Below the pieces are notes generated by a model that did no database searches, was not told the DNA's origin, and was given only the letters and a program-made list of their open reading frames with translations. Positions 1 to 64,000 of a stretch of 64,000 nucleotides of DNA are shown here, piece by piece. Each line of letters starts with the position of its first letter. Within the stretch, counting starts at the first letter, position 1. The translations under genes were made by a program, and so were the position numbers. The stretch covers positions 516,519 to 580,518 of the forward strand of contig CAVZYA010000001.1 in NCBI GenBank assembly GCA_963779415.1, read 5' to 3'. The DNA is from an uncultured Acidobacteriota bacterium. GTDB taxonomy: Bacteria; Acidobacteriota; Thermoanaerobaculia; UBA5066.

Positions 1-1158
1 GCCCACCTGGGTGATCCAGGCGTCGAAGGGACCGTCCCGATCGGAAAGAAACGCGACAAACGTCCCGTCGTTCGAGATCGCCGCGTCCACCTCGGACCCT
101 TCCCAGTCCGTCAGCCGCGTGAAGCGGGCGCCGGCAAGAGGGTTCTTCCAGAAGTAGTCGCGCTGACGGAGACGCCATCCGCCGATCCCGAGGGCAAGCA
201 GAATCGCCGCGGCGATGACCGCCGGGATCCACCAGCGTCGTCGGCGGATCCGCTCGGTCACTCTCGGAAAGCCCTCGGGCGCGCTGATGGCCTCAGAAAG
301 ATGATCTCGAATCGTCGCGAGCTCGCGAGCGAGATCCTCCGTCGAGGCGTATCGGTTCCGCGGCTCCTTGGCCAGGCATCGCTCGATGATCCAGCGAACG
401 GGGGCCGGTATCTTCGGATTCAGCGCCGAGATCGGCCCGGGCTCGTCCTGAATGATCGCTGTCAGCGTTTGCGGCGGCGAGGCACGCTGGAAAGCGCGCA
501 TCCCCGTCGCCATTTCGTAGAGGATCGACCCGAACGAGAACTGGTCCGACCGGAAGTCGACAGACCCTCCCGTCGCCTGCTCGGGAGACATGTAGCCGAC
601 GGTCCCCAGAACGACACCCGCACCGGTCTGGCCCGATACCGTCGGCGCCTGCGTCGCTTCGCCGCCGCTCGTGTCCGGCTGCGTCAGCTTCGCCAGGCCG
701 AAGTCCAGAATCTTGACTAGGCCGTCGTCGGTCAGCATGAGGTTTTCGGGCTTCAGGTCCCGGTGGACGATCCCCGCGGCATGGGCCTTCGCCATGCCTT
801 CAGCCACCTGCGTGCCGACTTGAAGGAGCCGGCGAACCGGCAGCGCTCCCTGCAGCAGTACGGACCGGAGGGAGTCCCCCTTCACCAGCTCCATCGCGAT
901 GTAGGAGATGGAATCGGCCGTGCCGATGTCGTGGATCGCGACGATGTTCGGGTGGTTGAGCGCCGACGCTGACTGCGCCTCGCGTTCGAAGCGCTTCAGA
1001 CGCTGCGGGTCCGAGGCGACTTCGGCGGGCAGTACTTTGATTGCCACCTCACGGCCGAGCCGCGTGTCCCGCGCGCGGTAGACCTCGCCCATTCCTCCGG
1101 CCCCGAGCAGGCCGAGCAGCTCGTAGGGGCCCAGCCGCGTTCCGGACGAGACGTGCAT
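1..1158 (-). CDS. Serine/threonine protein kinase (Hanks type) with a TM helix and the start of a beta-propeller-like C-terminal region; the 3' end runs off the window
   Basis: Absent from the ORF track because there is no stop in the window. My reverse translation from ATG 1158..1156 reads [67 protein letters not shown] (kinase subdomains I, II, VIb, VII, VIII). It continues with the hydrophobic [20 protein letters not shown] and then [13 protein letters not shown]. Confidence 0.9.
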
Positions 1159-1243
1159 GGCTCGTTCTTGAGACTGCCTCTCAGATTATAGGCCCGGGCA
1201 CCGGACCGCTCCGATCCCGCGCCGCCGTTATAATCTCTCCGGC

Positions 1244-2464
1244 ATGTCGACGACCGTCTCGCCGAAGGTCTCCCACCGGGGCGAGGTGATGCCCCCCTCC
1301 CCGATCCGCAAGCTGATGCCGCTGGCCGACGAGGCGAAGAAGCGCGGCGTGAAGGTTCTCCACCTGAACATCGGGCAGCCGGATCTCGAGACGCCCGAGC
1401 CGATGCGCCGGCGCCTGGCCCTCCTGAAGGAGAAGGTCTACGCCTACTCGCCCTCCGGCGGAACGCCGGAGTATCTCGACTTCCTGGCGACCTACTACCG
1501 CCGGATGGGGATCGACCTTGCGCCCGGCGAGATCCTCGGGACGACCGGCGGGAGCGAGGCGATCCTCTTCGCCTTCATGGCCTGCTCCGATCCGGGGGGC
1601 GAGATCCTGACGGTGGAGCCCTTCTACACGAACTACCGCTCCTTCGCGACGATGGCGGGGCTGTCGCTCTGCCCGATCGTGACGCGCGGCGAGGACGGGT
1701 TCCACCTTCCGGGGCGCCCCGAGTGGGAAAAGGTCCGGACGCCGAAGACGCGCGTCGTCCTCCTCTGCAACCCGAACAATCCGACCGGGACCGTCTACTC
1801 CGGCGAGGAGATCCATGTCGTCGCGGAGTTCTGCCGCGACCACGGGCTCTTCTTCATCTGCGACGAGGTCTACCGGGAGTTCCTCTACGACGGGCGGGGG
1901 TCCCGGAGCGCCCTCTCCCTCGCCGGCTTCGAGGAACAGGTCGTCGTCGTCGACTCCCTCTCGAAGCGCTTCTCCGCCTGCGGCATCCGGCTCGGCGCCC
2001 TCGTGACGCGCAACGCCGACGTCGCCGGCGCTGCGGGCCGGATGGCACAGGGGCGGCTCTCGCCTCCCGGCCTCGCCCAGTTCATCGCTCCCGGCGCGCT
2101 GGAGCTGGGGCCGGAGTACTACCGGGGGGTCGTGACCGAGTACCAGAAGCGGCGCGACACCCTCTACGAAGGGCTCTCGAAGATCCCCGGCGTCCTCCTT
2201 CGGAAGCCGGAGGGGGCGTTCTACTTCGTCGCCCGGCTGCCGATCGCGGACAGCGACGACTTCGCCGCGTGGCTCCTCACCGACTTCTCCCTCCGCGGCA
2301 AGACCGTGATGGTCGCCCCCGCCAGCGGCTTCTACGTGACGCCGGGACTCGGGAAGAACGAGGTCCGGATCGCGTACGTCCTGAAGGACGAGGAGCTGCA
2401 CGAAGCCGTGCAGCTCCTCGCCTCCGCGCTTCCCGTCTACCGGAGGGCCCGGAACCTCGTCTGA
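1244..2464 (+). CDS. Pyridoxal-phosphate-dependent aminotransferase (class I/II, aspartate/aromatic type)
   Basis: 406-aa ORF with LNIGQPDLETP, NPNNPTG and SLSKRFSACGIRLG (the PLP-lysine SxSK motif). Confidence 0.9.
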   Translation: MSTTVSPKVSHRGEVMPPSPIRKLMPLADEAKKRGVKVLHLNIGQPDLETPEPMRRRLALLKEKVYAYSPSGGTPEYLDFLATYYRRMGIDLAPGEILGTTGGSEAILFAFMACSDPGGEILTVEPFYTNYRSFATMAGLSLCPIVTRGEDGFHLPGRPEWEKVRTPKTRVVLLCNPNNPTGTVYSGEEIHVVAEFCRDHGLFFICDEVYREFLYDGRGSRSALSLAGFEEQVVVVDSLSKRFSACGIRLGALVTRNADVAGAAGRMAQGRLSPPGLAQFIAPGALELGPEYYRGVVTEYQKRRDTLYEGLSKIPGVLLRKPEGAFYFVARLPIADSDDFAAWLLTDFSLRGKTVMVAPASGFYVTPGLGKNEVRIAYVLKDEELHEAVQLLASALPVYRRARNLV

Positions 2465-3991
2465 TCAGTGCTTCGACGTCTTCACGACCGGCTGGTCGGG
2501 GACGTCGATCTGCGCCTTCTGGATCTTTCCGGAGTAGTCGACGTAGATCGACTTCCACTCGGAAAAGACGTCGAGGCCCGCCGTGCCCGCCTCGCGGTGG
2601 CCGTTCCCCGTCTGCTTGATCCCGCCGAACGGAAGATGGGTCTCGGCCCCGATCGTCGGGAGGTTCACGTAGAAGATTCCGGCCTCGAGGTCCCGCATCG
2701 CCGTGAAGGCCTTGTTGACGTCCTGCGTGAAGATAGCCGAGGAGAGGCCGTAATCGCTGTCGTTCGCGACGTCGATCGCCTCCTCGAGGGACCCGACGGG
2801 GATCACGACAGTCACCGCCCCGAAGATCTCCTCGCGGGCGATCCTCATCTTCCGGTCCCCGTCGCCGAAGACGGTCGGCGAAAGGAACCATCCCCTGTCG
2901 AACGCCTTGCCCGTCAGTCGCCGTCCTCCCGCGACGAGCTTCGCCCCTTCGGCTTTTCCGATCGAGATGTAGTCGAGGACGGTGTCGAGCTGGCTCTCGT
3001 TGATGGCGGGGCCCATCTCGACGCTCTCGTCGAGGCCGCTCCCCACCTTCAGGGCCTTCGCCCGCTCGGCGAGAAGCTCCGTGAACTTCCTCGCGACCTT
3101 CCGGTGGACGAGGAGGCGCGAGGAGGCCGTGCACCGCTGTCCGCTCGTTCCGAAGGCCCCCCAGATCGCACCGTCCACGGCCAGCTCGAGGTTCGCGTCC
3201 TCAAGGACGATGATCGGGTTCTTCCCCCCCATCTCCAGGTGGACGTGCTTGAACGTGGGCGCGCAGGCCTCGTTGATCTTCTGCCCCACGGACGTCGAGC
3301 CGGTGAAGGAGATGACCTTCACGCGGGGATCCCTGATGATCGGGTTTCCGACCTTCGAGCCGCTCCCCGTGACGACGTTGAAGACCCCTTTCGGGAGGCC
3401 GGCTTCCTCGAGGGCCTGGGCGAAATGGATGACCGAATGCGGCGTGTCGGTGGCCGGCTTGATGACGATCGTGTTGCCGCAGATGAGCGCCGCCGTCGAC
3501 TTCCAGGCCGGGATCGCCATCGGGAAGTTCCACGGGGTGATGAAGCCGCAGACGCCGATCGGCGCACGGACCGACATCGCGAACTTGTCCGGCAGCTCGG
3601 AAGGAGTCGTCTGCCCGTGGAGCCGCCGCCCCTCGCCGGCCATCAGGAACGCCATGTCGATGGCCTCCTGCACGTCGCCGCGCGCCTCCTTCAGGACCTT
3701 CCCCATCTCGCGAGTCATCGCGCGTGCGTACTCCTCCTTCCGCTCCCGGAGGATCTGGCCGAGCCGGTAGAGGACCTCGCCCCGCTGCGGGCCCGGGACG
3801 AGCCGCCAGCTCCGGTAGGCTTCCGTCGCCGCGTCGACGGCATCTTTCACGTCACGCTCGTCCGAATCGGCGAAGCGTCCGATCAGGTCGGAGACGTCGG
3901 CCGGGTTACGGTTCTCGAAGGTCTTTCCCGAGCGGGCGCTGACCCACTCGCCTCCGATGAAGTTCCGGAGCACGGGAACGTTGCTCTTCAT
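2465..3991 (-). CDS. Aldehyde dehydrogenase family protein
   Basis: 508-aa ORF with [22 protein letters not shown] (catalytic Glu) and [10 protein letters not shown] (catalytic Cys). Confidence 0.92.
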
Positions 3992-4434
3992 GTCGCGTCC
4001 TTTCGCGGGGCGTCTCCGGCGGGTCCGTGCGGCCCGTCGGGAGACGCGACACCCTCGCCGCGCGCCTCCATGTCGACGCTCCCCCTGAATCTCGCTCCTT
4101 CGGCGATGACGATCTTCGGGGCCCGGATGTTCCCTTCGAGGGAGCCCGTCGGCAGCAGCTCGACCCTCTCGCCGGCGACGACGTTCCCGACGACATGGCC
4201 GCCGATGACGACGACGTTCGCGGTCACGTCGGCGAGGACCTCTCCTTCGGGTCCGACCCGGAACGAGCGGGCGACGTTCACGCGCCCCTCGATGCGGCCG
4301 TCGAAGAGCATGTCCTCCTCCCCCGTCAGATCCCCATGGAGGCGGACCTTGGGCCCGACGTAGGTACGCCGGACCTCGTGGCGGGGGGACTCCTTCTCGG
4401 GAGAAGGGGATCCGGACTTTCCGAAGATCGCCAT
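3988..4434 (-). CDS. Bactofilin-like polymer-forming protein
   Basis: ORF 3988..4578 trimmed to the internal ATG at 4434 (MAIFGK..). It has a beta-helix repeat pattern, [58 protein letters not shown]. Its stop overlaps the ALDH start (ATGA, 3988-3991). Confidence 0.8.
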
Positions 4435-4919
4435 TCGAAACGAAACGAGTGTAACCGGGCTCGTCGGGGGGAACAATGAAGCCGGAACATCAGACGCCCC
4501 AGGCTCTTCAGAAGCTCCGACTTCGGCTCGCCTGCCCGAAACGGGACAGGAGTTCTTACTTGTGCCTTCGGCGAACAAGGTAGACCGGCTTCCGGACCCC
4601 TACGTGTTCGGAACGCCCCCTTTTACGGTTCGCGTTAATTCATGTCGTCTAGTGCAAGTGCTTCATCGGCCTCGCCAGATTCCTATTTGACTCGAACGGA
4701 TTCTGGATATGATCGCCGCGAAGTCGCGATGAAGACGGAATCCGGGCGGTCGTCCTTGGCCTCCACTCGCTCGTTCTCAGCGGGAATTCCGGTCGATGCG
4801 AGCCCGGTCAGCCCAGGGAGATATTAATAATGATGGCTCAATAGAGGTCCGGCCTCTGGCGTTTCCCATTTCGTTCGAAGACGAGGAGAGGAATGAAAGG
4901 AAAGGGAGGAAAGGGATAA

Positions 4920-6053
4920 ATGAAAGAAGTCAGAAAGTCGTTCTTCCGGTTCGTTCTTCCAGCCGCGATCGTCGTTACGATTCTGGTGGCCGCGGCGCCC
5001 GCAAACGCCCAGGCCATCCTCAAGGTCTCGGACACGGTGAACCTCAAGTTCGGCATCCTCATGCAGGGGTGGGCCGACTGGCAGCAGACCCAGGCGGCTG
5101 GGGAGACGAATGGCTACGCGCAGAACCTCTTCCTCCGCCGGATGCGCATCCTGATGGCCGGCCAGGTCGCGAAGGACGTCACGTTCTTCCTCGAGACGGA
5201 CGACCCCAACCTCGGCAAGGCCCCGAAGAATCTCTACAACGTCGCGGACACGGCGACTTCGCCGGGATTCATCATCCAGGACGCGTTCATGCAGTGGAAG
5301 ATCGCGAACGAGTTCATGATCCAGGGCGGCCTCATCCTGATCCCGCTCTGCCGCAACTGCAACACGAGCGCCGCCTCGCTGCTGACGCTCGACTATGGAT
5401 CCTTCTCCTTCCTCGAGAGCGCGACCACGCAGTCGGTCGTCGGCCGTGACACCGGCTTCCAGGCCGTGGGCTATCTCCTGAGCGATCGCCTCGAGTACCG
5501 GGCCGGCGCTTATCAGGGCTTCCGCACGGCCAACTCCCACAACTCGTTCCGCTTCACCGGACGCCTCCAGTACGACTTCCTCGACGTCGAGAAGGGGCAG
5601 TTCTACCCGGGCACCTACCTCGGGAAGAAGAAGGTCCTCGCGATCGGCGCCGGCTACGACACGCAGGGCGACTACAAGGCGTACGCCTTCGACGGCTTCC
5701 TCGATCTCCCGGTCGGAAAGGGGAACGGGCTCACTGTCGAGGCGGACTTCGTCCACTACGACGGCGGAACCTTCTTCACGACCATGTACAACCAGGACAC
5801 GGAGATGGTCCGGGCCGGCTTCTACTTCGGCGGCGTCAAGCTGATGCCGTTCCTCCAGTACGAGAACGAGTCGTTCAAGGACGACATCCGGAAGGTCCTG
5901 AACAGCAGGAACTTCCAGGCGGGCCTCGCCTACTATCCCTACGGCTACAACTTCAACATCAAGCTCGCGTACACCCTCCGCGAGAGGCCGAACGACCCCG
6001 TGACCGCGAACACGAACGAGTTCACGCTCCAGATGCAGCTTTTCTACTTCTGA
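4920..6053 (+). CDS. Outer-membrane porin (OprO/OprP-like beta-barrel)
   Basis: Signal peptide ..AAAPANAQA, an LRRMRILMAG motif, alternating amphipathic strands and a C-terminal ..LQMQLFYF (terminal Phe). A purine-rich SD tract lies directly upstream. Confidence 0.7.
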   Translation: MKEVRKSFFRFVLPAAIVVTILVAAAPANAQAILKVSDTVNLKFGILMQGWADWQQTQAAGETNGYAQNLFLRRMRILMAGQVAKDVTFFLETDDPNLGKAPKNLYNVADTATSPGFIIQDAFMQWKIANEFMIQGGLILIPLCRNCNTSAASLLTLDYGSFSFLESATTQSVVGRDTGFQAVGYLLSDRLEYRAGAYQGFRTANSHNSFRFTGRLQYDFLDVEKGQFYPGTYLGKKKVLAIGAGYDTQGDYKAYAFDGFLDLPVGKGNGLTVEADFVHYDGGTFFTTMYNQDTEMVRAGFYFGGVKLMPFLQYENESFKDDIRKVLNSRNFQAGLAYYPYGYNFNIKLAYTLRERPNDPVTANTNEFTLQMQLFYF

Positions 6054-6118
6054 CACGACGTTCAGACGTCTCGTCGATTCCTGTTCTTTCGATAAATCAC
6101 GGAGGATAAGGAGGCTTC

Positions 6119-7345
6119 ATGGCGGAGGAAAAGCTACCCAACCGATGGATCATGGTCGTCGCGGCGCTGGTGATGCAGATATGCCTCGGCATCCTGTACG
6201 CCTACAGCGTCGTCCGGGGGCCCCTGACGAAGGAGCTCGGCTATACCGTCAAGGAAACCGGATACCCACTCATGGCCTCGTTCTTCTTCTTCGCGGTCGG
6301 CATGATCGTGGCCGGCCGCTGGCAGGACAAGGCCGGGCCTCGAACGGTCGGGCTCTTCGGCGGCGTGCTCCTCGCGATCGGGGCTGCGGTTGCCGGTGCG
6401 ATGTACAAGGACCTGACCATGCTGGTCATCGGCTACGGGGTCCTCGGTGGCCTCGGCGTCGGGTTCGCCTACGTCACACCGATCGCAACGTGCATCAAGT
6501 GGTTCCCTGACAAGAGAGGCACGATCACCGGCCTCGCGGTCTTCGGGTTCGGCGCGGGGACTCTCGTATTCGGGCCGCTGCTCTCCAGCCTCATCGCCAG
6601 CAGCGGCATCGCCACCACCTTCTACACCGTGGCCGTCATCATGCTCGTCTTCGTCTGTGGCTCCGCGGCCGTCTTCAAGGTCCCGCCCGCGGGCTACAAG
6701 CCCGCCGGATGGAACCCGCCGGCGCCCGCGCCGGGCGCACAGGTGATCAAGACGAACTACCTGCCGAGCGAGATCATCAAGACCGGCTCGTTCTGGATCC
6801 TCTGGTTCACCTACTTCATCGGCGCGTCGGCCGGCCTGATGATCATCGGGCAGGCGGTTCCCATCGGCGTCCAGGTGGCCAAGCTCACCGCGGCGGTGGC
6901 CGCCGGCGGCCTCGGCGTCATGGCCCTCCTGAACGGCCTCGGGCGGCTCTTCTGGGGGAGCGTCTCCGACAAGCTGGGCCGGACGAAGACCGTCATCGTC
7001 ATGTTCGTCGTCTACATCCTGGCCTTCGTCTTCGTCCTCCCGAACAGCAATACGTTCATGCTCTGGCTCGTGGGCATCTGCGCGGTCGGCTTCGCTTACG
7101 GCGGATACCTCGCTCTGATGCCTTCGCTCACGGCCGACTACTTCGGCACGAAGTCGCTCGGGGCGAACTACGGCTACCTCTTCACCGCGTGGGGCGTGGC
7201 CGGCGTGGGTGGCCCCTTCATGATCGACTGGATCAAGACGGCGACAGGCGCCTTCACGAACGCGATGTACGTCACGGCGGCCGCCTGCGTCGTCGGAATT
7301 ATTCTCGCTGCGATCGCGAAGCCCCCGAAACCGGAGGCCGCATAG
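6119..7345 (+). CDS. MFS transporter, oxalate/formate antiporter (OFA) family
   Basis: 408 aa with about 12 hydrophobic segments. The N-terminus NRWIMVVAALVMQICLGILYAYSV and AGRWQDKAGPR are typical of OFA-family MFS proteins. Confidence 0.88.
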   Translation: MAEEKLPNRWIMVVAALVMQICLGILYAYSVVRGPLTKELGYTVKETGYPLMASFFFFAVGMIVAGRWQDKAGPRTVGLFGGVLLAIGAAVAGAMYKDLTMLVIGYGVLGGLGVGFAYVTPIATCIKWFPDKRGTITGLAVFGFGAGTLVFGPLLSSLIASSGIATTFYTVAVIMLVFVCGSAAVFKVPPAGYKPAGWNPPAPAPGAQVIKTNYLPSEIIKTGSFWILWFTYFIGASAGLMIIGQAVPIGVQVAKLTAAVAAGGLGVMALLNGLGRLFWGSVSDKLGRTKTVIVMFVVYILAFVFVLPNSNTFMLWLVGICAVGFAYGGYLALMPSLTADYFGTKSLGANYGYLFTAWGVAGVGGPFMIDWIKTATGAFTNAMYVTAAACVVGIILAAIAKPPKPEAA

Positions 7346-7466
7346 ACTTAGGAGAGAAACTCTCGTAAGTGATAAGCCCGCGGGGCCGGGAGTTCCGGGC
7401 CCGGCCTCGTGGGTCATCTCTCGCAAGGCACCGGATTCGCTCCGTCAGACTTAATAACGTGCCTTC

Positions 7467-8966
7467 ATGGAGGTCCAAAACATGGCGGAAAAAAGAAATG
7501 TCGAGATCAAGAGCCGACAGGACACGCTGGCTCTGATCACTCCAGAAATCAGGCCCTGGCCTGTCTCACCACCCCCTTCGCCGGAGGAAGTGAAGAAGTC
7601 CTACGCCAAGCGGAAAGCCGAGGTGTTCGGCCAGTGGCTCGAAGACAACATGCGTCTCGAGTATTCCTGGCAGAAACCCGAGGCCCTGCAGGGCCTGAAG
7701 GTCCTCGACATCGGGCTCTGGAGGCTGGGGCACAAGTTCGGCGCCTCCACGCTCGCGCAGGCCGGTGCCGAGGTGATCTGTATCGAGCCCCCCACGGGCG
7801 ACCCGCTCAGACAGCTGACCCCCTTCGGGCGGGAAGAGTACATGCTCGCCGACAAGGAAACCGGCGAGAAGTGCGGCCTCGGGTTCATCGACATACACCG
7901 GAACACGCACTCGGTCACCCTCAACGTCGAGACTCCGGAGGGGCAGGAGCTGTTCAAGAAGCTCGCGGTCCACGCCGACATCGTCCTTGACGGGATGCTC
8001 CCCGGCTACATGGACAACCTCGGGATCGGGTACCGGGACCTCTCCCAGATCAACTCCCGCCTCATCTACGTGAACGTCATGCTCCGGGGATCCTGGGGCC
8101 CGGCAAAAGACCGCGTCTCCAAGTTCGGCCAGTGGGAACTGGATCCCTTCGCGCAGGCGACCAATTCGTACATTCACAACACCGGCTTCGCTCAGGACGC
8201 GCTGCCGCGCGGCAAAGGGGGCGACCCGACCCGGGCCGGGTCGTGGCTCGCCGACTATGTCGCCGGCGAGCAGGCGGCCGTCAACGCCCTCGCGGCGATC
8301 TACTGGCGGGAAGAGGTCAGCAATGAGGGGCAGTTCATCGAGGTGACCGGCGCCGAGACCCTGATGGACATCCTCGACTTCGACATCTCCTGGTACGGCT
8401 TCAACGGCAGCATCAAGGCGCGGACAGGGGGATGGGACCCCAACCTGAACCAGTATGCGTGGAACCCGTGCCGGGACGGCTACATGATGATCGGCGGCCA
8501 GAGCGACCGGCTCTGGTACCGGATCGGCATGTGCATCGAGCGGGACTTCCCGCAGTTCGGCCGGCTCATCCACGAAGACCCCTTCCTGAAGGAAGTCGGC
8601 GCGCGGAACGCCCTCCACGCCCTCATCAAGACCTACACCGTCACGACGCGCTGGCTCCGGGAGACCAATCGGATCGAGGCCGAAGAGAAGCTGATGGACT
8701 ACGAGATCGCGGCCGGCCCGCTCCTCTTCATCGACGAGACCTGCGAGTTCCCCCACTTCAAGTACCGGCCCTGGGTCTACAACTGCGAGACGGACTACGG
8801 GACCGTCCTCTACTCGACGGTCAATAACGCCTATCAGATGAGGACGCCGCACCGGGTCAAGTGGCTCGGGAGACGGCTCGGCAAGGACAACTACGACGTC
8901 TACCAGCGCTGGGCCGGACTGGGCCCGAACAAGGTGGACCAGCTCAAGGGAAAGGGGGCGATCTAA
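7467..8966 (+). CDS. CoA-transferase family III (CaiB/BaiF/Frc-like), paralogue 1
   Basis: [39 protein letters not shown], plus an Asp-containing active-site region [20 protein letters not shown] second in-frame ATG at 7482 is an alternative start. Confidence 0.88.
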
Positions 8967-10354
8967 TGGCCGGCGAGATCAGACCCAAGAGTGCGGGCGA
9001 GCTGCATGAGATGCGGGCGCCCTACGAGGAGTTCTGCCGGAAGGCCTTCGATCCCGGCAACGAGCACTCGAAGCCCGAGTCGCTGAAGGGGATCCGGTGG
9101 CTCTCCTGCACGATGTACATCTTCACGCCCCACTCGGCCGCGAACCTGGCCGAGCTGGGCGCCGAGGTGATCAAGATCGAGATCCCCCGGATGGGCGACG
9201 CCATGCGGCACACCTCGCCCTTCAACGAGGCGTACCTCTATCCCCTCCACGACACCCGGCCGGGGACGGGAACCGGGTTCGGGTTCACGAACGCCAACCC
9301 GAACAAGCACTTCATCTCCCTCGACTATCACGTACCGGAGATGCGGGAAGTTTTCTACAACATGGTCCGGCAGAGCGACGGGCTGACCGAGCTCTACCGT
9401 CCCGGGACCTTTGACCGCTGGAAGATGAGCTACCCGACCCTCGCGCAGATCAACCCGCGGTTCATCTACGTCTGGGGCGGCGGGTTCGGCTACGGGCCGA
9501 AGGTCTTCGGGGGCTCCTATGACATCCTCGCGCAGTCCCACGCCGGGTTCGCGTCCATCACCGGAATGCACGACTTCATGGGCGGCCACTGCTCCAAGTC
9601 ATCCAACTGGGTCATGGACTGGGCCTCCGGCACCCTGATCACGTTCGGGATCCTCGCCTCCATTCTCTGGCGCCGGAAGACCGGCCTCGGCACCATGATC
9701 GAGTTCTCGCAGGTGCAGACCTCCACGATGTTCACCGAGTATGCCGTTCCTCTTTACGGCCGGTTCGGCATCGTCCGGCAGCGGTGGGGAAACTGGGACA
9801 CCCAGCTCTGCGCCCACGGGATCATCCTTTGCGGCAAATCCGACTTCCCCGATGCCCAAAACCCGCAGGACAAGTTTGACGCCCGGTACGTCATGGTCTC
9901 CGCCTTCCAGGATGCGGACTTCAAGGAACTCTGCAACGTCGTCGGCCGGAAAGACATCTACGATAAATACAAAACGCACAAGGACCGGCTCGACCCCCGG
10001 GCCCAGGTCGACATCTACCAGGCGCTCGAGAAATGGGCCGGAGACAAGACCCGGGCGGCGGTGGTCAAGGTCCTGACCGACGCCGGCATCCTCGCCTCCC
10101 CCGTCATGAACGACCGGGAAGTCTACGAGTACGAGCACTACCGCGAGCGGGGCACCGTCCGCTGGATCGACGACCCCCTCTTCGGCGACTTCCTCCTGCA
10201 GGCCGGCTACAGCGCCGGCCACCTGGCCAAGACCCCGAGAAGGACGAACTGGATCTGGCGGCCCGTTGGCGCCGACAATGTCAAGATCTACCGGGATCTG
10301 CTCGGCTATCCACTGAGCAAGATCGAGGAGTGGTATGGCAAGGCCTACATCTAA
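8966..10354 (+). CDS. CoA-transferase family III (CaiB/BaiF/Frc-like), paralogue 2
   Basis: ORF 8861..10354 trimmed to ATG 8966 (TAATG junction with the upstream stop). Motifs [42 protein letters not shown] and [19 protein letters not shown]. Confidence 0.88.
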
Positions 10355-10368
10355 AAGGAGGCAGCGCC

Positions 10369-10854
10369 GTGTGTGACATCATCTGGTGCAAGAAGCAGGT
10401 TTCCGGCAAGACGTGCAACACCGTCAATTACCTGGACCCGTACAACTTCTGGAACTGGGAAGGCAAGGTGAACTGCGCCGAGTGCGGGACCGTCTACGCC
10501 ATCCACATGATCCAGGGCTTCATGTACAAGGGGCCAACGGAGAAACCCGGAGAGAAGCCCGACATGAGTCCCCTCTACGCCGACAAGCCGCTGGAGGGCT
10601 ACCGGTGTTACCTTCCCGGGATCGAGGGCAGGACGAGGCCTTGGCAGTGCCTCCCCCGACATATCTACCTCGGCCACGCGGACACGGTGAAGTGGAGCCT
10701 CCGCGGAAGACCCGTGCGTGGCTGGCGTCCTCAGCCGAAGTCTGCAGGCATCGCTGGAAGCTTCGGCCACAAGTGGGATATCGAGAAACTCTCACCGGAG
10801 ATCTGGGCCGAATACCAGGAGAAGCTGAAGAGCGGGAAGCTGAAGGACTGGTGA
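10369..10854 (+). CDS. Hypothetical protein with an N-terminal Cys cluster (zinc-ribbon-like)
   Basis: ORF 10033..10854 trimmed to GTG 10369, just downstream of AAGGAGG. The product starts VCDIIWCKKQVSGKTC..(18)..CAEC. No family recognised. Confidence 0.6.
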   Translation: MCDIIWCKKQVSGKTCNTVNYLDPYNFWNWEGKVNCAECGTVYAIHMIQGFMYKGPTEKPGEKPDMSPLYADKPLEGYRCYLPGIEGRTRPWQCLPRHIYLGHADTVKWSLRGRPVRGWRPQPKSAGIAGSFGHKWDIEKLSPEIWAEYQEKLKSGKLKDW

Positions 10855-10876
10855 GACATTCAGAAAGGAGCGCCAC

Positions 10877-11137
10877 ATGGCCGAGGGAAAACAGTTAACG
10901 CCTGAAGAATTCCTGGCTACGGTTCTCGTGCCGCAGTATGGCCGGGAAAGCGGGCACATGTGCTGGGATTGCAAGCACTTCAAACCGGTTCTGAAGGGCT
11001 CCAAGTTCCCGCCCACCGACACGATCGGCTGGTGCACGCAGATCCACTGGCCCTTCTACTGGTGCGTGACGGACTTCAACGTCGTCAAGAAGTGCTACGC
11101 CTTCGAGAAGGGCATTTACACCTTCAAGAAGTTCTGA
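10877..11137 (+). CDS. Small Cys-rich hypothetical protein (possible Fe-S or Zn protein)
   Basis: 86 aa, with GAAAGGAG 6 nt upstream. Cys pattern CWDC-x20-C-x9-C-x9-C. Confidence 0.65.
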   Translation: MAEGKQLTPEEFLATVLVPQYGRESGHMCWDCKHFKPVLKGSKFPPTDTIGWCTQIHWPFYWCVTDFNVVKKCYAFEKGIYTFKKF

Positions 11138-11138
11138 C

Positions 11139-11432
11139 ATGGAGGAGAACGTCCGGAAGGAGCTGGATACGCTCACGGGGATGGTGCTGACCTGGAAGAA
11201 GGACTATCTCGGGTCGGTATCATCCGATGAGGACTGCGAGTACCTCGCTCGGGAATTCCTGGACGAGGTGGAGACCCACGTCTACCCCTACGTGAGGAGG
11301 CTCATGGAATGCAATTTCCTCACGGGACCGGAGGCGACGGAGTTTCTCGACTCCTGCTATCGCCAGGCAGAGGAGCTGAACAAAGCCATCCAGCAGCCGG
11401 ACGCCAAACAGGGTGAAACGATAGGAGGGTAA
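11139..11432 (+). CDS. Hypothetical protein (acidic, probably helical)
   Basis: 97 aa. The ATG lies 1 nt after the upstream stop, and G/C at codon position 3 is high. No family recognised. Confidence 0.6.
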   Translation: MEENVRKELDTLTGMVLTWKKDYLGSVSSDEDCEYLAREFLDEVETHVYPYVRRLMECNFLTGPEATEFLDSCYRQAEELNKAIQQPDAKQGETIGG

Positions 11433-11434
11433 AC

Positions 11435-11854
11435 ATGGCTGAGAAATGCCGAGTGGGGGTCTGCGGGTACGACCCCGTTCTGGTGAAGGGATACGTCAAG
11501 ACAGGCGAGCGAGCCCTCTGGTGGCACCTGTCGGACGAGGTGTACGAACAATACCAGGTGAAGCCGGGTGACACCGTCACCGGGAAGATCCTGGCGGTTT
11601 ACGACGGGACCGGCACGAAGACGGCCTCCCCGAACGAGCCCTTCGAGTGGAAGTGCCCGAAGGAGTCGGGCCTGGCGGTCCTCCTGCCGCCTGCGACCAT
11701 CGTCAAGTTCAAGCTCTCCGCTTTCCATTTCCTCGAGCTGCTCGTGGAGAAGGTCGGCGGAAAGGACGTCTATCCCGGCAAGGAGCAGATGAGCTTGAAA
11801 TGGTGGCCCGAAGAGAGGATGAAGCTCGACTACAAGGTGCCTTACATCGAGTAG
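11435..11854 (+). CDS. Hypothetical protein
   Basis: 139 aa. AGGAGGG lies 5 nt upstream and the ATG is 2 nt after the upstream stop. N-terminal CRVGVC. No family recognised. Confidence 0.65.
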   Translation: MAEKCRVGVCGYDPVLVKGYVKTGERALWWHLSDEVYEQYQVKPGDTVTGKILAVYDGTGTKTASPNEPFEWKCPKESGLAVLLPPATIVKFKLSAFHFLELLVEKVGGKDVYPGKEQMSLKWWPEERMKLDYKVPYIE

Positions 11855-11948
11855 AACACAGGACGCTCTCTCCCCCGCTCCCTTGAAGCGCCGGTTCCGT
11901 TCGGACCGGCGGGCAAGGACCGGGCGGGGCGAAATCAGTCGCTCACGG

Positions 11949-11993
11949 CCCCCTCTCCTGGCCCTGAAGCACCAGGAGAGGGGGATTCTTTTT
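11949..11993 (+). terminator. Rho-independent terminator closing the CoA-transferase operon
   Basis: Perfect 13-bp stem ccccctctcctgg (11949-11961) / ccaggagaggggg (11972-11984) with a 10-nt loop, followed by attcttttt. Confidence 0.75.
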
Positions 11994-12048
11994 CATGTAT
12001 CCTCGGCGATGGAACGGTGACATTCGATCGGAAGGGAGAATCGCGTAC

Positions 12049-12291
12049 ATGACAGAACACGACAAGCCGAATGAAGAGGGCTACACGGCTCCGGCGTACG
12101 TCGACCCGGCGATGGGCGACAGCCCCCCCGTCGGAGGCCTGATTGACAACGAGGCCGTCTGCCGGGACTGCATGACCGCCGCCGAGGAAGTCAGCATGCG
12201 GCGCGGGTTTGTCGACCCCGTCTCCGAGCAGCAGGCCAAGGCGAAGGGGACCGTCTGCGCCCGGTGCGGCAAGAAACTCGTCGCCGCGTAG
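12049..12291 (+). CDS. Small zinc-ribbon-like protein (two CxxC knuckles)
   Basis: ORF 11995..12291 trimmed to ATG 12049, which has GGAAGGGAGAA just upstream. 80 aa with CRDC-x29-CARC. Confidence 0.55.
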   Translation: MTEHDKPNEEGYTAPAYVDPAMGDSPPVGGLIDNEAVCRDCMTAAEEVSMRRGFVDPVSEQQAKAKGTVCARCGKKLVAA

Positions 12292-12334
12292 CGCCCCCTT
12301 CAATCCAGCCGGACGGGGCGGGCGGAATCACCTC

Positions 12335-12748
12335 ATGGCAGAGCCGGAAAAGGCCCCACGACGAGAGGTCGTCGAGCAGCTCCTGCCGCTCGTGGTGGAG
12401 TTGATTCCAGGGCAGGCGGCTGAAGGCCTGATCGAAGTGCTCGAGCCGGGCAGCTACGAGGCCCATTCCCTCCGGACGCTTTGCGAGAATCTCCTCAGGA
12501 GAACGAACTGGAGCGTGGAGGAGCAGCAGGTCCTGGAGGACATCAGGAGACAGCTCGACGGGGGCCGGCTCCTCTGCCGGGGCCGACCCGTCGACGGCCG
12601 GGCTCTGGATCTCGCGGTGGTCGAGGAAACCGAAGCAGGCGAGAAGTATCTCTATGTGCCTGTCCACGCCATCAGGCCGCAGGAAGGCGGAGGCGCGGCA
12701 CCCCGGATCGCGCACCAAAGTTCAGCAGACGAGAGCAGGAGCCTATGA
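12335..12748 (+). CDS. Hypothetical protein
   Basis: ORF 12209..12748 trimmed to ATG 12335. Codon-position-3 G/C is high on the + strand, and the antisense ORF 12191..12718 looks compositional. No family recognised. Confidence 0.55.
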   Translation: MAEPEKAPRREVVEQLLPLVVELIPGQAAEGLIEVLEPGSYEAHSLRTLCENLLRRTNWSVEEQQVLEDIRRQLDGGRLLCRGRPVDGRALDLAVVEETEAGEKYLYVPVHAIRPQEGGGAAPRIAHQSSADESRSL

Positions 12749-12951
12749 GTTCCAGGTTCGTAGTCACGGAGAGCACCACGGTGGACGATGTTGCCGCGGC
12801 GGGCCGGCCCGACCCCCTCTACTGCAAACTCGGCCTGGGCCAGCAGGCCCGCGTCCTCGCGGACGAGATCGATGCCGCGCTTGGTGGGGATACGAGCTGC
12901 GGGGGCGCCGGACTCGGATATGTTCCGGACATCGTAGAGGTTGAAGAATAG
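12745..12951 (+). CDS. Small acidic-tailed hypothetical protein (candidate modifier or adaptor)
   Basis: ATG 12745 overlaps the upstream stop (ATGA). 68 aa: MSSRFVVTES..VLADEIDAALGGDTSCGGAGLGYVPDIVEVEE. Confidence 0.45.
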   Translation: MSSRFVVTESTTVDDVAAAGRPDPLYCKLGLGQQARVLADEIDAALGGDTSCGGAGLGYVPDIVEVEE

Positions 12952-12964
12952 CCTGGAGAATCGC

Positions 12965-13159
12965 GTGGAGATAGAGGCTCCCAAGGACTGGGACCCGAAG
13001 TGCCCAAAGTGCCAGGAAGAGCTTCGACGAATGCTCGAGCTGTCACAGTCGGTCTACGAGGACCTCGACCACGGCGCGGGGTTGTACCGGTTGCCGTTGC
13101 CACCTTGCACGCACCATGCGGCGCAGGGCGAGCACAAAGACGCAGGAGGGGTCGCTTGA
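12965..13159 (+). CDS. Small Cys/His protein ending ..DAGG-VA (candidate Ubl/sulfur-carrier-type modifier precursor)
   Basis: The track ORF starts at TTG 12941, but I prefer GTG 12965 (GGAG 6 nt upstream). 64 aa with CPKC-x32-CTHH and C-terminus EHKDAGGVA. Codon position 3 is mostly G/C. Confidence 0.45.
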   Translation: MEIEAPKDWDPKCPKCQEELRRMLELSQSVYEDLDHGAGLYRLPLPPCTHHAAQGEHKDAGGVA

Positions 13160-13199
13160 CAGACCCACTTGTGGCTTTCCGGCCGTCGGGCGCCCCGGC

Positions 13200-14411
13200 A
13201 TGATGGATCTGCTGGAGTCCGACCTGGAGCTCGTCGTCCGGTCAGGATTCATCTACCTGCCGCTCCTCTTTGATCCTTCGGTGGCGACGGAGATCGAGGG
13301 GAACGTGGGCAATCACCTGGTCGCCCGGGACGCCGGCAGGCATTTCGTTCGGACGATGAGCCTGCGATCGCTCGTTTCAAGCTACGAGGCTCTCTGGCCG
13401 AAGTCGTACGAGAAGTTGCGGCGGTCGAAGCTGTGCCGGTTCTCCGGGGACCTTTCGCCGGCCGAAACGGGCGCCAGCGAGCGGCTGAAGGAGATCCTCT
13501 TCTCCGTCATGCCGCACTTCGTCAGGAGGGGGAAGCGGCTCGACAGGAGGCGGCTGACCGAGGAGGACGTGCTGGACCTCATCGAGGAGAGAACCGGACT
13601 TCCCGGCGGATACGCCATGGCTGCAGCCAGCGCTCGGGATCCGGGCTCCATCCGGCAGATCCTCGTGGAACTCGAGGAACGCCGCCCGGCGGCCGAGCCG
13701 CTGCCCGAGGGCCGAATGTCTGCGCGGACCCTCGCGGATTGGCTTCTGCGCGCCCAGGAAGCCCGGATTCTGGAAGAGGAGAGCCAGCGACTGACGGGGT
13801 TTCTCTCCGCGCAGGAGGGCCTCGATACGAGGGCGGCCAGGCGGCTGGCGATTTTGCGGTGCGTCGCGGAGAAGGGGACGTTGGAAATCGACGGATTCGG
13901 CTTTCTGAGGACAGGACCCGGCGACGACTACGTGATCTACAAGCGCACCGGCGAGTTCGCTCTCAAGGACTACTACGGTCGGCTCTATCTGTTTCCGGAT
14001 TGCCGGGTTGCCGTGTCGACGGCCGCTGGCCTCAGGCCCTTCGTCGTGGAGACCTACAAGCATCCGTTTCTCGAGGCCCACGACTCCGGCCAGGAGATCT
14101 GCCTGGGCCGCACCACGGCGCGCCGCTTCTCCGGAGCGGCGGCGATCGTCGAGGCTCTGCAGGAGGGAATCAACGCCCTGCTCCATGGCTACAGCAGCCG
14201 GCGCCGAAACGGGTACCACAGACTGGAGGGACTGTTGAGGTCGGTCCGGCTCCCTGGCCCGGACGATCCCGGCTACCCGGAACCGCCGGACGACAGGCCC
14301 CGCTCCAAGCGGCACATCCTGGACGTCGACTTCGACGACTACCGCATCCCGGCCGATCACCCCGGGATCGTGTCGGGTCGGGTCGAGATCACCAACGACG
14401 TCGTGCCGTGA
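13200..14411 (+). CDS. Unknown protein with a putative UBC/E2-like C-terminal domain
   Basis: ORF 13116..14411 trimmed to ATG 13200, since the upstream gene ends at 13159. The C-terminal part reads DDYVIYKRTGEFALKDYYGRLYLFPDCRVAV..LRPFVVETYKHPFLEAHDSGQEICLGRT, which parallels the E2 core (..HPN..G.ICL..). The N-terminal ~230 aa are unassigned. Confidence 0.6.
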   Translation: MMDLLESDLELVVRSGFIYLPLLFDPSVATEIEGNVGNHLVARDAGRHFVRTMSLRSLVSSYEALWPKSYEKLRRSKLCRFSGDLSPAETGASERLKEILFSVMPHFVRRGKRLDRRRLTEEDVLDLIEERTGLPGGYAMAAASARDPGSIRQILVELEERRPAAEPLPEGRMSARTLADWLLRAQEARILEEESQRLTGFLSAQEGLDTRAARRLAILRCVAEKGTLEIDGFGFLRTGPGDDYVIYKRTGEFALKDYYGRLYLFPDCRVAVSTAAGLRPFVVETYKHPFLEAHDSGQEICLGRTTARRFSGAAAIVEALQEGINALLHGYSSRRRNGYHRLEGLLRSVRLPGPDDPGYPEPPDDRPRSKRHILDVDFDDYRIPADHPGIVSGRVEITNDVVP

Positions 14412-14884
14412 TGACGACGGACGACACCCTCTCGCGGGACGAGCCGCCCCGGGCGACGCCGGATCTGTTGCGGGACATAAGAACCATGCGCGCCGGCAGG
14501 CGGCGGAAGGAGCCCTTTCGGACGAGCCTCTACTCCCGGGTCGGGGGTCTGGTGAGGCGATATGGCCTGGACGAGGCGTTCCTCCGGGCGCTCGACTCCC
14601 CGGGCGGCTTCTCCCGGGACGGCCGTCCGGATGCCGTCCGGCCGAAGGGGAAAGCGCCCTATGCTCCTCCCCTCTTTTTCCTTTCCACGGAGAGAGAGCA
14701 CCGCGTGACGACGGTCATCCTGGAGAAAGTGAAGAGCCCGTTCCTCGCGTACGCCACGTCGCCCGACGAGATTCTCCTCTGCGAACGCCTGTTCCGTGAG
14801 GACCCGTCCCTTTCTCAGGAAACGCTCGCGTGCCATCATTTCGAGACGTTGATGCCGGCCGGAGCGGATTCCGGGCCGGGCTGA
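14411..14884 (+). CDS. Hypothetical protein
   Basis: ATG 14411 shares 1 nt with the upstream TGA (TGATG). 157 aa. No family recognised. Confidence 0.6.
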   Translation: MTTDDTLSRDEPPRATPDLLRDIRTMRAGRRRKEPFRTSLYSRVGGLVRRYGLDEAFLRALDSPGGFSRDGRPDAVRPKGKAPYAPPLFFLSTEREHRVTTVILEKVKSPFLAYATSPDEILLCERLFREDPSLSQETLACHHFETLMPAGADSGPG

Positions 14885-14899
14885 GGCGGGAGGAGAGTC

Positions 14900-16000
14900 G
14901 TGGAACGGATTTCGCCGCAACGCCGCCGGGAGATCGGGGAGAGAGTCGGCGCATTCCGCGAGAGCCAGGTCGGCGACGCCGTCAATCAGATTCTCGAGTT
15001 CGACAAGACGCCGGCCGACCTCAAGGCCTACATGGACCGGTTCGTCATCGGCCAGGAGCAGGGGAAGAAGATCATCTCCGTCGGCATCGCCTACCATTAC
15101 CGGAGGCTCGCGGCGGCCCTCAGGCGCGCCGTCGTCGAGAACGGCGAGGAGCTGGGCGCCGCCTTGCACGGCGCGGCCACGCCGAAGGCCAACATCCTGA
15201 TCGTGGGGCCCCCCGGCTGCGGGAAGACCTACACGGGCGAGGTCGCCTCCCGGCTCGTGGGGGTGCCGTTCGCCGTGGAGGACCTGACGAAGTTCAGCGA
15301 AACGGGCTACGTGGGCCAGAACGTGAGCGACATCCTCCTGGACCTGCTGATCGCGGCCGGCGGCAACCCCCAGGTGGCCCAGATGGGCATCGTCTACCTG
15401 GACGAGATCGACAAGATCGCCGCCGAGCCGATCGTCTCGAAGGACGTGTCGGGGCGCGGGGTCCAGAAGGGGCTCCTCAAGCTCGTCGAGGGGGCCGAGA
15501 ACACCATCGACCTGGGCCAAGAACGGATCTCCCTTTCCACCCGACACGTCCTGTTCATCGCAGGAGGCGTGTTCGAGGGGCTGGAAGGAACCGTCGGAAA
15601 GCGGATGGAAAGGGATCGTCTCGAAGGCGAGTGGAAGGACCACCTCCTCACGGACGACTTCGTCGGCTGCGGGATGGAGCGGCAGCTCATGGGGAGGTTC
15701 CCCGTTCGGGCCGTCTACGACCCGCTCAGCGTCGAAGACCTCAAGAACATCCTGCTCGAGAGCGAGGAGAGTCCGTCCCGCGCCTACATCGACGACCTGA
15801 AGGCGTGGAACATCGAACTCCGGTTCACGGACGGCGCTCTCACGGAGGTCGCGAGGCGCGCGCAGCAGGATCGGACGGGCGCCCGGGGACTCATCGGCAT
15901 CCTCCACAAGGTGCTTCTGGAGGACATGTACCGGCTTCCGGGCGTCCACACCGGCGAGCTGGTGGTGGACGAGAAGTACATCCGGGAGCGGCTCGGGTGA
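14900..16000 (+). CDS. ClpX/HslU-family AAA+ ATPase (minimal, with no zinc-binding N-domain and no IGF loop)
   Basis: GTG start after GGAGGAGAG. Motifs [27 protein letters not shown], Walker A GPPGCGKT, pore-1 loop ETGYVGQN, Walker [28 protein letters not shown] and sensor-2 TGARGL. Confidence 0.88.
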
Positions 16001-16803
16001 GATTCCGGGGGCTCTCGGAGCTGAAGCGCGCGCCATGCTTCGAGGCTCCCGTGGGAACCCTGCCGGAGTGGATCCGGATGACGCGTCACTCCCTCGCGAA
16101 GGCCTTCAAGATCAACGAGCTCGTCCGGTCCGTCCACGGGGACAGCTACGAGTGGTACGGATTCACCGTCGCCGAGCGGAGCGATCCGGAGCTGGTCGTG
16201 GACGTTCTTCTTCCGGCCAACGACGAGAACTTCACGGACCACACCCGCGTCGCACCCGAGGCGATCGACGCGTCGAGAGAGTCCCTCCCCCGGGATCGGG
16301 TGATCAACGGCTGGATCCACTCCCACGGGGCCCTGCCGTACGAAGGGTTCTCCTTCGTGGACGAGAGGAACCAGGAGGCCGTGACCGATTACGTGAACAC
16401 GCTTCTCAGGAAGCCGGTGGCCAAGAAGGAGATCCTGATCAGGGACCTCGCGATCCTCGTCGAGGGCCGCTTCTCGGAGAAGGAGCTGGAGCAGGGAAGC
16501 GTCGCGCTCATCACCGACGCCCCCGTCAAGGAGGCCCGGATCATCGAGACCATATACGGAAGCTTCTGCTTCGCCATCGTCATCGGCGACGACGGCTGGC
16601 ACAGGCAGCAGGTCCATTACCGCAGGCGGGGCATCCTTTCCGGGCAGACGACCGAGGAGAGCCGGGACACCGACATCGTCCTTTCGGGCGACGCGCGGCC
16701 GCTCACCGAGGCGGAGATCCAGATGCTGGCGGACGAGGTCCGCACCCGGATCCGGCCGGGCGTGGCCGTTCCACCCGAGCGGTTCGAGCGGGAGGCGACA
16801 TAA
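15997..16803 (+). CDS. JAB/MPN (JAMM) metalloprotease-domain protein
   Basis: JAMM signature: Glu in SYEWYGF, then [18 protein letters not shown] (HxH..S..D). The start is either GTG 15997 (GTGA overlap with the ATPase stop) or ATG 16078. The ~100-aa C-terminal extension is unassigned. Confidence 0.8.
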
Positions 16804-16840
16804 GGTCGGCGGCGGCCTGGGGCGAAGGGACGCGATCGGC

Positions 16841-18118
16841 ATGGAGACGGGACCGGCTCGCGAGAAGGCGCATGACCCGAGGCTGGACCGCCAGCTCCGG
16901 ATCCCGAACTGGAACCAGCGGGCCCTCGAGGAGGCGCGGCTCGCCGTCTTCGGCGACGACGACCTTCTCGCCTCGCTCTACGTCCTCTCCGCCGCGGCCC
17001 TCGGCGTGAACGACGTCGTCCTGATCGCGCCCGCCTGGAATGAGAAGCTGATCGAAATCGCCCGCCAGCTCAATCCGAGGCTCAGGCTGGCCCTCCTCGA
17101 GGGGCTCCACACCCACCCGGTCCTGGAGGAGCTCTTCAGGCCCTGCACGGCCATCGTGGACCTCACCCGCTACGCTCTGGCCAACAAGCTTCTGCTGGAG
17201 ACGGGCTACCGGTCGGGAATTCCGGTGATCCGTGGGTTCTGCCTCGAGAAAGACGGGTGGGAAGGGCTCTCCGTCTTCACCTACAGGCGCGGCCGGGAGT
17301 GGGAGGAGCTCCGGGAGCTCGTCTCGCCCTCCAATCTTCCCTGCGACCACTTCGACGACGCGATTCTGGCCCTCGTCGCGGCCGGCATCGCCCTGGAAGA
17401 AACCAAGAACGTCATCATGGGACACCGGGTGTCGGAGGAGCTGATCGGCTACAGGCGGCCGAAGGTGGTTCCCCTGGAGCCCGACTCCGGCGTCATCATC
17501 GTCGGCGCCGGCGCCCTGGGTAACTTCGTCGGGCTCGGACTGGCCTGTACGGGGCTCCGGCGAATCACGGTCGTCGATCCCGACGTGGTGGACGTGACTA
17601 ACCTCAACAGGCAGGTGCTCCTGGCCGGCGGCGTAGGCCGAAGCAAGGCCGAGGTCCTCTGCGAGCGCCTGCACTCCCTCTTCGGAATCCGGGCGGAGGC
17701 CCGGGTGGCTTATTTCCGGAAGGACTCCGAGCTCGACGCCTCCGACGCTGTCTTCGATTGCGTGGACAACTTCGAGACCCGGGTGATCCTGAGTGAGAGG
17801 TGCCGGGAAGAGGGAAAGGTGCTCATCAGCGGCGGCACGGGCCCTCAGGCCGGACAGGTCATCGTGTTCGATCCGGCGCGCCCGAGCGAAACGCCCGCGG
17901 AGGTTCTGGGACTCTACGAAATCGTCGAGAGGCGGGAGATCGACGCCTTCCGGAGGGAGACGGCGTCCTGCGCCTACCAGCCCGATCCGTCCGTCGTCAT
18001 GACGAATCAGATTATCGGAGGATTGATGGCCGATTCCTATCGTAGGCTCCTGGCCGGAGAGGAGACCCCGAATATCTTCTACGATTCGAGGAACGACGCC
18101 CGGATCTTCGGGGGGTGA
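16841..18118 (+). CDS. E1-like ThiF/MoeB/HesA-family adenylyltransferase with tandem (degenerate + active) Rossmann domains
   Basis: The active domain has VIIVGAGALGNFVGLGLACTGLRRITVVDPDVVDVTNLNRQVL and a Cys in RETASCAYQPDPSVVMTNQIIGG. The N-terminal half repeats the fold outline (LDRQLRIPNWNQRALEEARLAVFGDDDLLASLYVLSAAALGV) but lacks GxGxxG. Confidence 0.88.
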   Translation: METGPAREKAHDPRLDRQLRIPNWNQRALEEARLAVFGDDDLLASLYVLSAAALGVNDVVLIAPAWNEKLIEIARQLNPRLRLALLEGLHTHPVLEELFRPCTAIVDLTRYALANKLLLETGYRSGIPVIRGFCLEKDGWEGLSVFTYRRGREWEELRELVSPSNLPCDHFDDAILALVAAGIALEETKNVIMGHRVSEELIGYRRPKVVPLEPDSGVIIVGAGALGNFVGLGLACTGLRRITVVDPDVVDVTNLNRQVLLAGGVGRSKAEVLCERLHSLFGIRAEARVAYFRKDSELDASDAVFDCVDNFETRVILSERCREEGKVLISGGTGPQAGQVIVFDPARPSETPAEVLGLYEIVERREIDAFRRETASCAYQPDPSVVMTNQIIGGLMADSYRRLLAGEETPNIFYDSRNDARIFGG

Positions 18119-18191
18119 TAGAGTCGCGGCGAATTGCGTCCTGACGTGATGCGACGGCGAAAGGCCGCGGATCAGGGCCGAAGGAGCCGAG

Positions 18192-19415
18192 ATGAGCAGC
18201 GAGAACGACGTCGCGCAGACTCAGGAGGACCAGCCGATCGGCTGGCAGCGCCTCGGCGACGTCCTGACACCGCCGATTCCCGGCTTCGAGGACCTCCTCT
18301 TCCTTCCGAGCCTCGACAATCAGTCCTCCAACATCTACGTCCTGCCGGGGGACTGCGTAACGATCGTGGACCCGGGGAACGATTACACGGCCTTAATGGA
18401 GCTCTTCCCTGCGAGAGCCAGGCCCGAGGACGTCAGGAAGATCGTCCTGACGCACGGGCATTTCGACCACGCCATGGGGGCGCTCGAGTTCCTCAGGACG
18501 TATCCGGATCGCCCCACGGGCGCGCGCATCGAGCTGATCCTCCACGAAGGGGGTCCCGACCAGTTCAAGCAGACGGCGAGGGAGCAGGGCGCCTCCGTGA
18601 CCGAGGTACGGGGCGGGGAGACTCTCGAGCTGAGCGGCCTTTCCTTCGACGTGATCTACACGCCAGGCCATACCATCGACGGCATCGCCCTCTATCACGC
18701 CCCCTCGAGGACCGTCTTCAGCGGCGACGTCGTGCTGCCGCTCGCGGTAGCCGGACCCGATCCCAAGGCCGGGGGAAGCCTGGACCAGTACCTGTTCGGG
18801 CTGAGGGCGTTGCTCGCGAGGGAGATCGAGAACGTCCTCCCGGGCCACGGCCCCGTCGTCGGCCCGGGCGGGAGGAAGGTCATCGAGCAGACCTACGAGG
18901 CCGTCATGATGAAGCTCCTGGGGGTCGAGAAGCCGATCCCGTGGATCCAGGGTGCCATTCAGCTCGCGGAGCGCGGGCTGCTGGAAGAGGCCGTTTTCTG
19001 CGCCGGGAAAGAGCTGGCCCGCGACCCGGGGCACGCCAAGGCCCTCGAGCTCAAGGCCGTGTGCCTCAACGATCTCGGGCGGTCGTCTGAGGCCCTCGAG
19101 GTCCTGGATCGGCTGCAGGAGCTGCAGGCCGGCGACGATGCGTTCATCCACGTCGGCAGGGGATATGCCCTCATGGGGCTTGGCCAGTTCGAGGAGAGCG
19201 TCAAGTGCTTCGACGCCGCTCTCCGCATCACGCCGGGCCTGAGGGACGCGCTCGTCTACAAGGGGATGGCCCTCCATCTCTCGGGGAACCACGAGGAGGC
19301 CATGGACATCGAGCCCTTCAGGACGGAGTTCATGGGGCGGTTCCGGAGCGAGCTGCTCAAGGCGTCGCGGCCCGCCCCGAAGGATGGCCTCGCCGAAGGC
19401 ACTGGAAAGGCCTGA
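18192..19415 (+). CDS. Metallo-beta-lactamase-fold hydrolase fused to TPR repeats
   Basis: AAGGAG lies 5 nt upstream. Motif VLTHGHFDH (HxHxDH) and TPGHT. The C-terminal ~150 aa are TPR-like helical repeats (..AKALELKAVCLNDLGRSSEALEVLDRL..). Confidence 0.85.
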   Translation: MSSENDVAQTQEDQPIGWQRLGDVLTPPIPGFEDLLFLPSLDNQSSNIYVLPGDCVTIVDPGNDYTALMELFPARARPEDVRKIVLTHGHFDHAMGALEFLRTYPDRPTGARIELILHEGGPDQFKQTAREQGASVTEVRGGETLELSGLSFDVIYTPGHTIDGIALYHAPSRTVFSGDVVLPLAVAGPDPKAGGSLDQYLFGLRALLAREIENVLPGHGPVVGPGGRKVIEQTYEAVMMKLLGVEKPIPWIQGAIQLAERGLLEEAVFCAGKELARDPGHAKALELKAVCLNDLGRSSEALEVLDRLQELQAGDDAFIHVGRGYALMGLGQFEESVKCFDAALRITPGLRDALVYKGMALHLSGNHEEAMDIEPFRTEFMGRFRSELLKASRPAPKDGLAEGTGKA

Positions 19416-19540
19416 AAAAAGACTTCGAGATCCCGGGGCCAAGGGATAGACTCGCTCGCGTTTCACCCCAGATTCCGACCGCGGCCCGCGTCGCCGGCCT
19501 CTCCCGGCGAGCCGGGCAAGAGACAGGAGGAGACGTCGCC

Positions 19541-21214
19541 GTGAGCACGATTCCCGAAAACTATCTTCCCCCGAAGGAGTTCCAACCCGAGCGGATCTAC
19601 AAGCTGAAGGAGTTCGCGAGCTACCCGGATCCGCTGAACAGCACCGAGGAGCTACTCGACAAACAGATCGCCGCGGGCCGGGGCGACAGCCCGGCGGTCC
19701 TCTTTGCGGACAAGGTCCTGACCTACAAGCAGCTTCTGGGGGCGTCCTGCAAGATCGGGAACGCGCTCCGGAAGCTGGGGGTCGAGGAGTCGGACCGGGT
19801 GTTGCTCCGCTCTCCGAACGTTCCGCCCGCCCTCTTCACGAACTTCGGGGTCCTGAGGCTCGGGGCGGTCATCGTCCCGACCTCTCACATGCTCTCCCCC
19901 CCGGAGATCATCCACATCGCCAACAACGCCGAGGCGAAGGTGATCGTGGTGGCGTCCGCGTTCCTCGAAGGGGTCATCAAGGCGCGCCCGAACCTGAAGA
20001 CCGTCAAGCACGTCATCGTCTTCGGCGGCCAGCCCGAGGAGCTGAAGAAGCAGGATCTTCTCTGCTACGAGGAGCTCGTCGCGAACGAGGCGCCGGCCTT
20101 CGCCCCGGTACGCCGTCCGCGCAAAGCCGTCGCCGTTCTTCTTTACACCTCGGGCACGACCGGCCTGCCGAAAGGGACGGTCCACTACCAGGAAGAGGCC
20201 CTGATCGTTCCGGACACCTTCGGCAAGTACGGATGGAACGTCCAGCCGGAAGACATCATCTGCGGACCCGCGCCCATCTCGCTGGCCGGCGGATACTCGA
20301 CCGTGGCGACGATCCCCTTCCGGTTCGGCGCCGCGGCCTCCCTGATTCCCAAATTCACGCCGGACGGGCTCTTCGAGACGGTCCAGAATCACAAGGTGAC
20401 GATCCTGAGCGCCCTCCCCACGGCGTACCGCAAGATGCTCGAGGTTCCCGGCGCGGAGAAGAAATACAACCTCTCCACCCTCCGCGTCCTGACCGGTGGC
20501 GGTGAATCGCTGACCGCAAAAACCTACAACGACTGGAAGGGGCGCTTCGGCCAGGAGATCTACGAGGGGCTCGGCACGTCGGAGATGATGTACGTCTTCG
20601 TCTCGAGCGTGGTGACGCGGAAAGTCAAGCCCGGCGCGATCGGCACCGCCGTCCCCGGTTACGAGATCCAGGTCATCACCGAGGAGGGAAAGGTCGCCAA
20701 GCCCGGAGAGCTGGGCCGGCTTTACGCCCGCGGGCCGACGGGGACGCTCTACTGGCGCCCGTACGAGGACGGCGGCAGCATGCTGGAGAAGCAGAAAGCC
20801 GTCATCCGCGAGGGGTGGGTGCTCGTCGGGGACTTCTGCACGATAGACGACGACGGGTACCTCAGCTTCGTGTCGCGCCAGGAGGACCTGATCAAGAGCT
20901 CCGGCTACCGGATCGGACCCGAGGAGGTCGAGGACGCTCTTCTCAAGCACCCGGCCGTGGCGGACGCCGGCGTGATCGGGGTTCCGGACCCCGTCCGGGG
21001 CCACAACGTCAAGGCCTTCGTCCTCCTGAGGCCCGGACAGACGCCGAGCGACGAGCTGAAGCAGCAGATCATCGACAGTTGCCGAGATCACATCGCGATC
21101 TACAAGCTTCCCCGCATCATCGAATTCACGAGCGAACTCCCGCGCACCCTCCAGGGGAAGCTCCTCCGGCGGGTTCTGCGGGACAAGGACAAGGGGGCGG
21201 CTCCCGCGAGCTAG
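19541..21214 (+). CDS. AMP-forming acyl-CoA synthetase (benzoate-CoA-ligase-like)
   Basis: ORF 19205..21214 trimmed to GTG 19541, after AGGAGGA. AMP-binding motifs LLYTSGTTGLPKG, GYRIGPEEVE and a C-terminal ..LPRTLQGKLLRR. Confidence 0.9.
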   Translation: MSTIPENYLPPKEFQPERIYKLKEFASYPDPLNSTEELLDKQIAAGRGDSPAVLFADKVLTYKQLLGASCKIGNALRKLGVEESDRVLLRSPNVPPALFTNFGVLRLGAVIVPTSHMLSPPEIIHIANNAEAKVIVVASAFLEGVIKARPNLKTVKHVIVFGGQPEELKKQDLLCYEELVANEAPAFAPVRRPRKAVAVLLYTSGTTGLPKGTVHYQEEALIVPDTFGKYGWNVQPEDIICGPAPISLAGGYSTVATIPFRFGAAASLIPKFTPDGLFETVQNHKVTILSALPTAYRKMLEVPGAEKKYNLSTLRVLTGGGESLTAKTYNDWKGRFGQEIYEGLGTSEMMYVFVSSVVTRKVKPGAIGTAVPGYEIQVITEEGKVAKPGELGRLYARGPTGTLYWRPYEDGGSMLEKQKAVIREGWVLVGDFCTIDDDGYLSFVSRQEDLIKSSGYRIGPEEVEDALLKHPAVADAGVIGVPDPVRGHNVKAFVLLRPGQTPSDELKQQIIDSCRDHIAIYKLPRIIEFTSELPRTLQGKLLRRVLRDKDKGAAPAS

Positions 21215-21241
21215 GCGCCGACCCCGGCGAGGAGGCCGGCC

Positions 21242-22054
21242 ATGGCGGTCGTCACGGTGTCGCGCGGAGCCGGGAGCAAGGGGCAGGCATTCGCCCGGCA
21301 GCTTGCCGACCGCCTTGGATACGAGCTCGTCAGCCGGGAGGACGTCGTTCAGGCGGCGGCTAAATCCGGCGTCCCCGCCGAGAGGTTGCAAAAAGCGCTT
21401 CTCGAGGCGCCCGGCTTCTGGGACAGGCTCACCCTCGACCGGAAGCGATATCTGGCGTTCGTCCAGGCGGCGCTTTCGGAGCGGGCCCGCAAGGACCGGA
21501 TCGTCTACGAGGGGAACGCGGGACACCTGCTGCTCCGCGGCGTCTCGCACGTCGTCTGCATTCGTCTCCTGGCGCCGCTCTCGCACCGCGTCCAGACGGC
21601 CGTGGAAACTCTCGGGATGAGTCACGACGAAGCCGTTCGTTACATCGAGAGCTCGGATCACGAACGGGAGAACTGGACGCGCTTTCTCTACGGCGTGGAC
21701 TGGCTCGATGCCGCCCTCTACGACGTCACCCTCAATCTGAGGACGCTCCTGATCGACGGCGCCGTCGAGGCGGCGCTGGCGGTCGTCCAGCGCCCGGAGT
21801 TCGCGCCGACCGGAGAGAGCCGGAGCGCGATGGAGAACCTCGTTCTGGAAAGCCGCGTGCAGGCGGCCCTCGCGTCCAATGGCGAGACCGCGGCGGCGGC
21901 GGTCCAGGTACATGCCGGGGACGGAGTCGTGTCGCTTCGGGGCCGGGTCCGCCCGGCCCGGATGGTCGACGCCGTCCTCGGCGTCGTCGGCCGCGTGGAC
22001 GGTGTGAAGGAGATCGACTCGCGGGACCTCGGAGCGCCCGACTACACCGTTTAG
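21242..22054 (+). CDS. Cytidylate-kinase-like family protein with a C-terminal BON domain
   Basis: N-terminus VVTVSRGAGSKGQAFARQLADRLGYELV (P-loop-like, Cytidylate_kin2 type). C-terminus VQVHAGDGVVSLRGRVRPARMVDAVLGVVGRVDGVKEI (BON-like). Confidence 0.75.
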   Translation: MAVVTVSRGAGSKGQAFARQLADRLGYELVSREDVVQAAAKSGVPAERLQKALLEAPGFWDRLTLDRKRYLAFVQAALSERARKDRIVYEGNAGHLLLRGVSHVVCIRLLAPLSHRVQTAVETLGMSHDEAVRYIESSDHERENWTRFLYGVDWLDAALYDVTLNLRTLLIDGAVEAALAVVQRPEFAPTGESRSAMENLVLESRVQAALASNGETAAAAVQVHAGDGVVSLRGRVRPARMVDAVLGVVGRVDGVKEIDSRDLGAPDYTV

Positions 22055-22082
22055 GCGAGACGGCCGAAAATCTCCGTTCCCC

Positions 22083-22460
22083 TCAGGACTTCGGACCCCC
22101 CGTCAGGCTCACGATGAGGTCCCGAAGCTGCGTGATCTTGAACGGCTTGGGAATGAAATCCACCGCTCCGCTCCGCATCGCCTCGCGCGCCGTGTCGACG
22201 GTGGCGAAACCGGTGATGATGATCACCTTCGTCGCCGGCGCGTGCTCCTGCGCAAACCGGAGGACATCGATGCCGTCCGGCCCCTGCATCTTGAGATCCG
22301 TCACGAGGACGTCGAATTTCTCTTCCATCAGCCGGTCGATGACCTTCTGGCTGTCCGTGTAGGTCTCCACTTCGAAGCCGCTCTTCTCCAGCGCCGGCTT
22401 GAGCCTCTCGCACACGATGGGCTCGTCGTCGAGGATCAGGATCCTCCGTTTGCCTCTCAT
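22083..22460 (-). CDS. Single-domain response regulator (CheY-like receiver)
   Basis: RILILDDEPIV..VLVTDLKMQGPDGIDVL..VIIITGF..FIPKPF. The start overlaps the upstream stop (ATGA, 22457-22460). Confidence 0.9.
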   Translation of the reverse strand: MRGKRRILILDDEPIVCERLKPALEKSGFEVETYTDSQKVIDRLMEEKFDVLVTDLKMQGPDGIDVLRFAQEHAPATKVIIITGFATVDTAREAMRSGAVDFIPKPFKITQLRDLIVSLTGGPKS

Positions 22461-25069
22461 CGCGTCTGTCGTCTCCTTTCCATGCCGCCATCGTCAAAGC
22501 CCGACACCACGCCGTACTTCCCCTCCATGAAGCTGCTCACGAACCGGTCGACGAGACCGTCGTCGCGCAGGAGGATGTCGAGCTGTCTCGTGAAGCCGAT
22601 CAGGCGCCCGATCATCCGGAGGCGATCGACCATGGCGTCGCAGGGGATCTTCTTCACCCTCCCGATCACGAGGTCGCCCGCCCCGCCGACCACGAAGTCG
22701 TGGGCCGTGAGAATCTGCCGGAGGAGGACGGCGCGACGGGCCCGACGCGTCATTTCGGTCACGCCGCCGGTGAAGCGGAAGTAGATGTAGTTGTCGCTGC
22801 GCGACTCCGAAAGAAAGGACTCCACGATGTTGAAGTGATACCCGAGCCGGAGGCTCAGGTTCAGGTAATCGGCGGCAACGATGGCGACGTTCAGGTCCGG
22901 GCGCATCGACGACTGGTCGGTGAGCGCTTGGGAGCGGGTCATGCTCGACATGAAGCCGTCGAGGTCCATGTCGGCCGGCCCGGTGGCCCAGACGCCTTCG
23001 GTGGCCAGTCCCTCCATCACGGCCTGGAGCGGGCGCGAGCGGATCTGTTCGGGGCGGAGTGGCGTCCGGTCATCGCCGGATTCCACGCCCCCGCCGAGGT
23101 CGATGACGACGAGGTCGAGCGGCACCTTCAGGTCCAACCGGCGAACGGACCGGTCGCCCGGCCGGGGCGTCAGCCGGTGCCCTTCGGCCAGCTCCTCCAT
23201 CGCCTTCTCGTGGGCGAAGCGGATGATGTCGTGGTACGTCAGGCAATACTTGGGGAAGAAGTTCGACCCCCGGGGATTCTTGAGGTTCAGCGGGGCGATC
23301 TTCCGGAGCATCCGCCGGAGGAGACGGAACTCGGGCGTGTCGGAGAACGTCGCCCGGCGTAGGAGCTGATCCTCCAGAAGCTCGCGGACGCAGCCCGCGT
23401 AGACCACGTTCTCTTCGGCGTCCACGGTCACCTCGCCGGCGTCCCTGAGAAGCTCCGTGGCGTTCCCGGCGTCGACGATGGCGGGCACGCGGAACTCGCG
23501 CGCGATGGCGGCGAGGTGGCCGGTGGAGGTGCCGATGTCGGTAATGACGGCGGCGGCCTGCGCCACGGCCGCCGCCAGCCGAGGCGAAGAGGTCCTCGCC
23601 ACCAGAACGACGCCCGGGGTGACGACGTCCAGCTCCTCGGAGCCCGCGAGGATGCGGACGGGGCCGGAGCCGATGCCGCGGCATGCCACGACGCCGCGGT
23701 TCTTCAAAAGGACGGGATGACGGCTCGTCACCTCGTCCAGATCGAGAGACAAAGGGGGCGGGAGATTCACGAGACGAAGCGGCCTCGATTGCAGGACGAA
23801 GAGACGCCCGTCGGGATCGATCGCCCACTCGATGTCCTGCGCTCCCTTCATGTACCTTTCGATCCGGAGCGCCGTGGCCGAAAGCTGCTGAAGCTCCGGA
23901 TCCGACACCGCCGGGACCGATCTCTCGGCCGCCGGAACGAGGACTCTTTCCACGCCGCCGCGGCCGACCGAGTACATTTCCGTCTTCTCGGCCACTCTCC
24001 TCGCGAGCACTTCGTGCGGCGCCTCCCGCGACACTTCGAACCGGTCGACGGCGAGGTTCCCTTCGACGACCGCCCGTCCGAGGCCGCGGGCGGCGGAAAT
24101 CTGGAGGACCCTTCTCGACGGGTCGTTCGGATCCAGTGTGTAGACGACGCCCGAAGCGCGCGCCGGGACCATGCTGAGGCAGGCCACGGCCATCAGCCCC
24201 TGTGCCGGATCGAGTCCGCCGCTCTTCCGGTACTGCATCACTCCGGCGGAGAAGAGGCTCGACACCACCTGCCGGTAGGCCGGGAGGACGTCCGCGGGCG
24301 AGACCCCCAGCCGGGTCTCGTACTGCCCGGCGAAGCTGAGCTCGCCGTCCTCGCCGAGCGCGCTGCTCCGGACGGCGAGGGCCACGAACTTCCCCTTCTG
24401 CTTCAGATCGTCGAGAGCTTTCCGGACCGCTCGCGCGAGCTCCTTCGGCAACGCCGCGTCCCGAACCTTCGCTTGGAGGGCGTTCGCCAGCCCGGCCATT
24501 CCAGCCGTCCGGTCCGCCTCGTTCCCGCTCCGCCAACTCTCGATCATGGCTCCGATTCCCGCCTGCTCGAGGAAGAGCTGGCAGGCGTAAGCCGTGATCA
24601 CGAAGCCCTCCGGAACGTGGCAGCCTTCCAGCTTCTTCAGGGAGCCGAGGCGGGCGATCTTCTCGCCCACGGTGTCGGCCAGCTCCTCCCCGACGCTCTC
24701 GAGGGGAACGACGATGTCCGCCTCGGGGACGAAAAGGCGCGACTCCAGCGTGGCGCGCACCGAGGCGTCGGCGCGCTTGAGGGCGTCGACGAGATCCGGG
24801 TAGCGGTCGCCCGTGATGGCGTTGAGGTCGAAGACGACCGCGCGGGTCGCCGCCTCGAGCTGCCCGGCGAGGGTGGCGAGCGTGTTCCGGTCGAAGACGT
24901 ACTCGCCTCCGAGCATCTCGCCCGCCTTCGCGATCAGTTCCAGGACCTCGTTGTTCTTGTCGACGAGGTCGCGCAGCCCCTCGATCCTCCGGCGAACGGC
25001 GTCGACCGTCTCCTCGGGCCGGGACTCCCGGGTGACCCTCTTCCAGAGGCTTCCCATATCGAGTGCCAC
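22457..25069 (-). CDS. PEP-utilising enzyme family protein (pyruvate, water dikinase-like) with an atypical C-terminal domain
   Basis: 870 aa. An N-terminal PPDK_N/ATP-grasp-like region is followed by the swivel phosphohistidine domain ..TDIGTSTGHLAAIAREFRVPAIV. The C-terminal ~330 aa (..LNLSLRLGYHFNIVESF..YIYFRFTGGV..) are not a canonical PEP/pyruvate TIM barrel as far as I can tell. Confidence 0.85.
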   Translation of the reverse strand: MALDMGSLWKRVTRESRPEETVDAVRRRIEGLRDLVDKNNEVLELIAKAGEMLGGEYVFDRNTLATLAGQLEAATRAVVFDLNAITGDRYPDLVDALKRADASVRATLESRLFVPEADIVVPLESVGEELADTVGEKIARLGSLKKLEGCHVPEGFVITAYACQLFLEQAGIGAMIESWRSGNEADRTAGMAGLANALQAKVRDAALPKELARAVRKALDDLKQKGKFVALAVRSSALGEDGELSFAGQYETRLGVSPADVLPAYRQVVSSLFSAGVMQYRKSGGLDPAQGLMAVACLSMVPARASGVVYTLDPNDPSRRVLQISAARGLGRAVVEGNLAVDRFEVSREAPHEVLARRVAEKTEMYSVGRGGVERVLVPAAERSVPAVSDPELQQLSATALRIERYMKGAQDIEWAIDPDGRLFVLQSRPLRLVNLPPPLSLDLDEVTSRHPVLLKNRGVVACRGIGSGPVRILAGSEELDVVTPGVVLVARTSSPRLAAAVAQAAAVITDIGTSTGHLAAIAREFRVPAIVDAGNATELLRDAGEVTVDAEENVVYAGCVRELLEDQLLRRATFSDTPEFRLLRRMLRKIAPLNLKNPRGSNFFPKYCLTYHDIIRFAHEKAMEELAEGHRLTPRPGDRSVRRLDLKVPLDLVVIDLGGGVESGDDRTPLRPEQIRSRPLQAVMEGLATEGVWATGPADMDLDGFMSSMTRSQALTDQSSMRPDLNVAIVAADYLNLSLRLGYHFNIVESFLSESRSDNYIYFRFTGGVTEMTRRARRAVLLRQILTAHDFVVGGAGDLVIGRVKKIPCDAMVDRLRMIGRLIGFTRQLDILLRDDGLVDRFVSSFMEGKYGVVSGFDDGGMERRRQTR

Positions 25070-25070
25070 C

Positions 25071-25874
25071 CTAGTGCGGCCGTCTGGACCCGCGGCCGAA
25101 GACGACTCCGGTGAACATGCCCGCGGCGATCGCGACCACGACGGAGACGATTCCGTAGAGGAGGCCGCGCTCGTGCGCCATTCTCGAGGTGAACGCGGCG
25201 AATCCCACCTGCTGCACGATCATGGCCGTCCCGGCCACGGCGGCCCCCTCTCCGTCGCGAAACGAGAAGAGCCGGACCCGGTACTCCCCGGGGGGGGTTT
25301 TCGCCGGGAGAAAGAGGTCCGCCGCGACCTCGAGGCGGCCTTCGCCCCCCGGTTTCAACGAGACCGTGCCTTCCACGAGGGACCAGAGCCCTTCGCCCTT
25401 CTTGAGCCGCACCAGCTCGCCGAACAGCGCCGCGCTGCCGGCGGCTGCCTCTCCGGCGGTCGCCCGGGCCTCCAGGGCATCCACGCCCACGCCGAGGCGT
25501 GCGAGGACCCCGGCGGGCGCGAGATCTCTCAGGGGCCCGGAGGTGCAGAGGAGATAGACGGACGGAACGTGGTCGAAGGCGACATCGCCGGTATTCATCC
25601 AGAAGAGACCCCAGACTCTCCCCTTTCTCTTGAGATCGAGCCGGCCCTCGCTCCCCTCGCAGACGACGGCGGCCTTCTGGCCGGCCGGAATCGTCCCGTG
25701 GACGTGAAGCAGGGCCCCATTGAAGAAGAGGCCGACCCGGACGACATCGGGCTCCACCGAAAGCGTTCCGTGCCCTTCGGCGGGGTCGCCCGGCGTCTGG
25801 CCGCCGGATCGGGTCGCCAGGACGGCGAGGCCCAGTGCGCCCAGCGCCCGAAGCCCCCAGCGCGAGGCCCTCAT
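25071..25874 (-). CDS. Secreted/membrane-anchored protein (TIGR02186-like, usual partner of TauE permeases)
   Basis: 267 aa with an N-terminal signal peptide (LRALGALGLAVLATRSGG) and a C-terminal TM helix (LLYGIVSVVVAIAAGMFTGVVFG). The family name comes from recalled architecture and neighbourhood only. Confidence 0.6.
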   Translation of the reverse strand: MRASRWGLRALGALGLAVLATRSGGQTPGDPAEGHGTLSVEPDVVRVGLFFNGALLHVHGTIPAGQKAAVVCEGSEGRLDLKRKGRVWGLFWMNTGDVAFDHVPSVYLLCTSGPLRDLAPAGVLARLGVGVDALEARATAGEAAAGSAALFGELVRLKKGEGLWSLVEGTVSLKPGGEGRLEVAADLFLPAKTPPGEYRVRLFSFRDGEGAAVAGTAMIVQQVGFAAFTSRMAHERGLLYGIVSVVVAIAAGMFTGVVFGRGSRRPH

Positions 25875-25877
25875 CGC

Positions 25878-26807
25878 TCAGTGCCCTCCCCCGTACGTCA
25901 GCATGACGTCCGGCTTCAGAAGAAGGCCGAGAAGCATCTTCACCATCACGGCCAGAACGATGACGGACATGAGGATCTTGAGCTGATCGGCCTGCAGCCG
26001 CTTGCTGAAGCGGGCGCCGACCTGGGCCCCGATGACCGAGCCGATCAGCAGTATCAGCGCCAGCACGACGTCCACGTTGTGGTTCACCGCGGCCTGGAGA
26101 ATCGTCACGTTGATGCAGGTGGCGAGGATCTGGAAAAGGCTCGTCCCCACGACCACGTGCATCGGCATCCGGAGGAGGTAGACCATCACCGGGACCATGA
26201 TGAAGCCCCCTCCGACCCCCATCACGGCGGCGAGCGCGCCGACCACCACCCCGAAGAAGAGCGGGACGAGCGCCGAGAAAGTGACGTTCGAGCGCGCGAA
26301 GTGCATCTTCATGGGAAGGGCCTCGACGAGGCGAGCGAGCGGCGACCGACGCCGTTCCGCGCCCTGCGGAGTCGGACGGCGCCCCCCGCGAAGCCCCTGA
26401 AGGCTCTCGAAGAACATGTAGCTGCCGACGCCGCCGAGCATCAGGACGTACGTCGCCGTGATCACGAAACCCGCCTCGCCGGCGCTCCGGAGAAGCTTGA
26501 TCAAAACGACGCCGAGCGACCCGCCGACGATGCCGCCGACGAGGAGCAGTCCCCCCATCCTGAAGTCGACCGACCCGGCCCGAGCGTGCGCATACGTCCC
26601 CGAGGCCGAGGCCGCCACGATCTGGTTGGAGTCCGAGGCGGCCGCGATCGTGGCGGGAACGCCGATCATCATCAGGAGGGGGGTCATCAGGAACCCGCCG
26701 CCCACCCCGAAGAGGCCCGAGAGGAAGCCGACGAGCCCTCCCAGCCCGAGGAGAAGGAAGACGTTCACCGCGTTGCCGGCGATCGGCAGATAGACGGAGA
26801 AGCTCAT
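25878..26807 (-). CDS. Sulfite exporter TauE/SafE family permease
   Basis: 309 aa, polytopic. Carries the repeated motif GFLSGLFGVGGGFLMTPLL / AAVMGVGGGFIMVPVM. Confidence 0.88.
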   Translation of the reverse strand: MSFSVYLPIAGNAVNVFLLLGLGGLVGFLSGLFGVGGGFLMTPLLMMIGVPATIAAASDSNQIVAASASGTYAHARAGSVDFRMGGLLLVGGIVGGSLGVVLIKLLRSAGEAGFVITATYVLMLGGVGSYMFFESLQGLRGGRRPTPQGAERRRSPLARLVEALPMKMHFARSNVTFSALVPLFFGVVVGALAAVMGVGGGFIMVPVMVYLLRMPMHVVVGTSLFQILATCINVTILQAAVNHNVDVVLALILLIGSVIGAQVGARFSKRLQADQLKILMSVIVLAVMVKMLLGLLLKPDVMLTYGGGH

Positions 26808-26814
26808 CGGCGCA

Positions 26815-28335
26815 TCAAGCCTCCGTTCTTTGAATCCGGGCGACGGGGATGAGGACGGTGAAAGTCGTCCCTTCTCCCACCGCGCTCTCGACCGAGATCT
26901 TCCCGCCGTGCTTCTCGACGATCGACTGCACCACGGTGAGGCCGAGCCCGGTCCCCTTGCCGGCTTCCTTCGTGGTGAAGAAGGGCTCGAAGATCTTTCC
27001 GAGATTCTCGGCGCTGATCCCCACTCCCGTGTCGCTCACGTCGACGCGGACCATCGACTCGCCTTCCGGGCGCGCCCGGATGCCGAGCACGCCCCCCTTC
27101 GGCATGGCGTGAATTCCGTTGAGGCAGAGGTTGAGGAAGACCTGCTGGAGGTTGCGCGGGTTGCCGAGGACGGGAGGGAGGTTCCCGTCGGTCTCCAGCC
27201 GGGGCTCCACCCGGGCCAGGCTCAGCTCGTTGCCGATCAGCTTGAGGGTCGATTCGAGGATCCCCGCGATGGCCACCTGCGTGAAGGCGGGCTGGTCCTT
27301 GCGGGTGAAGTCGAGAAGCTGGCGGACGGTCGCGCTCGCCCGCTCCACCTGCGTGGAGATCTGGTCGAGCATCCGGAGCTTTTCGTCCTCCGAAAAGCTC
27401 GCGAAGTCGTCGAGAAGGGTCTCGGTCGTCAGGCTGATGTTGTTGAGCGGGTTGTTCAGCTCGTGGGCGATGCCCGACGTGAGCGACCCCACGGCGGCCA
27501 TCCGCTCCGAATGGACGAGACGCTCCTGATGGGCCTTGAGCTCGTGAAGCGTGCGGTTCATCGCCATGGCGAGGTTCGAGAACTCGTCGCGATACTTGCG
27601 AACCGGCGTGATCGGGGAATAGTCCCCCGTTCCGATCCGCTCCATGTACCTCATGAAGCGCCCGAGCGGCTGAAGGACCGTCCGGGCGAGAAAAGCGGCC
27701 ACGAGGACCATCGTGAGAACCATGAAGACGAGAAAGCCGACGGCGGAGACCAGGGCGGTGTTCAGCGCGGCGTGCACCGCCAGGCGCTCCTGGTCGAGCG
27801 TCTCCTCGGCATCCAGCACGATCTGGGCGCCGTGCTGCCGGAGAAGGGTTTGGATACTCAGGCGTTCCTCCGCCGGCCGGTCTGCCGGCGCCTGCGTGAG
27901 GTGCAGGAGTCGTTCCAGGCTCGTCTCGTACAGCGTCAGACTCGCGCGCATGGCGGCGAGCTTCTTCGCGCCGAGGACCGACTCCAGCTCCTGCCGGTTG
28001 CGCTCGAGATAGGCGTCCGCCAGGTGGACGCTGCTCAACGCGTCGTCGAGGTTCGTGCCATAGAGAAAGAAGTTCTTCTCGTACCGGCGCGCCTGCTGGA
28101 TCTCGAACTCGTAGCCGGCCGCCCGCTCGAGAAATCCCTGCTTCACCTTGAGGTTCGAGATGAGCACCACGGCCATCACCGTGATGGCGGCGAGAAGAAG
28201 GAACAGGGCGCCGAAAGCCGCCGCGATGCGCGCCGCCACGCTGAACCGCGGACGTTGAAAAAGCGCACGCTGCGCCTCGACCTCCGCTCCTTCTCCCGCG
28301 ACCTTCGGTCGGGGCATGGACTCCGGAGAGGTCAT
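26815..28335 (-). CDS. Sensor histidine kinase (TM, periplasmic region, HAMP, HisKA, HATPase)
   Basis: H-box SLTSGIAHELNNPLNNI, an N/G boxes region DTGVGI..GTGLGL, and two TM segments. Confidence 0.9.
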   Translation of the reverse strand: MTSPESMPRPKVAGEGAEVEAQRALFQRPRFSVAARIAAAFGALFLLLAAITVMAVVLISNLKVKQGFLERAAGYEFEIQQARRYEKNFFLYGTNLDDALSSVHLADAYLERNRQELESVLGAKKLAAMRASLTLYETSLERLLHLTQAPADRPAEERLSIQTLLRQHGAQIVLDAEETLDQERLAVHAALNTALVSAVGFLVFMVLTMVLVAAFLARTVLQPLGRFMRYMERIGTGDYSPITPVRKYRDEFSNLAMAMNRTLHELKAHQERLVHSERMAAVGSLTSGIAHELNNPLNNISLTTETLLDDFASFSEDEKLRMLDQISTQVERASATVRQLLDFTRKDQPAFTQVAIAGILESTLKLIGNELSLARVEPRLETDGNLPPVLGNPRNLQQVFLNLCLNGIHAMPKGGVLGIRARPEGESMVRVDVSDTGVGISAENLGKIFEPFFTTKEAGKGTGLGLTVVQSIVEKHGGKISVESAVGEGTTFTVLIPVARIQRTEA

Positions 28336-28527
28336 GCGCGGAAGACCTCCGGGAGACGGAAGACGGGCGCGACCCGGGCCCAGAACACGTTTTCAGATCG
28401 TGGCACCGTTTCATGCGGACGTCCACCGTCTCCCGCGTCGGAGGGTTCCAAAAAGCCGGTACGCCACGACTTCGTGGAAGACGGGACGACGCCCGCTCCT
28501 GATCTATCATCGGGTCCGGTGACCACG

Positions 28528-29376
28528 ATGGTGCTGCAGGCCGTCGCGTCGGGAGTGGCGCTCGGTCTGATCTATGCCGGCGTCGGGGCCGGTCTCTCCC
28601 TGATCCTCGCGACCGGTCGGCTGACGAACCTCGCGCACGGAGAGTTCGTCCTCGCCGGCGGCTACATCCTTTACGCCCTCTGCCATGGTATCGGGTGGCC
28701 CTGGCCGGCCGCTCTCGCCGTGGCGGCTCTCGGCGGCGCCCTCCTGGGCGGGGCTCTTCCCCCCTTCGTCCGACGGCTTCCAAGGCGGGAGGTGGACGGT
28801 CTCGCTTTTACCCTCGGCGTGGCTTTCATCCTCCAGAACCTCCTTCTTCTCGGGGCCACCGCGACGTACCGTGTGATTCCCGGAGGTTACTGGCTCCGGA
28901 CAGTCCCCTTCGGGCCGGTGATTCTGAGCCGGGTCTCTCTCGCGGCCGCGGGGGCGGCCGCGGCCGCACTCGTCGGACTCGACCTCTGGCTCCGCTTCAG
29001 CTGGACCGGATCGGGCCTCCGGGCCGTCAGTCAGTCCCGGCCGGCGGCCGCCAGTCTCGGGATCTCCCCCGCCCGGATGGAGCGGATTGCCTTTCTCGCC
29101 GGTGGCGCGACCGCGGCGGCTGCCGGAGGACTTGTTCTTCTGACCCGATTCCTGACGCCGGGAGAAGGTCCCGCCTGGACGCTCGTGGCTCTTGCGGTCG
29201 CTTTCCTCGGCGGCCGGCCGGCCGCAGGGGCGCTCATGGCGGCCGGAGTCGGGCTCGGCGTCGCGGAGTCCCTCGCCACGGTTCTCGCGGGAGGAGCGTG
29301 GCGGGAGGTCGTGGTGAGCGCGTCGGTCCTCCTCTGGCTTCTCGTCCGCGGGAGAACTCTCCTCACCGATGCGTGA
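28528..29376 (+). CDS. Branched-chain amino acid ABC transporter permease (LivH-like)
   Basis: From ORF 26830..29376. The start is ATG 28528, or GTG 28519. N-terminus MVLQAVASGVALGLIYAGVGAGLSLILATGRLTNLAHGEF. Confidence 0.85.
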   Translation: MVLQAVASGVALGLIYAGVGAGLSLILATGRLTNLAHGEFVLAGGYILYALCHGIGWPWPAALAVAALGGALLGGALPPFVRRLPRREVDGLAFTLGVAFILQNLLLLGATATYRVIPGGYWLRTVPFGPVILSRVSLAAAGAAAAALVGLDLWLRFSWTGSGLRAVSQSRPAAASLGISPARMERIAFLAGGATAAAAGGLVLLTRFLTPGEGPAWTLVALAVAFLGGRPAAGALMAAGVGLGVAESLATVLAGGAWREVVVSASVLLWLLVRGRTLLTDA

Positions 29377-30991
29377 GGGGACGCGCTTCTTCGTCCTCTG
29401 GGCGGTCGTTTTCTCGGCCGCAGGCATCGTCGCCGCGTCGACGGGCCGGTACGGCCTCAACGTCGTCGCCTTCGGATTCCTCTACGCCGTTCTCGCCACG
29501 AGCTGGAGCTGGCTGCGGGCGGCTGGGCTTCTTTCGCTCGGGCAGGCGGCCTTCTTCGGGGCCGGAGCGCTGACGCAGGCCTGGCTGGTCACTGCGGAAC
29601 GGATCTCCCCGTGGCTCGCCCTCTGCGCGAGTGCCGCCGCCGGCGCTCTCGCCGCGCTCCCCCTGATCCCGGCTCTTCGCCTGAGGCCGGCAAGCTTCGG
29701 CCTCGCGACACTCTCCTATGCCCTTCTCCTGAGGGGTCTCGCGGGGGGCGTCCTCGCTTTCGGCATGGAGGGATTCCTTCTTCCGAAGGTGCCGGGCTTC
29801 GAGGGGGCGGCGCCCGCGGCCGTGGCGACGCTTGGAGTGCTGGCCCTCGCCTCGAGCCTCGGTTACGAGGCGTTCCTCCGGCGGCCGGGGGGCCGGGCCG
29901 CGGCCGCCATCCGCCAGTCCCCGGCGACGACCTCGAGCCTCGGCATCGACCTCGTCGGAGAGCGCTGGCGTCCGCTGGTCCTGAGCGCCGCCGCCACCGG
30001 ACTCTCGGGAGCCCTTTACGCACACTTGACCGGGAGCGTCGAGACGGCCGTCGTCTTCTCACCCACCTTCTCGATTCTGCCGCTCGTTTTCGGAATGCTC
30101 GGGGGCGCCCTCCACCCGCTGGGAGGAATCCTCGGAACGCTCCTCCTCTACCCGTTCGACGAAATGCTCCTCAGGCAAGCCCTCCCCCAGGCTCATCTGC
30201 TGGCCTACGGGCTCATTCTCTGCGGTCTGTTGATGGTGAGGCCCGAGGGGATCCTCCGACAGAGGGTTCCGGCGGTCCCGCCGCAGACGACACCGAGGCG
30301 CCGACGACAGGAGCCCTTCGCTCTGGCCGTCCAGGACGTGACCGTCCGCCGCGGAGGGATCCCCGTCCTCAGGAACGTCAGCTTCACGGTCGAGCCGGGA
30401 GAGATCCTCCGGGTGGTCGGGTCCAACGGGGCCGGCAAGACCTCGCTGCTGCTGGCCATCGCTGGAGGAATTCCGATCGCAAGAGGAGCCATCCTCTTCG
30501 GCGGAGCGCCGTCTCCCCGGGGTGCCGCCGCACGGGCGCGGCGCGGCGTGGGCCGGTCGTTCCAGGCTCCCCGCCCCTTTCCGGAGTGGACGGTTCGAGA
30601 GAACGTGGCGCTCGCCGCCGAGCGAGGCGGAACCCGGGTCGACGTGGACCGCCTCCTCTCGGAGCTTCGGCTCGCCGCCCTGGAGGACCGCCCCGCCGGC
30701 CAGTTGAGCCTCGGAGAGGGAAAGCGACTGGAATTCGCGAGGGTTCTCGCGGCGGATCCGGCGCTCCTCCTCCTCGACGAGCCCCTGGCGGGCCTCAGTC
30801 CCGAGGCGGCCGAGCACGTCTCGGGCCTCATCGATCGGGCGCGGCGGCAGGGCGCCGCCGTCGTCTGGGTCGAGCACGGTCCGGCCGCGGGGAAGCTCGC
30901 GGACCGCCTTATCGTCCTCGAGAGGGGGCAGATCCGATTCCGCGGATCGGTCGCGGAATGGGAAGCCGCACGTCTGGAGCCTTCGTCGTGA
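29369..30991 (+). CDS. Fused LivM-like permease / LivG-like ABC ATPase
   Basis: One 540-aa ORF. The N-terminal ~300 aa are polytopic (..LSLGQAAFFGAGA..), followed by GEILRVVGSNGAGKTSLL, LSLGEGKRL and LLLLDEPLAGL. Confidence 0.85.
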   Translation: MREGTRFFVLWAVVFSAAGIVAASTGRYGLNVVAFGFLYAVLATSWSWLRAAGLLSLGQAAFFGAGALTQAWLVTAERISPWLALCASAAAGALAALPLIPALRLRPASFGLATLSYALLLRGLAGGVLAFGMEGFLLPKVPGFEGAAPAAVATLGVLALASSLGYEAFLRRPGGRAAAAIRQSPATTSSLGIDLVGERWRPLVLSAAATGLSGALYAHLTGSVETAVVFSPTFSILPLVFGMLGGALHPLGGILGTLLLYPFDEMLLRQALPQAHLLAYGLILCGLLMVRPEGILRQRVPAVPPQTTPRRRRQEPFALAVQDVTVRRGGIPVLRNVSFTVEPGEILRVVGSNGAGKTSLLLAIAGGIPIARGAILFGGAPSPRGAAARARRGVGRSFQAPRPFPEWTVRENVALAAERGGTRVDVDRLLSELRLAALEDRPAGQLSLGEGKRLEFARVLAADPALLLLDEPLAGLSPEAAEHVSGLIDRARRQGAAVVWVEHGPAAGKLADRLIVLERGQIRFRGSVAEWEAARLEPSS

Positions 30992-31692
30992 ACGCCCGCC
31001 TCGAGACGCGCGAGCTCACCGGCGGCTACCCCGGGGTGAGCGTTTTCTCGGATGTCGGGCTCTCCGTCGAACCCGGCGAGGTCCTGACGATCCTGGGGGC
31101 CAACGGATCCGGGAAGTCCGCGCTTCTCGAGACGCTCCAGGGCCTCCTTCACCCCCGCCACGGGGCCATTCTTCTGGACGGCGAGCCGGTGCAGGATCTT
31201 CCGCCCGAGGTCCGCGCCGCACGCGGAATGAGCCTCGTCTCGGATCGTCGCCGTCTCTGGAAGGAGATGACCGTCCGGGAGCATCTGCGGGTCGGCGCAT
31301 ACCGCCGGGCCGCGCGGGGCGGCTGGCGACGCCGTGAAGCATTCTTCCGGAATCTCTTCCCGGCTCTTTCCGGGAAACGCGGGGCGCGACCGGGGCAGCT
31401 GAGCAGCGGTCTCCAGCAGCAGCTCGCGCTGGCCCGATTCGGAATGTCGTCCCCGCGCGTCTGGCTCCTCGACGATCCTCTCCGGGGCCTCGACGAGTCG
31501 GCGTCGAGGCGCGCGCTCGAATGGATACGGGATTCGGCCGGCGGCGGCGCCGCCGTCGTCCTGACGGGCCAGAACGTTCCGGCGCTCCTCGGCGTCGCCA
31601 CGAAGGCGATGCTGCTCGAAGAGAGCCGCCTCTCCCCGATCCCCTCCGGTGCCGACGGCCTGCGGGACCCGCGGGTGCGCCGGCTGCTCTGA
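30988..31692 (+). CDS. ABC transporter ATP-binding protein (LivF-like)
   Basis: GTG 30988 overlaps the upstream stop (GTGA). Motifs GEVLTILGANGSGKSALL, LSSGLQQQL and WLLDDPLRGLD. Confidence 0.85.
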   Translation: MNARLETRELTGGYPGVSVFSDVGLSVEPGEVLTILGANGSGKSALLETLQGLLHPRHGAILLDGEPVQDLPPEVRAARGMSLVSDRRRLWKEMTVREHLRVGAYRRAARGGWRRREAFFRNLFPALSGKRGARPGQLSSGLQQQLALARFGMSSPRVWLLDDPLRGLDESASRRALEWIRDSAGGGAAVVLTGQNVPALLGVATKAMLLEESRLSPIPSGADGLRDPRVRRLL

Positions 31693-31729
31693 ATTCCCGG
31701 CGGAGAAGAGTCGTATAGTCGTCGCCACC

Positions 31730-32140
31730 ATGAGTGAGCCTCTCCTCAATTCAACGGCGTCCGCGCGCCTCAAGGTGGCGCCCTCCGACCTCGCCAACAC
31801 CCTGAATTTCGAGCCCGGGGACTCGTTCCCGCCGGTGTTCGCCACCTCCCGCATGGTGGCTCTGATGGAGGTGGCCGCCGCCCGGGTTCTCGGCCCCCAT
31901 CTGGCAGCGGGCGAAGTCTCCGTGGGCGTCTCCATCGATGTCGTCCACACGGCCGCCACTCCCCCGGGCGCCACGGTGACCGCCACGGCGAAGTTCGTCG
32001 GACGGGACGGAAAGCTCTTCCTCTTCGAACTCTCGGCGGCGGACGACGCGGGTGAAATCGGAAAAGGGACTCACAAACGGGCGATCGTCGCGTCGGAGAG
32101 GATCGTCGCCGGCGCGGCCAAGCGCCGAGCGCAGAGCTGA
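31730..32140 (+). CDS. Hotdog-fold thioesterase (FlK/YbgC-like)
   Basis: ORF 31649..32140 trimmed to ATG 31730. Motifs ..FATSRMVALMEVAAARVL..VGVSIDVVHTAATPPGATVTATAKFVGRDGKLFLFEL. Confidence 0.75.
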   Translation: MSEPLLNSTASARLKVAPSDLANTLNFEPGDSFPPVFATSRMVALMEVAAARVLGPHLAAGEVSVGVSIDVVHTAATPPGATVTATAKFVGRDGKLFLFELSAADDAGEIGKGTHKRAIVASERIVAGAAKRRAQS

Positions 32141-32148
32141 ACCGCCGG

Positions 32149-34179
32149 TCAGTCCGCCCTACCGAGGACGACCCGCGCATCCACGACCGTGAGCCCGCTC
32201 TCGTGAACGAGGACCGGATTCAGGTCCATCTCGTCGATCTCGGGGTGCCGCGCCACGAGGTCCGAGAGCTGCACGAGAAGGCGGCGCAGGGCCGACACGT
32301 CGGCCGGCCTCGCTCCGCGGACCCCTTTGAGCAGCTTCGCTCCCCGGGTCTCCTCGATCATCTCGGCCGCGTCTTTCTCTCCGAACGGCACGATCCGGAA
32401 GGAGACGTCCTTGAAGAGCTCCACGAGAGTCCCCCCCATGCCGAACATGACGGCATGCCCGAACTGGAGATCGCGGGTCACCCCGACGATGACCTCCGGT
32501 CCGGCCGCGGACATGGCGCTCACGAGGACTCCCCCGTCCCGCGCGCCGATTCGCTTCACGATGCCGCCGATCTCCCGGAAGGCCTTCCGGACTCCCGACT
32601 CGTCTCTCACGTTCAGGATCACTCCCCCGACGTCGCTCTTGTGCGTCACGTCGACGGAGTTCATCTTCACCGCGACGGGGTATCCGATCTCCCCCGCCGC
32701 CCGGACGGCCTCCTCCTCGTTCCCAGCCTGCCGCGAGGAAACGACCGGCAACCCCTCGCGCACGAGAAAGCTGATGGAGTCTGCCGGGGAGAGTGACCTC
32801 GCGGCGGACGACGGAGCCGATGCCACGGCCGCCGGGGCCGCCTCCACCGTCCGGGGCCAGCGGTCGCCGGCGAAGCGGACATGGCAGGAGAGCGCCTTGA
32901 CGGCGCGCTCCGGCGTCGGAAAGACGGCGATTCCCTTCTCGTGAAGGAGAAGCCGCTCGGCGCGCTCCACGTCGGCGCCGCCAAGGAACGCGACGAGGTC
33001 GTTCCGGCCCGGCTCCAGGGCCGTCGAGGCGTTTGCGATCGGATCCCCGAAGATCGTCAGAACGACGTCGTAGTGATCCCGTGACGTCGCGATGACTTTC
33101 CGGAAACAGTCGGCGTCGCCGTCGCCCGTCAGGTCGAGGGGGTTCCCGACGATGAAATGGGATGGCAGCGTCCGCCGCAGCTCCGAAGCCAGGGCCGCGG
33201 GGAGCGGGCTCACGTGGAAACCGTTGTCCGCCGCGACGTCGGTGGCGATGATGGCCGAGCCTCCGGAGCTGGTGACGATCAGCATCCGGGGGCCCGCGGG
33301 TGCGGGAACGTAGGCGAGGGCCTTGGAAAAATCGTAGAGCTCCTCGAGGGAGGCCGCGCGGTGGATCCCGTACTGCCGGAAGACCGCGTCGTAGATCTCG
33401 TCCTTCGTGGCGAGCGTCCGGGTGTGCGATTCGGCGGCCTTGCGTCCCTGATCGGTCCGGCCGGCCTTGAAGATGACGATGGGCTTGCGGCATTCCTTCA
33501 CGGCGGCCAGGAACCGTTTGGGGTCGCGTATGCCTTCGATGTAAAGGGTGATCACCTTCGTGTTCGGATCGGACGCGAAGAAGGTGATCAGGTCGGCCTC
33601 GTCCACGTCGATCCGGTTCCCCATGCTCACGAAGGCCGAAAAGCCGAGCCTCTCCTCGGCCGCCCAGTCGATCAGCGCCGCCCCGACGGTTCCGCTCTGA
33701 GACGCGATGGCCATCGCCCCTTTCCGCGTGATGAGCGGCCAGGAGGCGCAGAGGCCGTGGTGGGGGTAGTTCACTCCCTGGCAGTTCGGACCGACGACGC
33801 GGATGCCGCACCGGGTGGCGTTCTTCTTCAGCTCTTCCTGAAGGCGGGCCCCGTCCGACCCCGATTCGGCGAAACCTCCCGTGATGACGATGGCCGCCCG
33901 GACCTTCCGTTCGCCGAGCTGAAGGATCGTCTCGGGGACGGAGAGGGCCGGAACGATGACGACGGCCAGGTCCGTTCCGGACGGGATCTCCCCCACCGAC
34001 CGGACGGACGGCGTTCCGAGAATCGTCTCCCCCTTCGGATTCACGGGGGTGACGGGCCCGGCGAAGCCCGCGTCGAGGATGTTCTTCAGGATCTGGTACC
34101 CGAGCTTCCCCGGTTTCGCGGAGGCGCCGATGACGGCAAGGCCGTTCGGCCGAAAGAGAGCCTGCAGGGAGTCGTTCAT
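32149..34179 (-). CDS. ADP-forming acyl-CoA synthetase (acetate--CoA ligase family, fused alpha/beta)
   Basis: 676 aa. CoA-binding N-terminus LFRPNGLAVIGASAKPGKLGYQIL..PVNPKGETILG, and a C-terminal ATP-grasp region (..GYPVAVKMNSVDVTHKSDVGGV..). Confidence 0.9.
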   Translation of the reverse strand: MNDSLQALFRPNGLAVIGASAKPGKLGYQILKNILDAGFAGPVTPVNPKGETILGTPSVRSVGEIPSGTDLAVVIVPALSVPETILQLGERKVRAAIVITGGFAESGSDGARLQEELKKNATRCGIRVVGPNCQGVNYPHHGLCASWPLITRKGAMAIASQSGTVGAALIDWAAEERLGFSAFVSMGNRIDVDEADLITFFASDPNTKVITLYIEGIRDPKRFLAAVKECRKPIVIFKAGRTDQGRKAAESHTRTLATKDEIYDAVFRQYGIHRAASLEELYDFSKALAYVPAPAGPRMLIVTSSGGSAIIATDVAADNGFHVSPLPAALASELRRTLPSHFIVGNPLDLTGDGDADCFRKVIATSRDHYDVVLTIFGDPIANASTALEPGRNDLVAFLGGADVERAERLLLHEKGIAVFPTPERAVKALSCHVRFAGDRWPRTVEAAPAAVASAPSSAARSLSPADSISFLVREGLPVVSSRQAGNEEEAVRAAGEIGYPVAVKMNSVDVTHKSDVGGVILNVRDESGVRKAFREIGGIVKRIGARDGGVLVSAMSAAGPEVIVGVTRDLQFGHAVMFGMGGTLVELFKDVSFRIVPFGEKDAAEMIEETRGAKLLKGVRGARPADVSALRRLLVQLSDLVARHPEIDEMDLNPVLVHESGLTVVDARVVLGRAD

Positions 34180-34290
34180 GTCGCTCCTCGAGAATGCCGC
34201 GCCTCGAAGTCTATCGCGGCGGAACGTCCCTCGCCGGCTCCGTCAGCAGCCGCTCACGTCTCGTCAGGCCGTCCGAGCGCGGCGGCCGGG

Positions 34291-34968
34291 CTACGCCCCG
34301 GGGGGCGAAAGGAAGCTCTCGAGCCGATCCTCATTCAGGATGAAGTGGCCCCCCTCTCGCTTGAGAAGGCCCATCTGCCTGAACCTGTTCACCTGCGTCG
34401 TGACCGTCTCGCGGGTGGTCCCGATCAGCTTGGCCAGGTCCTCGTGGGTCAGCCGGAGGGGAATCAGCGTCCCTCCGGCCGTCCTCACGCCGTGCTCCCT
34501 CCCGACCTGGAGCAGGACTTTCCCGAGCCTTTGGTACGACCACGTGTGGCCGAAAGCCGCGTACCCCTGCTCGATCTTGACGAGCCGCTTCGACAGGAGG
34601 CGGATGAAGTTCCGGGCGACCGCTGGAAAGGCGGACAGAATCTCCTCGAGGCTCTTCCTCGGGATGACGGTGACGACGACCTCCGTCTTCGTCACGGCGT
34701 CGAAGGCCCGCTTCTCCTCCGCGAAGAGAAGCTCGCCGAAGATCTCTCCCGGCTTCAGGATGTGGAGGGTGGTCTCGCCCCCTCTGCCCGAGACCGAGAC
34801 GAGCTTCACGATGCCCTCCGCGACGATGAACATGGCGTCCGCGCGGTCTCCCTCCGAAAAAACCGGGACTCCCTTCGCATAACGCCGCTCGCCAAAAATC
34901 CGCGTGATCCGGCGCATCTCCTCGTCGGCCACTCCCCGGAACAGCTCAAGGGCCGTCGGGCGCACCAC
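34291..34968 (-). CDS. Crp/Fnr family transcriptional regulator
   Basis: cNMP-binding fold (..GDRADAMFIVAEGIVKL..GEIFGELLF..) plus a C-terminal HTH (LTHEDLAKLIGTTRETVTTQVNRF). Confidence 0.9.
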   Translation of the reverse strand: MVRPTALELFRGVADEEMRRITRIFGERRYAKGVPVFSEGDRADAMFIVAEGIVKLVSVSGRGGETTLHILKPGEIFGELLFAEEKRAFDAVTKTEVVVTVIPRKSLEEILSAFPAVARNFIRLLSKRLVKIEQGYAAFGHTWSYQRLGKVLLQVGREHGVRTAGGTLIPLRLTHEDLAKLIGTTRETVTTQVNRFRQMGLLKREGGHFILNEDRLESFLSPPGA

Positions 34969-35118
34969 AGCTCCCGAGTCTAGGGGCCCGGCTTGAGCCT
35001 TTCAACCGCCCGCCAGAAACACGAACGCCGATGACGTCCCCCCAAGAACGTCCCGGCGGTTCGTGTCTCGTCGTTCACGCCACATTGCGAGACATGTCGA
35101 ATCGGAATCTGACGGGCC

Positions 35119-35331
35119 TCAGGCCGCGCGGCGCATTTCGACGTCACGGGGGAGGAAATCGACCAGCTCCGACTCTGAAGAGGACGACTCCGTCCAGAAG
35201 AACCTCTTTCCGGCCTTTTCCTTGTCGGCGAGAGAGCCGAGAAGAATCCCTTCGACGGCGATGACGAGAAGCGCCAGGGCGGCAAGAACAACTCCCGGCC
35301 CGACGGTGAGTTCCGTAAGAATGCCTTCCAT
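35119..35331 (-). CDS. Possible small membrane protein
   Basis: 70 aa with one hydrophobic helix (GPGVVLAALALLVIAVEGILLGSL) and a GGGGGTGAG SD-like sequence upstream. Weak support. Confidence 0.35.
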   Translation of the reverse strand: MEGILTELTVGPGVVLAALALLVIAVEGILLGSLADKEKAGKRFFWTESSSSESELVDFLPRDVEMRRAA

Positions 35332-35391
35332 CTATCTCACCCCCTTTCCAACTCTCCAACCGGAATATGGTTCCCGCGATGAAAACTGTCT

Positions 35392-37287
35392 GTGCGACCT
35401 TTCACAACCCTCTCGGAAAGGAAGCTAGACTCGCCCCGCGTGATCGAAAACCAGCGACGCGCAGACGAGAGGCCTTTCAGCGTCCCTCGGTCGAAACAGG
35501 AGATCCTCGGGGATCTCGAGACATTGATCGCGGAGAGAAAGCTCTTCGGCGCGGAGCTGAACCCGACGATTCTCAAGAAGAGCGGCAAGGGAGCGCGATT
35601 TCTCGTCAGCAAGGTTCCCTCGCGGCGAAAGCTCCTTCGGAGCTGGAGGGCCCTCTTCGAGGACCGGATCCCGCCCGCCGCCCTCTTCCGGGCCCTCGGT
35701 CCCCGCTACGGCGAGTTCTCGCACCGGGAGAGCCTCCTCCTCTTCGGCAGGAACCGCATCCTCTACGACACGCAGATTCTCGAGGGCGAGGAGAGCGTCG
35801 GCGAGGTGACGCTCAGCTTCGCGTCTCTCCCGGATCCGGCGCTCGGGCTCACGGCCTTTCTCCGGGGCCGCCGCATCAGGGTCGTCTACATCGACCACAT
35901 CCGCGTGAACGCGCAGCGCTCCGGCTACGCCGCGACGCTGTTCCGCCACTACGAGGGGCTCTTCCGGGACCTGGGCTTCCGCGAGTTCCGGCTGAACGCG
36001 TCTCTTTCCATCGGTCGGTACTACTGGGGAAAGGAAGGATTCGATTTCGCCGACAGGTCCGAGGTCGAAAGGAGAAAGCAGGCCCTGCGTACTCTCGTCC
36101 GGGAGAAGGGCCTTCCCGTGCGCGAGATCGAGATCGGGCGTCTGAACCACCCGTTCGATCTCGCCGGGTTCCGGAAGGACCTGAGGATCCCCGTCTACCG
36201 GGATGCCGACGGATACCACTCGCTGACGGCCGATGAGCGGTTCACCGAGGAGGTCCAGCTGCCGCTGGGCAAGGCCTTCCTTCTCGCCTCGGCACCCTGG
36301 GAGGGGTACAAGACGATCTACACGAAGACACCCCGGAGGACGGGCTTCGTGACCTCTCCCGAATACCTTCGGCACCAGACCCGTGCCGGCCACCCGGAAA
36401 GCCACAAACGGCTCCGCGCCCTTCTCGCGGCCATCGAGAAGGAGGACCTCCGGAGGAGCCTCGTCTTCCTTCCTCCCTACGTCCCCGACCTCGAGTTCCT
36501 CGGGACGGTCCATGCCCCCGAGTACCTCGAGAGGTTCCGCGAGAGCGTCCGGAACGGAGACAAGATCTTCTCAACGAGAGACTGCTCGATCTCGGCCGCG
36601 ACCTGGGACGTCGCCCTTCTCGCGGCCGGCGGCGCGATGGCCGGCGTCGACGCCGTCATGAACGGGAGGGTCAAGAACGTCTTCTGCGCCGTGAGGCCCC
36701 CGGGGCATCACGCGGGACGGGCGTCCACGATGGGATTCTGCTTCATCAACAACGTGGCGGTCGGCGCCGTCTACGCACGGGCCGTCTACGGCGTCGAACG
36801 GATCTTCATCCTCGACTGGGACGTCCACCACGGAAACGGGACGCAGGCGATCTTCGAGGCGGACCCCCTGACGTACTACTGCAGCATCCACGAGCACCCG
36901 ACCTTCTGCTTTCCGGGGACGGGACGGCGGATGGAGCGGGGAACGGGGGCGGGAGCAGGGTTCACGCTGAACCTGCCGCTCAAGCCGTTCGCGGGGGACG
37001 AGGAGCTGGTGGAGACCTTCGAGAGGGAGGTCGTCCCGGAGATCGACCGGTTCCGGCCCGGCCTGATCATGATCTCCGCGGGGTTCGACGGACACGACAA
37101 CGACCCGATCGCCGACCTCCGGCTCACGAGGGAGTCATTCATCCACATGACGCGGAGGCTCTGCGAGCTGGCGGACCGCCATTGCGCCGGCCGCATCGTC
37201 TCGGTTCTCGAAGGAGGGTACGAGGGCCCCTGGTTCGCCTCGTCGGTCCTCGCCCATCTCCTGACGCTTCAGGGAAGGAGCCAATAA
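35392..37287 (+). CDS. Fusion protein: GNAT-like N-terminal region + class II histone-deacetylase-family (HDAC/APAH) domain
   Basis: N-terminus: YIDHIRVNAQRSGYAATLFRHYEGLFRDLGFREF (GNAT motif-A-like RxxGxA). C-terminus: RPPGHHAG, ILDWDVHHGNGTQ, SAGFDGHDNDP and LEGGYE. The GTG start at 35392 is uncertain. Confidence 0.85.
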   Translation: MRPFTTLSERKLDSPRVIENQRRADERPFSVPRSKQEILGDLETLIAERKLFGAELNPTILKKSGKGARFLVSKVPSRRKLLRSWRALFEDRIPPAALFRALGPRYGEFSHRESLLLFGRNRILYDTQILEGEESVGEVTLSFASLPDPALGLTAFLRGRRIRVVYIDHIRVNAQRSGYAATLFRHYEGLFRDLGFREFRLNASLSIGRYYWGKEGFDFADRSEVERRKQALRTLVREKGLPVREIEIGRLNHPFDLAGFRKDLRIPVYRDADGYHSLTADERFTEEVQLPLGKAFLLASAPWEGYKTIYTKTPRRTGFVTSPEYLRHQTRAGHPESHKRLRALLAAIEKEDLRRSLVFLPPYVPDLEFLGTVHAPEYLERFRESVRNGDKIFSTRDCSISAATWDVALLAAGGAMAGVDAVMNGRVKNVFCAVRPPGHHAGRASTMGFCFINNVAVGAVYARAVYGVERIFILDWDVHHGNGTQAIFEADPLTYYCSIHEHPTFCFPGTGRRMERGTGAGAGFTLNLPLKPFAGDEELVETFEREVVPEIDRFRPGLIMISAGFDGHDNDPIADLRLTRESFIHMTRRLCELADRHCAGRIVSVLEGGYEGPWFASSVLAHLLTLQGRSQ

Positions 37288-37922
37288 TGTTCGTCGGCAA
37301 GCGGATGACAAAGAACGTGATCACGGTCTCGCCGGGAGACACCCTGAAATTCGCCAGCCACGCCCTGATGGAGAACCGGATCCATCAGCTCCCGGTCGTG
37401 GAGAACGGCGAGCTGGTCGGCTTCGTGTCGGGCACGGACATCCGCAACTCGACCTTCGAGACCTCGACGGTCACGCAGCTCGGAAAGATCCTCGTGAAGA
37501 ACCGGACCGTCGCGGAGATCATGATGCGCGACGTCGTCACGGTGATGCCGGAGGACACGATCGAAGACGCGCTCCTCGTCATCCACAAGAGGAAGCTCGG
37601 GGCCCTCCCCGTCGTGGAGGGGCGGAAGCTGGTCGGGATCATCACGAAGCGGGACCTCCTGGCGGCCTTCTGCGACGCCCTCAAGATCGAGGAGCCGGGG
37701 GTCCGGATCGAGGTCATCCTCCCACGCGGGGCCGCTTCCCTCGTCCCCCTCGTTCGGAAGCTCGCGGACATGGAGGCCGAGATCTGGAGCCTGATCCTTT
37801 CGCCCGTCCCCGGCGGCTTCCTCGCCCTCGTCCGCCTCGCCACGATCGACGCGGGTGGCGTTCGGAGGGCCCTTCGCGATGCCGGCTTCATCGTCCCGGA
37901 CGTGGCGGACTTCCTGAAGTAG
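37287..37922 (+). CDS. CBS-pair + ACT domain protein (AcuB-like)
   Basis: ATG 37287 overlaps the upstream TAA by 1 nt. Two CBS motifs (MTKNVITVSPGDT..IHQLPVVENGELVGFVSGTDI; MMRDVVTVMPEDT..LGALPVVEGRKLVGIITKRDL) and an ACT-like tail. Confidence 0.85.
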   Translation: MFVGKRMTKNVITVSPGDTLKFASHALMENRIHQLPVVENGELVGFVSGTDIRNSTFETSTVTQLGKILVKNRTVAEIMMRDVVTVMPEDTIEDALLVIHKRKLGALPVVEGRKLVGIITKRDLLAAFCDALKIEEPGVRIEVILPRGAASLVPLVRKLADMEAEIWSLILSPVPGGFLALVRLATIDAGGVRRALRDAGFIVPDVADFLK

Positions 37923-37943
37923 CGGCCCGCCGGAAGGCTCCCG

Positions 37944-39278
37944 CTACCGGAGCTGATAGCCTTTCATCTTCCGCCAGAGGGTATTGCGCGAGATGCCGAG
38001 TGTGGCCGCGGCCCGGCCCCGGTGGCCGCCGTGCCGCGCGATCGCGTCGCGGATGGTCTCCGCCTCGGCCTGCTCCAGGGGACTCGCGCCGGGGGGGGCC
38101 GCGATCGCCGGCGCGCCGGGGAGCGAGGCGATCTGGGAGGGGAGGTCGGAGACCTCGATGATCGAGCCGCCGCAGACCACGAAGGCGTGCTCGATGGCGT
38201 TTTCGAGCTCCCGCACGTTCCCGGGAAACGAATGGGACATGAGGCGCGCCATCGCCGTCACCGAGATACCCGAGATGCGCCTCCCCTGCGCGGCGTTGAA
38301 GCGCGCGATGAACCGCTCGACGAGGAGCGGGATGTCCTCTGGGCGGCTCCGGAGCGGCGGCAGGGTCAGCCGGACGATGTTCAGGCGGAAGTAGAGGTCC
38401 TGGCGGAAGCGCCGGTTCATCACCTCCGCCGCGAGGTCGCGGTTGGTCGCGGCAATGATCCGTACGTCGGCCTTCGCCGGCTTGACGGCGCCGAGCGGCG
38501 TGTACTCCCGCTCCTGAAGGACCCGCAGAAGCTTGACCTGTATGGCCGGCGACAGCTCGCCGACCTCGTCGAGGAGGAGCGTCCCTCCCTGCGCGAGGGC
38601 GAAACGGCCGGGCTTGTCCTTCTTGGCGTCGGTGAAGGCGCCGCGGACGTAGCCGAACAGCTCCGATTCCACGAGGGAGTCCGGGATGGCGCCGCAGTTG
38701 ACCGCGACGAAGGGCTTTCGGGAGCGCGCCCCGAGGTTGTGGATCGCCCTCGCGACGAGCTCCTTTCCGGTGCCGGGCTCCCCCTCGATCAGGACGGTCG
38801 CGTCGCTCCGGGCGATGAGCGGCAGCATGTCGCGCACATGACGCATCGCCGCGCTCTTGGAGATGACGTCATCCGACTTGTAGCTGGCTTTCAGCTGGCG
38901 ACGCAGCTCGGCGACCTCGGAGAGGTCGCGGAACATCTCGACCCCCCCGATCACCTGTCCGTCCTCGCCACGCAGCGCCGCCGTGCTGACGGCGATCGGA
39001 ACGGAGCGCCCCTCCTTCCGGAGGATCGAGACCTCGCTGTCGGCATGGCTCTGGCCGGCCCGCATGCTGTCGCGCAAGAGGCAGTTCCTCTCGCATCCGG
39101 TGCTCCGGAGCACATCGCCACAGAAGCGCCCCAGAACCTCTTCCCGGCCGTAGCCCGTGATCTCCTCCGCCGTCCGATTGAAGGCCGTGATCCGGCAGTC
39201 GCCGTCTACGGTGAAGATCGCGTGCGGGATGGAGTTGAAGATCAGGTTCGCGTACCTGATGACGAGAGCCCGCTGCAT
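37944..39278 (-). CDS. Sigma-54-dependent transcriptional activator (PAS + AAA+ + Fis-type HTH; no receiver domain)
   Basis: Motifs GEPGTGKELVARAIH, GAFTDA (a GAFTGA variant), LLLDEVGEL and a C-terminal ..AAATLGISRNTLWRKMK. The N-terminal PAS carries a C-x8-C-x3-C motif. Confidence 0.92.
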   Translation of the reverse strand: MQRALVIRYANLIFNSIPHAIFTVDGDCRITAFNRTAEEITGYGREEVLGRFCGDVLRSTGCERNCLLRDSMRAGQSHADSEVSILRKEGRSVPIAVSTAALRGEDGQVIGGVEMFRDLSEVAELRRQLKASYKSDDVISKSAAMRHVRDMLPLIARSDATVLIEGEPGTGKELVARAIHNLGARSRKPFVAVNCGAIPDSLVESELFGYVRGAFTDAKKDKPGRFALAQGGTLLLDEVGELSPAIQVKLLRVLQEREYTPLGAVKPAKADVRIIAATNRDLAAEVMNRRFRQDLYFRLNIVRLTLPPLRSRPEDIPLLVERFIARFNAAQGRRISGISVTAMARLMSHSFPGNVRELENAIEHAFVVCGGSIIEVSDLPSQIASLPGAPAIAAPPGASPLEQAEAETIRDAIARHGGHRGRAAATLGISRNTLWRKMKGYQLR

Positions 39279-39324
39279 GTCGGCAATCTAACTCCTATGC
39301 TCCAGAAGTGCAACAACAGATGAA

Positions 39325-39345
39325 GAGACGTCTCGAATCCGAGAC
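39325..39345. promoter_or_regulatory. Overlapping palindromes, candidate activator-binding site (UAS)
   Basis: GAGACGTCTC (39325-39334) overlaps GTCTCGAATCCGAGAC (39330-39345), about 90-105 bp upstream of the sigma-54 promoter. Confidence 0.3.
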
Positions 39346-39430
39346 ACCACAATCGCAGCTGTTCAGACAAGAGGCCGTGTTTTCGAAAGCCAACACATTG
39401 TCAACGAAGAAGATGCCGCCGCCGCCCCGA

Positions 39431-39446
39431 TGGCACGTTGATTGCC
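39431..39446 (+). promoter_or_regulatory. Sigma-54 (-24/-12) promoter
   Basis: TGGCAC-gttga-TTGC matches TGGCAC-N5-TTGC exactly. It lies 43 bp upstream of ATG 39489 and is divergent from a sigma-54 activator gene. Confidence 0.7.
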
Positions 39447-39488
39447 ATAGAGGACCATGCGGGACGAACCGCAGCGCGGAGGGCTCGA

Positions 39489-40880
39489 ATGGCGCTAACA
39501 ACTTCCTATTACATGGAGGCGGTCGACACGAAGAACCTCCCGGAGAGGTTCCTCGAGGCATTCGCCGCGATTCTTTCTCACTCGAACTACGCCGCCGTTC
39601 TCGACCTCTATGCCCGGATGAGCACGCGATGCGGACGCTGCGCCGCGAGCTGTCCGGTCTACGAGGCCTCCTGCGATCCGCGGGACATTCCGTGCAAGAG
39701 GTCGGAGCTGCTCCTCGACGTCTTCACCCGCTACTTCACCCCTCTCGGCGCCCTCAAGGCGCGCTTCGGCACTCCCTTCACCCTCACGGAGGAGCACATC
39801 AACAGGCTGGCAGAGGATCTCTACCGCTGCACCGCCTGCCGCCGGTGCAAGCTCGAGTGCCCGCTGGGGATCGACCACGCGATGATCACCCACCTCGGCC
39901 GCTGGGTCCTTGCGGAGGTCGGCATCATTCCGAAGGCGCTCAAGGTGGCGGTGCGGGAGCAACTGGACGGAAAGACGCACAACACGTCGGCGATTCCCGA
40001 GGCGGCGCTGCGCGACACGTGCGAGTTCCTCACGGACGACTGCAAGGACACCTGGGGGATGAAGATCGAGTTCCCGATCGACCGGGAGGGGTCGGAATAC
40101 GTCTTCTTCCCGGCGGTATCCGATTACCTCCTGGAGCCCGACACGCTGACGGGAAACTCCGCGGTCCTCACCGCGGCCGGCGCCTCCTGGACCATCGGCT
40201 CGCGTTACTTCGACGGGATCAACTACGGCCTCTTCTACTCCGACCGGATGCTCGACCGGATCCTGCAGCAGGAGGTCGCGGAGGTCCGCCGCCTCGGGGC
40301 ACGCAAGATCCTGATCGGAGAGTGCGGGCACGCCTCGCGCTCGGCCAAGTTCTTCGTCCGGACTTTCGGCGGCGGCCGGAACGCTCCCGAGGTGGTCAAC
40401 ATCATGGAGTACACGCTGAGGGCGCTTCGGGAGGGGAAGCTGGCCCTTAAGGCCGGTTCGATCGGCGAGCGCGTGACGTATCACGATCCCTGCAACATCG
40501 CCCGATCGGGCTGGGTTGTAGAACAGCCACGCGAGATCCTTCGCGCCATCTGCTCGGACTTCGTCGAGATGACGCCGCACGGCCGCGAGAACTACTGCTG
40601 CGGGGGCGGAAGCGGGACCGTCTCCATCGACGAGATCCGCTCCTTCCGGACGCTCGTCGGCGGCAAGACCAAGGCGGAACAGATCCGCCGCACCGGCGCC
40701 ACCGTCCTGGTCGCCCCCTGCGCCAACTGCAAGAAGCAGCTCCGCGAGGTCTGCGAAGACCACGGCCTCAAGGACGTCCGGGTCGTCGGGTTGCACGATC
40801 TCCTCTTGCCGGCCCTCCAACCGCCTGCGGCCATGCGCGTCGAAAAACCGGCGGCCGACGAAGCCGCGAAGGGGGCGTGA
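39489..40880 (+). CDS. HdrD/DsrK/HmeD-like Fe-S oxidoreductase (two 4Fe-4S motifs + CCG domains)
   Basis: ORF 39438..40880 trimmed to ATG 39489 (GGAGGG 5 nt upstream). The track start lies inside the sigma-54 promoter. Motifs CGRCAASCPVY, CTACRRCKLECP, YHDPCNIARS, NYCCGGGSG and APCANC. Confidence 0.88.
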   Translation: MALTTSYYMEAVDTKNLPERFLEAFAAILSHSNYAAVLDLYARMSTRCGRCAASCPVYEASCDPRDIPCKRSELLLDVFTRYFTPLGALKARFGTPFTLTEEHINRLAEDLYRCTACRRCKLECPLGIDHAMITHLGRWVLAEVGIIPKALKVAVREQLDGKTHNTSAIPEAALRDTCEFLTDDCKDTWGMKIEFPIDREGSEYVFFPAVSDYLLEPDTLTGNSAVLTAAGASWTIGSRYFDGINYGLFYSDRMLDRILQQEVAEVRRLGARKILIGECGHASRSAKFFVRTFGGGRNAPEVVNIMEYTLRALREGKLALKAGSIGERVTYHDPCNIARSGWVVEQPREILRAICSDFVEMTPHGRENYCCGGGSGTVSIDEIRSFRTLVGGKTKAEQIRRTGATVLVAPCANCKKQLREVCEDHGLKDVRVVGLHDLLLPALQPPAAMRVEKPAADEAAKGA

Positions 40881-40883
40881 CGC

Positions 40884-41585
40884 GTGGACGCCTGGATCGC
40901 CCTCGCGCGGGGCCCCCTCTTTCGCATCTCCCTCGCGGTCTGCGTGCTCGGCCTTCTCTACCGTGTCGGCGTCGCCTGCTACTCCCTCCTGCGCGCGTGG
41001 CAGAGAGCGGGAGACCGGCTCCTGCCGCTCTCCGCGATCCGCCGCGCGACCCTGGAGTGGTTGGTGCCACGCCGTCTCCTCAAGGCGAGGCCGCTCTACT
41101 CGATCGCCTCGTTCGCGTTTCACGTCGGCATCATCGTCGTGCCGCTCTTCCTCGCCGGACACGTCCTCCTCTGGCAGCGCGACCTGCCGGTCGCCTGGCT
41201 TGTGCTCCCCGCCTTCTGGGCCGACCTCCTGACCCTCCTCGCCACGGCGGCGCTCTTCGGTGTCCTCGTCGCCCGGGCCGTGACGAAGGAGAGCCGCTTC
41301 CTGACGCAGACGCAGGACGTCGTGGTGCTCCTCCTCCTCGCAGGGGTGCTCGTCGCCGGCTTTCTCGCATCCCATCCGGGCCTCGCTCCGTTCGACGCAC
41401 GGGCGCTGCTCCTAGCCCACGTCCTCCTCGGAGATCTGGTGCTGATCCTGACGCCCTTGACCAAGATCGTGCACTGCGTCCTCTTCCCATTCATGCAGCT
41501 CGCCGGAGAGATCGGCTGGCACTTCCCCGCCGAGAGCGGCCGCCACGTGGCGCTCGCCCTCGGCAAGGAGGGTGAGCGGATATGA
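40884..41585 (+). CDS. Integral membrane protein, DsrM/HmeC/NarI-like (putative dihaem b quinol-interacting subunit)
   Basis: 233 aa with about 5 TM segments and conserved-looking His residues in the helices (FAFHVGIIVVPLFLAGHVLLW; LLLAHVLLGD; KIVHCVLFP). GTG start. Confidence 0.7.
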   Translation: MDAWIALARGPLFRISLAVCVLGLLYRVGVACYSLLRAWQRAGDRLLPLSAIRRATLEWLVPRRLLKARPLYSIASFAFHVGIIVVPLFLAGHVLLWQRDLPVAWLVLPAFWADLLTLLATAALFGVLVARAVTKESRFLTQTQDVVVLLLLAGVLVAGFLASHPGLAPFDARALLLAHVLLGDLVLILTPLTKIVHCVLFPFMQLAGEIGWHFPAESGRHVALALGKEGERI

Positions 41586-42391
41586 GCGCCTGGGGCATCC
41601 TGACCGACGTTACGAAGTGCATCGGCTGCGAGGAGTGCGTCGCCGCTTGCAAGCGGACGAACGCGACCGGAGAGGACGAGCCGTGGAGCTGGCAGGGCTC
41701 ACCCGGGGATCTCTCGTCGACGCGGTGGACGACGATCGTCTCCGCGCCGCGCGGACGCTCCGTCCGCGTCCACTGTCGCCACTGCCTCGAGCCGGCCTGT
41801 GCCTCGGCCTGTCCGGTGGGAGCGCTCCGCCGGACGAAGGAAGGCGCGGTCGCTTACGACGCGGACATCTGCATGGGCTGCCGCTACTGCATGATCGCCT
41901 GCCCGTTCAAGATGACCCGCTACGAGTGGGAGTCGGCCACCCCCCGGGTCCGCAAGTGCATCCTCTGCTACGACCGGATCCGTAAAGGCGAGATCAGGGA
42001 GCCGGCCTGTACGGCCGCCTGCCCGACGAAGGCGACGATCTTCGGCGACCGGGACACCCTCCTCGCCGAAGCCCGCCGCCGCATCGCGGAGGAGCCGGGC
42101 CGATACGTCCACCACATCTGGGGCGAGCACGAAGTGGGAGGGACCTCAGTCCTCTACCTTTCCGACGTCAACCTCTCCACGGCTGGCTGGCCCTCTTCGC
42201 TGCGCGACACTTCGTATCCGGCGCTCACGCATCCGGCCATGCACGCCGTCCCTCCCGCGTTTCTCGGCGTGGGCGCCGTGATGTTCGGCCTCTCGTGGGT
42301 GATCGGCCGCCGGGAGCGCCTCGCCCGGGAGGGGGATCCGGAAACTCCGCCGCACGAGAAAGGCAACACGCCTCCGAAGGCTACGCCATGA
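41582..42391 (+). CDS. 4Fe-4S ferredoxin-type subunit (DsrO/HmeA/HybA-like) with a C-terminal TM anchor
   Basis: Motifs CIGCEECVAAC, CRHCLEPACASAC, CMGCRYCMIAC and CILCYDR..C..C. The C-terminal helix is VPPAFLGVGAVMFGLSWVIG. I see no twin-arginine signal at the N-terminus. Confidence 0.85.
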   Translation: MSAWGILTDVTKCIGCEECVAACKRTNATGEDEPWSWQGSPGDLSSTRWTTIVSAPRGRSVRVHCRHCLEPACASACPVGALRRTKEGAVAYDADICMGCRYCMIACPFKMTRYEWESATPRVRKCILCYDRIRKGEIREPACTAACPTKATIFGDRDTLLAEARRRIAEEPGRYVHHIWGEHEVGGTSVLYLSDVNLSTAGWPSSLRDTSYPALTHPAMHAVPPAFLGVGAVMFGLSWVIGRRERLAREGDPETPPHEKGNTPPKATP

Positions 42392-44314
42392 GCACGCCCG
42401 TCAACATCCGCCTGGCCACGACCAAGGCCGTCCTCTGGCTCCTCGTCGGCGTGGCGACCGCCGTGGCGGCGGTGCGCTACGCGTACGGCCTCGGCCTGAC
42501 AACGGCCCTCACGGACCTCACCCCCTGGGGTCTCTGGATCGGACTCGACGTCATGGCCGGTGTGGCGCTCGCCGCCGGGGGCTTCGTCATCGCGGCCACC
42601 GTGTACGTCTTTCACCGCGAGCGCTACCACGCTCTCGTCCGGCCCGCCGTCCTGACGGCTTTCCTCGGTTACGTGGCGGTCGTCCTCGGACTGCTCGTCG
42701 ACCTCGGCCGGCCCTGGAACATCTGGCGAATGACCGTCCGCTGGCAGCCAACCTCCGCCCTCTTCGAGGTCGGCTGGTGCGTGATGCTCTACCTGACCGT
42801 CCTGACCCTCGAGTTCGCCCCGGTCGTCTTCGAGGGCTTGCGCTGGAATCGAGCTTTCGCTCTGCTCAAGCGCGCGACCCTCCCCCTCGTCATCGTCGGC
42901 ATCGCTCTCTCCACGCTGCACCAGTCCTCCCTCGGGACGCTCCTCGTCATCGCACCCGAACGCCTCCACCCGCTCTGGTACTCGCCCATCCTGCCTCTGC
43001 TTTTCCTCGTCTCGGCCATCGGCCTCGGGCTCGCCACCGTCGTCGTGGAGGATGTAACGAGCACGTGGCTCTACCGGCGGCAGCCGGAGTGGGACCTCCT
43101 GCCGGCCCTGACGCGCGCCTCGGCTCTGGTTCTTCTGCTCTACCTCGCGCTCCGTGTCGGCGACCTGGCTTTTCGCGGGACGCTGGCACGTGTCCTGGAA
43201 GGCTCGTGGTGGTCGGCGCTCTTCGTCGTCGAGCTGCTGGTGAGCGTCGTCGTCCCCGTCCTGATCTTCCTCCTCCCCTCGACGCGCAAGAGCCCCCGCG
43301 CCCTCTCCGTGGGCGCTTTCCTCGTCATTTCGGGATTCGTCTTCAACCGGGCCATGGTGGGAGGGATCGCCCAGCTCGCCCGGACCCGGGACTTCTACGT
43401 CCCGGCGGCCACCGAGCTCGCCATCAGCCTCGGGATCATCGCGGTGATGGCGCTGGTCTTCATGTTCTTCGTGGAGCACCTCGGAGTTTGGGAGACGCCG
43501 CCAGCGGCACCCGACCACTTCCGGCCGGCCGTGACCGACCGGGCCTCGGCCGTGCGCCTCCGCGGGCCCTGGTTCGGAAGCGTGCAACGCTCGGGTCTCG
43601 CGTGGGTCGTCGGCGTCCTCCTCGGACTGGGGATCGTCTCGGCCGAAGTCCGTCACCGCGGCATGGTCCGGGCGACTCCCGTGGCTCCGCCCCGGACGGT
43701 CACCGTGGACCGGTCGGATCGCCCCGGGGGGCTTCTGCATCAGCTCCGGCTTCTCCCGGCGACGGCCACCGGAGAGACGACCGAGAACGCGCTCCTCCTC
43801 TCGGCGGCCGGGAGCGGGCGGTACGTCCTTTTCGAGCATGACCAGCACCAGAAGAGGCTCGGCGGCGTCTCTTCGTGCCGCCGATGCCATCACCTCAACC
43901 TGCCTCTCGACAAGGCGACGCCCTGCGCGTCGTGTCACCGCGACATGTACGCGGCGACCGACATTTTCGGGCACGAGCGGCATGTCGTTTCCCTCGGCCG
44001 CAACGCCTCCTGCTCGAGGTGCCACGCTCCCGGAAGGGCGCAGACGAGGGAGGCGTCGACCCCCTGTGCGTCGTGCCATGCCGCGGAAGGCGGCCCGCCC
44101 GTCGGCCTTGGCGAGAGAAAGGATGCCGCCGGTATCGCGCCCGGCTATCGGCGAGTCCCTCCACTCCCTCTGCATCTCGTGCCATCGGTCCGAGGAGGCG
44201 CGGACCGGACGAAAGCCGTATCTCTCGCGCTGTCCGGCCTGTCATCGCGGGGCGGCCGCTGGCGACGAGAACCTCCGGGTCCGCGAAGGCGCGGTCCTCC
44301 TGGCGAGAAGATGA
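42388..44314 (+). CDS. NrfD/DsrP/HmeB-like polytopic membrane subunit fused to a multihaem (6x CxxCH) cytochrome c domain; one apparent +1 frameshift near 44138
   Basis: ATG 42388 (ATGA overlap). NrfD-like TM region (..LTPWGLWIGLDVMAGVALAAGGF..), then CRRCH, CASCH, CSRCH and CASCH in frame 1. CISCH and CPACH follow in the next frame, which ends at TGA 44312-44314 and overlaps the next ATG (ATGA). Confidence 0.8.
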
Positions 44315-44737
44315 TGCGCGAAATGCCGGCTCACCCACGCCCGCGGGTGGCGGTGGTCGATGACGAGCCAGACGTCCTGACGTTCGTGCGGCTCGCTCTC
44401 GACGACCGGGGGTTCGACGTCCTGACCCTCGACCGCGTCGCCGGAGCGCTTCCCGCGCCTCCACGCCTTCGCCCCGGACGCGGTCTGCCTCGACCTCTTG
44501 ATGCCGGAGCGGACGGGACTCTCGCTCCTCGTCGAGATCCGGAAGGATCCCGATCTGGCGAAGGTCCCGGTGCTCATCCTCTCGGCACTCAACGCCCGGG
44601 AGGAGCTCCTCGCGACCCTCCGCCGCGAGGGACTCGGCCCGGAGCCTGCCGCCTTCGTCGAGAAGCCGCTGGATATGGAGTCGCTGGTCCGGGCCTTGCG
44701 CGAGTGCCTGGGGATCGCGGTAGGAGGTGGGCCATGA
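44311..44737 (+). pseudogene. Single-domain response regulator, interrupted by one apparent +1 frameshift (~44443); may be an assembly error
   Basis: Frame 1 reads MMREMPAHPRPRVAVVDDEPDVLTFVRLALDDRGFDVLTLDR... The next frame reads ..FAPDAVCLDLLMPERTGLSLLVEIRKDPDLAKVPVLILSAL..FVEKPL. Confidence 0.7.
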
Positions 44738-46608
44738 CGACGCTTGCTCGCCGGCAGGCCCTCTTGCGCGCCGGGCTGTTCGACGAACATTCCGAGCGAA
44801 ATCGCGATCATCGACCGGACGCTGCGGCTCGTCGACAACAACCGCGCCTGCGTCGAGCAGCACGGCGAGGGGCTCGGAGCAGCCGTGCTATCGAGTCCTC
44901 AGGGGCCGGAACACGCCCTGCAGGGACTGCCCGGCGCCCCGAGTCTTCGCCGAGGGCCGGCCCTCTGTGCTGGAGACGACCGGGCGCGACAAACAGGCCC
45001 GGGCGTTCCCACCTCCTGCTGCAGCTCATCCCGCTCCGCGGGCGCGAAAGGCGACGTGACCCACCTCGCGGAGCTCGCCATCGACCTGACGGCATCGAGA
45101 CAGCTCCAGAGCGAATACCAGACGCTCTTCGAGAAAGTGCCGTGCTACGTCTGCGTTCTGAACCGGGACTTCCGGGTCGTCAAGGCGAACGAGCGGTTCC
45201 GTGAGGTCTTCGGGGTCGCGGCCGGAGAGCCCTGCCACATGGTCTACAAGCGGCGGCCGATGAAATGCACGAACTGCGCCGCGGAGAAGGTCTTTGCCGA
45301 CGGCGTCCTGCGCACGGCGCACCATGCCGGCGTCACCCGTGAGGGGAAGGCCGCCTACTACATCGTGAGCACCGCGCCTCTGCTCCACTCGGGAAACGAG
45401 GTCACACACGTCATCCAGATGGCCCTGGACGTGACCGAGCTGCGCGCCTTGAGGCAGGAGCTGGATCAGGCGAGCCGCCTTCGCGAGGCGCTCGTGGAGA
45501 CCTCGCCGGAGGCCATCGTCGTCCTGGACAACGCCGGGAAGGTCCTGATCTTCAACCGCGCCGCCGAGGCGCTCTGGGGCGTGGCGCGCCAACGCGTGGT
45601 CGGCCACGTCTGGCGCTCCGCGTTCCTGGAGGCCTCGGTGGTCGATCTCTATCGCGGCCGTCAGGAGCGCCTCGAGCTCGAGGAGACGCTGGCCGCGCCC
45701 CGGCAGGGCGAGCCGATCCCGGTGCTCGCGTCGGGCGTGACGTCTGCGGGATGAGGACGGGGGCGTCGCTGGGGCGGCCCTGCTGCTGCACGACCTTCGG
45801 GCGCGAAAGCAGCTCGAGAAGGAGAAGCTGGAGGCCGAGCGCCTGGCCGCCGTGGGCCAGACGGTCGCCGGGCTGGCCCACGGCATCAAGAACATTCTCA
45901 CCGGTCTCGAGGGCGGAATGTACGTGACCTCCACGGGCCTCGAACGGCACGACGACGCCCGCATCCGCCAGGGCTGGGGGATGCTGGAGCGCAACATCGG
46001 CAGGATCTCCACGCCTCGCCCGCAACCTGCTGGAGTTCTCGCGCGGCGAGGAGCCGCACCCGGAGATGGTGGATCCGGCGGCCCTCGTGGCCGAGGTCGC
46101 CGACCTCTATCGCGACAGCGCCCGCCAGCACGGCGTCGAGATCGTGGTCGAGGCGAACGGGCCCGTGCGGCCCGCCTCGCTCGACCACAAGGGCGTGGCG
46201 AGCTGCCTGGAGAACCTGGTCTCCAACGCCCTCGACGCCTGCCTCGTCAGCCGCCGCCCCTCGCCCCGGATCACGCTTCGCGCCATGGATCACGGTGATA
46301 ACCTCGAGTTCGAAGTCGCCGACACCGGGTGCGGCATGGACTACGAGGTCAAGCAGAAGGTCTTCACGAGCTTCTTCTCCACGAAGGGCGCCGGGGGGAC
46401 GGGGATCGGCCTGCTCCTGACGCGGAAGATCGTCCAGCAGCACGGCGGCGCCATCACGTTCGAGACGACGCCGGAGACGGGGACCACGTTCCGGCTGACG
46501 TTCCCCCGGGAGCGCCTGCCACGACCGGCGGCGGGGGCAACGGGGCCCCGGAAGGCAGTTCCCGCCGAGAGCGGCGCCGGGGCGGTCCCCGAGGCCAGGA
46601 AGGAGTGA
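44734..46608 (+). pseudogene. PAS-PAS-PAS histidine kinase, interrupted by about six apparent +1 frameshifts; may be an assembly error
   Basis: The pieces lie in three frames: MTTLARRQALLRAGLFD / IPSEIAIIDRTLRLVDNN.. / QPCYRVLRGRNTPCRDC.. / ..HLLLQLIPLRG / KGDVTHLAEL..PCHMVYKRRPMKCTNC.. / LRDEDGGVAGAALLLHD..VGQTVAGLAHGIKN (H-box) / RLARNLLEFSRG..DTGCGM..GGTGIGL (HATPase). Confidence 0.75.
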
Positions 46609-46611
46609 TCG

Positions 46612-47159
46612 ATGCGTCAGGCAACCGAGGTGACGGTACTGGTGGTGGACGACGACCCGGACGTCACGACCTTCCTCGGGACGATCCTCGGCGACGCGGG
46701 GATGCATGTGGTCACCGCGCACGACGGCCAGGAGGCTCTGGACCGGCTGCACGAGTTCACGCCGGACCTCATCTCCCTCGACCTCGTGATGCCGGGCAAG
46801 TCCGGCGTGCGGCTCCTGCACGACCTGCGCAAGCATCCGAGCTGGCAGCGGATCCCGGTGATCATCGTCACCGGTCACGCGCGGGACGAAAAGATACGGA
46901 GGGATCTCGACCAGGTGCTGGCGGAGAGCGCCATCTCGGGTCCGTCCGTCTATCTGGAGAAGCCGGTCACGGCGCGGGCCTATCTGGAGACAGGTCTGCC
47001 GGGTCGTCGGTGTGACGCCGCCCGGGCGGGGGACCGGCCCCCGGGCCGGACCGGCTGAAACACGAACTCGCCGAGCTGCTCGCCGGGGCCGACGAGGAGA
47101 GCCTGGCGCGGGCGATCGAGACTCTCAAGGCCGGGCGGCCGGTCAAGACGCCAGCCTAG
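46612..47159 (+). pseudogene. Response regulator receiver protein; the C-terminal tail appears frameshifted twice (~46992, ~47028)
   Basis: The receiver is intact: VLVVDDDPDV..LISLDLVMPGKSG..VIIVTGH..YLEKPV. A plausible tail, PDRLKHELAELLAGADEESLARAIETLKAGRPVKTPA*, lies two frames over and ends at TAG 47157-47159. Confidence 0.65.
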
Positions 47160-47179
47160 GCGCGGAAGGGGAAGACGTC

Positions 47180-47576
47180 ATGGAAAAGCCGGGACGGATC
47201 CTCGTCATCGACGACGATGCGGACATCGTCGCCTACCTCGGAACGATCCTTCGGGACCACGGCTACGAAGTCCTCTCCGCCACCGACGGCGCTGCGGGTC
47301 TCGAGCTGGCCCGCCGCGAGCGCCCCGACCTGATCTGCCTGGACATCGCCATGCCGCCGCCGACGGGCGTCCGCGTCTACCGCGATCTGCGGGACGATCC
47401 CGGCCCTGAAGGGGATCCCGGTGGTGATGGTGACCGGCGTCATGCCGCAGTTCAAGGAGTTCATCCATCACCGCAAGAAGGTCCCGCCCCCGGACGGCTA
47501 CATCCAGAAGCCGTTCGAACCCGCGGACGTGATCGCCACTCTCGGAAAGCTCCTGGCGCCGGCCGCGCGCGCCTGA
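47180..47576 (+). pseudogene. Single-domain response regulator, one apparent +1 frameshift at ~47402
   Basis: MEKPGRILVIDDDADIV..LICLDIAMPPPTGVRVYRDLRDDP, then in the next frame ALKGIPVVMVTGV..GYIQKPFEPADVIATLGKLL*, ending at TGA 47574-47576. Confidence 0.7.
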
Positions 47577-47579
47577 CGG

Positions 47580-49025
47580 TTACGTCGCCAGGTGGATCCG
47601 CTTCGTGTAGGCCATCTCCTCGATCTTGTCGGTCGAGCCGTAGAGGCCGCTGTCGCGGATGCCGCCGATGGGTAGCGTGTAGTCGCTGTAGAGAGGCCCC
47701 TCGTTGATCATGACCCGCCCGGCCGCGAGGTCCCGTCCGATCGCCGCCGCCTGCTCCCGCTCCCCGAAGATGCTGGCTCCGAGGCCGTAGGTCCCGTCGT
47801 TGGCGAGTGCCACCGCCTCGTCGACCGTATCGAAGACGACGAAGGAGCGGACGGGCGCGAAGGCCTCCTCGGTCCAGAGGAAGGGCTTCTCGTCATCGGG
47901 TTTTCCGAGAAGCTCCCCTTTCTCGAACTCGATCAGCGTCGGGTAGAAGAAGGGTCCGTCGGCCTTCCCTCCGATCAGGAGGCGGCCCCCCCGTTCCAGC
48001 GCCTCCTGGACCTGGTACGTCGCGATGTCCAGGCTCTCGTGCTTCCCGATCGGGCCGATGTCCGTCTCCTCGAGTCGGGGATCGCCCATCTTGAGCCGGC
48101 CGATTCCCTCGATGAGGCGCTCGCGGAACGCCGAGGCGACGGGGCGCTGGACGAGGAACCGCTTGGCGGCGATGCAGAGCTGGCCGCTGTGCGCAAACCC
48201 GCCGAGGAGGCCGGCGGCCGCGGCCTGTGGCAGGTCGGCGCTCGCGAGGACGATGAACGGGTCGTTTCCCGCGAGTTCGGGAACGTACTTCTTCATCCGG
48301 CCGCCGACGTGGAGCATGCACTCGCCGAGCGTCTTCTTCGTCCGTTCGAGATAAGACCCCATCTTGATCAGGTTGTCCTTCCCGACGGGGCTGGACGCAT
48401 AGTGGACGAGGACGTCGACCTCGGGGTTCTCGATGAACTCCCACGCGGCGTCCTCGCCGGGGCAAGTGGAGACCTGCGCGCCGTCCGCCGGGCAGCCCGC
48501 CTCGACGACGATCTGGACGATTCGCTGGCAGATCAGGGGAACGAGGCTGGAGGGCTTCTCGATGACGGCGTTCCCGGCCCCGAGCGCGGCCAGCATCGTG
48601 TAGAGCGGGACGACGAGGGGCGTGTTCCGCGGCGGGAGGACGCCAACGACGCCGTACGGCTCGCGGTAGAGGATGTTCCTTCCCTTGGCCGCGTGAAGCT
48701 CCCTCGGTTTGAGCAGCTCGAGACGCCGCTCGAGGTTCGCGGCGCTGGCGATGGCCCGCTCCATCTCCCACCGCGCGAATTTTCGCGGCTGGCCCCCTTC
48801 ACGAACCATCAGCTCCTCGAACTCGGCCCGCCTCGCCTCGAGCCGCGCCGCCACGCGGCGCCCCAGCCCGGCCCGCTCCTCGAAGGTCGTCTTTCGGACG
48901 GATTCCTTGGCCAGAAACGCCTTGTGGATCCTGGCGCGCAGGTCCCGGCGCGTGTCCACCGCCACCTCGCCGATCACCTCGCCCGAGAACTTGTCGCGGA
49001 TCTCCGTCCTTCTGAGGCTGAGCAT
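47580..49025 (-). CDS. Aldehyde dehydrogenase family protein
   Basis: 481 aa with ..LPPRNTPLVVP.., ELAGNDPFIV (catalytic Glu region) and GQLCIAAKRFLV (catalytic Cys). Confidence 0.9.
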   Translation of the reverse strand: MLSLRRTEIRDKFSGEVIGEVAVDTRRDLRARIHKAFLAKESVRKTTFEERAGLGRRVAARLEARRAEFEELMVREGGQPRKFARWEMERAIASAANLERRLELLKPRELHAAKGRNILYREPYGVVGVLPPRNTPLVVPLYTMLAALGAGNAVIEKPSSLVPLICQRIVQIVVEAGCPADGAQVSTCPGEDAAWEFIENPEVDVLVHYASSPVGKDNLIKMGSYLERTKKTLGECMLHVGGRMKKYVPELAGNDPFIVLASADLPQAAAAGLLGGFAHSGQLCIAAKRFLVQRPVASAFRERLIEGIGRLKMGDPRLEETDIGPIGKHESLDIATYQVQEALERGGRLLIGGKADGPFFYPTLIEFEKGELLGKPDDEKPFLWTEEAFAPVRSFVVFDTVDEAVALANDGTYGLGASIFGEREQAAAIGRDLAAGRVMINEGPLYSDYTLPIGGIRDSGLYGSTDKIEEMAYTKRIHLAT

Positions 49026-49072
49026 CTCTTCGCGATGCTAGCACCGGCCTCCGACGACGATTTCCTCGGAAC

Positions 49073-49088
49073 TGTGAAAGGTTTCACG
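49073..49088. promoter_or_regulatory. CRP/FNR-type operator candidate 1
   Basis: TGTGA-AAGGTT-TCACG matches 9 of 10 positions of TGTGA-N6-TCACA, with a core palindrome GTGAAAGGTTTCAC. It sits in the divergent ALDH/OFA intergenic region. Confidence 0.4.
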
Positions 49089-49154
49089 GATAAACGGGGA
49101 GCTTCGGCCTATCCATGGAGGGTCAGGCGGGGAGAGTGCGGGACGCTGCGGTTT

Positions 49155-49170
49155 GGTGAGACGTTTCACA
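49155..49170. promoter_or_regulatory. CRP/FNR-type operator candidate 2
   Basis: GGTGA-GACGTT-TCACA matches 9 of 10 positions of TGTGA-N6-TCACA. It lies 82 bp from candidate 1 and 38 bp upstream of ATG 49208. Confidence 0.4.
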
Positions 49171-49207
49171 ACAACAACCGTGCAACCGGCATAGTGGAGA
49201 GAAAACC

Positions 49208-50467
49208 ATGGAAGAGAAAACGCTCAGTCGCTCCTGGCGCATCGTCGGGGGCCTCTTCATGAACCTGGCGCTCGGCTCTCTGTATGCCTGGAGCGTCTTC
49301 GTCGCGCCCCTGGAGAAGGAATTCGGGTGGAAGCGGGCGGACACGTCCCTCGTCTTCACCTGGGCCGTCGTCGTCTTCGCGATCGCCTTCATTCTCGCGG
49401 GGCGGCTGCAGGACAAGCTCGGGCCCTTCAGGATCTCTCTCACCGGCTGCATCCTCCTGACGGCGGGTTTCATCCTCTGCATGTGGACCAGCAGCCTGAC
49501 CTATTTGATCATCTGCTTCGGCGTCCTCGTCGGCATCGGGAATGGCTTCGGCTACGCGACGCCGATTCCCGTCATGGCGAAGTGGTTCCCGGACAAGCGA
49601 GGCCTCGCCGTCGGACTGGCCGTGGCCGGCTACGGGGGCGGCTCGGCCATCTTCGGACCGCTCGCGAATCTCTGGCTCATCCCGGCGTTCGGGTGGCGCA
49701 GCACCTTCGTCATCCTCGGAGCGATCTTCTTCGTCATGACGCTCATCGGCTCTTTCCTGCTGAAGAACCCTCCGGTGGGCTACCGGCCGCCGGGATGGAC
49801 GCCCGCCGCCGCGGCCAGGACGACGGCCACGGCCTACGAGTTCTCTCCCGGTGAGATGTGGCGCACCCCGGCGGCGTATTTCATGTGGATCGCGTACGCG
49901 CTGGGCACGTCGGCCGGTCTCATGGTCATAAGCCAGCTCGTCCCCTTCGCCAACAGCATGAAAATCCCGAGCGAGGCGCTGGCGGCGATCACGCTCGTCA
50001 TCGGCGCGGCGGGGAACGCCTCGGGCCGGATCTTCTCGGGGTGGATGTCCGACGCACTCGGACGCCTCAATGTCCTGCGCCTCATGATCGGCATCTCCGC
50101 GGTCGCCATGCCGGTCCTCTACCTTACCGGCGGCAACGTGGGGCTGCTCTACGTCATGGTCTTCGTCGTCTACTGGTGCTACGGCACGCAGCTTTCGGTG
50201 AACGCGTCCACGACGTCCGATTTCTGGGGGACGAAGAACGCCGGGATCAACTACGGCATCCTGTTCACCGCCTGGGGCGTGGCCGGCATCCTGGGACCCC
50301 GGATCGGCGGCGCGTTGTTCGACAAGTACAAGAACTACGAAGCGGCTTTCTTCGTCGCGGCGGGCCTTGCCGTCGTGGCCCTCCTCTTCGAGCTTCTGGC
50401 GAGACGCCCCGCCGCGCCGGTGCAGACCGGCGTGGAGGCGCGACTCGCCGCCGGGGTCAAGGCCTGA
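49208..50467 (+). CDS. MFS transporter, oxalate/formate antiporter (OFA) family (second copy)
   Basis: 419 aa. WRIVGGLFMNLALGSLYAWSVF and AGRLQDKLGPF parallel the transporter at 6119-7345. Confidence 0.88.
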   Translation: MEEKTLSRSWRIVGGLFMNLALGSLYAWSVFVAPLEKEFGWKRADTSLVFTWAVVVFAIAFILAGRLQDKLGPFRISLTGCILLTAGFILCMWTSSLTYLIICFGVLVGIGNGFGYATPIPVMAKWFPDKRGLAVGLAVAGYGGGSAIFGPLANLWLIPAFGWRSTFVILGAIFFVMTLIGSFLLKNPPVGYRPPGWTPAAAARTTATAYEFSPGEMWRTPAAYFMWIAYALGTSAGLMVISQLVPFANSMKIPSEALAAITLVIGAAGNASGRIFSGWMSDALGRLNVLRLMIGISAVAMPVLYLTGGNVGLLYVMVFVVYWCYGTQLSVNASTTSDFWGTKNAGINYGILFTAWGVAGILGPRIGGALFDKYKNYEAAFFVAAGLAVVALLFELLARRPAAPVQTGVEARLAAGVKA

Positions 50468-50602
50468 TGGAGATCCTGCGGCTGTCGCCCGGGCCGTAGC
50501 CGATCCCGGTGAATCTCCGGACCTCCGCCAAGGTCTGCCGGGCGAAGGCGAGGGCCCGGGCGGCACCTTCTCGGCGTACCGGATCGCTTCGAAGGGCTCC
50601 TT

Positions 50603-51463
50603 CTAGGAAGAAAAGAGAGCGGCGGCGTTTTCGAAGAGGATCTTCCGCTTCACATCGGCCGGAAGCGGGAGCGAGAGAAACTCCTCCACGTTCCGGCGCA
50701 TCGACCGGACCCCCATCGAGGGCCAGTCCGTGCCCCACAGGACCCGGTCGGCAACGTCGCCGAGCCTCGGGAGGACGTCGAGAAGCCTCCTCGGCGGGAT
50801 CCCCGAGACGTCGAGCCGGACGTTCGGATGCCGGCGGACCAGAAAGAAGGCCGTGTCATACCAGAGCGGCCGGCCCGCGTGACAGAGGACGAGGGTCGTC
50901 CCGGGAAAGTCGACCGCCACGTCGTCGCACGGCATCGGGTCGGCGTGGACGTTCCGGGCTCCGGGGAATATGGACGTCCCGGTATGGATCAGGACGGGCC
51001 GCCTCGCTTCGCCGGCCAGCCGGTAGACCTCGGCGAGGGAGGGGCAATCGGTCCTGTAGGCGTTCGCCGCCAGCTCCATGTGCGGGGGGTGGATCTTGAT
51101 CGCGCCGACGCGGTGGACGTCGAGGAGCCTCTTCATCTCCCCGGCGACGTCGCGCGTGTGCCGAGGATGGATTCCGCCGACCGGGACGAGACGGTCGCGG
51201 TGTCCCGCGACGTATCGGGCGATCCAGGGGTTCACGCTCGCCGTGAGGCCCATGACCTCGGGCGAGACGGAGGTGATCAGCGCGGCCCGGGCGATTCCCT
51301 CGGCGTCCATCGCCTTGAGAAGCTCGTCGGCCGACTCGCCCACCCGCGCGACGAGGTCGAGGTCTTCCCGTCCCTCCGTCATCGCCCGCCGGGCCCCTTC
51401 CTTGAGCTGGTCGTTCGGGCCGACGTGGATGTGGGCGTCGAAAACCGGGAATGACGGCGACAC
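50603..51463 (-). CDS. Amidohydrolase-2 family metal-dependent hydrolase (TIM barrel)
   Basis: FDAHIHVGPND at the N-terminus, IHPPHMEL, LIHTG and LVLCHAGRPLWYD. Confidence 0.85.
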   Translation of the reverse strand: MSPSFPVFDAHIHVGPNDQLKEGARRAMTEGREDLDLVARVGESADELLKAMDAEGIARAALITSVSPEVMGLTASVNPWIARYVAGHRDRLVPVGGIHPRHTRDVAGEMKRLLDVHRVGAIKIHPPHMELAANAYRTDCPSLAEVYRLAGEARRPVLIHTGTSIFPGARNVHADPMPCDDVAVDFPGTTLVLCHAGRPLWYDTAFFLVRRHPNVRLDVSGIPPRRLLDVLPRLGDVADRVLWGTDWPSMGVRSMRRNVEEFLSLPLPADVKRKILFENAAALFSS

Positions 51464-51548
51464 CCGCGGGATAATAACGAAGCCCGGCCGTCGCTCCTTC
51501 GGTGCTAAGCTGAAGGGGACGGGGGGAAAGGGGACGACTTCCGCGCCG

Positions 51549-54354
51549 ATGCGAACCCTCTTCCTGCCGCCGACCTACCAGGACTCCGCGGAATCGGGTC
51601 GGCTCATCCTGCGCGACGGATCGACGGCATTCATCCGCCCGGCAGAGCCGTCGGACTTCGAAGAGCTGCGGGAGTTCTTTCGCCAGCTCTCGCCCGAGTC
51701 GAAGCGCCGCCGCTTCTTCTCCATCGCCGACCCGGCGAAGGCGCTCCTCGAACGGCAGTGCGATTCCTCCAATCCCCGCGTCCAGCTGACTCTGATCGTC
51801 ATCCGGATCGTGAGCGGCGCCTCGCGGATCATCGCGACCGCCTCCTACGTCGCGCGGGACGAGACGAGCGCCGAGGTCGCCTTCGCGGTCGACGACGAGT
51901 TCCAGGGACGAGGCCTCGGAGGCCTCCTTCTCGAGCGCCTGGCCCTCATCGCCGCCCGGTACGGCTTTGTCCGCTTCTGGGCCGTGACGCGTCTCGAGAA
52001 CGCCCTGATGCTCGACACGTTCCGCCGCTCGGGCTTCCCGCTCCACACGAAGGTCGAGGACGAGTGTGTCGAGATCGACTTCTCCGTCGCCCAGAGCGAG
52101 GACAGCGTCAGTCACTCGGAGTCGCGGGACCGTCTCTTCACCACGGCCTCGCTCCACCCCCTGTTCCGTCCCCGCGCCGTCGCCCTCATCGGCGCCTCAC
52201 GCGACGTCTCCAGCATCGGCTGGCGCATCCTCGACGGGCTCGTTCAGAGCGGCTTTCACGGCCCGGTCTACGCGGTGAACCCGAATGCGACGCACGTCCA
52301 CTCGCTGCCGGCCTACTCTTCGGCCCGCGAGATCCCGAAGGGGACCGATCTCGCCATCGTGGCGATCCCGCGCGAGGGCGTGCTGGATGCCGTGGACGAT
52401 TGCGCCGCCGCCGGCGTCCGCGCCCTCGTCGTCGTCACGGTCGGCTTTCTGGACAGCTATTCCGGAGGACGTGACCTGCAGGAGAAGCTCCTCGAGAGGG
52501 TTCGCGGCCACGGGATGCGCCTCGTCGGTCCCAACTCGATGGGCGTCGTCAACACCGATCCGGAGATCCGGCTCAACGCCTCGGTCTCCCCCGTCCTGCC
52601 TCCACGCGGGAGCGTGGCGATGTCGTCCCAGAGCGGCGTCCTCGGCATGGCGATGCTGGCTCTCGCGCGGCAGCGCCATGTCGGCGTCTCGACCTTCATC
52701 AGCGTCGGCAACAAGGCCGACATCTCCGGCAACGACCTTCTGCAGTACTGGCAGGGGGACGATGCGACACGCGTCATCCTTCTCTATCTGGAGTCCTTCG
52801 GAAATCCGCGCCGCTTCGCCCGGATCGCGCGGGTCGTGAGCCGGGAAAAGCCGATCGTCGTCGTGAAGGCGGGACCGGCCCCGGAGCCCGCCCGATCCGC
52901 CGCCGCGACGCTCGTCGCGGGCGAAGCCGTCGTGAACGCGCTCTTCCGTCAGACGGGGGTCATCCGGGCCGACACGCTGGACGAGATGTTCGACCTCGCG
53001 GCCGCTCTCGACCGGCAGCCTCTTCCGGCAGGGCGCCGCGTCGCGATCCTCTCGGACGGGAGCGGTCCCGGCATCCTCTGCGCGGGCGCCTGCGAGGCGG
53101 CCCGTCTGACCGTGCCGCCGCTCTCGGAGACGACGGCGGAGCGGCTCGCGACTTTCCTCCCCTCCGGCACGCCGATCGGCAACCCCCTGGAGCTCGTCTT
53201 CTCGCCGACTCCGGAGCCGTACCGGCAAGCCCTCGAGACGCTCCTCAAGGCTCCCGAAGTGGACGCCCTCATCGCGATTCACACGCCGCTCGACGAGAGC
53301 GGTTCGGAGGCCATGGTGGAGGCGATCCGGCAGGGAGCCGCGGCGGCGCGCGCCTCGGGAGGCGACGGCAAGCCGGTCCTCGCGTGCCTCCTCGCGAAGG
53401 AGGACGCCGGTGCGCCGGTGGTTCTCGGAGAGTCGAGCATTCCGACGTATGCGTTTCCGGAGTCGGCCGCGCGGGTTCTCGGGAAGGTGGCCGCTTACGC
53501 GGAGTGGCGCGCCGGCTCCGCACGGGGTCATTCCCGACTTCGACGACATCGACCCGGCGGCCGCCCGTTCGATCTGCCGGAAAGCGATCGAGGAGCGCGG
53601 AGCCGGACCTCTCACTTCGGACGAGGCGAGGGCGGTCCTTCAGGCCATGCACCTTCCCGTCGCTCCGGGCGGGGTCGCCCGGACGCCCGACGAGGCCGTG
53701 GCGCTCGCCCGGGGAATCGGATTTCCCGTCGCCGTCAAGCTCGCTTCTCCCCGGATCCGCCAGAAGACCGAGAAGGGAGCCGTTCACCTGAACGTGGAGG
53801 AGGAGATCGGGGTCCGGCTGGCTTTCGGGGCGATCCGAAAGACGAGGGAAGCGGATCACAACCCGGAGGCGATGGAGGGAGTGCTGGTCCAGCCGATGGC
53901 CGGAACCGACGTCGAGGTGATGGTGAGAGTCGTGGAGGACCCTCTCTTCGGGCCTCTCGTCGTCTTCGGTCTGGGCGGGATCCACGTCGAGGTGATCGCC
54001 GATGCGGGTCTGCGCGTGACGCCGCTGACCGATCGCGCCGCCCAGGCGATGGTCCGGGAGATCCGGGGTTATTCCCTCCTCGAGGGGTACCGGGGGCATC
54101 CTCCCGCCGACGTTTCGGCCATCCACGACGTCCTTCTGCGCGTCTCTCGCCTCGTCGAAGAGGTCCCCGACATCTCGGAGGTCGATCTGAGCCCGATCTT
54201 CGTCGGGCCCCCCGGCGGAGGGTGCTACATCTTCGACTCGCGAATCGACGTGGCTCTCCCCCGGAAGGACCGGGCGGCCCGCTACACCGTTCCCCCCCTT
54301 CCCGTCGTCCGCAAGGAAGCGGTCGCCATCTCCCCCGCCGAGGCGCCGAGGTAG
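51549..54354 (+). CDS. Pat-like bifunctional GNAT acetyltransferase / NDP-forming acyl-CoA-synthetase-like protein (GNAT at the N-terminus); one apparent +1 frameshift at ~53524-53527
   Basis: ATG 51549 lies within ORF 51078..54383; the upstream part of that ORF is antisense to the amidohydrolase. GNAT: VDDEFQGRGLGGLLLERL. CoA-binding: LFRPRAVALIGASRDVSSIGWRIL..AVNPNATHV. The ATP-grasp part continues in ORF 53410..54354 (..GFPVAVKLASPRIRQKTEKGAVHL..). Confidence 0.85.
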
Positions 54355-54366
54355 CGAGGAGCTTTC

Positions 54367-54813
54367 ATGACCGATTTCCCTGACCACGACTGGCTCTGCC
54401 GGAGAATCGTCGAAGACTCCCCGGTGGCGATTCTTTTTGCCGACCGGGAAGGAACGATCCGCCTCTGGAACGCGGGGGCCGAGGCGATGTTCGGCTACCT
54501 GGCAGACGAGGCGCTCGGCCAGTCGATGGACCTGATCATCCCAGAGCGCCAGAGGCCCCGGCACTGGGAAGGCTGGAAGAAGGTGATGGCGACCGGAGTC
54601 ACGCGGTACGGCCGCGAGGTGCTGGCGGTTCCGGCCATGCGAAAGGACGGCTCGCGAATCTCCATCGAGTTCAATATCCTCCTGCTGCGGACGGGCGACG
54701 GCGGGATCCCGGGCGCGGCCGCCCTGATTCAGGACGTGACGGCCCGGTGGCAGCGAGAGAAAGAGATGAAGGCGCGCCTCGCGGCCCTCGAAGCCGGGGC
54801 GCGGGAGGGCTGA
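54367..54813 (+). CDS. Stand-alone PAS domain protein
   Basis: 148 aa: IVEDSPVAILFADREGTIRLWNAGAEAMFGY..EALGQSMDLIIPE..RKDGSRISIEF. Confidence 0.85.
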   Translation: MTDFPDHDWLCRRIVEDSPVAILFADREGTIRLWNAGAEAMFGYLADEALGQSMDLIIPERQRPRHWEGWKKVMATGVTRYGREVLAVPAMRKDGSRISIEFNILLLRTGDGGIPGAAALIQDVTARWQREKEMKARLAALEAGAREG

Positions 54814-54814
54814 G

Positions 54815-55552
54815 ATGGATTTTCGGCGGGTGAACGATCTGAAGGCGCCGGACGGCCATGACATTCCGGCCTTTCTTCTCGCGCCAGCCTCGCCGCGCGG
54901 CGGCGCCGTCGTCTGTCACGGCTACGGGGGGTCGAAGGAGCAGATGCTCGGAATCGCGACGAGCATCGCCGAGAAGGGCGCCGCCGCGCTCGCGATCGAC
55001 CTCTGCGGACACGGCGAGAACAGGGCGCCGATCGGCCCGGCCATGCGCGAAGAGCTGGAGGCGGCCGTCGCCTTCGCCCGGCGGTTCGGCCGGACGGGCG
55101 CCATCGGCCACAGCCTGGGGGGAAGGCTGGCGCTCATGTCGTCGGCGGACGTCATGGTGGCGATGTCGCCGTCCGTCATGGTGCAAATGTCTCCCCAAGG
55201 GAAGTGGATGTTCGAGAACCTCCCGAGCCCCGGCGTCCGCGAGCCCTATTCCGGCTACGTCCTCGAGCTGCTGGAGAAGCTGGGACCGGTTCCGCCGCAC
55301 GGGCGCCCCTGCCTTCTCCTCTACTCCGAAAGGGACATCCAGGGGCTTCTGGACGGCGCGGCGGGCCTCCTCTCCCAGCTCTCCGGTGCCGAGAAGCAGC
55401 TCGTCACCCAGGACATCCGTCCCGACGTGCAGCACGAGAGCGGCCTGGTCCGGTACCTGCCGCGCTGGTTCAACCACATCGAGCTCAAGTCCAACGCTTC
55501 GGCTTCCGCCACGGCGGGCTCCTGGCTCGCCGGTCGCCTCGCCGGAGCCTGA
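54815..55552 (+). CDS. Alpha/beta hydrolase (dienelactone-hydrolase-like)
   Basis: VVCHGYGGSKEQM, the nucleophile elbow GHSLGG, and a late His (..DVQHES..). Confidence 0.8.
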   Translation: MDFRRVNDLKAPDGHDIPAFLLAPASPRGGAVVCHGYGGSKEQMLGIATSIAEKGAAALAIDLCGHGENRAPIGPAMREELEAAVAFARRFGRTGAIGHSLGGRLALMSSADVMVAMSPSVMVQMSPQGKWMFENLPSPGVREPYSGYVLELLEKLGPVPPHGRPCLLLYSERDIQGLLDGAAGLLSQLSGAEKQLVTQDIRPDVQHESGLVRYLPRWFNHIELKSNASASATAGSWLAGRLAGA

Positions 55553-55574
55553 GGGGCTCGGAAAGGTGCACGGA

Positions 55575-56351
55575 ATGACGTACGAGAACCTCACCTTCGA
55601 AACGGAGGGCCCGATCGCCGTCGTGACGCTCAATCGCCCGACCCGGCGAAACGCCCTTTCGCTGGGGCTCATGCGGGAGCTTCTCGACTGTCTGACGGAG
55701 ATCGGCCGAGACCGGCAGCTCCGCACCGTGATCCTCGCCGCCGCCGGGAAGGTCTACAGCTCGGGACACGATCTCTCCGAGCTGGTCGGGAGGGACCTCA
55801 ACGCCTACCGGGAGATCTTCGACGTCTGCGCCGACCTGATGACGAGGATCCAGGCGATTCCGCAGCCCGTCATCGCGGAAGTCCAGGGAGTCGCCACCGC
55901 GGCCGGCTGCCAGCTCGTGGCGACGTGCGACATCGCGGTGGCGGCCGAAGAGGCCTGGTTCGCCACGCCGGGCGTCAAGACCGGGCTATTCTGCACGACG
56001 CCGATGGTCGCGCTCTCCCGGGCGATCGGGCGCAAGCGCGCGCTCCAGATGCTCCTGACCGGAGATCCGGTCGACTCGAAGACGGCGGCCGAATGGGGAC
56101 TCGTCAACAGCGTCGTCCCCGCGGGGTCGCTCCGCGCCGAGACGCGGAAGCTCGCGGCGAAGATCGCCGAGGCGAGCCCCGTCACGGTCGCCATCGGAAA
56201 GCAGGCCTTTTACTCGCAGATCGACCTCGATCAGCCGAAAGCCTATGCCTACGCAAAGGAGATCATGGCGATGAACTCCCTAGCGATGGACGCCCAGGAG
56301 GGAATCTCAGCGTTCCTCGGAAAGAGGGCGGCCTCCTGGACGGGACGATAG
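55575..56351 (+). CDS. Enoyl-CoA hydratase/isomerase (crotonase) family protein
   Basis: From ORF 54858..56351; start at ATG 55575, or GTG 55566. Motifs IAVVTLNRPTRRNAL, YSSGHDLSE, VQGVATAAGCQLV and EGISAFLGKR. Confidence 0.9.
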   Translation: MTYENLTFETEGPIAVVTLNRPTRRNALSLGLMRELLDCLTEIGRDRQLRTVILAAAGKVYSSGHDLSELVGRDLNAYREIFDVCADLMTRIQAIPQPVIAEVQGVATAAGCQLVATCDIAVAAEEAWFATPGVKTGLFCTTPMVALSRAIGRKRALQMLLTGDPVDSKTAAEWGLVNSVVPAGSLRAETRKLAAKIAEASPVTVAIGKQAFYSQIDLDQPKAYAYAKEIMAMNSLAMDAQEGISAFLGKRAASWTGR

Positions 56352-56366
56352 AAAGGAGACACTTCG

Positions 56367-56672
56367 ATGGTCACGTTCGAGTACCGGTTCGACGTCCTCC
56401 CCGGAAAGCTGCGGGACTACGAGAGGCATACGAAGGGCGCCGGAAAGGACATCTGGCTGAGGTTCCGCGGAGTCAAGACCGTCCGGGTCTACAAGAGCAT
56501 GCTCGGCGGGTCGTCGCCGCAGCGCGTGGTCCAGGTCGACCTGGAGAGCCTCGCGGCGCTCGAGAAGATCCTGACCGACCCGGGCTTCCGGAAGGTCAAG
56601 GAGAACTTCCACAAGATCGTCACGAACGTCACGGACTCGCTTCTCGTCCAGGTGAGCGAAAAGAAGAAGTAG
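56367..56672 (+). CDS. Small hypothetical protein (possibly a dimeric alpha+beta barrel)
   Basis: 101 aa, with GAAAGGAGA upstream. No family recognised with confidence. Confidence 0.55.
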   Translation: MVTFEYRFDVLPGKLRDYERHTKGAGKDIWLRFRGVKTVRVYKSMLGGSSPQRVVQVDLESLAALEKILTDPGFRKVKENFHKIVTNVTDSLLVQVSEKKK

Positions 56673-56678
56673 CCGCGG

Positions 56679-57191
56679 TTACGGGCGCGGCTTCTTTCCC
56701 GTCGGGCGCGGGCGTCGCCTGACGCCCGCGCCCGACGAGAGCGCCCGGACGACGGCGCCCCAGTTGTCGAACCACGTTTCGAACGCGGCCCGGAGCTGGG
56801 ATCGTCCCTGCTCGTCGGCCGCGGCGCGCAGGGCCTCCACCACCGCGGCCGTGGACGGGCGAAGGCGGCGTTCGCCCTTCCGGGTCAGCGCCACGTGGAC
56901 GAAACGGCGATCCGTCGCGGAGCGCGTCGTGCGAACCAGACCGGCCCGCTCCATCCGCCGGACGAGGGCGGAGGTCGTGTTCATCGTGCCGAACGTCTGG
57001 CGCGCCAGATCGCCGATCGTCAGAGGGACCCCCGAGGGGTTGCCGGCCAGCGTCAGGAGGACGAACTGCTGGGCGGAGGTGAGTCCGCCGTCGGTCGGTT
57101 CGGTCGTGATCGTCCGGCGAACCGACTCGAAGAACCGCCTCAGGTGGGCCATCGAGCGGTAGATTTCCGCGAGGCGCCGCTGCGTGGTCAT
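56679..57191 (-). CDS. MarR family transcriptional regulator
   Basis: LTSAQQFVLLTLAGNP..LTIGDLARQTFGTMNTTSALVRRMERAGLVRTTRSATDRRFVHVALTRKG (winged HTH). Confidence 0.9.
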   Translation of the reverse strand: MTTQRRLAEIYRSMAHLRRFFESVRRTITTEPTDGGLTSAQQFVLLTLAGNPSGVPLTIGDLARQTFGTMNTTSALVRRMERAGLVRTTRSATDRRFVHVALTRKGERRLRPSTAAVVEALRAAADEQGRSQLRAAFETWFDNWGAVVRALSSGAGVRRRPRPTGKKPRP

Positions 57192-57231
57192 TACGCGCGA
57201 TTATAGGGAGGAGGGACCGGGCGATTCCGCT

Positions 57232-57262
57232 TGACTCGGGGCGGCACCGGACACCTAAAATC
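57232..57262 (+). promoter_or_regulatory. Possible sigma-70-type promoter for the U32 operon
   Basis: TTGACT (57232-57237), a 19-nt spacer, then TAAAAT (57257-57262). The spacer is longer than optimal. Confidence 0.25.
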
Positions 57263-57352
57263 ATTCCACGTGACGAACAGTCGACGACACGTACTATTCG
57301 GCCCACAGCCCGACACGGGACTCCTCGCCGGAGAGGAATCCCCTTTCGTGTC

Positions 57353-58264
57353 GTGATGGCTCTCCCCGCTCTTCTCGCGCCCGCCGGAAGTCCCGCGGCC
57401 GTCCGCGCGGCGCTCGACGCGGGGGCCGACGCCGTCTACGTCGGCCTCAAGGGCTGGAGCCGGGGGGGCTCCCGAGGCGAGCTCGACTGGGACGAGCTGG
57501 TCTCCTCCCGGAGCGAGGCCGCCGCGGCGGGGCGGAGCCTTCAGGTGGCGCTCAACATCATCCCCAAGGCCCCGGAGCGCGCCCGGCTCTTCGAGCGAAT
57601 CCCCGCGCTCCTCGATCTGGGGATTCGAGAAGTCATCGTCAACGACATCGGGATTCTCGCCACGCTGCGCCGCGACTTTCCGGACCTTCTCCTGACGGCC
57701 AGCATCGGCTGCGGGGCACGGACGGCCGCGGACGTCGCGTTCTTCCGGGATCTGGGCGCCGACGCCGTCGTCCTGCCGGGGACGTTGAGCCCCGCGGAGA
57801 TGAACGAGATCCGGAGCGTCCGGGGGATCTCGATCGAGATCATGATCCACATGGTCGAGGAGTTCGTCCTCCTCGGAAAGTGCTGGATGCCGAGCTACGT
57901 GAGCCTGAAGCCGTCGCGGCTTCCGGACGCCGGGGGGCTTCGGCAGACCGGAAGCATGAAGCGAGGGGGCGTCGGGGCCTGCTTCCGGGTCTGTCAGGAG
58001 CCATGGGAGCTCTACGCCTGCGGGCGGCACCTCGAGACGCGCTTCCTTCCGGGACGACAGATCAGCCGGATTTCCGAGGTCCAGACCTTCGCGGACGCGG
58101 GCGTGGACGTCCTGAAGCTCCAGGGGCGGAGTCTTCCCCCGGAGCTTCTCGCGCCTCTCGTCCGGAGCTACCGGGAGGCGATCGACGCCCGGGACGTTCC
58201 GGCCACGGATGAAGAGATCGCTTCGCCGGCCCTGCCGGCGGCCTGGACGGTGGTCGGACGATGA
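57353..58264 (+). CDS. Peptidase U32 family protein (paralogue 1)
   Basis: LLAPAGSPAAVRAALDAGADAVYVGLKGWSRGG.., ..IEIMIHMVEEFVLLGKCWM.. and ..GACFRVCQEPW. Start at GTG 57353, or ATG 57356. Confidence 0.85.
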   Translation: MMALPALLAPAGSPAAVRAALDAGADAVYVGLKGWSRGGSRGELDWDELVSSRSEAAAAGRSLQVALNIIPKAPERARLFERIPALLDLGIREVIVNDIGILATLRRDFPDLLLTASIGCGARTAADVAFFRDLGADAVVLPGTLSPAEMNEIRSVRGISIEIMIHMVEEFVLLGKCWMPSYVSLKPSRLPDAGGLRQTGSMKRGGVGACFRVCQEPWELYACGRHLETRFLPGRQISRISEVQTFADAGVDVLKLQGRSLPPELLAPLVRSYREAIDARDVPATDEEIASPALPAAWTVVGR

Positions 58265-59244
58265 CGGCGACTGGCAAATCAGGAGGAGCATTGAGCTCGT
58301 TCGAGCTGAACACGACGATCGCGAACCTCCGGGACCTCCGTGAGTCGGACCTGACCGACTACGACGGGATCTACCTGGGCGACATCTACTGCCGGCTCTA
58401 CGAAGCGAACTTCCTCGAGCAGCTCGGAGACCTCAGGGAAGGGCTCCGCATCCTGCGGGATCAGGGGAAGCGCGCCTACGTGACGACCTACGCCGGGCCA
58501 CGCAACGACTTCCTTCCCAAGGTGATGAGGATGCTGGAAGCCGCCGCCGCGGCGGGAGCCGAGGCGGTCGAGATCCACAACATGGGGATCCTGCGGATGG
58601 CTCACGAGTCGTTCCCGGGGCTCCCGTTGCACGTCGGCGGCTTCGCGAACGTCTACACCGCCGCGGGCGCCGAGGTCCTGCGCGGTCTCGGGGCCGTGCG
58701 GTTTACGCCCAACTACGAGCTGAGCCTGGACGAGATCCGGGAGATGACGGACGCCGGCGCCGCTCCCATGGAGCTCCTCGTGCACGGGAAGATGCCTCTC
58801 GGGATCTCGGACTACTGCTTCCTCCTGGAATACGAGGAGAAGTGGGGCATCAAGTGTCCCGACCTCTGCCAGAAGGAGCTGTTCCTCAAGCAGGGCGAGT
58901 GGGCCATGAAGTCGCTCGGGAAGGGGATCCTGAGCGGCAAGGACGTCTGCATGCTGGAGCACCTGCCGCGTCTCCTCTCCGAGGGCCACCGGCACTTCCG
59001 GATCGAGGCCATTTCGGAGAGCCCTGCGTACCGGCGCGAGGTCGCGGCGGTCTACCGCGCGGCGCTCCAGGGGGCCGCCGGCGGCGAGGGCGAGGTCGAC
59101 GAAGCCTGGTGGGAGACGTTGCGGCGCCATGCGAGGATCGGTCTATGCAACGGGTTCTATTTCGGCAAGAGCGGAATGGACTATTCGGGAATCCGGCCGG
59201 GGGCGATGGGGTCCCTTCCGACGATCTCCCGTCTGGAATCCTAG
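58261..59244 (+). CDS. Peptidase U32 family protein (divergent paralogue 2)
   Basis: ATGA overlap with paralogue 1. Motifs ..DGIYLGDIYC.., ..MELLVHGKMPLGISDYCFL..KCPDLCQ.. and ..LSEGHRHFRIE. Confidence 0.75.
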   Translation: MTATGKSGGALSSFELNTTIANLRDLRESDLTDYDGIYLGDIYCRLYEANFLEQLGDLREGLRILRDQGKRAYVTTYAGPRNDFLPKVMRMLEAAAAAGAEAVEIHNMGILRMAHESFPGLPLHVGGFANVYTAAGAEVLRGLGAVRFTPNYELSLDEIREMTDAGAAPMELLVHGKMPLGISDYCFLLEYEEKWGIKCPDLCQKELFLKQGEWAMKSLGKGILSGKDVCMLEHLPRLLSEGHRHFRIEAISESPAYRREVAAVYRAALQGAAGGEGEVDEAWWETLRRHARIGLCNGFYFGKSGMDYSGIRPGAMGSLPTISRLES

Positions 59245-59267
59245 AAAGGGTCGAGGAGGGCGGAGTC

Positions 59268-60236
59268 ATGGTCGAGCTTCTGGCGCCGGCAGGCAATCTT
59301 CCGATGGTCGAGGCCGCCCTGGCGGGCGGCGCGAACGCGATCTACGTCGGCGCCCGCGGGTGGAGTCGGCGGCGCGACCGTTACGAGCTGGCGGACGACG
59401 AGGTGAAGGCCGCGATCGGCATCGCCCACGGGGGCGGCGCGAAGCTGCGGGTGGCCATCAACACCAACATGCAGTCCCACGAGATTCCGCCCCTGCTCCG
59501 GAAGATGGAGCGCTTCGTCGCCTGGGGGGTGGACGGAGCGATCATGACCGACATCGGCGCGATCGCGGAGGTTCACCGGAACTTCCCCGACCTCACCCTC
59601 CACGCCAGCATCGGGGCCAACATCCTCAACGACGAGGACGTCCGCTTCTATCGTTCGCTCGGCGTTTCCCAGGTCGTGGCGGACACGAAGCTGACGCTCA
59701 CGGAGCTGGCGTCCCGGAAGGGGCGGATCGACGTCGGAATCGAGATCCTGATCCACGCCAACAAGTGCTACACCTACCTCGGAAAATGCTGGATGTCCCC
59801 CTATCACCGGCTGGAGCGGACGACGGACCCCTTCGGAAAGGACATGTTCAAGGGAAGTCCCAACCGCGGCGGCCTCGACTACCGTGTCTGTCTGGAATCG
59901 TGGGACCTTTTCCACGGTGACGAGCCGTGGGAAAAGGGCGTGGCCTTGAAGAACGACGCCTTCTTCCTCCTGGAAGACATCCCCCACCTGATCCACCTCG
60001 GCGTCCATTGCCTGAAGGTGCAGGGGCGGGAGTATCCGGTCCCCCTCGTGGAGCGAATCGTCCGGTTCTACCGGGATCTGATCGACGCGTGTCTGGCTTC
60101 CCCGAAGGGCGAGCCCTTCGACTGTTCGCCATGGCACTCCCGCCTCGAGGCCATTCAGTCGGGACGCGACGCGGCCCGAGAGGAGGGAACCCGCCTCCTC
60201 CTGATCGAGGCCCGGCAACCGGTGCCGGCGCCCTGA
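59268..60236 (+). CDS. Peptidase U32 family protein (paralogue 3)
   Basis: From ORF 58842..60236; ATG 59268 follows GAGGAGGG. Motifs MVELLAPAGNLPMVEAALAGGANAIYVGARGWSRR.., ..IEILIHANKCYTYLGKCWM.. and ..HCLKVQGRE. Confidence 0.85.
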   Translation: MVELLAPAGNLPMVEAALAGGANAIYVGARGWSRRRDRYELADDEVKAAIGIAHGGGAKLRVAINTNMQSHEIPPLLRKMERFVAWGVDGAIMTDIGAIAEVHRNFPDLTLHASIGANILNDEDVRFYRSLGVSQVVADTKLTLTELASRKGRIDVGIEILIHANKCYTYLGKCWMSPYHRLERTTDPFGKDMFKGSPNRGGLDYRVCLESWDLFHGDEPWEKGVALKNDAFFLLEDIPHLIHLGVHCLKVQGREYPVPLVERIVRFYRDLIDACLASPKGEPFDCSPWHSRLEAIQSGRDAAREEGTRLLLIEARQPVPAP

Positions 60237-60243
60237 CACGGGT

Positions 60244-61440
60244 TTGAGCCGCTCCCGGCGTTCCGTATCGGGCGCGATCCTGGCGCTCGGCCTTCTCTCG
60301 GCGCACTGCTCCCGGGATAAGGGGAAAGGGATCGAGATTCGGGTCGGAGAGATCGACTCGTTGAGCGGCGCCCTGGCAGCCCAGGGGACGGCGGTTCATG
60401 AAGGGGTCGTCTTCGCCGTTTCCGAGGTCAACGCACGGGGAGGCCTTCGGGGCCGTCCCGTGATCCTGCTGACCCGCGACGACAGCGGCCAGCCGGACGC
60501 CGCCACGAACGCGGCCCACGACCTCGCCGTCCGCGAGAGCGTGAGCGCGCTGGTCGGGGGTTACGTCGACTCGATCGTCGGCCCGGCGGCCCAGGTCGCC
60601 GAGAGGGAGCGCGTTCCGTATGTCGCGGCCTCCTCCCTGGATCAGCGTCTCACGCAGCGCGGAAACGCCTGGTTCTTCAGGATCAGCCGCCTGGAGCCGT
60701 TCGTTCAGGCCACGACCGCCGTCCCGCTCGAAATCCTCCCCGCACGAAACGTCGCGATCCTCTATTCGTCGACGCCGGGGGCCACCCAGCTCGCCAGGCT
60801 CCAGAAGGAGCGGCTCGAGGCCCGGGGCGTGATCGTTTCTTCGTTCGACAGCTTCCAGACGGGGACCCCCGACTTCATCCCGCTTCTCACCCGCGGGAAG
60901 TCGGCCGGGGCGACCCTCCTCCTCATGGACGGCTTCTTCGCCGACAACCTCGTCCTCCTGCGGCAGCTCCACGGATCGTCCGGGCCCGTCCTGCCCGTCG
61001 TCGGCGCGTTCGGCATGGAGTTCCCCGCCCTCATCAGGCAGCTCGGCCCTCTCGGCGAGGGCGCGATCGGAGCGATCGTCTGGGAGCCCGGGATGTCGCT
61101 CTCGGGGGACGTGGAAGGGAGCCGCGCGTACGAGACCGGCTTCGAGAGGCAGTTCGGCCACCCCCCGGCGCCGCTCAGCATGTATGGCTACACGGCGATG
61201 CGGGCGGTCCTGGCCGCGCTGGAGCAGTCCGTCGCGGTCGGCACGACGCCGGAACGGGAAGCCGTCCGGGACGCGCTTCGAAAGACAGATCTCCTCCTCC
61301 CTTTGGAGCGCCTGAAATTCGACGAGCACGGAGATCCGCTCTTCTACCAGGTCGGCATTTTCCAGATCCAGGAGGGGCGGCACGTGCTCCTCTATCCGCG
61401 CGAGAGAGCCACCGGGGAGCCCGTCCGGCCGAAGTCCTGA
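60244..61440 (+). CDS. ABC transporter substrate-binding lipoprotein (LivK/branched-chain amino acid type)
   Basis: TTG start. Lipobox-like LGLLSAHC, then IRVGEIDSLSGALAAQGTAVHEGVVFAVSEVNARGGLRGRPV (type I PBP). Confidence 0.85.
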   Translation: MSRSRRSVSGAILALGLLSAHCSRDKGKGIEIRVGEIDSLSGALAAQGTAVHEGVVFAVSEVNARGGLRGRPVILLTRDDSGQPDAATNAAHDLAVRESVSALVGGYVDSIVGPAAQVAERERVPYVAASSLDQRLTQRGNAWFFRISRLEPFVQATTAVPLEILPARNVAILYSSTPGATQLARLQKERLEARGVIVSSFDSFQTGTPDFIPLLTRGKSAGATLLLMDGFFADNLVLLRQLHGSSGPVLPVVGAFGMEFPALIRQLGPLGEGAIGAIVWEPGMSLSGDVEGSRAYETGFERQFGHPPAPLSMYGYTAMRAVLAALEQSVAVGTTPEREAVRDALRKTDLLLPLERLKFDEHGDPLFYQVGIFQIQEGRHVLLYPRERATGEPVRPKS

Positions 61441-61456
61441 GACCGGAGGCGGGACC

Positions 61457-62581
61457 TCAGGTCCAGTACTGGCGGGCGAGGTCGAGCAGCCGCTCGGCCA
61501 CCTGCCGGTTGCGGTGCGAAACCTCGTAGCGGTTCGGGACGTCCGGACGCGCCGTCAGGGGATCGTGAAGGCTCTCCGGCAGCGTCTCGCCGACGGCCCC
61601 CTGCCATCTTTCCCTCCAGGGCTCCGGAACCCCGGACACGATCGGAAGATCGTGCAGCAGGAGATAGAGGATGGCCCAGATCCGCGGGGCCGCTCCGAAC
61701 GAGTAGCCGCCCCCCAGCGTGAAGAGAACCCTCCCCGAGGCAAACAGCTCCGCCCACTCGAGGATCTGCCGGAAGAGAGCTTCGTAGTCCCGCGTCGTCA
61801 GCATCAGATCGGCGAGCGGATCGTCGAAATGCGCGTCGGCCCCGGCCTGGACGACGAGGACGTCGGGCCGGAAGTGCCGGAGCGCCGGCGGGAGCACCTG
61901 TTCGAAGACCTCGCGATAGCTCTCGCCCGCGGTGAACGGCTGGAGGGGCACGTTGAGCTTCAGGCCGCGGCCCGCGCCGGCGCCGAGTTCCCGGATCTCG
62001 CCGCTTCCCGGAAAGAGAAACTGCCCCGACTCGTGAAGGCTGAGGGTCATCACGCCCGGGTCTTCGTAGAGGATCTCCTGGACGCCGTTTCCGTGATGGA
62101 CGTCGATGTCGATGTATGCGGTCCGGAGGCCCCTCCGGGTGAACAGGTCGATGGCGACCGCGAGATCGTTGTAAATGCAGAAGCCCGAAGCGGAGCTTCG
62201 CCCCGCGTGATGGAGTCCCCCACCCAGCTGAAGGACCCGCTTTGCATTCCCTTCCGCGATGAGACGGGCCCCGAGCAGGGTCCCGCCCACGTGCAACCGG
62301 GCGGCCTCGTCCATGCCGGGGAAGGCGGGCGTGTCCTGGGTACCGAGCCCGTACACCGCCGCGTCGGGAACCGTTCCGCCCGCGCTCAGCTCCTCCACGC
62401 GCTGCACGTAGGCGTCGGCGTGGACGGCGAGAAGGTCCTCTCTCGTGGCGGGCTCCGGCTCGACCGACTCCACGGAATGGCCGAGCGCAGAGACGAGATC
62501 GAGAGTCATCTCGACACGGAGCGGGCTGAACGGATGCTTTTCGCCGAAAGAGTATTTCCGGTAGGCCGGGGCGAAGATCAC
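61457..62581 (-). CDS. Histone deacetylase family protein (AcuC-like)
   Basis: ORF 61457..62986 trimmed to GTG 62581 (GTGA overlap with the upstream stop). Motifs GGGLHHAG, YIDIDVHHGNGVQ, VQAGADAHFDDP and LGGGYS. Confidence 0.88.
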   Translation of the reverse strand: MIFAPAYRKYSFGEKHPFSPLRVEMTLDLVSALGHSVESVEPEPATREDLLAVHADAYVQRVEELSAGGTVPDAAVYGLGTQDTPAFPGMDEAARLHVGGTLLGARLIAEGNAKRVLQLGGGLHHAGRSSASGFCIYNDLAVAIDLFTRRGLRTAYIDIDVHHGNGVQEILYEDPGVMTLSLHESGQFLFPGSGEIRELGAGAGRGLKLNVPLQPFTAGESYREVFEQVLPPALRHFRPDVLVVQAGADAHFDDPLADLMLTTRDYEALFRQILEWAELFASGRVLFTLGGGYSFGAAPRIWAILYLLLHDLPIVSGVPEPWRERWQGAVGETLPESLHDPLTARPDVPNRYEVSHRNRQVAERLLDLARQYWT

Positions 62582-63207
62582 CGCGGGCACGGCTTCTCCG
62601 GGGGCCAGAGGACCTGGAAGCCGCCTTTCCGCAGGTCCTGCGCCAGATAGGCGGTCTCCATCGAACCGATCCGCAGCACGGTGCGAATGGCACTCGGCCC
62701 CTCCGGATAGGAGAGGATCGAATGGATGTTCAGCTTCCGTTCGCTGAGGAAGCCGGCGAGGCGTGCCAGCTCGCCGGGCTGATCCGGAAGGCGCACGTCG
62801 AGGCGGCCCGACGGCTTGTCGACGCCCGTCATCCGGATGAGGGCGTCGAGCAGATCGAGGCCGGTCACGATCCCGATCAGGCGCCCGTCGTCCAGGACGG
62901 GAAGGCAGCCGATCTTCCGCTCGCGCATGACGCGCGCGGCGTCCTCGATCGGATCCGAGGGATCCGCCGTCAGCGGGCGGGAACACATGACGCCGGAGAC
63001 CCGGCTGCCGGGGGAGAACGGGTTCGGCACGAGGACGCTCGTCGCCAGCCTCAGATCGCGGTCCGTGATGACGCCGACGAGCCTTCCTTCGTCCAGGACG
63101 GGCAGATGCCGGATTCCCTTCTCCCGCATCGTTCGGTATGCGTCTTCAAGGGTGGTGTCCGCGGAGACGGTCACGGCCGGACTCCGCATGATGTCCCGTA
63201 CCAACAT
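62578..63207 (-). CDS. CBS-pair + ACT domain protein (AcuB-like)
   Basis: MLVRDIMRSPAVTVSADT..IRHLPVLDEGRLVGVITDRDL; a second CBS ..IGCLPVLDDGRLIGIVTGLDL; and an ACT-like tail. Confidence 0.85.
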   Translation of the reverse strand: MLVRDIMRSPAVTVSADTTLEDAYRTMREKGIRHLPVLDEGRLVGVITDRDLRLATSVLVPNPFSPGSRVSGVMCSRPLTADPSDPIEDAARVMRERKIGCLPVLDDGRLIGIVTGLDLLDALIRMTGVDKPSGRLDVRLPDQPGELARLAGFLSERKLNIHSILSYPEGPSAIRTVLRIGSMETAYLAQDLRKGGFQVLWPPEKPCPR

Positions 63208-63220
63208 GGGTGCGCCCTCC

Positions 63221-64000
63221 TCAGACGGGTTTCAGGCTTCCTTCCTCCAGCCAGTGCGTGAAAAGGCGGCGGATTCTGAAGGAGTCGGCGGGGATCGACT
63301 CCTCGCAGAGGCGCGGGCTCGCACCCTGGGAGGCCCGGGCCCACACCTGCTGCTGAAGGACGGCGTCCGATTCCTCCCCAAGCGCCGTCGGCTTCTGACC
63401 CGAGGCCGTGAGGTAGAGATCGTCCGGAATGAGGGCCGCGGCGCGCTGGAACTCGTCGTAGCGCCGCATCCCCTCGAGAAGGAGCGGCACGACCTCGCGG
63501 GGCGGCGGATCGGTCTCCTTCCGCGGCGCCGTCTCCTGCTTCGTAAAGGCGAACGTCCCCGGGAATGGCCTCTCGAAGAACTGGTAGCAGGCGTCGTCCC
63601 CCTTCAGGATGCCGAACTGGGCCGCACGAACCCGCCCGTGCTCCATCGTGATCGTCCCGACGCCGTTTCCCTTCTGGTCACGGAGCACGAGCTGACCCGT
63701 GACCTCCGAGACGCCGAGGCTCTGGAGGAGGCTCGGAAGCTCGAAGAGCTCGAGGTCGCCCGAGAGGCTCGCCGTCGCCGCCTCCTGAACGTGCTGCACG
63801 TCGAAGCCTCCGAGGACCTTCGCGGCGATCCGCGAGAACTCCTGGTTCGGGAAGCTCTCGACGATGTTCTCCATCAGCTTCCGGACCTGGGGCAACGGGG
63901 TCCCGGAAAGGGACTCGATGATCTGGCCGATCCGCTCGTCGTTCTTCTTCAGGACGAGCCCGAGCACCTTGAACGGCAGCTCCGACCGAAGGCTCTTGAG
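63221..64000 (-). CDS. DUF4388 (PATAN-like) domain protein; the 5' end probably lies beyond the window
   Basis: LSGDLELFELPSLLQSLGVSEVTGQLVLRD is DUF4388-like. The reading frame stays open from 63967 to the window edge. Confidence 0.65.
   Translation of the reverse strand, partial: LKSLRSELPFKVLGLVLKKNDERIGQIIESLSGTPLPQVRKLMENIVESFPNQEFSRIAAKVLGGFDVQHVQEAATASLSGDLELFELPSLLQSLGVSEVTGQLVLRDQKGNGVGTITMEHGRVRAAQFGILKGDDACYQFFERPFPGTFAFTKQETAPRKETDPPPREVVPLLLEGMRRYDEFQRAAALIPDDLYLTASGQKPTALGEESDAVLQQQVWARASQGASPRLCEESIPADSFRIRRLFTHWLEEGSLKPV

Follow-up and report, generated by a model that had tools for sequence, protein, structure and literature searches.

Heteromeric family-III CoA-transferases such as BbsEF and SmtAB need no further subunits. 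FldABC and DddD link a family-III CoA-transferase, by physical association or within one chain, to a further reaction of the CoA thioester, and CoA is recycled; in FldABC the transferase lies within a dehydratase complex, and DddD has a tandem two-domain family-III chain. Family-III CoA-transferases are interlocked dimers, and the equivalent of Asp169 of Frc forms both the acyl-aspartyl anhydride and the Asp-CoA thioester. Scaffolds of CoA-ester enzymes that pair a zinc ribbon with a barrel (DUF35/ChsH2 type) are known from BbsA and from the archaeal thiolase/HMG-CoA synthase complex, and citrate lyase and malonate decarboxylase combine a family-II transferase with a lyase or decarboxylase and a small carrier subunit.

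In this study, we analysed a stretch of 64,000 nucleotides (the window) from an uncultured Acidobacteriota bacterium (GCA_963779415.1, CAVZYA010000001.1:516519-580518), and found that six of its genes, g3-g4-g5-g6-g7-g8, are a conserved unit of two CoA-transferase paralogues and four orphan small proteins. This module is uncharacterised and occurs in hundreds of bacteria, most of them anaerobic, and in some archaea, with all its components annotated just as "CoA transferase" or "hypothetical protein". Like BbsEF (succinyl-CoA:(R)-benzylsuccinate CoA-transferase, PDB 9fn0), it has two adjacent, divergent family-III paralogues from which a heteromer is expected, but to our knowledge the bbs operon has no counterpart of the four linked small subunits or of the partner described below, a metallo-beta-lactamase-fold hydrolase fused to TPR repeats (MBL-TPR). 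The coupling of a family-III transferase to a second thioester reaction, as we propose for g3-g8, has parallels in FldABC and DddD. However, FldBC, which depend on an activator, are large Fe-S proteins of the HAD type whereas the module partners are four orphans of 86-161 aa, and DddD is a single tandem-domain chain whereas the module consists of separate proteins.

Gene organization of the locus

A sequence-only reading of the window had described one operon of eight tightly spaced ORFs at 4920-11854. This layout was confirmed, with all eight ORFs, like the other features described below, on the plus strand; the conserved unit, however, comprises the six genes g3-g8 rather than all eight. The first two genes encode a porin-like outer-membrane beta-barrel (g1, 4920-6053, 377 aa) and an MFS monocarboxylate transporter (g2, 6119-7345, 408 aa), and are separated from g3 by a spacer of 121 nt (7346-7466). 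The two CoA-transferase genes follow (g3, 7467-8966, 499 aa; g4, 8966-10354, 462 aa), and then g5 (10369-10854, GTG start, 161 aa), g6 (10877-11137, 86 aa), g7 (11139-11432, 97 aa) and g8 (11435-11854, 139 aa). The likelier start of g3 is the ATG at 7482, which is preceded by GGAGG, and the orthologue alignments start at residues 4-8. A 170-aa ORF at 10386 was rejected as g5, the gene being in the frame of ORF 10033-10854.

The g3 and g4 ORFs overlap by one base (TAATG at 8964-8968), and the g3-g8 junctions as a whole are overlaps or gaps of 1-22 nt, including the 1-nt gap at 11137/11139 and the 2-nt gap at 11432/11435; all three of these junctions had been read correctly. The strong terminator reported at the operon end was also found, as an intrinsic terminator (11949-11993) in which a 13-bp stem without mismatches (11949-11984) precedes AUUCUUUUU (dG -28.9 kcal/mol, z -3.6); it ends the g3-g8 transcript in the window. 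The g2-g3 spacer is strongly structured (dG -57.1 kcal/mol, z -4.6, none of 200 shuffles being as stable) and contains a 15-bp GC hairpin without a U-tract. This very stable structure is a caveat on the co-transcription of g1-g2 with g3-g8.

Conservation and distribution of g3-g8

The order and strand of g3-g8 were identical in 80 genome loci, and in a search seeded with g4 alone, g5 came directly after g4 in 34/34 metagenome loci on contigs long enough to be informative. A g5 relative occurs in at least 282 species-level genomes, distributed over many bacterial phyla and three archaeal lineages; among the hosts are Syntrophobacteraceae, Desulfobacterales, Desulfobaccales, Terriglobia, Methylomirabilota, Anaerolineae and Binatia. 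Identity across phyla is 65-87%, and multiple module copies occur per genome. Linkage of the genes has survived rearrangement in archaeal loci, where IS605 and IS66 transposases border the unit. The small ORFs, whose conservation the sequence-only reading had singled out as decisive, were always present downstream of homologous transferase pairs; they are missing beside a 40%-identical solitary transferase, and are lost only in relatives of about 40% identity or less.

All six genes are under purifying selection, with dN/dS of about 0.05-0.25 for g3, g4, g5, g6 and g8 (for g6, about 0.04-0.2 in most comparisons) and 0.12-0.48 for g7, and the pairwise distance matrices among the module genes correlate (r 0.53-0.90). 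The most conserved component is g5, more so than either transferase, and the least conserved is g7, with orthologues 29-80% identical. We have shown that g3-g8 is a single inherited, co-regulated unit and the core of a self-contained module. The eight-gene order as such is not conserved. The porin and transporter, which had been counted as parts of the module, are absent from essentially all other loci and are window-specific accessories: no counterpart of g1 was found in the other screened loci, and a g2-like gene lies nearby only in L052 (37%) and L072 (33%).

Relationship of g3 and g4 to known CoA-transferases

PF02515 (Pfam cut-off 23.3) matches g3 with 206.5 bits (8.7e-61, residues 74-474) and g4 with 235.4 bits (1.4e-69, residues 40-430), and the two proteins are 27% identical to each other. 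They are thus genuine family-III paralogues, and they are unusually long, as had been remarked, in that both exceed the 366-position PF02515 model through N- and C-terminal extensions. Both also lie outside the characterised equivalogs, in line with the earlier expectation, with best NCBIfam scores of 118-144 bits against cut-offs of 442-750. With the Frc/YfdW equivalogs (TIGR03253 / NF003809; cut-offs 504 and 442), g3 scored 87 bits and g4 136-141 bits, and the mesaconate, glutarate, oxalate (YfdE), carnitine (CaiB) and Mct equivalogs were all below cut-off for g3 and g4. The best of the other equivalogs was NF041294 (118 bits for g3 and 144 bits for g4; cut-off 700).

The best PDB match of g4 is the benzylsuccinate CoA-transferase chain 9fn0_B (1.5e-27). 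PDB matches of g3 are 4ed9, 10uh, 9br7 and the BbsEF chain 9fn0_A (6.8e-17), which it fits better than 9fn0_B. The match to BbsEF is distant (about 98 bits), and g3 and g4 differ from it by 40-70 extra N-terminal residues. Furthermore, no bbs beta-oxidation genes (bbsABCDGH) are found near the module, and the neighbour census contains no dehydrogenase/hydratase/thiolase set. From these comparisons, g3/g4 is predicted to be a heteromeric family-III CoA-transferase of the BbsEF type.

Asp218 of g4 aligns with the Asp of the formyl-CoA:oxalate transferase 3ubm and is invariant in 98/98 orthologues, and g4 fully retains the CoA-binding segment V-x-K-I-E...G-D...R. In g3, the orthologues of which are 65-94% identical, Asp263 is present in the window, and in 7/81 orthologues, which make up one 7-locus clade, it is replaced by Ser; the Asp is thus dispensable in g3. 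It is likely that g4 is the catalytic subunit, and g3 is probably a non-catalytic or auxiliary partner.

The loss of the g3 Asp could also be taken to mean that g3/g4 is no longer an intermolecular CoA-transferase and instead uses the family-III fold for lyase, isomerase or racemase activity (cf. DddD, Mct, AMACR). Beyond the orthologues, the next g4 relatives indeed include many tandem two-domain family-III proteins of ~800 aa, as in DddD. However, these share only 26-30% identity with g4 and match no specific equivalog, and the full retention of the g4 Asp and CoA-binding segment makes such a change of function very unlikely.

The porin and carrier of the window

The product of g1 has a signal-peptide-like N-terminus and a C-terminal ...LFYF, and scores 121.5 bits with NCBIfam porin_ExtI, below the 150 cut-off. 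The product of g2 had been taken for an OFA transporter. It is not an oxalate/formate antiporter: it passes the equivalog for SfMCT-type (L-lactate) carriers (NCBIfam NF049980, 412.9 bits; cut-off 320) and fails that for OxlT (TIGR04259, 175 bits; cut-off 335). It resembles SfMCT of Syntrophobacter fumaroxidans (PDB 6g9x/6hcl; PMC6573034), with a match to 6g9x of 1.2e-63 and with Y119, N276, R280 and Y331 kept. It differs in having F for L145 and L for F335, and its lactate-type substrate is a prediction based on sequence.

The sequence-only reading had put the four small proteins in the place of a missing decarboxylase; in an oxalate/formate-type version of this model, an OFA antiporter would feed an Frc-like transferase, and the small proteins would replace oxalyl-CoA decarboxylase. 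Like the Frc/YfdW-OxlT-oxalyl-CoA decarboxylase system, the locus has a family-III transferase with a conserved Asp nucleophile adjoining an OFA-related MFS carrier; g2 falls in the OFA/SLC16-like MFS group (TIGR00890, 241 bits; OxlT structure 8hpj, 1.6e-39), and both transferases give partial Frc matches. No decarboxylase, and specifically no ThDP decarboxylase, was found within the screened region 4920-21214, which is a difference from the oxalate system but is consistent with a replacement by the small proteins, and a decarboxylating cycle would fit a self-contained module. The carrier, however, is of the SfMCT type, and oxalate barely competed with lactate for uptake by SfMCT (PMC6573034). 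Considering also that conservation of the module does not extend to g1 and g2 and that the Frc scores of 87-141 bits are far under the cut-offs of 442-504, an oxalate/formate pathway seems quite unlikely. The joining of the module to a porin and an SfMCT-type carrier makes a small (hydroxy)monocarboxylate, taken up from outside, the probable local substrate, a clue that is confined to this window.

Properties of the small proteins

The four small proteins were correctly recognised as genuine genes for novel products: g5-g8 have no sequence relative in Pfam, NCBIfam or PDB, and no catalytic fold was recognised in any of them. The g5, g6 and g8 proteins have cysteines that are fully or almost fully conserved, although sequence alone cannot tell Zn from Fe-S. 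Structure prediction was run on g5 and g8. The g5 protein, which has a long Arg/Pro/Gly-rich tail, matches no solved fold, and its Cys pattern is that of a classic zinc ribbon. The g6 protein is a Cys4(+His) metal-binding protein with H27, C29, C32, C53 and C73 invariant across 77 orthologues and H57 conserved in 90%; it has no significant Pfam or PDB relative, the sole trace being a weak rubredoxin-like match. In g7, an acidic protein, C73 is the only invariant residue among Cys and His, and the gene was not detected in a Methanocellales locus and in some Desulfobacterales loci. The g8 protein is a beta-barrel; its top matches are to PhS018 and flavin-type barrels and not to an OB fold.

In having two small partners of a CoA-thioester enzyme, one a zinc ribbon and the other a beta-barrel, the module recalls the DUF35/ChsH2 scaffolds. 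Weak zf-ChsH2 (PF12172) matches were found in 4/21 g5 homologues (best E-value 0.017), none being above the Pfam threshold and the window g5 being without a match. In contrast to these scaffolds, the module has ribbon and barrel on separate proteins, the barrel is of the PhS018/flavin type, and a transferase takes the place of the thiolase as partner enzyme.

The four invariant Cys and the His of g6 are also compatible with a redox or dehydratase enzyme, in which Fe-S in g5/g6 and flavin in the g8 barrel would serve to reduce, oxidise or dehydrate a CoA thioester made by g4 (e.g. lactoyl-CoA, in view of the lactate-type carrier), by analogy with FldABC and lactoyl-CoA dehydratase. Most hosts are anaerobes, g2 is SfMCT-like, and FldABC shows that a dehydratase complex can include a family-III transferase. 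Nevertheless, we regard this scheme as unlikely, in view of the zinc-ribbon pattern of g5, the failure to identify a flavin motif in g8, whose top matches are barrels of unknown function, and the lack of an activator ATPase, ferredoxin or Etf partner in the neighbour census; moreover, some hosts are labelled as Methylomirabilis, Sulfurifustaceae, Binatia and Terriglobia, groups that are not obviously strict anaerobes.

Alternatively, g3/g4 would be an ordinary heteromeric transferase like BbsEF or SmtAB, and g5-g8 would be separate regulatory, chaperone or metal-handling proteins that travel with it. The sufficiency of two subunits in BbsEF and SmtAB, the lack of a catalytic fold in the small proteins and the variability of g7 are in keeping with this. 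However, the linkage is absolute across phyla and domains, g5 is conserved beyond the enzymes themselves, the junctions suggest translational coupling, and the small genes disappear together with the clade, all of which make mere co-travelling rather unlikely.

Genes associated with the module

The full module usually consists of a sigma-54 activator, g3-g8, the MBL-TPR hydrolase and sometimes a lone receiver protein; the sequence-only reading had missed the activator, the hydrolase and the receiver protein. The sigma-54 activator is directly upstream in 33/49 loci with enough upstream DNA, a -24/-12 element was found upstream of g3 in 23/85 loci (background 0.02 per 650 nt), and the lone receiver protein is often downstream of the module. 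Its cross-phylum identity, its regulation by sigma-54 and its presence in several copies per genome point to an inducible role of the module in catabolism, one that would be ecologically weighty in anoxic soils, sediments and groundwater.

The MBL-TPR orthologue begins about 0.2 kb past g8 in 62/81 loci, and the adjacency is retained in archaeal loci and in a 44% variant; some loci lack it beside the module, among them the contig with the Thermosulfidibacter takaii g5 protein. In the window, the MBL-TPR gene (18192-19415) is displaced to 6.3 kb downstream of g8, behind an inserted cassette, and its product is 50-66% identical to the copy after g8 in nine metagenome loci. The protein matches Pfam Lactamase_B (5.7e-24) and TPR, and carries an HxHxDH-type metal motif (HGHFDH). 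Its nearest PDB relatives are LACTB2 and glyoxalase II (1e-10 to 1e-11), and it scores 45 bits with GloB TIGR03413 (cut-off 200.8).

Proposed function

Most likely, g3-g8 encodes a single enzyme of several subunits, with a BbsEF-like CoA-transferase as its basis. We see an even chance that g3/g4, with the four small subunits bound, works as a CoA-transferase-coupled lyase or decarboxylase. In such a complex, the zinc ribbon g5, the Cys4-His site g6, the acidic g7 and the beta-barrel g8 would be stoichiometric subunits on g3/g4, and would either provide a second active site that depends on metal or serve as a scaffold or channel for the CoA thioester that g4 produces. Since no catalytic fold was recognised in g5-g8, we can only infer the second active site. 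The complex would recycle a catalytic amount of acyl-CoA: product-CoA and the incoming acid would give substrate-CoA, which would be converted to product-CoA and a released fragment. The MBL-TPR protein most plausibly would hydrolyse a thioester and so remove wrong or dead-end acyl-CoA; alternatively, it may act on the substrate itself, by opening it from a lactone or ester form.

Citrate lyase and malonate decarboxylase are likewise self-contained multi-subunit enzymes in which a transferase reloads the thioester cleaved by a second subunit, with priming by a ligase. Unlike the module, they use another transferase family and an ACP-bound prosthetic group, and need genes of the CitG/CitX type, which are absent near the module in the neighbour census. 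It is possible, but only tentatively proposed, that the module represents a new multi-subunit enzyme class, in which a family-III heterodimer is permanently joined to four orphan subunits, some of them metal-binding, and it is these subunits that perform a second reaction (C-C cleavage, decarboxylation or other) on an enzyme-held CoA thioester. The class would be a family-III counterpart of citrate lyase and malonate decarboxylase, spread by horizontal transfer among anaerobic bacteria and archaea, with a common but unrecognised small molecule as its substrate. Should the small subunits indeed add chemistry to the transferase, the enzyme would have a new architecture and might supply a missing step of anaerobic carbon turnover. 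Since five cultured thermophiles are among the module carriers, the question is directly testable.

The recycling of acyl-CoA would explain why no recurrent metabolic partner was found in a Pfam census of 109 nearest neighbours. It would also explain the occasional adjacent AMP-forming acyl-CoA ligase as a primer supplier, since such a synthetase could prime the cycle with acyl-CoA. A ligase is near the module in eight loci, a minority. In the window, this possible accessory is an AMP-forming acyl-CoA synthetase gene at 19550-21214 (start coordinate approximate), with a Pfam AMP-binding match of 2e-70 and no NCBIfam equivalog above cut-off. Its orthologues, of 41-61% identity, are near the module in L024, L028, L038, L040, L045, L060 and L086, and in Thermodesulforhabdus norvegica a 30% relative of the synthetase is located two genes past the MBL-TPR gene.

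Results

The array at 4920-11854 consists of eight + strand genes: porin-like g1 (4920-6053, 377 aa), the MFS carrier g2 (6119-7345, 408 aa), the family-III CoA-transferase paralogues g3 (7467-8966, 499 aa) and g4 (8966-10354, 462 aa), and four small proteins, g5 (10369-10854, 161 aa), g6 (10877-11137, 86 aa), g7 (11139-11432, 97 aa) and g8 (11435-11854, 139 aa). Re-reading of the sequence bore out the tight junctions described in the sequence-only reading (a TAATG overlap and gaps of 1 nt and 2 nt), and the terminator said to end these same-strand genes is a perfect 13-bp hairpin with a U-tract (11949-11993, dG -28.9 kcal/mol, z -3.6). The true start of g3 is more likely the ATG at 7482 than position 7467, because GGAGG precedes it and orthologue alignments start at residues 4-8. 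The start of g5 is the GTG at 10369, 7 nt past AAAGGAGG; a 170-aa mechanical ORF at 10386 is in the wrong frame for g5. The 121-nt spacer between g2 and g3 (7346-7466) is much more stably folded than its shuffled versions (dG -57.1 kcal/mol, z -4.6) and contains a 15-bp GC hairpin without a U-tract. It may serve in processing, stability or attenuation, setting the transporter genes apart from those of the enzyme. Since this spacer is so strongly structured, we go no further than calling a single g1-g8 transcript plausible.

The earlier suggestion that gene order be compared across genomes proved fruitful: the order and orientation of g3-g4-g5-g6-g7-g8 are constant across 80 fetched loci wherever the contig permits, and g1 and g2 are not conserved with them. 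Because this set was seeded with g5, the search was repeated in metagenome contigs with g4 as the seed. Among the resulting 38 loci, 34 extend beyond g4, and g5 comes next in all 34, followed by g6, usually g7, and then g8. Between the window and its orthologues, dN/dS is ~0.05-0.25 for g3, g4, g5, g6 and g8, and 0.12-0.48 for g7. Furthermore, the pairwise distance matrices of the components correlate with one another (r 0.53-0.90), and g5 is the most conserved component, with a mean p-distance of 0.20 as compared to 0.23 for g4 and 0.28 for g3. Thus, the small ORFs are real genes, constrained like the enzymes and inherited together with them. They are absent next to a 40% identical relative of g4, a solitary transferase in a beta-oxidation context. 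Set beside the joint inheritance of g3-g8 and the loss of the small genes outside the clade, an ordinary transferase with unrelated passenger genes is unlikely.

In both g3 and g4 the family-III CoA-transferase domain is complete (Pfam) and is extended at its N- and C-termini, and the two proteins share 27% identity. Neither could be assigned to any characterised equivalog, with top NCBIfam scores of 118 bits for g3 and 144 bits for g4 where the cut-off is 700, nor to Frc (87-141 bits against cut-offs of 442-504). The closest solved relative of g4 in the PDB is benzylsuccinate CoA-transferase chain 9fn0_B (1.5e-27), and g3 is closer to the other chain of that enzyme than to 9fn0_B. The catalytic Asp is invariant in g4 (98/98 orthologues). 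In g3, it is replaced by Ser across a whole seven-locus clade (L005, L011, L023, L032, L069, L072 and L076), where WLPSY stands for WLADY and all other module genes are kept. Because the Asp is invariant in g4 and replaceable in g3, g4 is likely the subunit that performs catalysis, with g3 probably in a structural role. Use of the family-III fold for something other than CoA transfer could accommodate the Ser clade of g3; with the g4 Asp retained throughout, it has the slimmest chance of the alternatives considered here.

No match to g5-g8 was found in Pfam or NCBIfam, and PDB profile searches with g5, g6 and g8 were without relatives. When individual family members of the small proteins were searched against Pfam at E up to 5, weak traces of zinc ribbons and of rubredoxin were all that emerged. 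g5 carries a Cys4 zinc-ribbon pattern (C7, C16, C36, C39) and a conserved tail rich in Arg, Pro and Gly, and its weak member-wise matches are to zinc ribbons, the ChsH2/DUF35 type among them. The AF2 model of g5 (pLDDT 80.7) has no relative among solved folds, and the 117 close homologues of g5 are all 'hypothetical' or unnamed. The invariant residues of g6 are H27, C29, C32, C53 and C73. The predicted structure of g8 is a beta-barrel modelled with confidence (pLDDT 86.5); its closest relatives are PhS018 and 2d9r, with flavin-binding barrels coming next. Four components of the module are thus orphans, and the libraries searched describe no function for the module itself. Fe-S centres in the Cys clusters of g5 and g6 and a flavin in the g8 barrel would make this a redox or dehydratase enzyme; a Pfam census of the 109 nearest other neighbours showed no recurrent metabolic partner, and we regard such an enzyme as distinctly unlikely.

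Clustering of the ORFs flanking the module revealed a core partner that the original gene list had overlooked, a protein with a metallo-beta-lactamase fold and C-terminal TPR (MBL-TPR), whose gene begins ~0.2 kb past g8 in 62/81 loci. The protein has its HxHxDH motif intact, and its closest relatives are LACTB2 and glyoxalase II. The orthologue in the window (18192-19415) is 65-66% identical to the copies in loci L092 and L095; the terminator and an insertion of 6.3 kb lie between it and g8. In 33 of the 49 loci with enough DNA, a same-strand gene for a PAS-PAS-GAF-AAA+-HTH sigma-54 activator immediately precedes the module; NCBIfam matches only the AAA+ core of this activator and does not indicate the inducer. 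A scan upstream of g3 with the strict sigma-54 consensus gave almost nothing. With a relaxed -12 pattern (TTGT/TTGC), a -24/-12 element was found 245-580 nt upstream of g3 in 23/85 loci, as compared to a background of 0.02 per 650 nt, and that of Thermodesulforhabdus norvegica is canonical. A lone receiver-domain protein of ~140 aa follows the module in at least 28 loci, and an acyl-CoA ligase related to that at 19550-21214 of the window is found near it in eight.

Many loci (L017, L018, L025, L029, L035, L051, L054, L056, L069, L076 and others, but not the window) have a perfect Shine-Dalgarno-like AAAGGAGGTGA, complementary to the 16S rRNA 3' end, ~170-190 nt upstream of g3 in the long leader past the sigma-54 promoter. 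No conserved small ORF was found after it and no Rfam family matches; it may stabilise the mRNA or act as a standby element. Rfam searches of the window and of seven other loci detected no family and thus gave no riboswitch clue.

In a scan with one genome per species, relatives of g5 were found in at least 282 genomes. By record label, bacterial hosts include Syntrophobacteraceae, Desulfobacterales, Desulfobaccales, Terriglobia/Acidobacteria, Methylomirabilota, Anaerolineae, Binatia, Margulisiibacteriota, Deferrimicrobiaceae and Sulfurifustaceae, and the cultured carriers are Desulfacinum infernum, Desulfacinum hydrothermale, Desulfosoma caldarium, T. norvegica and Thermosulfidibacter takaii. 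Archaeal MAGs of Thermoplasmata, Methanocellales and Archaeoglobi also carry the module, with genes reordered and adjacency retained: in two Thermoplasmata contigs (L086 and L087) g4-g3 is divergent from g5-g8-MBL, and in a Methanocellales locus (L082) g8 and MBL-TPR are on the opposite strand. IS605 OrfB and IS66 transposases flank the unit in Thermoplasmata. Rearranged yet adjacent genes with such flanks indicate that the module was transferred as a block, and suggest a recent horizontal acquisition in Thermoplasmata. Some MAGs have two or three copies, which may reflect paralogous specificities or duplication in binning or assembly; in MFD09779.bin.3.209 (L065/L073/L075) and MFD01872.bin.1.196 (L014/L027) the 2-3 copies are on different contigs and some are divergent.

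The clade is limited, as g4 had only 154 matches in all at E up to 1e-30 among 1.84 billion representatives. Next after the orthologues comes a 44% relative, which retains a partner similar to g3 and, in convergent orientation, MBL-TPR. In a 46% variant there is still a g5-like gene, together with a protein weakly similar to g6 at its N-terminus. Fused tandem relatives at 35% identity occur in unrelated contexts. Many tandem family-III proteins of ~800 aa are 26-30% identical to g4 and have no specific equivalog; the model set lacks DddD, and that name could not be assigned to them.

Discussion

In this study, we have shown that g3-g8, usually together with MBL-TPR and sigma-54 control, form a single evolutionary and regulatory unit, at whose centre is a predicted BbsEF-like heteromeric CoA-transferase. 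No description of this module was found in the literature searched, an absence that is no proof.

The interpretation of the array as an eight-gene uptake and CoA-activation pathway was only partly supported: its boundaries did not stand, with g1 and g2 outside the conserved unit, nor did the identity of its transporter. g2 fails the OxlT equivalog and passes that of SfMCT, the Syntrophobacter L-lactate carrier (412.9 bits against a cut-off of 320, NCBIfam), retaining four of the six ligand-site residues described for SfMCT (PMC6573034). g1 resembles an outer-membrane barrel; its ExtI-like match falls short of the NCBIfam cut-off. A porin and an SfMCT-type carrier beside the module suggest that the substrate in this organism is an imported small monocarboxylate. 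Oxalate-type decarboxylation, to which a carrier next to family-III transferases had first pointed, is very improbable with a carrier of this type.

As for mechanism, we favour a reading in which the small proteins are subunits that either contribute a second, metal-dependent function or act as a scaffold for the CoA thioester. That no further enzyme is regularly linked, and that a ligase is found nearby in some loci, fits a cycle where a primer acyl-CoA would be regenerated. Citrate lyase, DddD and FldABC regenerate a primer acyl-CoA in this way, and the proposed regeneration is what the module would have in common with them.

In Desulfosoma and Desulfacinum (L084, L085 and L130), genes for an aldehyde:ferredoxin oxidoreductase and an Fe-alcohol dehydrogenase are found ~2-6 kb downstream of the module. 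Those of L085 and L130 are accompanied by a histidine kinase and a sigma-54 response regulator of their own. A non-acylating aldehyde dehydrogenase is encoded in the window at 2465-3991 (-). The proximity of these redox genes may be coincidence.

A perfect sigma-54 promoter consensus, TGGCACGTTGATTGC, is present at 39431-39445 (+) of the window, adjoining a divergent sigma-54 activator gene (37944-39278, -) that has no relation to the module there; the activator is 46% identical to module-linked activators over the AAA+ region. The 6.3-kb cassette that follows the g8 terminator and precedes MBL-TPR (11995-18118) encodes a 98-aa CxxC...CxxC protein, a 137-aa ORF, a 431-aa protein without Pfam match, a ClpX-like AAA+ ATPase (258 bits, under the cut-off of 359), a 234-aa stretch without Pfam match in which a JAMM-like HSH-x8-S-xx-D motif was read by eye, and, as its last gene, a ThiF/E1-like protein (PADLOC 'E1-E2', 6.7e-16). 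From its predicted products, this cassette looks like a ubiquitin-like conjugation or defence set.

Follow-up and report, generated by a model that had tools for sequence, protein, structure and literature searches.

Four consecutive small open reading frames (ORFs) in the genome of an uncultured Acidobacteriota bacterium raise two questions: are they real genes, and, if so, which proteins do they work with? They lie at 10369-11854 on the + strand of the window, i.e. the whole stretch of 64,000 nucleotides that was analysed. A preliminary description, made from the letters alone, had located them there and had called them family-less; both statements hold, as none of the four has a significant match in Pfam or NCBIfam, and no PDB relative was found for any of their products. 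We find that the four small genes are real and are members of a highly conserved six-gene unit which has not been described to date, together with two genes of the family III CoA-transferase family (PF02515).

Organisation of the six-gene unit

The gene order on the + strand is CoATa-CoATb-o161-o86-o97-o139, where the small genes are named after the length of their products. The first of these, o161, begins with GTG and spans 10369-10854 (161 aa); it is followed by o86 at 10877-11137 (86 aa), o97 at 11139-11432 (97 aa) and o139 at 11435-11854 (139 aa), all on the + strand. The start of CoATb overlaps the stop of CoATa by 1 nt, and the gaps CoATb/o161, o161/o86, o86/o97 and o97/o139 are 14, 22, 1 and 2 nt long, respectively. 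The four small ORFs have a high G+C content at the third codon position, as had been noted before (GC3 0.80-0.86 vs GC2 0.35-0.46). Shine-Dalgarno (SD)-like sequences had been assigned to all of them; a clear GGAGG-type SD is present 5' of three, and o97 has none. As o97 starts 1 nt past the stop of o86 and is not preceded by an SD, translational coupling is suggested. A single terminator, 3' of o139, closes the six-gene unit. It is an intrinsic terminator-like hairpin (11949-11994, + strand) with a 13-bp G+C-rich stem followed by AUUCUUUUUC, and its folding energy is -29 kcal/mol (z -2.7); a loop of 10 nt made it escape the consensus terminator scan.

Between near-identical metagenome strains, changes in the small ORFs are mostly synonymous, with 19 synonymous vs 1 non-synonymous in o161 and 11 vs 0 in o139. 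Given this pattern and a gene order which is kept across phyla, the small ORFs are far beyond chance. Concerning the region upstream, a sigma-54-type site (AGGCAC-N5-TCGC, 7426-7441) just 5' of CoATa was dropped, since such sites are about as frequent in the window as chance predicts (16 vs 11.5 expected); none is found 5' of CoATa in 114 related loci. The transporter and the porin encoded upstream in the window are not kept in relatives.

Distribution across bacterial lineages

The ORFs are present in relatives: in every long-enough locus (80 genome loci), the same four small genes are found in the same order 3' of two PF02515 genes, and independent genomic contexts show the same arrangement. 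The unit is seen in Acidobacteriota, Methylomirabilota, Desulfobacterota, Chloroflexota, Binatia, Margulisiibacteriota and Gammaproteobacteria, and is present in at least seven bacterial phyla. Species-representative genomes contain 453 loci, and hundreds more are found in metagenomes. The proteins of o161 are 72-84% identical to that of the window across phyla, and the mean pairwise distance of o161 equals that of the catalytic subunit (0.20 each). CoATa is 64-86% identical in the 80 related loci, where it is always directly 5' of CoATb. The least conserved of the four small proteins is o97, with 29-63% identity in related loci. The pairwise distances of the six proteins correlate (r = 0.71-0.94), which indicates that the six genes evolve and are transferred together.

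A paralogous unit, which we call type B (that of the window being type A), contains CoATa', CoATb', o161' and o86' in the same order as in type A. At the position of o161 it has a homologue of 132 aa, and its o86 homologue (~61 aa) aligns with the type A protein so that the four Cys coincide (hhalign E 1.4e-4). Both o97 and o139 are type A-specific, o97 being missing in type B. Three type B loci have a fusion of o86' with the gene that follows it, and such a Rosetta-stone fusion is a sign that these small proteins associate physically.

The CoA-transferase pair

CoATa (7482-8966, + strand) encodes a family III CoA-transferase-like large subunit of 494 aa which matches PF02515 with E 8.7e-61 over profile positions 1-365 of 366. 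The open frame starts at 7467; the ATG at 7482, which has GGAGG upstream, was picked as the start based on the 494-aa length of the relatives. CoATb (8966-10354, + strand) encodes a family III CoA-transferase subunit of 462 aa (PF02515, E 1.5e-69, profile positions 1-358 of 366), and its nearest solved chain is 9fn0_B, a benzylsuccinate CoA-transferase subunit (E 1.5e-27). Asp186 of CoATb, the counterpart of the catalytic Asp nucleophile (Asp169 in Frc), is invariant in 146/146 type A and type B loci. The equivalent site of CoATa is D226 in the window (numbering from 7467) and is D, E or S in relatives, most of those of type A having E (48) or S (5) there. Of the pair, CoATb alone is probably catalytic.

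The activity itself is assumed from family membership, the two proteins being only ~25-30% identical to characterised enzymes. Neither protein belongs to a characterised equivalog (Frc, CaiB, mesaconate, glutarate and others): their top NCBIfam scores lie at 118-144 bits, far under the cut-offs of 413-750. The PF02515 family also includes racemases and intramolecular transferases.

Conserved cysteine sites of o161 and o86

The Cys residues of o161 are C2, C7, C16, C36, C39, C80 and C94. Those at 7, 16, 36 and 39 are fully or almost fully invariant in both unit types; C2 is not conserved, and C94 is conserved in type A only. The CAEC motif (36-39) of the preliminary description is present, and the spacing between C7 and C16, given there as x7, is x8. 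The resulting pattern (C7-x8-C16...C36-x2-C39, with CxxC at the first pair in most relatives) consists of two Cys pairs ~20 residues apart; a long Pro/Arg/Gly-rich extension, itself highly conserved, comes after it. Based on this pattern, the N-terminus is predicted to be a zinc-ribbon or rubredoxin-like Cys4 module; among the known ribbon and rubredoxin families there is no Pfam or NCBIfam match, and a profile search of PDB gave nothing significant.

Concerning o86, the Cys residues are C29, C32, C53, C63 and C73, exactly in the CWDC-x20-C-x9-C-x9-C pattern described earlier. In an alignment of 50 homologues C29, C32, C73 and H27 are invariant, C53 is nearly invariant and C63 is variable, so the conserved site reads C29-x2-C32-x20-C53-x19-C73. 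Aromatic residues make up 18.6% of the protein. It had been likened, tentatively, to the small [4Fe-4S] subunits BssB/BssC of fumarate-adding glycyl-radical enzymes. The likeness in motif type (CX2CXnCXnC) stands, and homology is not supported by Pfam, by PDB profiles or by hhalign. PF08201, the family named for comparison, is not matched; no Fe-S or Zn family of Pfam is matched at significance, the best being PknG_rubred (E 0.12), which is also the sole Pfam match of o86 at E <= 1. A profile of the 50 sequences against all PDB chains found no BSS, MASS or HiPIP at E <= 10, and its sole match was 1zvf (E 0.68). By hhalign, the probability of a match to a HiPIP sequence was 1.4%. The AF2 model is of low confidence (mean pLDDT 62, pTM 0.43), and Foldseek with this model gave 0 matches in PDB at E <= 10. 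The candidate metal of o86 is Fe-S or Zn.

The type A-specific proteins o97 and o139

As had been stated, o97 is acidic (pI 4.4; 21 D+E vs 10 K+R). From its sequence it looks helical and not beta-grasp-like, and in the window it ends with Gly-Gly. All of its 139 homologues are unnamed or 'hypothetical'. An o97-like domain is also found in an unrelated phage-like context (locus L176), where it carries a Cys-rich C-terminal extension.

In o139 the N-terminal CRVGVC is present (C5 and C10), and there is a further Cys at position 74. Among 28 close relatives C10 is invariant and C5 nearly so; each of the two is lost in a more distant homologue, and CRVGVC is not robust as a metal motif. For the core of o139 (~residues 28-110) the model gives a cradle-loop beta-barrel of RIFT or swapped-hairpin type. 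A structural match was found for this model: it matches cradle-loop barrels (PhS018) and not OB folds.

Neighbouring genes downstream

Two genes further downstream recur in related loci. The first (18192-19415, + strand, 407 aa) encodes an MBL-fold protein with TPR (Lactamase_B E 5.7e-24), whose top NCBIfam match, a weak one, is hydroxyacylglutathione hydrolase. In 63-67 related loci a homologue lies 3' of the small genes, which makes it a frequent seventh gene of the unit, and the protein is a candidate thioester hydrolase. The second (19541-21214, + strand, 557 aa) encodes an AMP-forming acyl-CoA ligase which is near but under the cut-off of the benzoate-CoA ligase family (TIGR02262, 296.7 bits vs 375). 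Nearly all type B units have a ligase that is 53-62% identical to it, and a ligase also occurs in about a dozen loci of type A.

The six-gene unit and the MBL-TPR gene are separated by an accessory cluster on the + strand (12049-18118). This encodes an 80-aa CxxC..CxxC protein, family-less proteins of 137, 68, 403 and 157 aa, a ClpB-D2-like AAA+ ATPase (14900-16000, + strand, Pfam AAA_2), a 241-aa protein without a Pfam match (16078-16803, + strand) and a ThiF/E1-like protein (16841-18118, + strand, Pfam ThiF). AAA_2 and ThiF are the only Pfam matches of the cluster. The 241-aa protein has a JAMM-like motif (H-x-H...S-x-x-D), seen by eye; as a JAB protein it was set aside, without a JAB match in Pfam, PDB or PADLOC. 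The accessory set adjoins the unit in ~10 loci of several phyla and is missing in ~85% of type A loci and in all type B loci, and it is uncertain whether it belongs with the six genes. That the 12-18 kb region is a foreign insertion which separates the unit from the MBL-TPR gene was rejected, since loci of other phyla have the same genes next to the unit. An assignment of the cluster to a known defence system was likewise rejected, since PADLOC gave only generic E1 and AAA matches.

Comparison with known systems

The large subunits resemble the heteromeric family III CoA-transferases (BbsEF, PDB 9fn0; also Frc, YfdW and CaiB), in which, as here, paralogous PF02515 subunits are side by side. 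A subunit of the succinyl-CoA:(R)-benzylsuccinate CoA-transferase BbsEF is the nearest solved chain to CoATb, and the catalytic Asp is kept in CoATb. In contrast to the known enzymes, CoATa and CoATb are ~60-100 aa longer, and three (type B) or four (type A) small genes always follow. We know of no member of family III with obligatorily linked small subunits. Our search of the literature found no described CoA-transferase with small Cys-rich subunits; the SfMCT paper is without operon context.

Scaffolds of the DUF35 type also offer a parallel. In these, small Cys4 zinc-ribbon and small beta-barrel proteins hold CoA-ester enzymes together, as Zn-ribbon/OB-fold proteins do in benzoylsuccinyl-CoA thiolase, where the protein is BbsA, and in the archaeal thiolase/HMG-CoA synthase complex. 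Here, o161 would give the ribbon and o139 the barrel; however, there is no Pfam DUF35 match, ribbon and barrel are on separate polypeptides, the barrel of o139 is of the cradle-loop type (PhS018) and not OB, and the partner is another enzyme class.

Small Cys-rich subunits (6-13 kDa) which are encoded beside a large catalytic subunit, as here, are known from the X-succinate synthases and HPAD; they include BSS beta and gamma, of the BssB/BssC-TutF type, and MASS beta, gamma and delta. In X-succinate synthases the HiPIP-like beta and gamma subunits bind [4Fe-4S] via CX2CXnCXnC, and the accessory subunits, which have no sequence similarity to each other, bind the large catalytic subunit (PMC12358834). 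BSS gamma as well as MASS beta and gamma have the same motif as o86, and the rubredoxin-like module of o161 (CxnC...CxxC) parallels MASS delta (PMC12358834). The likeness of o86 rests on the type of Cys motif, without a PF08201 or PDB profile match, and two CoA-transferases stand here in place of a glycyl-radical enzyme as the partner, with no activase present.

The clusters for the thiocarboxylate siderophores PDTC and thioquinolobactin (PdtF-J) share other components with the locus. The PDTC cluster contains a ThiS-like carrier, an E1-like enzyme, a JAB protein, a CaiB-like CoA-transferase and an AMP ligase (PMC1779556). Of these kinds of protein, the E1-like enzyme (ThiF), the CaiB-like transferase and the AMP-forming ligase are encoded together in the window and in ~10 relatives, whereas a ThiS-like carrier and a rhodanese were not found, the E1 set is missing in most loci, and nothing corresponding to the four small ORFs is present in the PDTC and thioquinolobactin clusters.

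Proposed complex and alternative explanations

The reading we favour, and which we hold to be reasonably probable, is that the four small proteins serve as dedicated partner subunits in a heteromeric enzyme of the family III CoA-transferase type, which the two genes directly 5' of them encode. The strict linkage to the two large genes fits small Cys-rich accessory subunits of a large enzyme. CoATb, bearing the catalytic Asp, would be the active subunit, and CoATa would be its paralogous partner, possibly a non-catalytic one. With its Cys4 head and long extended arm, o161 would form, together with o86 and its Cys4+His site, an ancient accessory core common to both unit types. These two proteins may bind metal (Zn or Fe, or [4Fe-4S] in o86) and may clamp the transferase dimer, stabilising it or gating its active site, on the model of the small beta, gamma and delta subunits of X-succinate synthases on their catalytic subunit. 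The acidic o97 and the small beta-barrel o139 would be adaptor subunits specific to type A. The complex might act on a carboxylic acid in the form of its CoA thioester, the acid being perhaps aromatic or another monocarboxylate; the co-clustered AMP-forming ligase would prime this thioester, and the thioesterase-like protein (MBL-fold in type A, 4HBT in type B) would release or proof-read it. We infer the physical complex, the identity of the metal and the substrate. As no family III CoA-transferase requires extra subunits to our knowledge, the role given here to the small ones is purely conjectural.

The same subunits might instead be redox-active, with o86 as a HiPIP-like [4Fe-4S] protein and o161 carrying a rubredoxin-type Fe. 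The complex would then not be a plain CoA-transferase but a new redox or radical enzyme that depends on CoA thioesters (a reductase, dehydratase or dehydroxylase), with the transferase fold as the thioester-binding module and o86 and o161 feeding or withdrawing electrons. A precedent is FldABC, a phenyllactate dehydratase complex with a family III CoA-transferase among its components. One CxxC with two lone Cys (CX2CXnCXnC) is a spacing that typically ligates cubanes and does not typify zinc ribbons, although the CxnC...CxxC of o161 is equally typical of structural Zn. The conserved aromatics around the Cys of o86 are HiPIP-like (PMC12358834), but neither a profile nor a fold similarity to Fe-S proteins was detected. 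The hosts are mainly anaerobes from sediments, groundwater and digesters, although those in Terriglobia, Binatia and Sulfurifustaceae need not be strict anaerobes, and the unit has no conserved linkage to a gene for a ferredoxin, an oxidoreductase or an ATP-dependent activator. We regard a redox role as unlikely. Similarly doubtful is the wider proposal of a new class of multi-subunit metal or Fe-S CoA-thioester enzyme with a transferase heterodimer as its core, in which o161 and o86 would serve in redox or gating, a carboxylic acid, possibly an aromatic one, would be converted anaerobically in a so far unassigned reaction, and in some hosts the E1-like and AAA+ proteins would act on the Gly-Gly of o97.

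That Gly-Gly end also suggests a pathway of sulfur transfer or C-terminal activation like those for PDTC or thioquinolobactin, in which o97, through a flexible C-terminus, would be the carrier adenylated by the ThiF-like enzyme. A ThiF/E1-like gene, an AAA+ ATPase, the CaiB-like pair and the AMP ligase do occur in one + strand cluster, and the adjoining of the accessory set in several phyla agrees with such a pathway, its absence from most type A and all type B loci does not. The GG end is found with the accessory set in the window and in loci L013, L018, L022 and L174, but it also occurs without the set in L043, L044, L047 and L058, and five loci with the set lack it; the correlation is only partial and probably clade-bound. 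The helical look of o97, the lack of a ThiS/MoaD-like gene and a rhodanese among the genes found, and a JAMM-like motif without Pfam or PDB support in the 241-aa protein also argue against it, and we consider this pathway very improbable. Slightly less credit still is due to the idea that the small proteins are co-transcribed yet independent (regulators, chaperones, toxin-antitoxin or peptide precursors), or that they are true BssB/BssC subunits of a glycyl-radical enzyme encoded elsewhere. For independence one may cite that no function or complex has been demonstrated and that the o97-like domain has its phage-like occurrence; against it, the linkage to the CoA-transferase genes is invariant in the 80 genome loci and recurs in the paralogous unit, the six genes co-vary, and a conservation such as that of o161 across phyla is atypical of regulators or precursors. 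As to the glycyl-radical alternative, PF08201 is not matched, there is no glycyl-radical enzyme among the large ORFs of the window, as the preliminary description had stated, and none of the conserved neighbour-gene clusters of related loci is one.

Implications of the six-gene unit

Family III CoA-transferases are usually taken as self-sufficient homo- or heterodimers; the unit described here has four obligatory family-less partners, two of them with invariant Cys4 sites. Four new protein families are defined, together with their type B variants. The pattern points to an undescribed enzyme architecture in the carbon metabolism that proceeds anaerobically in sediments, peat, groundwater and digesters, and it would extend the theme of the small Fe-S or rubredoxin-like accessory subunit beyond glycyl-radical enzymes. 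If the subunits are redox-active, the complex would be a new type of CoA-ester-dependent enzyme.

Small ORFs and their coding signals

The four small ORFs are genes and not orphans. Named by the length of their products, they are found on the + strand at 10369–10854 (o161, GTG start), 10877–11137 (o86), 11139–11432 (o97) and 11435–11854 (o139), exactly where the preliminary description had placed them, and are separated by gaps of 22, 1 and 2 nt. Their high G+C at codon position 3, also noted there, is 0.80–0.86 versus 0.35–0.46 at second positions, and the neighbouring genes are alike. SD-like sequences had been ascribed to all four; three have a GGAGG-type ribosome-binding site, but o97, which starts 1 nt past the preceding stop, has none. 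The six-gene unit is closed by a G+C-rich hairpin of 13 bp with a U-run behind it (11949–11994). The ORFs had been described as family-less, and indeed none has a significant match in Pfam or NCBIfam. Exact copies are present on metagenome contigs (from freshwater sediment and others), and the differences between near-identical metagenome strains are mostly synonymous (19 synonymous versus 1 non-synonymous for o161; 11:0 or 19:4 for o139). HMMER, run exhaustively on 1.84 billion representative proteins, gave 163 relatives over all four ORFs, and word-indexed searches gave 139 homologues of o97 and 66 of o86, all unnamed or 'hypothetical'. Among genomes taken one per species, 453 loci encode a relative of o161.

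The CoA-transferase pair and the distribution of the unit

Two genes of family III CoA-transferases are located directly 5' of the small ORFs on the same strand: CoATa (7482–8966; PF02515, E ~1e-61) and CoATb (8966–10354; PF02515, E ~1e-70), which overlap by one base. The nearest solved chain is a benzylsuccinate CoA-transferase subunit (E 1.5e-27). Asp186 of CoATb, at the position of the family nucleophile, is invariant (146 of 146 loci). The equivalent of the catalytic Asp in CoATa is position 226 (8142–8144), which is Asp in the window and, in the 73 alignable type A relatives (those with the six-gene unit), Glu in 48 and Ser in 5. The constancy of the one position and the Asp/Glu/Ser variation of the other suggest that CoATb is the catalytic and CoATa a degenerate subunit.

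Gene order and identity were compared in the best 80 of the 453 loci, which belong to Methylomirabilota, Terriglobia and other Acidobacteriota, Syntrophobacteraceae, Desulfobacterales, Desulfobacca, Anaerolineae, Binatia, Margulisiibacteriota and Sulfurifustaceae. The order CoATa–CoATb–o161–o86–o97–o139 is constant in every sufficiently long locus of this set, and the gene tables of independent contigs agree on it. Identity to the window proteins in these best 80 loci is 64–86% for CoATa, 68–87% for CoATb, 72–84% for o161, 54–87% for o86, 29–63% for o97 and 47–81% for o139; the conservation of o161 equals that of the putative catalytic subunit. Pairwise distances correlate between the six proteins (r = 0.71–0.94). 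Some MAGs contain two or three copies of the unit, which suggests paralogues with different substrates. Diverged whole six-gene copies within single MAGs are seen at the related loci L077, L079 and L081, at L084 and L085, and at L031 and L042.

Features of the small proteins

The Cys patterns are as first described, apart from one miscount in o161 (C7-x8-C16, not x7). In o161, C7, C16, C36 and C39 show little or no variation, whereas C2 is not conserved; the usual pattern among relatives is CxxC...CxxC, as in zinc ribbons or rubredoxins. The other 110 residues are highly conserved despite a Pro/Arg/Gly-rich composition; this suggests an extended arm, which would be ordered only on a partner. 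In o86, H27, C29, C32 and C73 are invariant, C53 nearly so and C63 variable; 18.6% of its residues are aromatic. Its AlphaFold model (50 sequences) has a pLDDT of only 62, and this low-confidence model had no match in the PDB by Foldseek; profiles from the o86 and o161 alignments matched nothing there either.

The o97 protein is acidic, as had been stated, with a pI of 4.4; its sequence looks helical. Its last two residues in the window are Gly-Gly (11427–11432), as they are in eight relatives (L013, L018, L022, L174, L043, L044, L047 and L058); a ThiF/AAA+ gene set is present in the window and in four of these eight. Another common C-terminus among the homologues is ...(G/S/E)HA. The o97 domain also exists outside the six-gene unit: L176, a short contig with small, phage-like-looking genes and without a CoA-transferase, encodes a 153-aa relative with a Cys-rich C-terminal extension (675–1136).

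A paralogous type B unit

Metagenomes also contain more distant o161 relatives (~132 aa), likewise encoded 3' of a transferase pair (CoATa'/CoATb', 42–48% identical to the window pair). The 132-aa protein is followed by one of ~61 aa with the pattern C-x2-C-x18-C-x20-C, whose four Cys and WP motif are in register with the o86 family (hhalign E 1.4e-4, probability 53%). Next come a family-less 124-aa protein, ArsD/thioredoxin-like by eye, and an AMP-forming ligase. The 61-aa and 124-aa proteins are fused in three type B loci (L095 1217–1819, L098 2473–3075 and L105 8409–9011). The Cys4 proteins of L158 and L171 have a long N-terminal extension rich in Lys and Ala. Counterparts of o97 and o139 are absent from the type B unit; by these comparisons, therefore, the ancient core is the two transferases and the two Cys4 proteins.

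Linked genes

A gene for a metallo-beta-lactamase-fold and TPR protein (18192–19415 in the window) follows the unit in 63–67 related loci. The AMP-forming ligase of the window (19541–21214) scores near, but below, the benzoate-CoA ligase family cut-off; such a ligase is found after almost all type B units and after a dozen or so of type A, and a 4HBT thioesterase is a frequent addition in type B loci. Upstream of the unit, on the + strand, are an ExtI-like porin (4920–6053) and an MFS transporter (6119–7345), which matches the NCBIfam L-lactate transporter SfMCT with 413 bits (cut-off 320). Since a similar MFS gene is found in only one related locus, L064, it is a weak hint to the substrate. 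PAS/sigma-54 activators are encoded upstream of the unit in 32 loci. Elsewhere in the window, a PAS/sigma-54 activator gene (37947–39278, − strand) and a gene for a CCG/Fer4_8 protein (39438–40880, + strand) are divergently oriented. A sigma-54 promoter-like site, TGGCACGTTGATTGCC, with one mismatch (39431–39446), overlaps the first start codon of the CCG/Fer4_8 ORF.

Between the unit and the metallo-beta-lactamase-fold gene is an accessory cluster (12049–18118, all + strand). It encodes an 80-aa protein with CxxC..CxxC, proteins of 137, 68, 403 and 157 aa without family, a ClpB-D2-like AAA+ ATPase (14900–16000), a 241-aa protein (16078–16803) and a ThiF/E1-like protein (16841–18118). By eye, the 241-aa protein is JAMM/JAB-metalloprotease-like (GWIHSHG-x8-S-x2-D), with no JAB match in Pfam, PADLOC or the PDB. 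The cluster adjoins the unit, in either orientation, in about 10 loci of Methylomirabilota, Binatia and Desulfobacterota.

Possible function of the unit

Given the strict linkage, the tight packing, the co-variation, the type B fusion and an o161 that is very highly conserved, it is reasonably probable that the four small proteins serve the CoA-transferase pair as dedicated partners. Transferase and partners would act on a CoA thioester, which the ligase would supply and the hydrolase release. By analogy, the nearest functional counterparts may be the accessory subunits of X-succinate synthases, in which small proteins of dissimilar sequence, some HiPIP-like with CX2CXnCXnC and one rubredoxin-like, attach to the catalytic subunit and gate it (PMC12358834). 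Membership of o86 in the BssB/BssC family itself, tentatively proposed in the preliminary description, is not supported, because there is neither profile similarity nor a glycyl-radical enzyme in the window. The o86 protein may hold either Zn or, in a rival reading of low probability, a [4Fe-4S] cluster. Taken with the ligase and the CaiB-like genes, the accessory cluster is reminiscent of the PDTC thiocarboxylate cluster (PMC1779556). Between the Gly-Gly terminus of o97 and the accessory cluster the correlation is only partial; we find this terminus intriguing. The cluster itself matches no known system in PADLOC, and we give a PDTC-like reading a low probability.

We favour the dedicated-partner reading. 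Pfam, NCBIfam, the PDB and the searchable literature yielded no description of a unit like this one. The six-gene unit combines a known kind of enzyme with four new protein families, and deserves the attention of enzymologists who work on anaerobic metabolism.

What the first reader, a model, noticed from the sequence alone, without database searches (positions are those of the whole stretch)
14900..16803. Stripped-down ClpX/HslU-type unfoldase translationally coupled to the JAMM protease gene
Seen: the ATPase keeps the substrate-translocating GYVG pore loop (15305-15316) and all ATPase motifs. It starts directly at the ..[10 protein letters not shown].. helix, so the ClpX C4 zinc-binding N-domain is missing. 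Between ..[13 protein letters not shown] and ..MGRFPV it has only [33 protein letters not shown]. That segment has no (I/L/V)-G-(F/L) tripeptide, and there is no HslU-type I-domain. The JAMM ORF can start at a GTG overlapping the ATPase stop (GTGA, 15997-16000).

Established: the IGF loop docks ClpX on ClpP, and the zinc-binding domain binds adaptors.

Inference: this is a ClpP-independent unfoldase working with a JAMM isopeptidase, reminiscent of the Rpn11/Rpt pairing. No ClpP or HslV gene is present in the window.
Basis: partly seen in the sequence, partly recalled or inferred. Interest (0 to 1): 0.75.

Follow-up and report, generated by a model that had tools for sequence, protein, structure and literature searches.

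The report
Bacterial ubiquitin-like cassette with built-in unfoldase
A trimmed-down ClpX-type protein-unfolding motor that has lost the loops needed to dock on the ClpP protease is fused at the gene level to a Rpn11-like JAMM peptidase, inside a conserved six-gene cassette that also encodes a di-glycine-ended modifier protein, an E2-like and an E1-like enzyme; this looks like a bacterial counterpart of the tag-recognise-unfold part of the eukaryotic ubiquitin system.

Summary
The 366-aa ATPase (14900-16000) is ClpX-like. It keeps Walker A/B, the GYVG pore loop (15305-15316), the arginine finger and sensor II. It has no zinc-binding domain, no RKH loop, no HslU I-domain, and an IGF region of 13 residues against 28 in E. 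coli ClpX. The same holds in 74 of 75 relatives. It does not start at the FVIGQ helix: a conserved, cysteine-free 35-residue segment comes first.

The pair sits in a cassette: modifier ending ...PQEGG plus a variable tail, an E2-like protein, an unknown 158-aa protein, the ATPase, the JAMM protein and a ThiF-type E1. In 45 fully covered loci from Desulfobacterota, Methylomirabilota and Binatia, each of these parts is present in 42-44.

The most likely function is ClpP-independent unfolding or extraction of modifier-tagged proteins, coupled to tag removal. I found no published description. All evidence is computational.

The parts
12335..12748 (+). Candidate ubiquitin-like modifier precursor (137 aa). 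The conserved body ends in AIRPQEGG (12668-12691) and is followed by an 18-residue non-conserved tail (12692-12745).
   Evidence: More than 60 homologues carry an invariant ...(R)A(I)KPQEGG followed by 0 to about 25 variable residues; three end exactly at GG. The gene is present in 44 of 45 fully covered loci. The beta-grasp fold is not shown: the PDB profile search and hhalign gave no significant hit.
13197..14411 (+). E2-like protein (403-404 aa). The N-terminal ~225 aa are of unknown function. The C-terminal part has a UBC-like fold with YKHPFLEAHDSGQEICLG (14055-14108), where the invariant His-Pro and Cys are the candidate HPN-like motif and catalytic cysteine.
14408..14884 (+). Conserved protein of unknown function (p158). 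It always lies between the E2-like gene and the ATPase gene and overlaps the E2-like stop by 4 nt in the window.
   Evidence: It is present in 42 of 45 fully covered loci (alignment). It is missing together with the ATPase in L022. The only similarity found is a weak one to the C-terminal helices of ribosomal protein bL20 (E = 0.0017).
14900..16000 (+). ClpX-like AAA+ ATPase (366 aa) lacking the zinc-binding domain, RKH loop, IGF loop and I-domain. Landmarks: N-terminal family-specific segment 14900-15007; Walker A 15206-15229; GYVG 15305-15316; Walker B 15389-15412; shortened pore-2 loop 15419-15454; RKH-loop stub 15494-15538; IGF-loop stub 15590-15634; Arg finger 15689-15706; sensor II 15878-15892.
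   Evidence: NCBIfam ClpX 258 bits (cut-off 359) and HslU 152 bits (cut-off 362). PDB ClpX E = 2e-56, with gaps at the loops. Comparison of 75 family members with E. coli ClpX. Coordinates. The top 120 listed homologues (64-94% identity) are nearly all 363-372 aa.
15997..16803 (+). JAMM/MPN+ metallopeptidase-like protein (268 aa). GTG start in a GTGA overlap with the ATPase stop. Glu at 16150-16152 (EWYG). [15 protein letters not shown] at 16318-16362, i.e. H-x-H-x8-S-x2-D.
16841..18118 (+). E1-like adenylating enzyme (425 aa). The N-terminal half looks like a degenerate Rossmann domain (GDDDL at 16952-16966 in place of GxGxxG). The C-terminal half is an active ThiF domain (GAGALGN 17504-17524, NLNRQ 17600-17614). 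The invariant Cys lies in ASCAY (17963-17977).
   Evidence: Pfam ThiF E = 1.7e-35 over residues 216-411. Alignment of 19 homologues. Present in 43 of 45 fully covered loci, either after the JAMM gene (43 loci) or before the modifier gene (20 loci). The pseudo-dimer reading of the N-terminal half is inference from the motif pattern only.
18192..19415 (+). Metallo-beta-lactamase-fold protein with C-terminal TPR repeats. It is often, but not always, linked to the cassette.
   Evidence: Pfam Lactamase_B E = 5.7e-24 plus TPR families. tblastn finds it in 31 of 83 loci, and it is present in 17 of the 45 fully covered ones.
10877..11854 (+). Three small conserved ORFs of unknown function (p86 at 10877-11137, p97 at 11139-11432, p139 at 11435-11854). 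They travel with the MBL-TPR gene next to the cassette in a subset of genomes. Whether they belong to the system is uncertain.
   Evidence: No Pfam or PHROG hit. They are found as a trio in about 18-22 of 83 loci.

Best explanation
What it is. The finding is the motor-and-peptidase core of a six-gene, chromosomally conserved ubiquitin-like conjugation cassette: modifier, E2-like protein, p158, ClpX-like ATPase, JAMM peptidase, E1.

Proposed mechanism. Steps 1-3 are inferred from family chemistry. Steps 4-5 are inferred from anatomy and gene linkage.
1. The JAMM peptidase trims the variable tail of the modifier precursor and exposes ...PQEGG.
2. The ThiF-type E1 adenylates the C-terminal glycine.
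3. The modifier passes to the conserved cysteine of the E2-like protein and then onto target proteins.
4. The ClpX-like hexamer engages tagged proteins, perhaps through its own conserved 35-residue N-terminal segment and/or p158. It uses its intact GYVG pore loops and ATPase site to pull on and unfold or extract them.
5. The JAMM peptidase is made in fixed proportion by translational coupling and probably sits on the ring. It cleaves the modifier off as the substrate is threaded, as Rpn11 does on the Rpt ring.

Expected outcome. The ClpP-docking IGF loop is reduced to a stub and no chambered peptidase is encoded nearby. The expected result is therefore remodelling, disassembly or hand-over, as with a Cdc48/p97-type segregase, rather than degradation inside ClpP.
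For: ATPase anatomy. Walker A/B, GYVG, the arginine finger and sensor II are intact. The zinc-binding domain is absent (no Cys in the first 45 aa in 75 of 75 members). The RKH loop is 7 residues shorter, and the IGF region is 13 against 28 residues in 74 of 75.

Hard-wired pairing. The ATPase is directly upstream of the JAMM gene in 82 of 83 loci. The overlap is 4 nt in 70 and 1 nt in 9 of 81 loci, while all other junctions vary from -130 to +640 nt.

Cassette. In 45 fully covered loci: modifier 44, ATPase 44, E2-like 43, E1 43, p158 42.

Modifier. The invariant ...PQEGG is followed by a variable tail of 0 to about 25 residues.

E2 fold and motif. E1.

No ClpP or HslV in the window or in any of 83 loci, about 1.2 Mb in all.

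Context is metabolic, not mobile or defence-related. The JAMM family is absent from viral contigs.
Against: Nothing here shows a physical ATPase-JAMM contact, unfolding activity or conjugation.

The modifier has no detectable similarity to ubiquitin, ThiS or MoaD, and its fold was not modelled.

One genome (L022) keeps E1, modifier, E2 and JAMM without the ATPase and p158. Conjugation and deconjugation can therefore apparently run without the motor.

Some family members have Q-G-F, Q-G-I or M-G-L in the loop stub, so residual ClpP contact is not formally excluded.

ClpP is normally encoded elsewhere in a genome, so its absence from these loci is weak evidence.

No ATPase-JAMM gene fusion turned up among the 150 best representatives.
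Confidence: 0.55

Rival explanations
1. Degradation machine. The ATPase still delivers tagged substrates to a chambered protease, either ClpP through a non-canonical contact or an unrecognised partner. The cassette would then be a true bacterial 'ubiquitin-proteasome-like' degradation pathway rather than a segregase.
For: ClpX is the closest relative. Many family members keep a glycine flanked by F, I or L in the shortened loop, for example RQGFQG, RQGIEG and RMGLEG. Bacterial genomes usually encode ClpP elsewhere.
Against: The loop is 15 residues shorter than in ClpX in 74 of 75 members. The window's own protein reads RDRLEGE, with no hydrophobic-Gly-hydrophobic. The motif is not conserved (only 2 of 66 match [ILVM]G[FLMIV]). 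No peptidase other than the JAMM protein is in the cassette. The C-terminus (..RLG) is not an HbYX or HslU-type tail.
Confidence: 0.12
2. Anti-phage defence system of the Bil/CBASS-Cap2/Cap3 kind. The modifier is conjugated to phage proteins and the ATPase unfolds or dismantles them. The mechanism is the same; only the biological role differs.
For: The characterised bacterial E1/E2/JAB/Ubl operons (Bil, type II CBASS) act in phage defence (PMC11601603, PMC10557695). The structural neighbours of the JAMM and E2-like models include BilC, Cap3, BubB and Cap2. The E1 gives weak matches to Cap2-type 'E1-E2' and '6A-MBL' models, and an MBL-fold gene is often adjacent.
Against: The JAMM, E2-like, modifier and p158 proteins have no PADLOC hit. 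Gene order and sequence are conserved across Desulfobacterota, Methylomirabilota and Binatia at 45-70% JAMM-protein identity, which fits largely vertical inheritance. The neighbours are metabolic or regulatory genes, not defence islands or mobile elements. No viral relatives were found.
Confidence: 0.15
3. The ATPase acts upstream of conjugation rather than on conjugates. For example, it unfolds or presents the modifier precursor to the JAMM protein for tail removal, recycles dead-end E1/E2 adducts, or assembles the enzyme complex.
For: The tight ATPase-JAMM coupling fits any task the two share, including precursor processing. The modifier has a variable, probably disordered N-terminus and C-terminal tail that a translocase could grip. 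In the decayed locus L001, the modifier, ATPase and JAMM genes persist without E2, while E1 is reduced to a remnant.
Against: Other JAMM peptidases that process Ubl tails, such as the BilC, Cap3 and archaeal JAMM1 structural neighbours, need no ATPase, as far as I know from the literature. Three homologues already end at GG yet keep the ATPase (L011, L018, L083).
Confidence: 0.1
4. Sulfur-carrier or small-molecule biosynthesis system of the ThiS/MoaD/CysO-Mec+ type. It would involve no protein conjugation, and the ATPase would be an unrelated passenger.
For: ThiF-type E1s and JAMM peptidases work with GG-ended carrier proteins in cysteine and siderophore biosynthesis; this is established knowledge that I recalled, not something tested here. 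CoA-transferase and acyl-CoA synthetase genes flank the cassette in the window.
Against: An E2-fold protein with an invariant Cys lies in the cassette. The E1 has no rhodanese domain, and no sulfurtransferase gene was noted in the contexts read. The ATPase-JAMM overlap is far too conserved for a passenger. The metabolic neighbours are not conserved across loci.
Confidence: 0.05

Closest known systems
ClpX (AAA+ unfoldase of the ClpXP protease, e.g. E. coli ClpX)
   Same: It is the best sequence match (E = 2e-56 to ClpX structures, about 38% identity). The AAA+ large and small domains match, as do Walker A/B, the GYVG pore-1 loop, the arginine finger (GR[LF]P) and sensor II (GARGL).
   Different: There is no C4 zinc-binding N-domain; a conserved cysteine-free 35-aa segment takes its place. 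The RKH loop is absent, the pore-2 loop is 3 residues shorter, and the IGF ClpP-docking loop is a 13-residue stub. The score is below the ClpX equivalog cut-offs. The gene is coupled to a JAMM gene, not to clpP.
HslU (AAA+ partner of HslV)
   Same: It belongs to the same ClpX/HslU branch of AAA+, has the GYVG pore loop, and gives a partial HMM match (152 bits).
   Different: It has no I-domain: GYVG is followed almost at once by Walker B. No HslV is nearby. The score is far below the cut-off of 362, and the protein is closer to ClpX than to HslU.
Rpn11 on the Rpt1-6 ring of the 26S proteasome (19S lid/base)
   Different: The motor is of the ClpX/HslU clade, not the classical Rpt/PAN clade. It has no coiled-coil/OB N-ring. 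There is no 20S core or any other chambered peptidase, and no Rpn8-like MPN partner was seen. The pairing is an analogy, probably convergent, not homology of the complex.
Bil (BilABCD) and related bacterial ubiquitination-like operons (Bub, type II CBASS Cap2/Cap3)
   Same: The parts list matches: Ubl, E2, JAB/JAMM peptidase and E1, as separate genes as in Bil (PMC11601603). BilC, Cap3, BubB and Cap2 are among the structural neighbours of the JAMM and E2-like models.
   Different: There are two extra obligatory genes, the ClpX-like ATPase and p158. The JAMM, E2-like and modifier proteins hit no defence-system profile. The modifier shows no detectable similarity to known Ubls. The context is conserved and chromosomal in anaerobic or sediment lineages rather than a defence island. 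The Bil/Bub papers read here do not mention any ATPase.
Cdc48/p97-Npl4 with associated deubiquitinases; Pup-Mpa/ARC-Dop in Actinobacteria
   Different: The AAA+ clades differ (type II Cdc48, Mpa with coiled-coil/OB). Pup is disordered and is ligated by a glutamine-synthetase-like enzyme, not by E1/E2. Those systems feed or cooperate with a 20S proteasome.

Membership tests
ClpX | AAA+ module with Walker A/B, arginine finger and sensor II | tested here: met
   [22 protein letters not shown] and GARGL are present and conserved in 75 of 75 family members. Pfam AAA_2 E = 6.6e-18.
ClpX | GYVG pore-1 loop | tested here: met
   Residues 136-139, 15305-15316. All four commonest pore-1 variants, which together cover 68 of the 75 members, read GYVG.
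ClpX | N-terminal C4 zinc-binding domain | tested here: not met
   No cysteine in the first 45 residues in 75 of 75 members; about 25 residues align where ClpX has 60.
ClpX | IGF loop that docks on ClpP | tested here: not met
   The region equivalent to ClpX 258-285 is 13 residues against 28 in 74 of 75 members. The window reads [13 protein letters not shown]. Only 2 of 66 members have an [ILVM]G[FLMIV] tripeptide.
ClpX | RKH loop | tested here: not met
   16 residues against 23, with no R-K-H.
ClpX | Score above the curated equivalog cut-off | tested here: not met
   NF003745: 258.1 bits against 359. TIGR00382: 235.3 against 370.75.
HslU | I-domain inserted after the pore loop; HslV partner | tested here: not met
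   GYVG (136-139) and Walker B (164-171) are 24 residues apart. TIGR00390 scores 152.4 against 362.45, split into 3 stretches. tblastn finds no HslV.
JAMM/MPN+ metallopeptidases | MPN fold | tested here: met
JAMM/MPN+ metallopeptidases | Catalytic motif E...H-x-H-x7-S-x2-D | tested here: met
   E52, H108, H110, S119 and D122 are invariant in 27 sequences. The spacing is H-x-H-x8-S-x2-D, one residue longer than the consensus.
JAMM/MPN+ metallopeptidases | Match to curated JAB/Prok-JAB profiles | tested here: not met
   No Pfam, NCBIfam, PADLOC or PHROG hit at E <= 0.01 (E <= 0.001 for PHROGs). The family is highly divergent.
JAMM/MPN+ metallopeptidases | Zinc-dependent isopeptidase activity | not testable with these tools
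   Needs an enzyme assay.
Ubiquitin-like modifiers | C-terminal Gly-Gly, exposed directly or after removal of a tail | tested here: met
   ...PQEGG is invariant in more than 60 homologues, with 0 to about 25 variable residues after it; three end at GG.
Ubiquitin-like modifiers | Beta-grasp fold | tested here: inconclusive
   The profile search against PDB gave no significant hit. hhalign against Ub/NEDD8 and ThiS/MoaD/SAMP2 found nothing.
E2 / UBC-fold conjugating enzymes | UBC fold | tested here: met
E2 / UBC-fold conjugating enzymes | HPN-type motif followed by the catalytic Cys | tested here: met
   YKHPFL-x6-Q-x-IC(L/M), with H, P and C invariant. hhalign aligns it to HPN...C of human E2s, but at P = 0.09.
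E2 / UBC-fold conjugating enzymes | Match to curated UBC profiles | tested here: not met
   No Pfam, PADLOC or PDB-sequence hit.
E1 / ThiF-MoeB adenylating enzymes | ThiF adenylation domain with a nucleotide-binding glycine motif | tested here: met
   PF00899 E = 1.7e-35. GAGALGN and NLNRQ are conserved.
Bil-type bacterial ubiquitination operon | Separate Ubl, E2, JAB and E1 genes in one operon | tested here: met
   All four are present in 43-44 of 45 fully covered loci. There are two extra genes (ATPase, p158).
Bil-type bacterial ubiquitination operon | Sequence membership in defence-system profiles, or an anti-phage role | tested here: not met
   Only the E1 hits the generic Cap2 'E1-E2' PADLOC models. 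The JAMM, E2-like and modifier proteins hit none. The context is not defence-like. The anti-phage role itself is not testable here.

The most novel reading that the evidence does not exclude
This is a housekeeping bacterial machine in which a di-glycine modifier, its E1/E2 cascade, a JAMM deconjugase and a dedicated AAA+ translocase form one unit. That would be a ClpX-derived functional equivalent of the proteasome's Rpt/Rpn11 module, or of Cdc48 plus a deubiquitinase. It would unfold or extract tagged proteins without any proteolytic chamber. It is widespread in Desulfobacterota, Methylomirabilota and Binatia. It would be the first case of ubiquitin-type tagging wired to an unfoldase in Bacteria, and it would have arisen independently of the archaeal/eukaryotic line.
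Probability: 0.45. Interest if true: 0.88.

Novelty: new variant of a known kind. Interest (0 to 1): 0.78.

Why it matters
Coupling of ubiquitin tagging to an ATP-driven unfoldase with a resident JAMM deubiquitinase is regarded as an archaeal and eukaryotic invention. The known bacterial E1/E2/JAB/Ubl operons (Bil, Bub, CBASS Cap2/Cap3) have no motor.

Here a ClpX-derived motor has shed its ClpP-docking loop and its adaptor domain and is translationally locked to a JAMM peptidase inside a Ubl cascade. This would show that the tag, unfold and de-tag logic evolved, or was assembled, in Bacteria as well.

It would also give a small, six-protein, soluble model for studying how a deubiquitinase is coordinated with a translocating ring. 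And it would point to an unexplored layer of protein regulation in sulfate-reducing, syntrophic and methane-oxidising lineages.

It also defines a wider clade of ZBD-less, IGF-less ClpX-like ATPases that JGI annotation labels 'ClpX' (NCBI labels them 'AAA family ATPase' or 'hypothetical protein').

Tried and rejected
Searches that gave nothing:
- Profile searches of the JAMM, E2-like, modifier, p158, p86, p97 and p139 proteins against Pfam, NCBIfam, PADLOC and PHROGs.
- Sequence and profile searches against the PDB for the JAMM, E2-like and modifier proteins gave nothing significant. p158 gave only a weak bL20-like hit.
- hhalign of the modifier against Ub/NEDD8 and ThiS/MoaD/SAMP2.
- hhalign of the E2-like domain against four human E2s aligned HP..C correctly, but at P = 0.09.
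- BLASTP of the E1 N-terminal half against its C-terminal half showed no detectable similarity. The pseudo-dimer idea rests on the motif pattern only.
- The promoter and terminator scan of 10300-21400 found no more than chance.
- The source record could not be found by looking up the window's ATPase. Only an unnamed 2.18-Mb contig is known.
- The afdb50 fold library was unavailable.
- No relative of the JAMM family was found in IMG/VR.
- No ATPase-JAMM fusion ('Rosetta stone') is among the 150 best representatives. The long hits P0377 and P0383 carry other C-terminal extensions.
- Six literature searches and three papers (Iyer 2006 and two Corbett-lab preprints) yielded no description of a ClpX-like ATPase in a bacterial Ubl operon. 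Subscription-only papers were not searchable, so prior description cannot be excluded.

Ideas considered and rejected:
- HslU-type identity: there is no I-domain.
- p97 as a second GG modifier: its terminal GG is not conserved.
- A programmed -1 frameshift that fuses the ATPase and the JAMM protein: there is no slippery heptamer at the junction, and the overlap type (ATGA, GTGA, TTGA, or 1 nt) fits termination-reinitiation.
Full report
**1. Observation: the ATPase**

The ORF at 14900-16000 (+) encodes a 366-aa protein. Its best family matches are ClpX (NCBIfam NF003745, 258 bits; TIGR00382, 235 bits). HslU follows at 152 bits. All three are well below the curated equivalog cut-offs of 359, 371 and 362. 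Against solved structures the best hits are ClpX chains (E = 2e-56), then mitochondrial CLPX, then HslU.

The residue-level alignment to E. coli ClpX shows intact functional motifs (coordinates):

| Motif | Sequence | Coordinates |
|---|---|---|
| Walker A | GPPGCGKT | 15206-15229 |
| Walker B | IVYLDEID | 15389-15412 |
| Arginine finger | MGRFPV | 15689-15706 |
| Sensor II | GARGL | 15878-15892 |

The gaps fall on the loops that make ClpX a ClpXP component. I aligned 75 full-length family members from related loci with E. coli ClpX:

- The region equivalent to ClpX 258-285 (IGF loop) is 13 residues instead of 28 in 74 of 75 members.
- The RKH-loop region is 16 residues instead of 23 and holds no RKH.
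- The pore-2 loop is 3 residues shorter.
- None of the 75 has a cysteine in the first 45 residues, so the C4 zinc-binding domain is absent.
- GYVG and Walker B are 24 residues apart, which leaves no room for an HslU I-domain.

One detail of the finding is wrong. The protein does not begin at the FVIGQEQ helix. Forty-seven residues precede it, and about 35 of them form a conserved, family-specific segment (consensus ..R.QV..AV..I(I/L)EF(D/N)KTP..LK) that replaces the zinc domain.

Some members carry Q-G-F, Q-G-I or M-G-L in the loop stub. The window's protein reads RDRLEGE.

**2. Observation: the JAMM ORF and the overlap**

The downstream ORF gives no hit in Pfam, NCBIfam, PADLOC, PHROGs or PDB sequence searches. 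It nevertheless has 698 homologues, nearly all 265-268 aa.

In an alignment of 27 of them, E52, H108, H110, S119 and D122 are invariant (GWIHSHG-x7-FS-x2-D). This is the JAMM motif with one extra residue between HxH and Ser.

An AlphaFold2 model (pLDDT 83) matches MPN/JAMM structures almost exclusively:
- Foldseek: E = 4e-5 to the Caldiarchaeum Rpn11 homologue.

The GTG at 15997 overlaps the ATPase TGA (GTGA, 15997-16000). The 27 residues it adds ahead of the internal ATG at 16078 are conserved at the protein level (L6 and P23 invariant; R2, L9, R11, E16 and L22 nearly so). The overlapping start is therefore the real one.

In 81 related loci the junction is a 4-nt overlap in 70 (ATGA 45, GTGA 22, TTGA 3) and a 1-nt overlap in 9. 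Every other junction in the cluster ranges over hundreds of bases.

tblastn with E. coli ClpP and HslV finds nothing in the window or in 83 loci.

**3. What surrounds it**

A scan of one genome per species with the JAMM alignment returned 80 loci. They come from:
- Desulfobacterota: Syntrophobacterales, Desulfobacca, Desulfobacterales, and the isolate Desulfoferrobacter suflitae DRH4.
- Methylomirabilota.
- Binatia.
- One MAG labelled Acidithiobacillales, which is the closest relative of the window (70-85% identity).

tblastn with the window's neighbours shows a conserved cassette: a 120-140-aa protein, a ~400-aa protein, a ~130-220-aa protein (p158), the ATPase, the JAMM protein and a ThiF-type protein. 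The ThiF gene lies either after the JAMM gene (43 loci) or before the first gene (20 loci).

In the 45 loci with enough flanking sequence, the parts are present as follows:

| Part | Present in (of 45) |
|---|---|
| Modifier | 44 |
| ATPase | 44 |
| E2-like protein | 43 |
| E1 | 43 |
| p158 | 42 |

*The first protein (window 12335-12748).* It ends, in every homologue, in ...RA(I)KPQEGG followed by 0 to about 25 non-conserved residues. Three homologues stop exactly at GG. This is the signature of a ubiquitin-like modifier precursor. Its fold could not be confirmed.

*The last protein (16841-18118).* It has a Pfam ThiF domain (E = 1.7e-35) in its C-terminal half, with GAGALGN, NLNRQ and an invariant cysteine. 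Its N-terminal half begins like ThiF but has GDDDL where the glycine motif should be. This suggests a single-chain pseudo-dimeric E1, which is inference only.

*p158.* It has no informative relative; the only hit is a weak one to bL20 (E = 0.0017).

Two natural variants are informative:
- L022 has E1, modifier, E2 and JAMM, with p158 and the ATPase missing together.
- L001 is a decayed locus. It has an E1 remnant and lacks E2 and p158, yet keeps intact modifier, ATPase and JAMM genes.

The context in the window and elsewhere is metabolic or regulatory: CoA-transferases, acyl-CoA synthetase, aminotransferase, aldehyde dehydrogenase, heterodisulfide-reductase-like genes and two-component systems. 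No mobile-element or defence genes were seen. The JAMM family has no relative in IMG/VR viral contigs.

**4. Mechanism**

*Shown:*
- The ATPase keeps the residues needed for ATP hydrolysis and substrate translocation and lacks the ClpP-docking, adaptor-binding and RKH elements.
- Its gene is translationally coupled to a gene for a JAMM-fold protein with a complete catalytic motif.
- Both lie in a cassette with a GG-ended modifier, an E2-fold protein and an E1.

*Inferred:*
- The JAMM peptidase matures the modifier, and E1 and E2 conjugate it to targets.
- The ATPase ring engages the conjugates through its novel N-terminal segment and/or p158, and threads them.
- The JAMM peptidase, made stoichiometrically and probably bound to the ring, removes the modifier during threading, as Rpn11 does.
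- With no docking loop and no chambered peptidase in the cassette, the output is unfolding, extraction or remodelling rather than degradation.

I give this a confidence of 0.55. The rivals are:
- Delivery to ClpP or another protease through a non-canonical contact (0.12).
- The same machinery used for phage defence (0.15). This concerns the role, not the mechanism.
- An ATPase role upstream of conjugation (0.10).
- A sulfur-carrier pathway (0.05).

**5. Comparison with known systems**

*Membership.* The ATPase is a ClpX-like paralogue, not ClpX: the zinc-binding domain, IGF loop, RKH loop and equivalog score were all tested and not met. It is not HslU either. The peptidase is a divergent JAMM/MPN+ member: fold and motif are met, curated profiles are not.

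*The cassette.* It has the Bil parts list (Ubl, E2, JAB, E1; PMC11601603) plus two obligatory extra genes, and its proteins fall outside the defence-system profiles.

*What it works like.* The closest functional analogies are Rpn11 on the Rpt ring, and Cdc48 with deubiquitinases. The motor, however, belongs to a different AAA+ clade, and there is no core particle.

*A wider clade.* The all-against-library search found more distant proteins of 357-383 aa (41-50% identity). They share the same N-terminal ..EF.KTP..LK segment, GYVG, MGRFPV and a short IGF region. A broader clade of ZBD-less, IGF-less ClpX-like ATPases therefore exists. Its genomic contexts could not be examined here.

**6. Novelty and verdict**

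Six literature searches returned no paper describing a ClpX-like or any AAA+ ATPase in a bacterial E1/E2/JAB/Ubl operon, and none of the three key papers I opened mentions one. Subscription-only literature was not searchable.

Public annotation calls the ATPase 'ClpX' (JGI) or 'AAA family ATPase' / 'hypothetical protein' (NCBI, UniRef). The JAMM and E2-like proteins are named only 'hypothetical protein', and p158 and the modifier carry no Pfam family in the contexts read.

I rate this a new variant of a known kind: a bacterial ubiquitination-like system with an integrated unfoldase. Interest is 0.78. All functional statements remain computational inferences.

Noticed in passing
window 10877-11854 (+) and 18192-19415 (+): Three small ORFs lie here: p86 (Cys/Trp-rich), p97 and p139. 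None has a family hit. They are conserved as a trio (45-85% identity) and travel with an MBL-fold+TPR protein next to the Ubl cassette in about 18-31 of 83 loci. They sit either directly upstream (Methylomirabilota, Binatia) or downstream on the opposite strand (Desulfobacterales). They could be substrates, regulators or an accessory module.
   Followed up: partly
window 14408-14884 (+): The profile of the unknown p158 family gives a weak match (E = 0.0017) to the C-terminal helical region of ribosomal protein bL20 (basic stretch, then ..LF..I..LV..YGL..F). This may be chance or a shared helical motif.
   Followed up: no
L022:7156-10801: One uncultured deltaproteobacterial genome has E1, modifier, E2 and JAMM genes contiguous, but p158 and the ATPase are both missing. 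The two appear to form a separable module.
   Followed up: partly
L001:9346-11901 (= L036): This is a decayed version of the locus. A 66-aa ORF is a remnant of the E1 C-terminus, the E2-like and p158 genes are absent, and the MBL-TPR gene is truncated. The modifier, ATPase and JAMM genes remain intact with the 4-nt overlap.
   Followed up: partly
window 12745-12951 and 12941-13159 (+): Two small ORFs lie between the modifier and E2-like genes. The first (68 aa) overlaps the modifier stop by ATGA and is seen only in the closest relative. The second (72 aa) has a CPKC motif and is conserved in 7 loci (Methylomirabilota, Binatia and close relatives). Whether either is coding is uncertain.
   Followed up: no
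window 7467-10854 (+); L084:1122-4567: Two tandem CoA-transferase family III genes plus a 161-167-aa Cys-rich ORF precede the p86-p97-p139 trio in the window and in its relative GCA_040961615.1, where an IclR regulator lies upstream. This may be an unrelated metabolic operon or a linked one.
   Followed up: no
L002:12044-12232: In Desulfobacca-type loci a 62-aa Cys/Trp-rich ORF sits between the JAMM and E1 genes. It is seen in only 3 loci.
   Followed up: no
proteins P0369, P0371, P0372, P0376, P0379: More distant ClpX-like proteins of 357-383 aa share the family-specific N-terminal ..EF.KTP..LK segment and the shortened IGF region. A wider ZBD-less, IGF-less clade therefore exists, and its genomic contexts are unknown.
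   Followed up: partly
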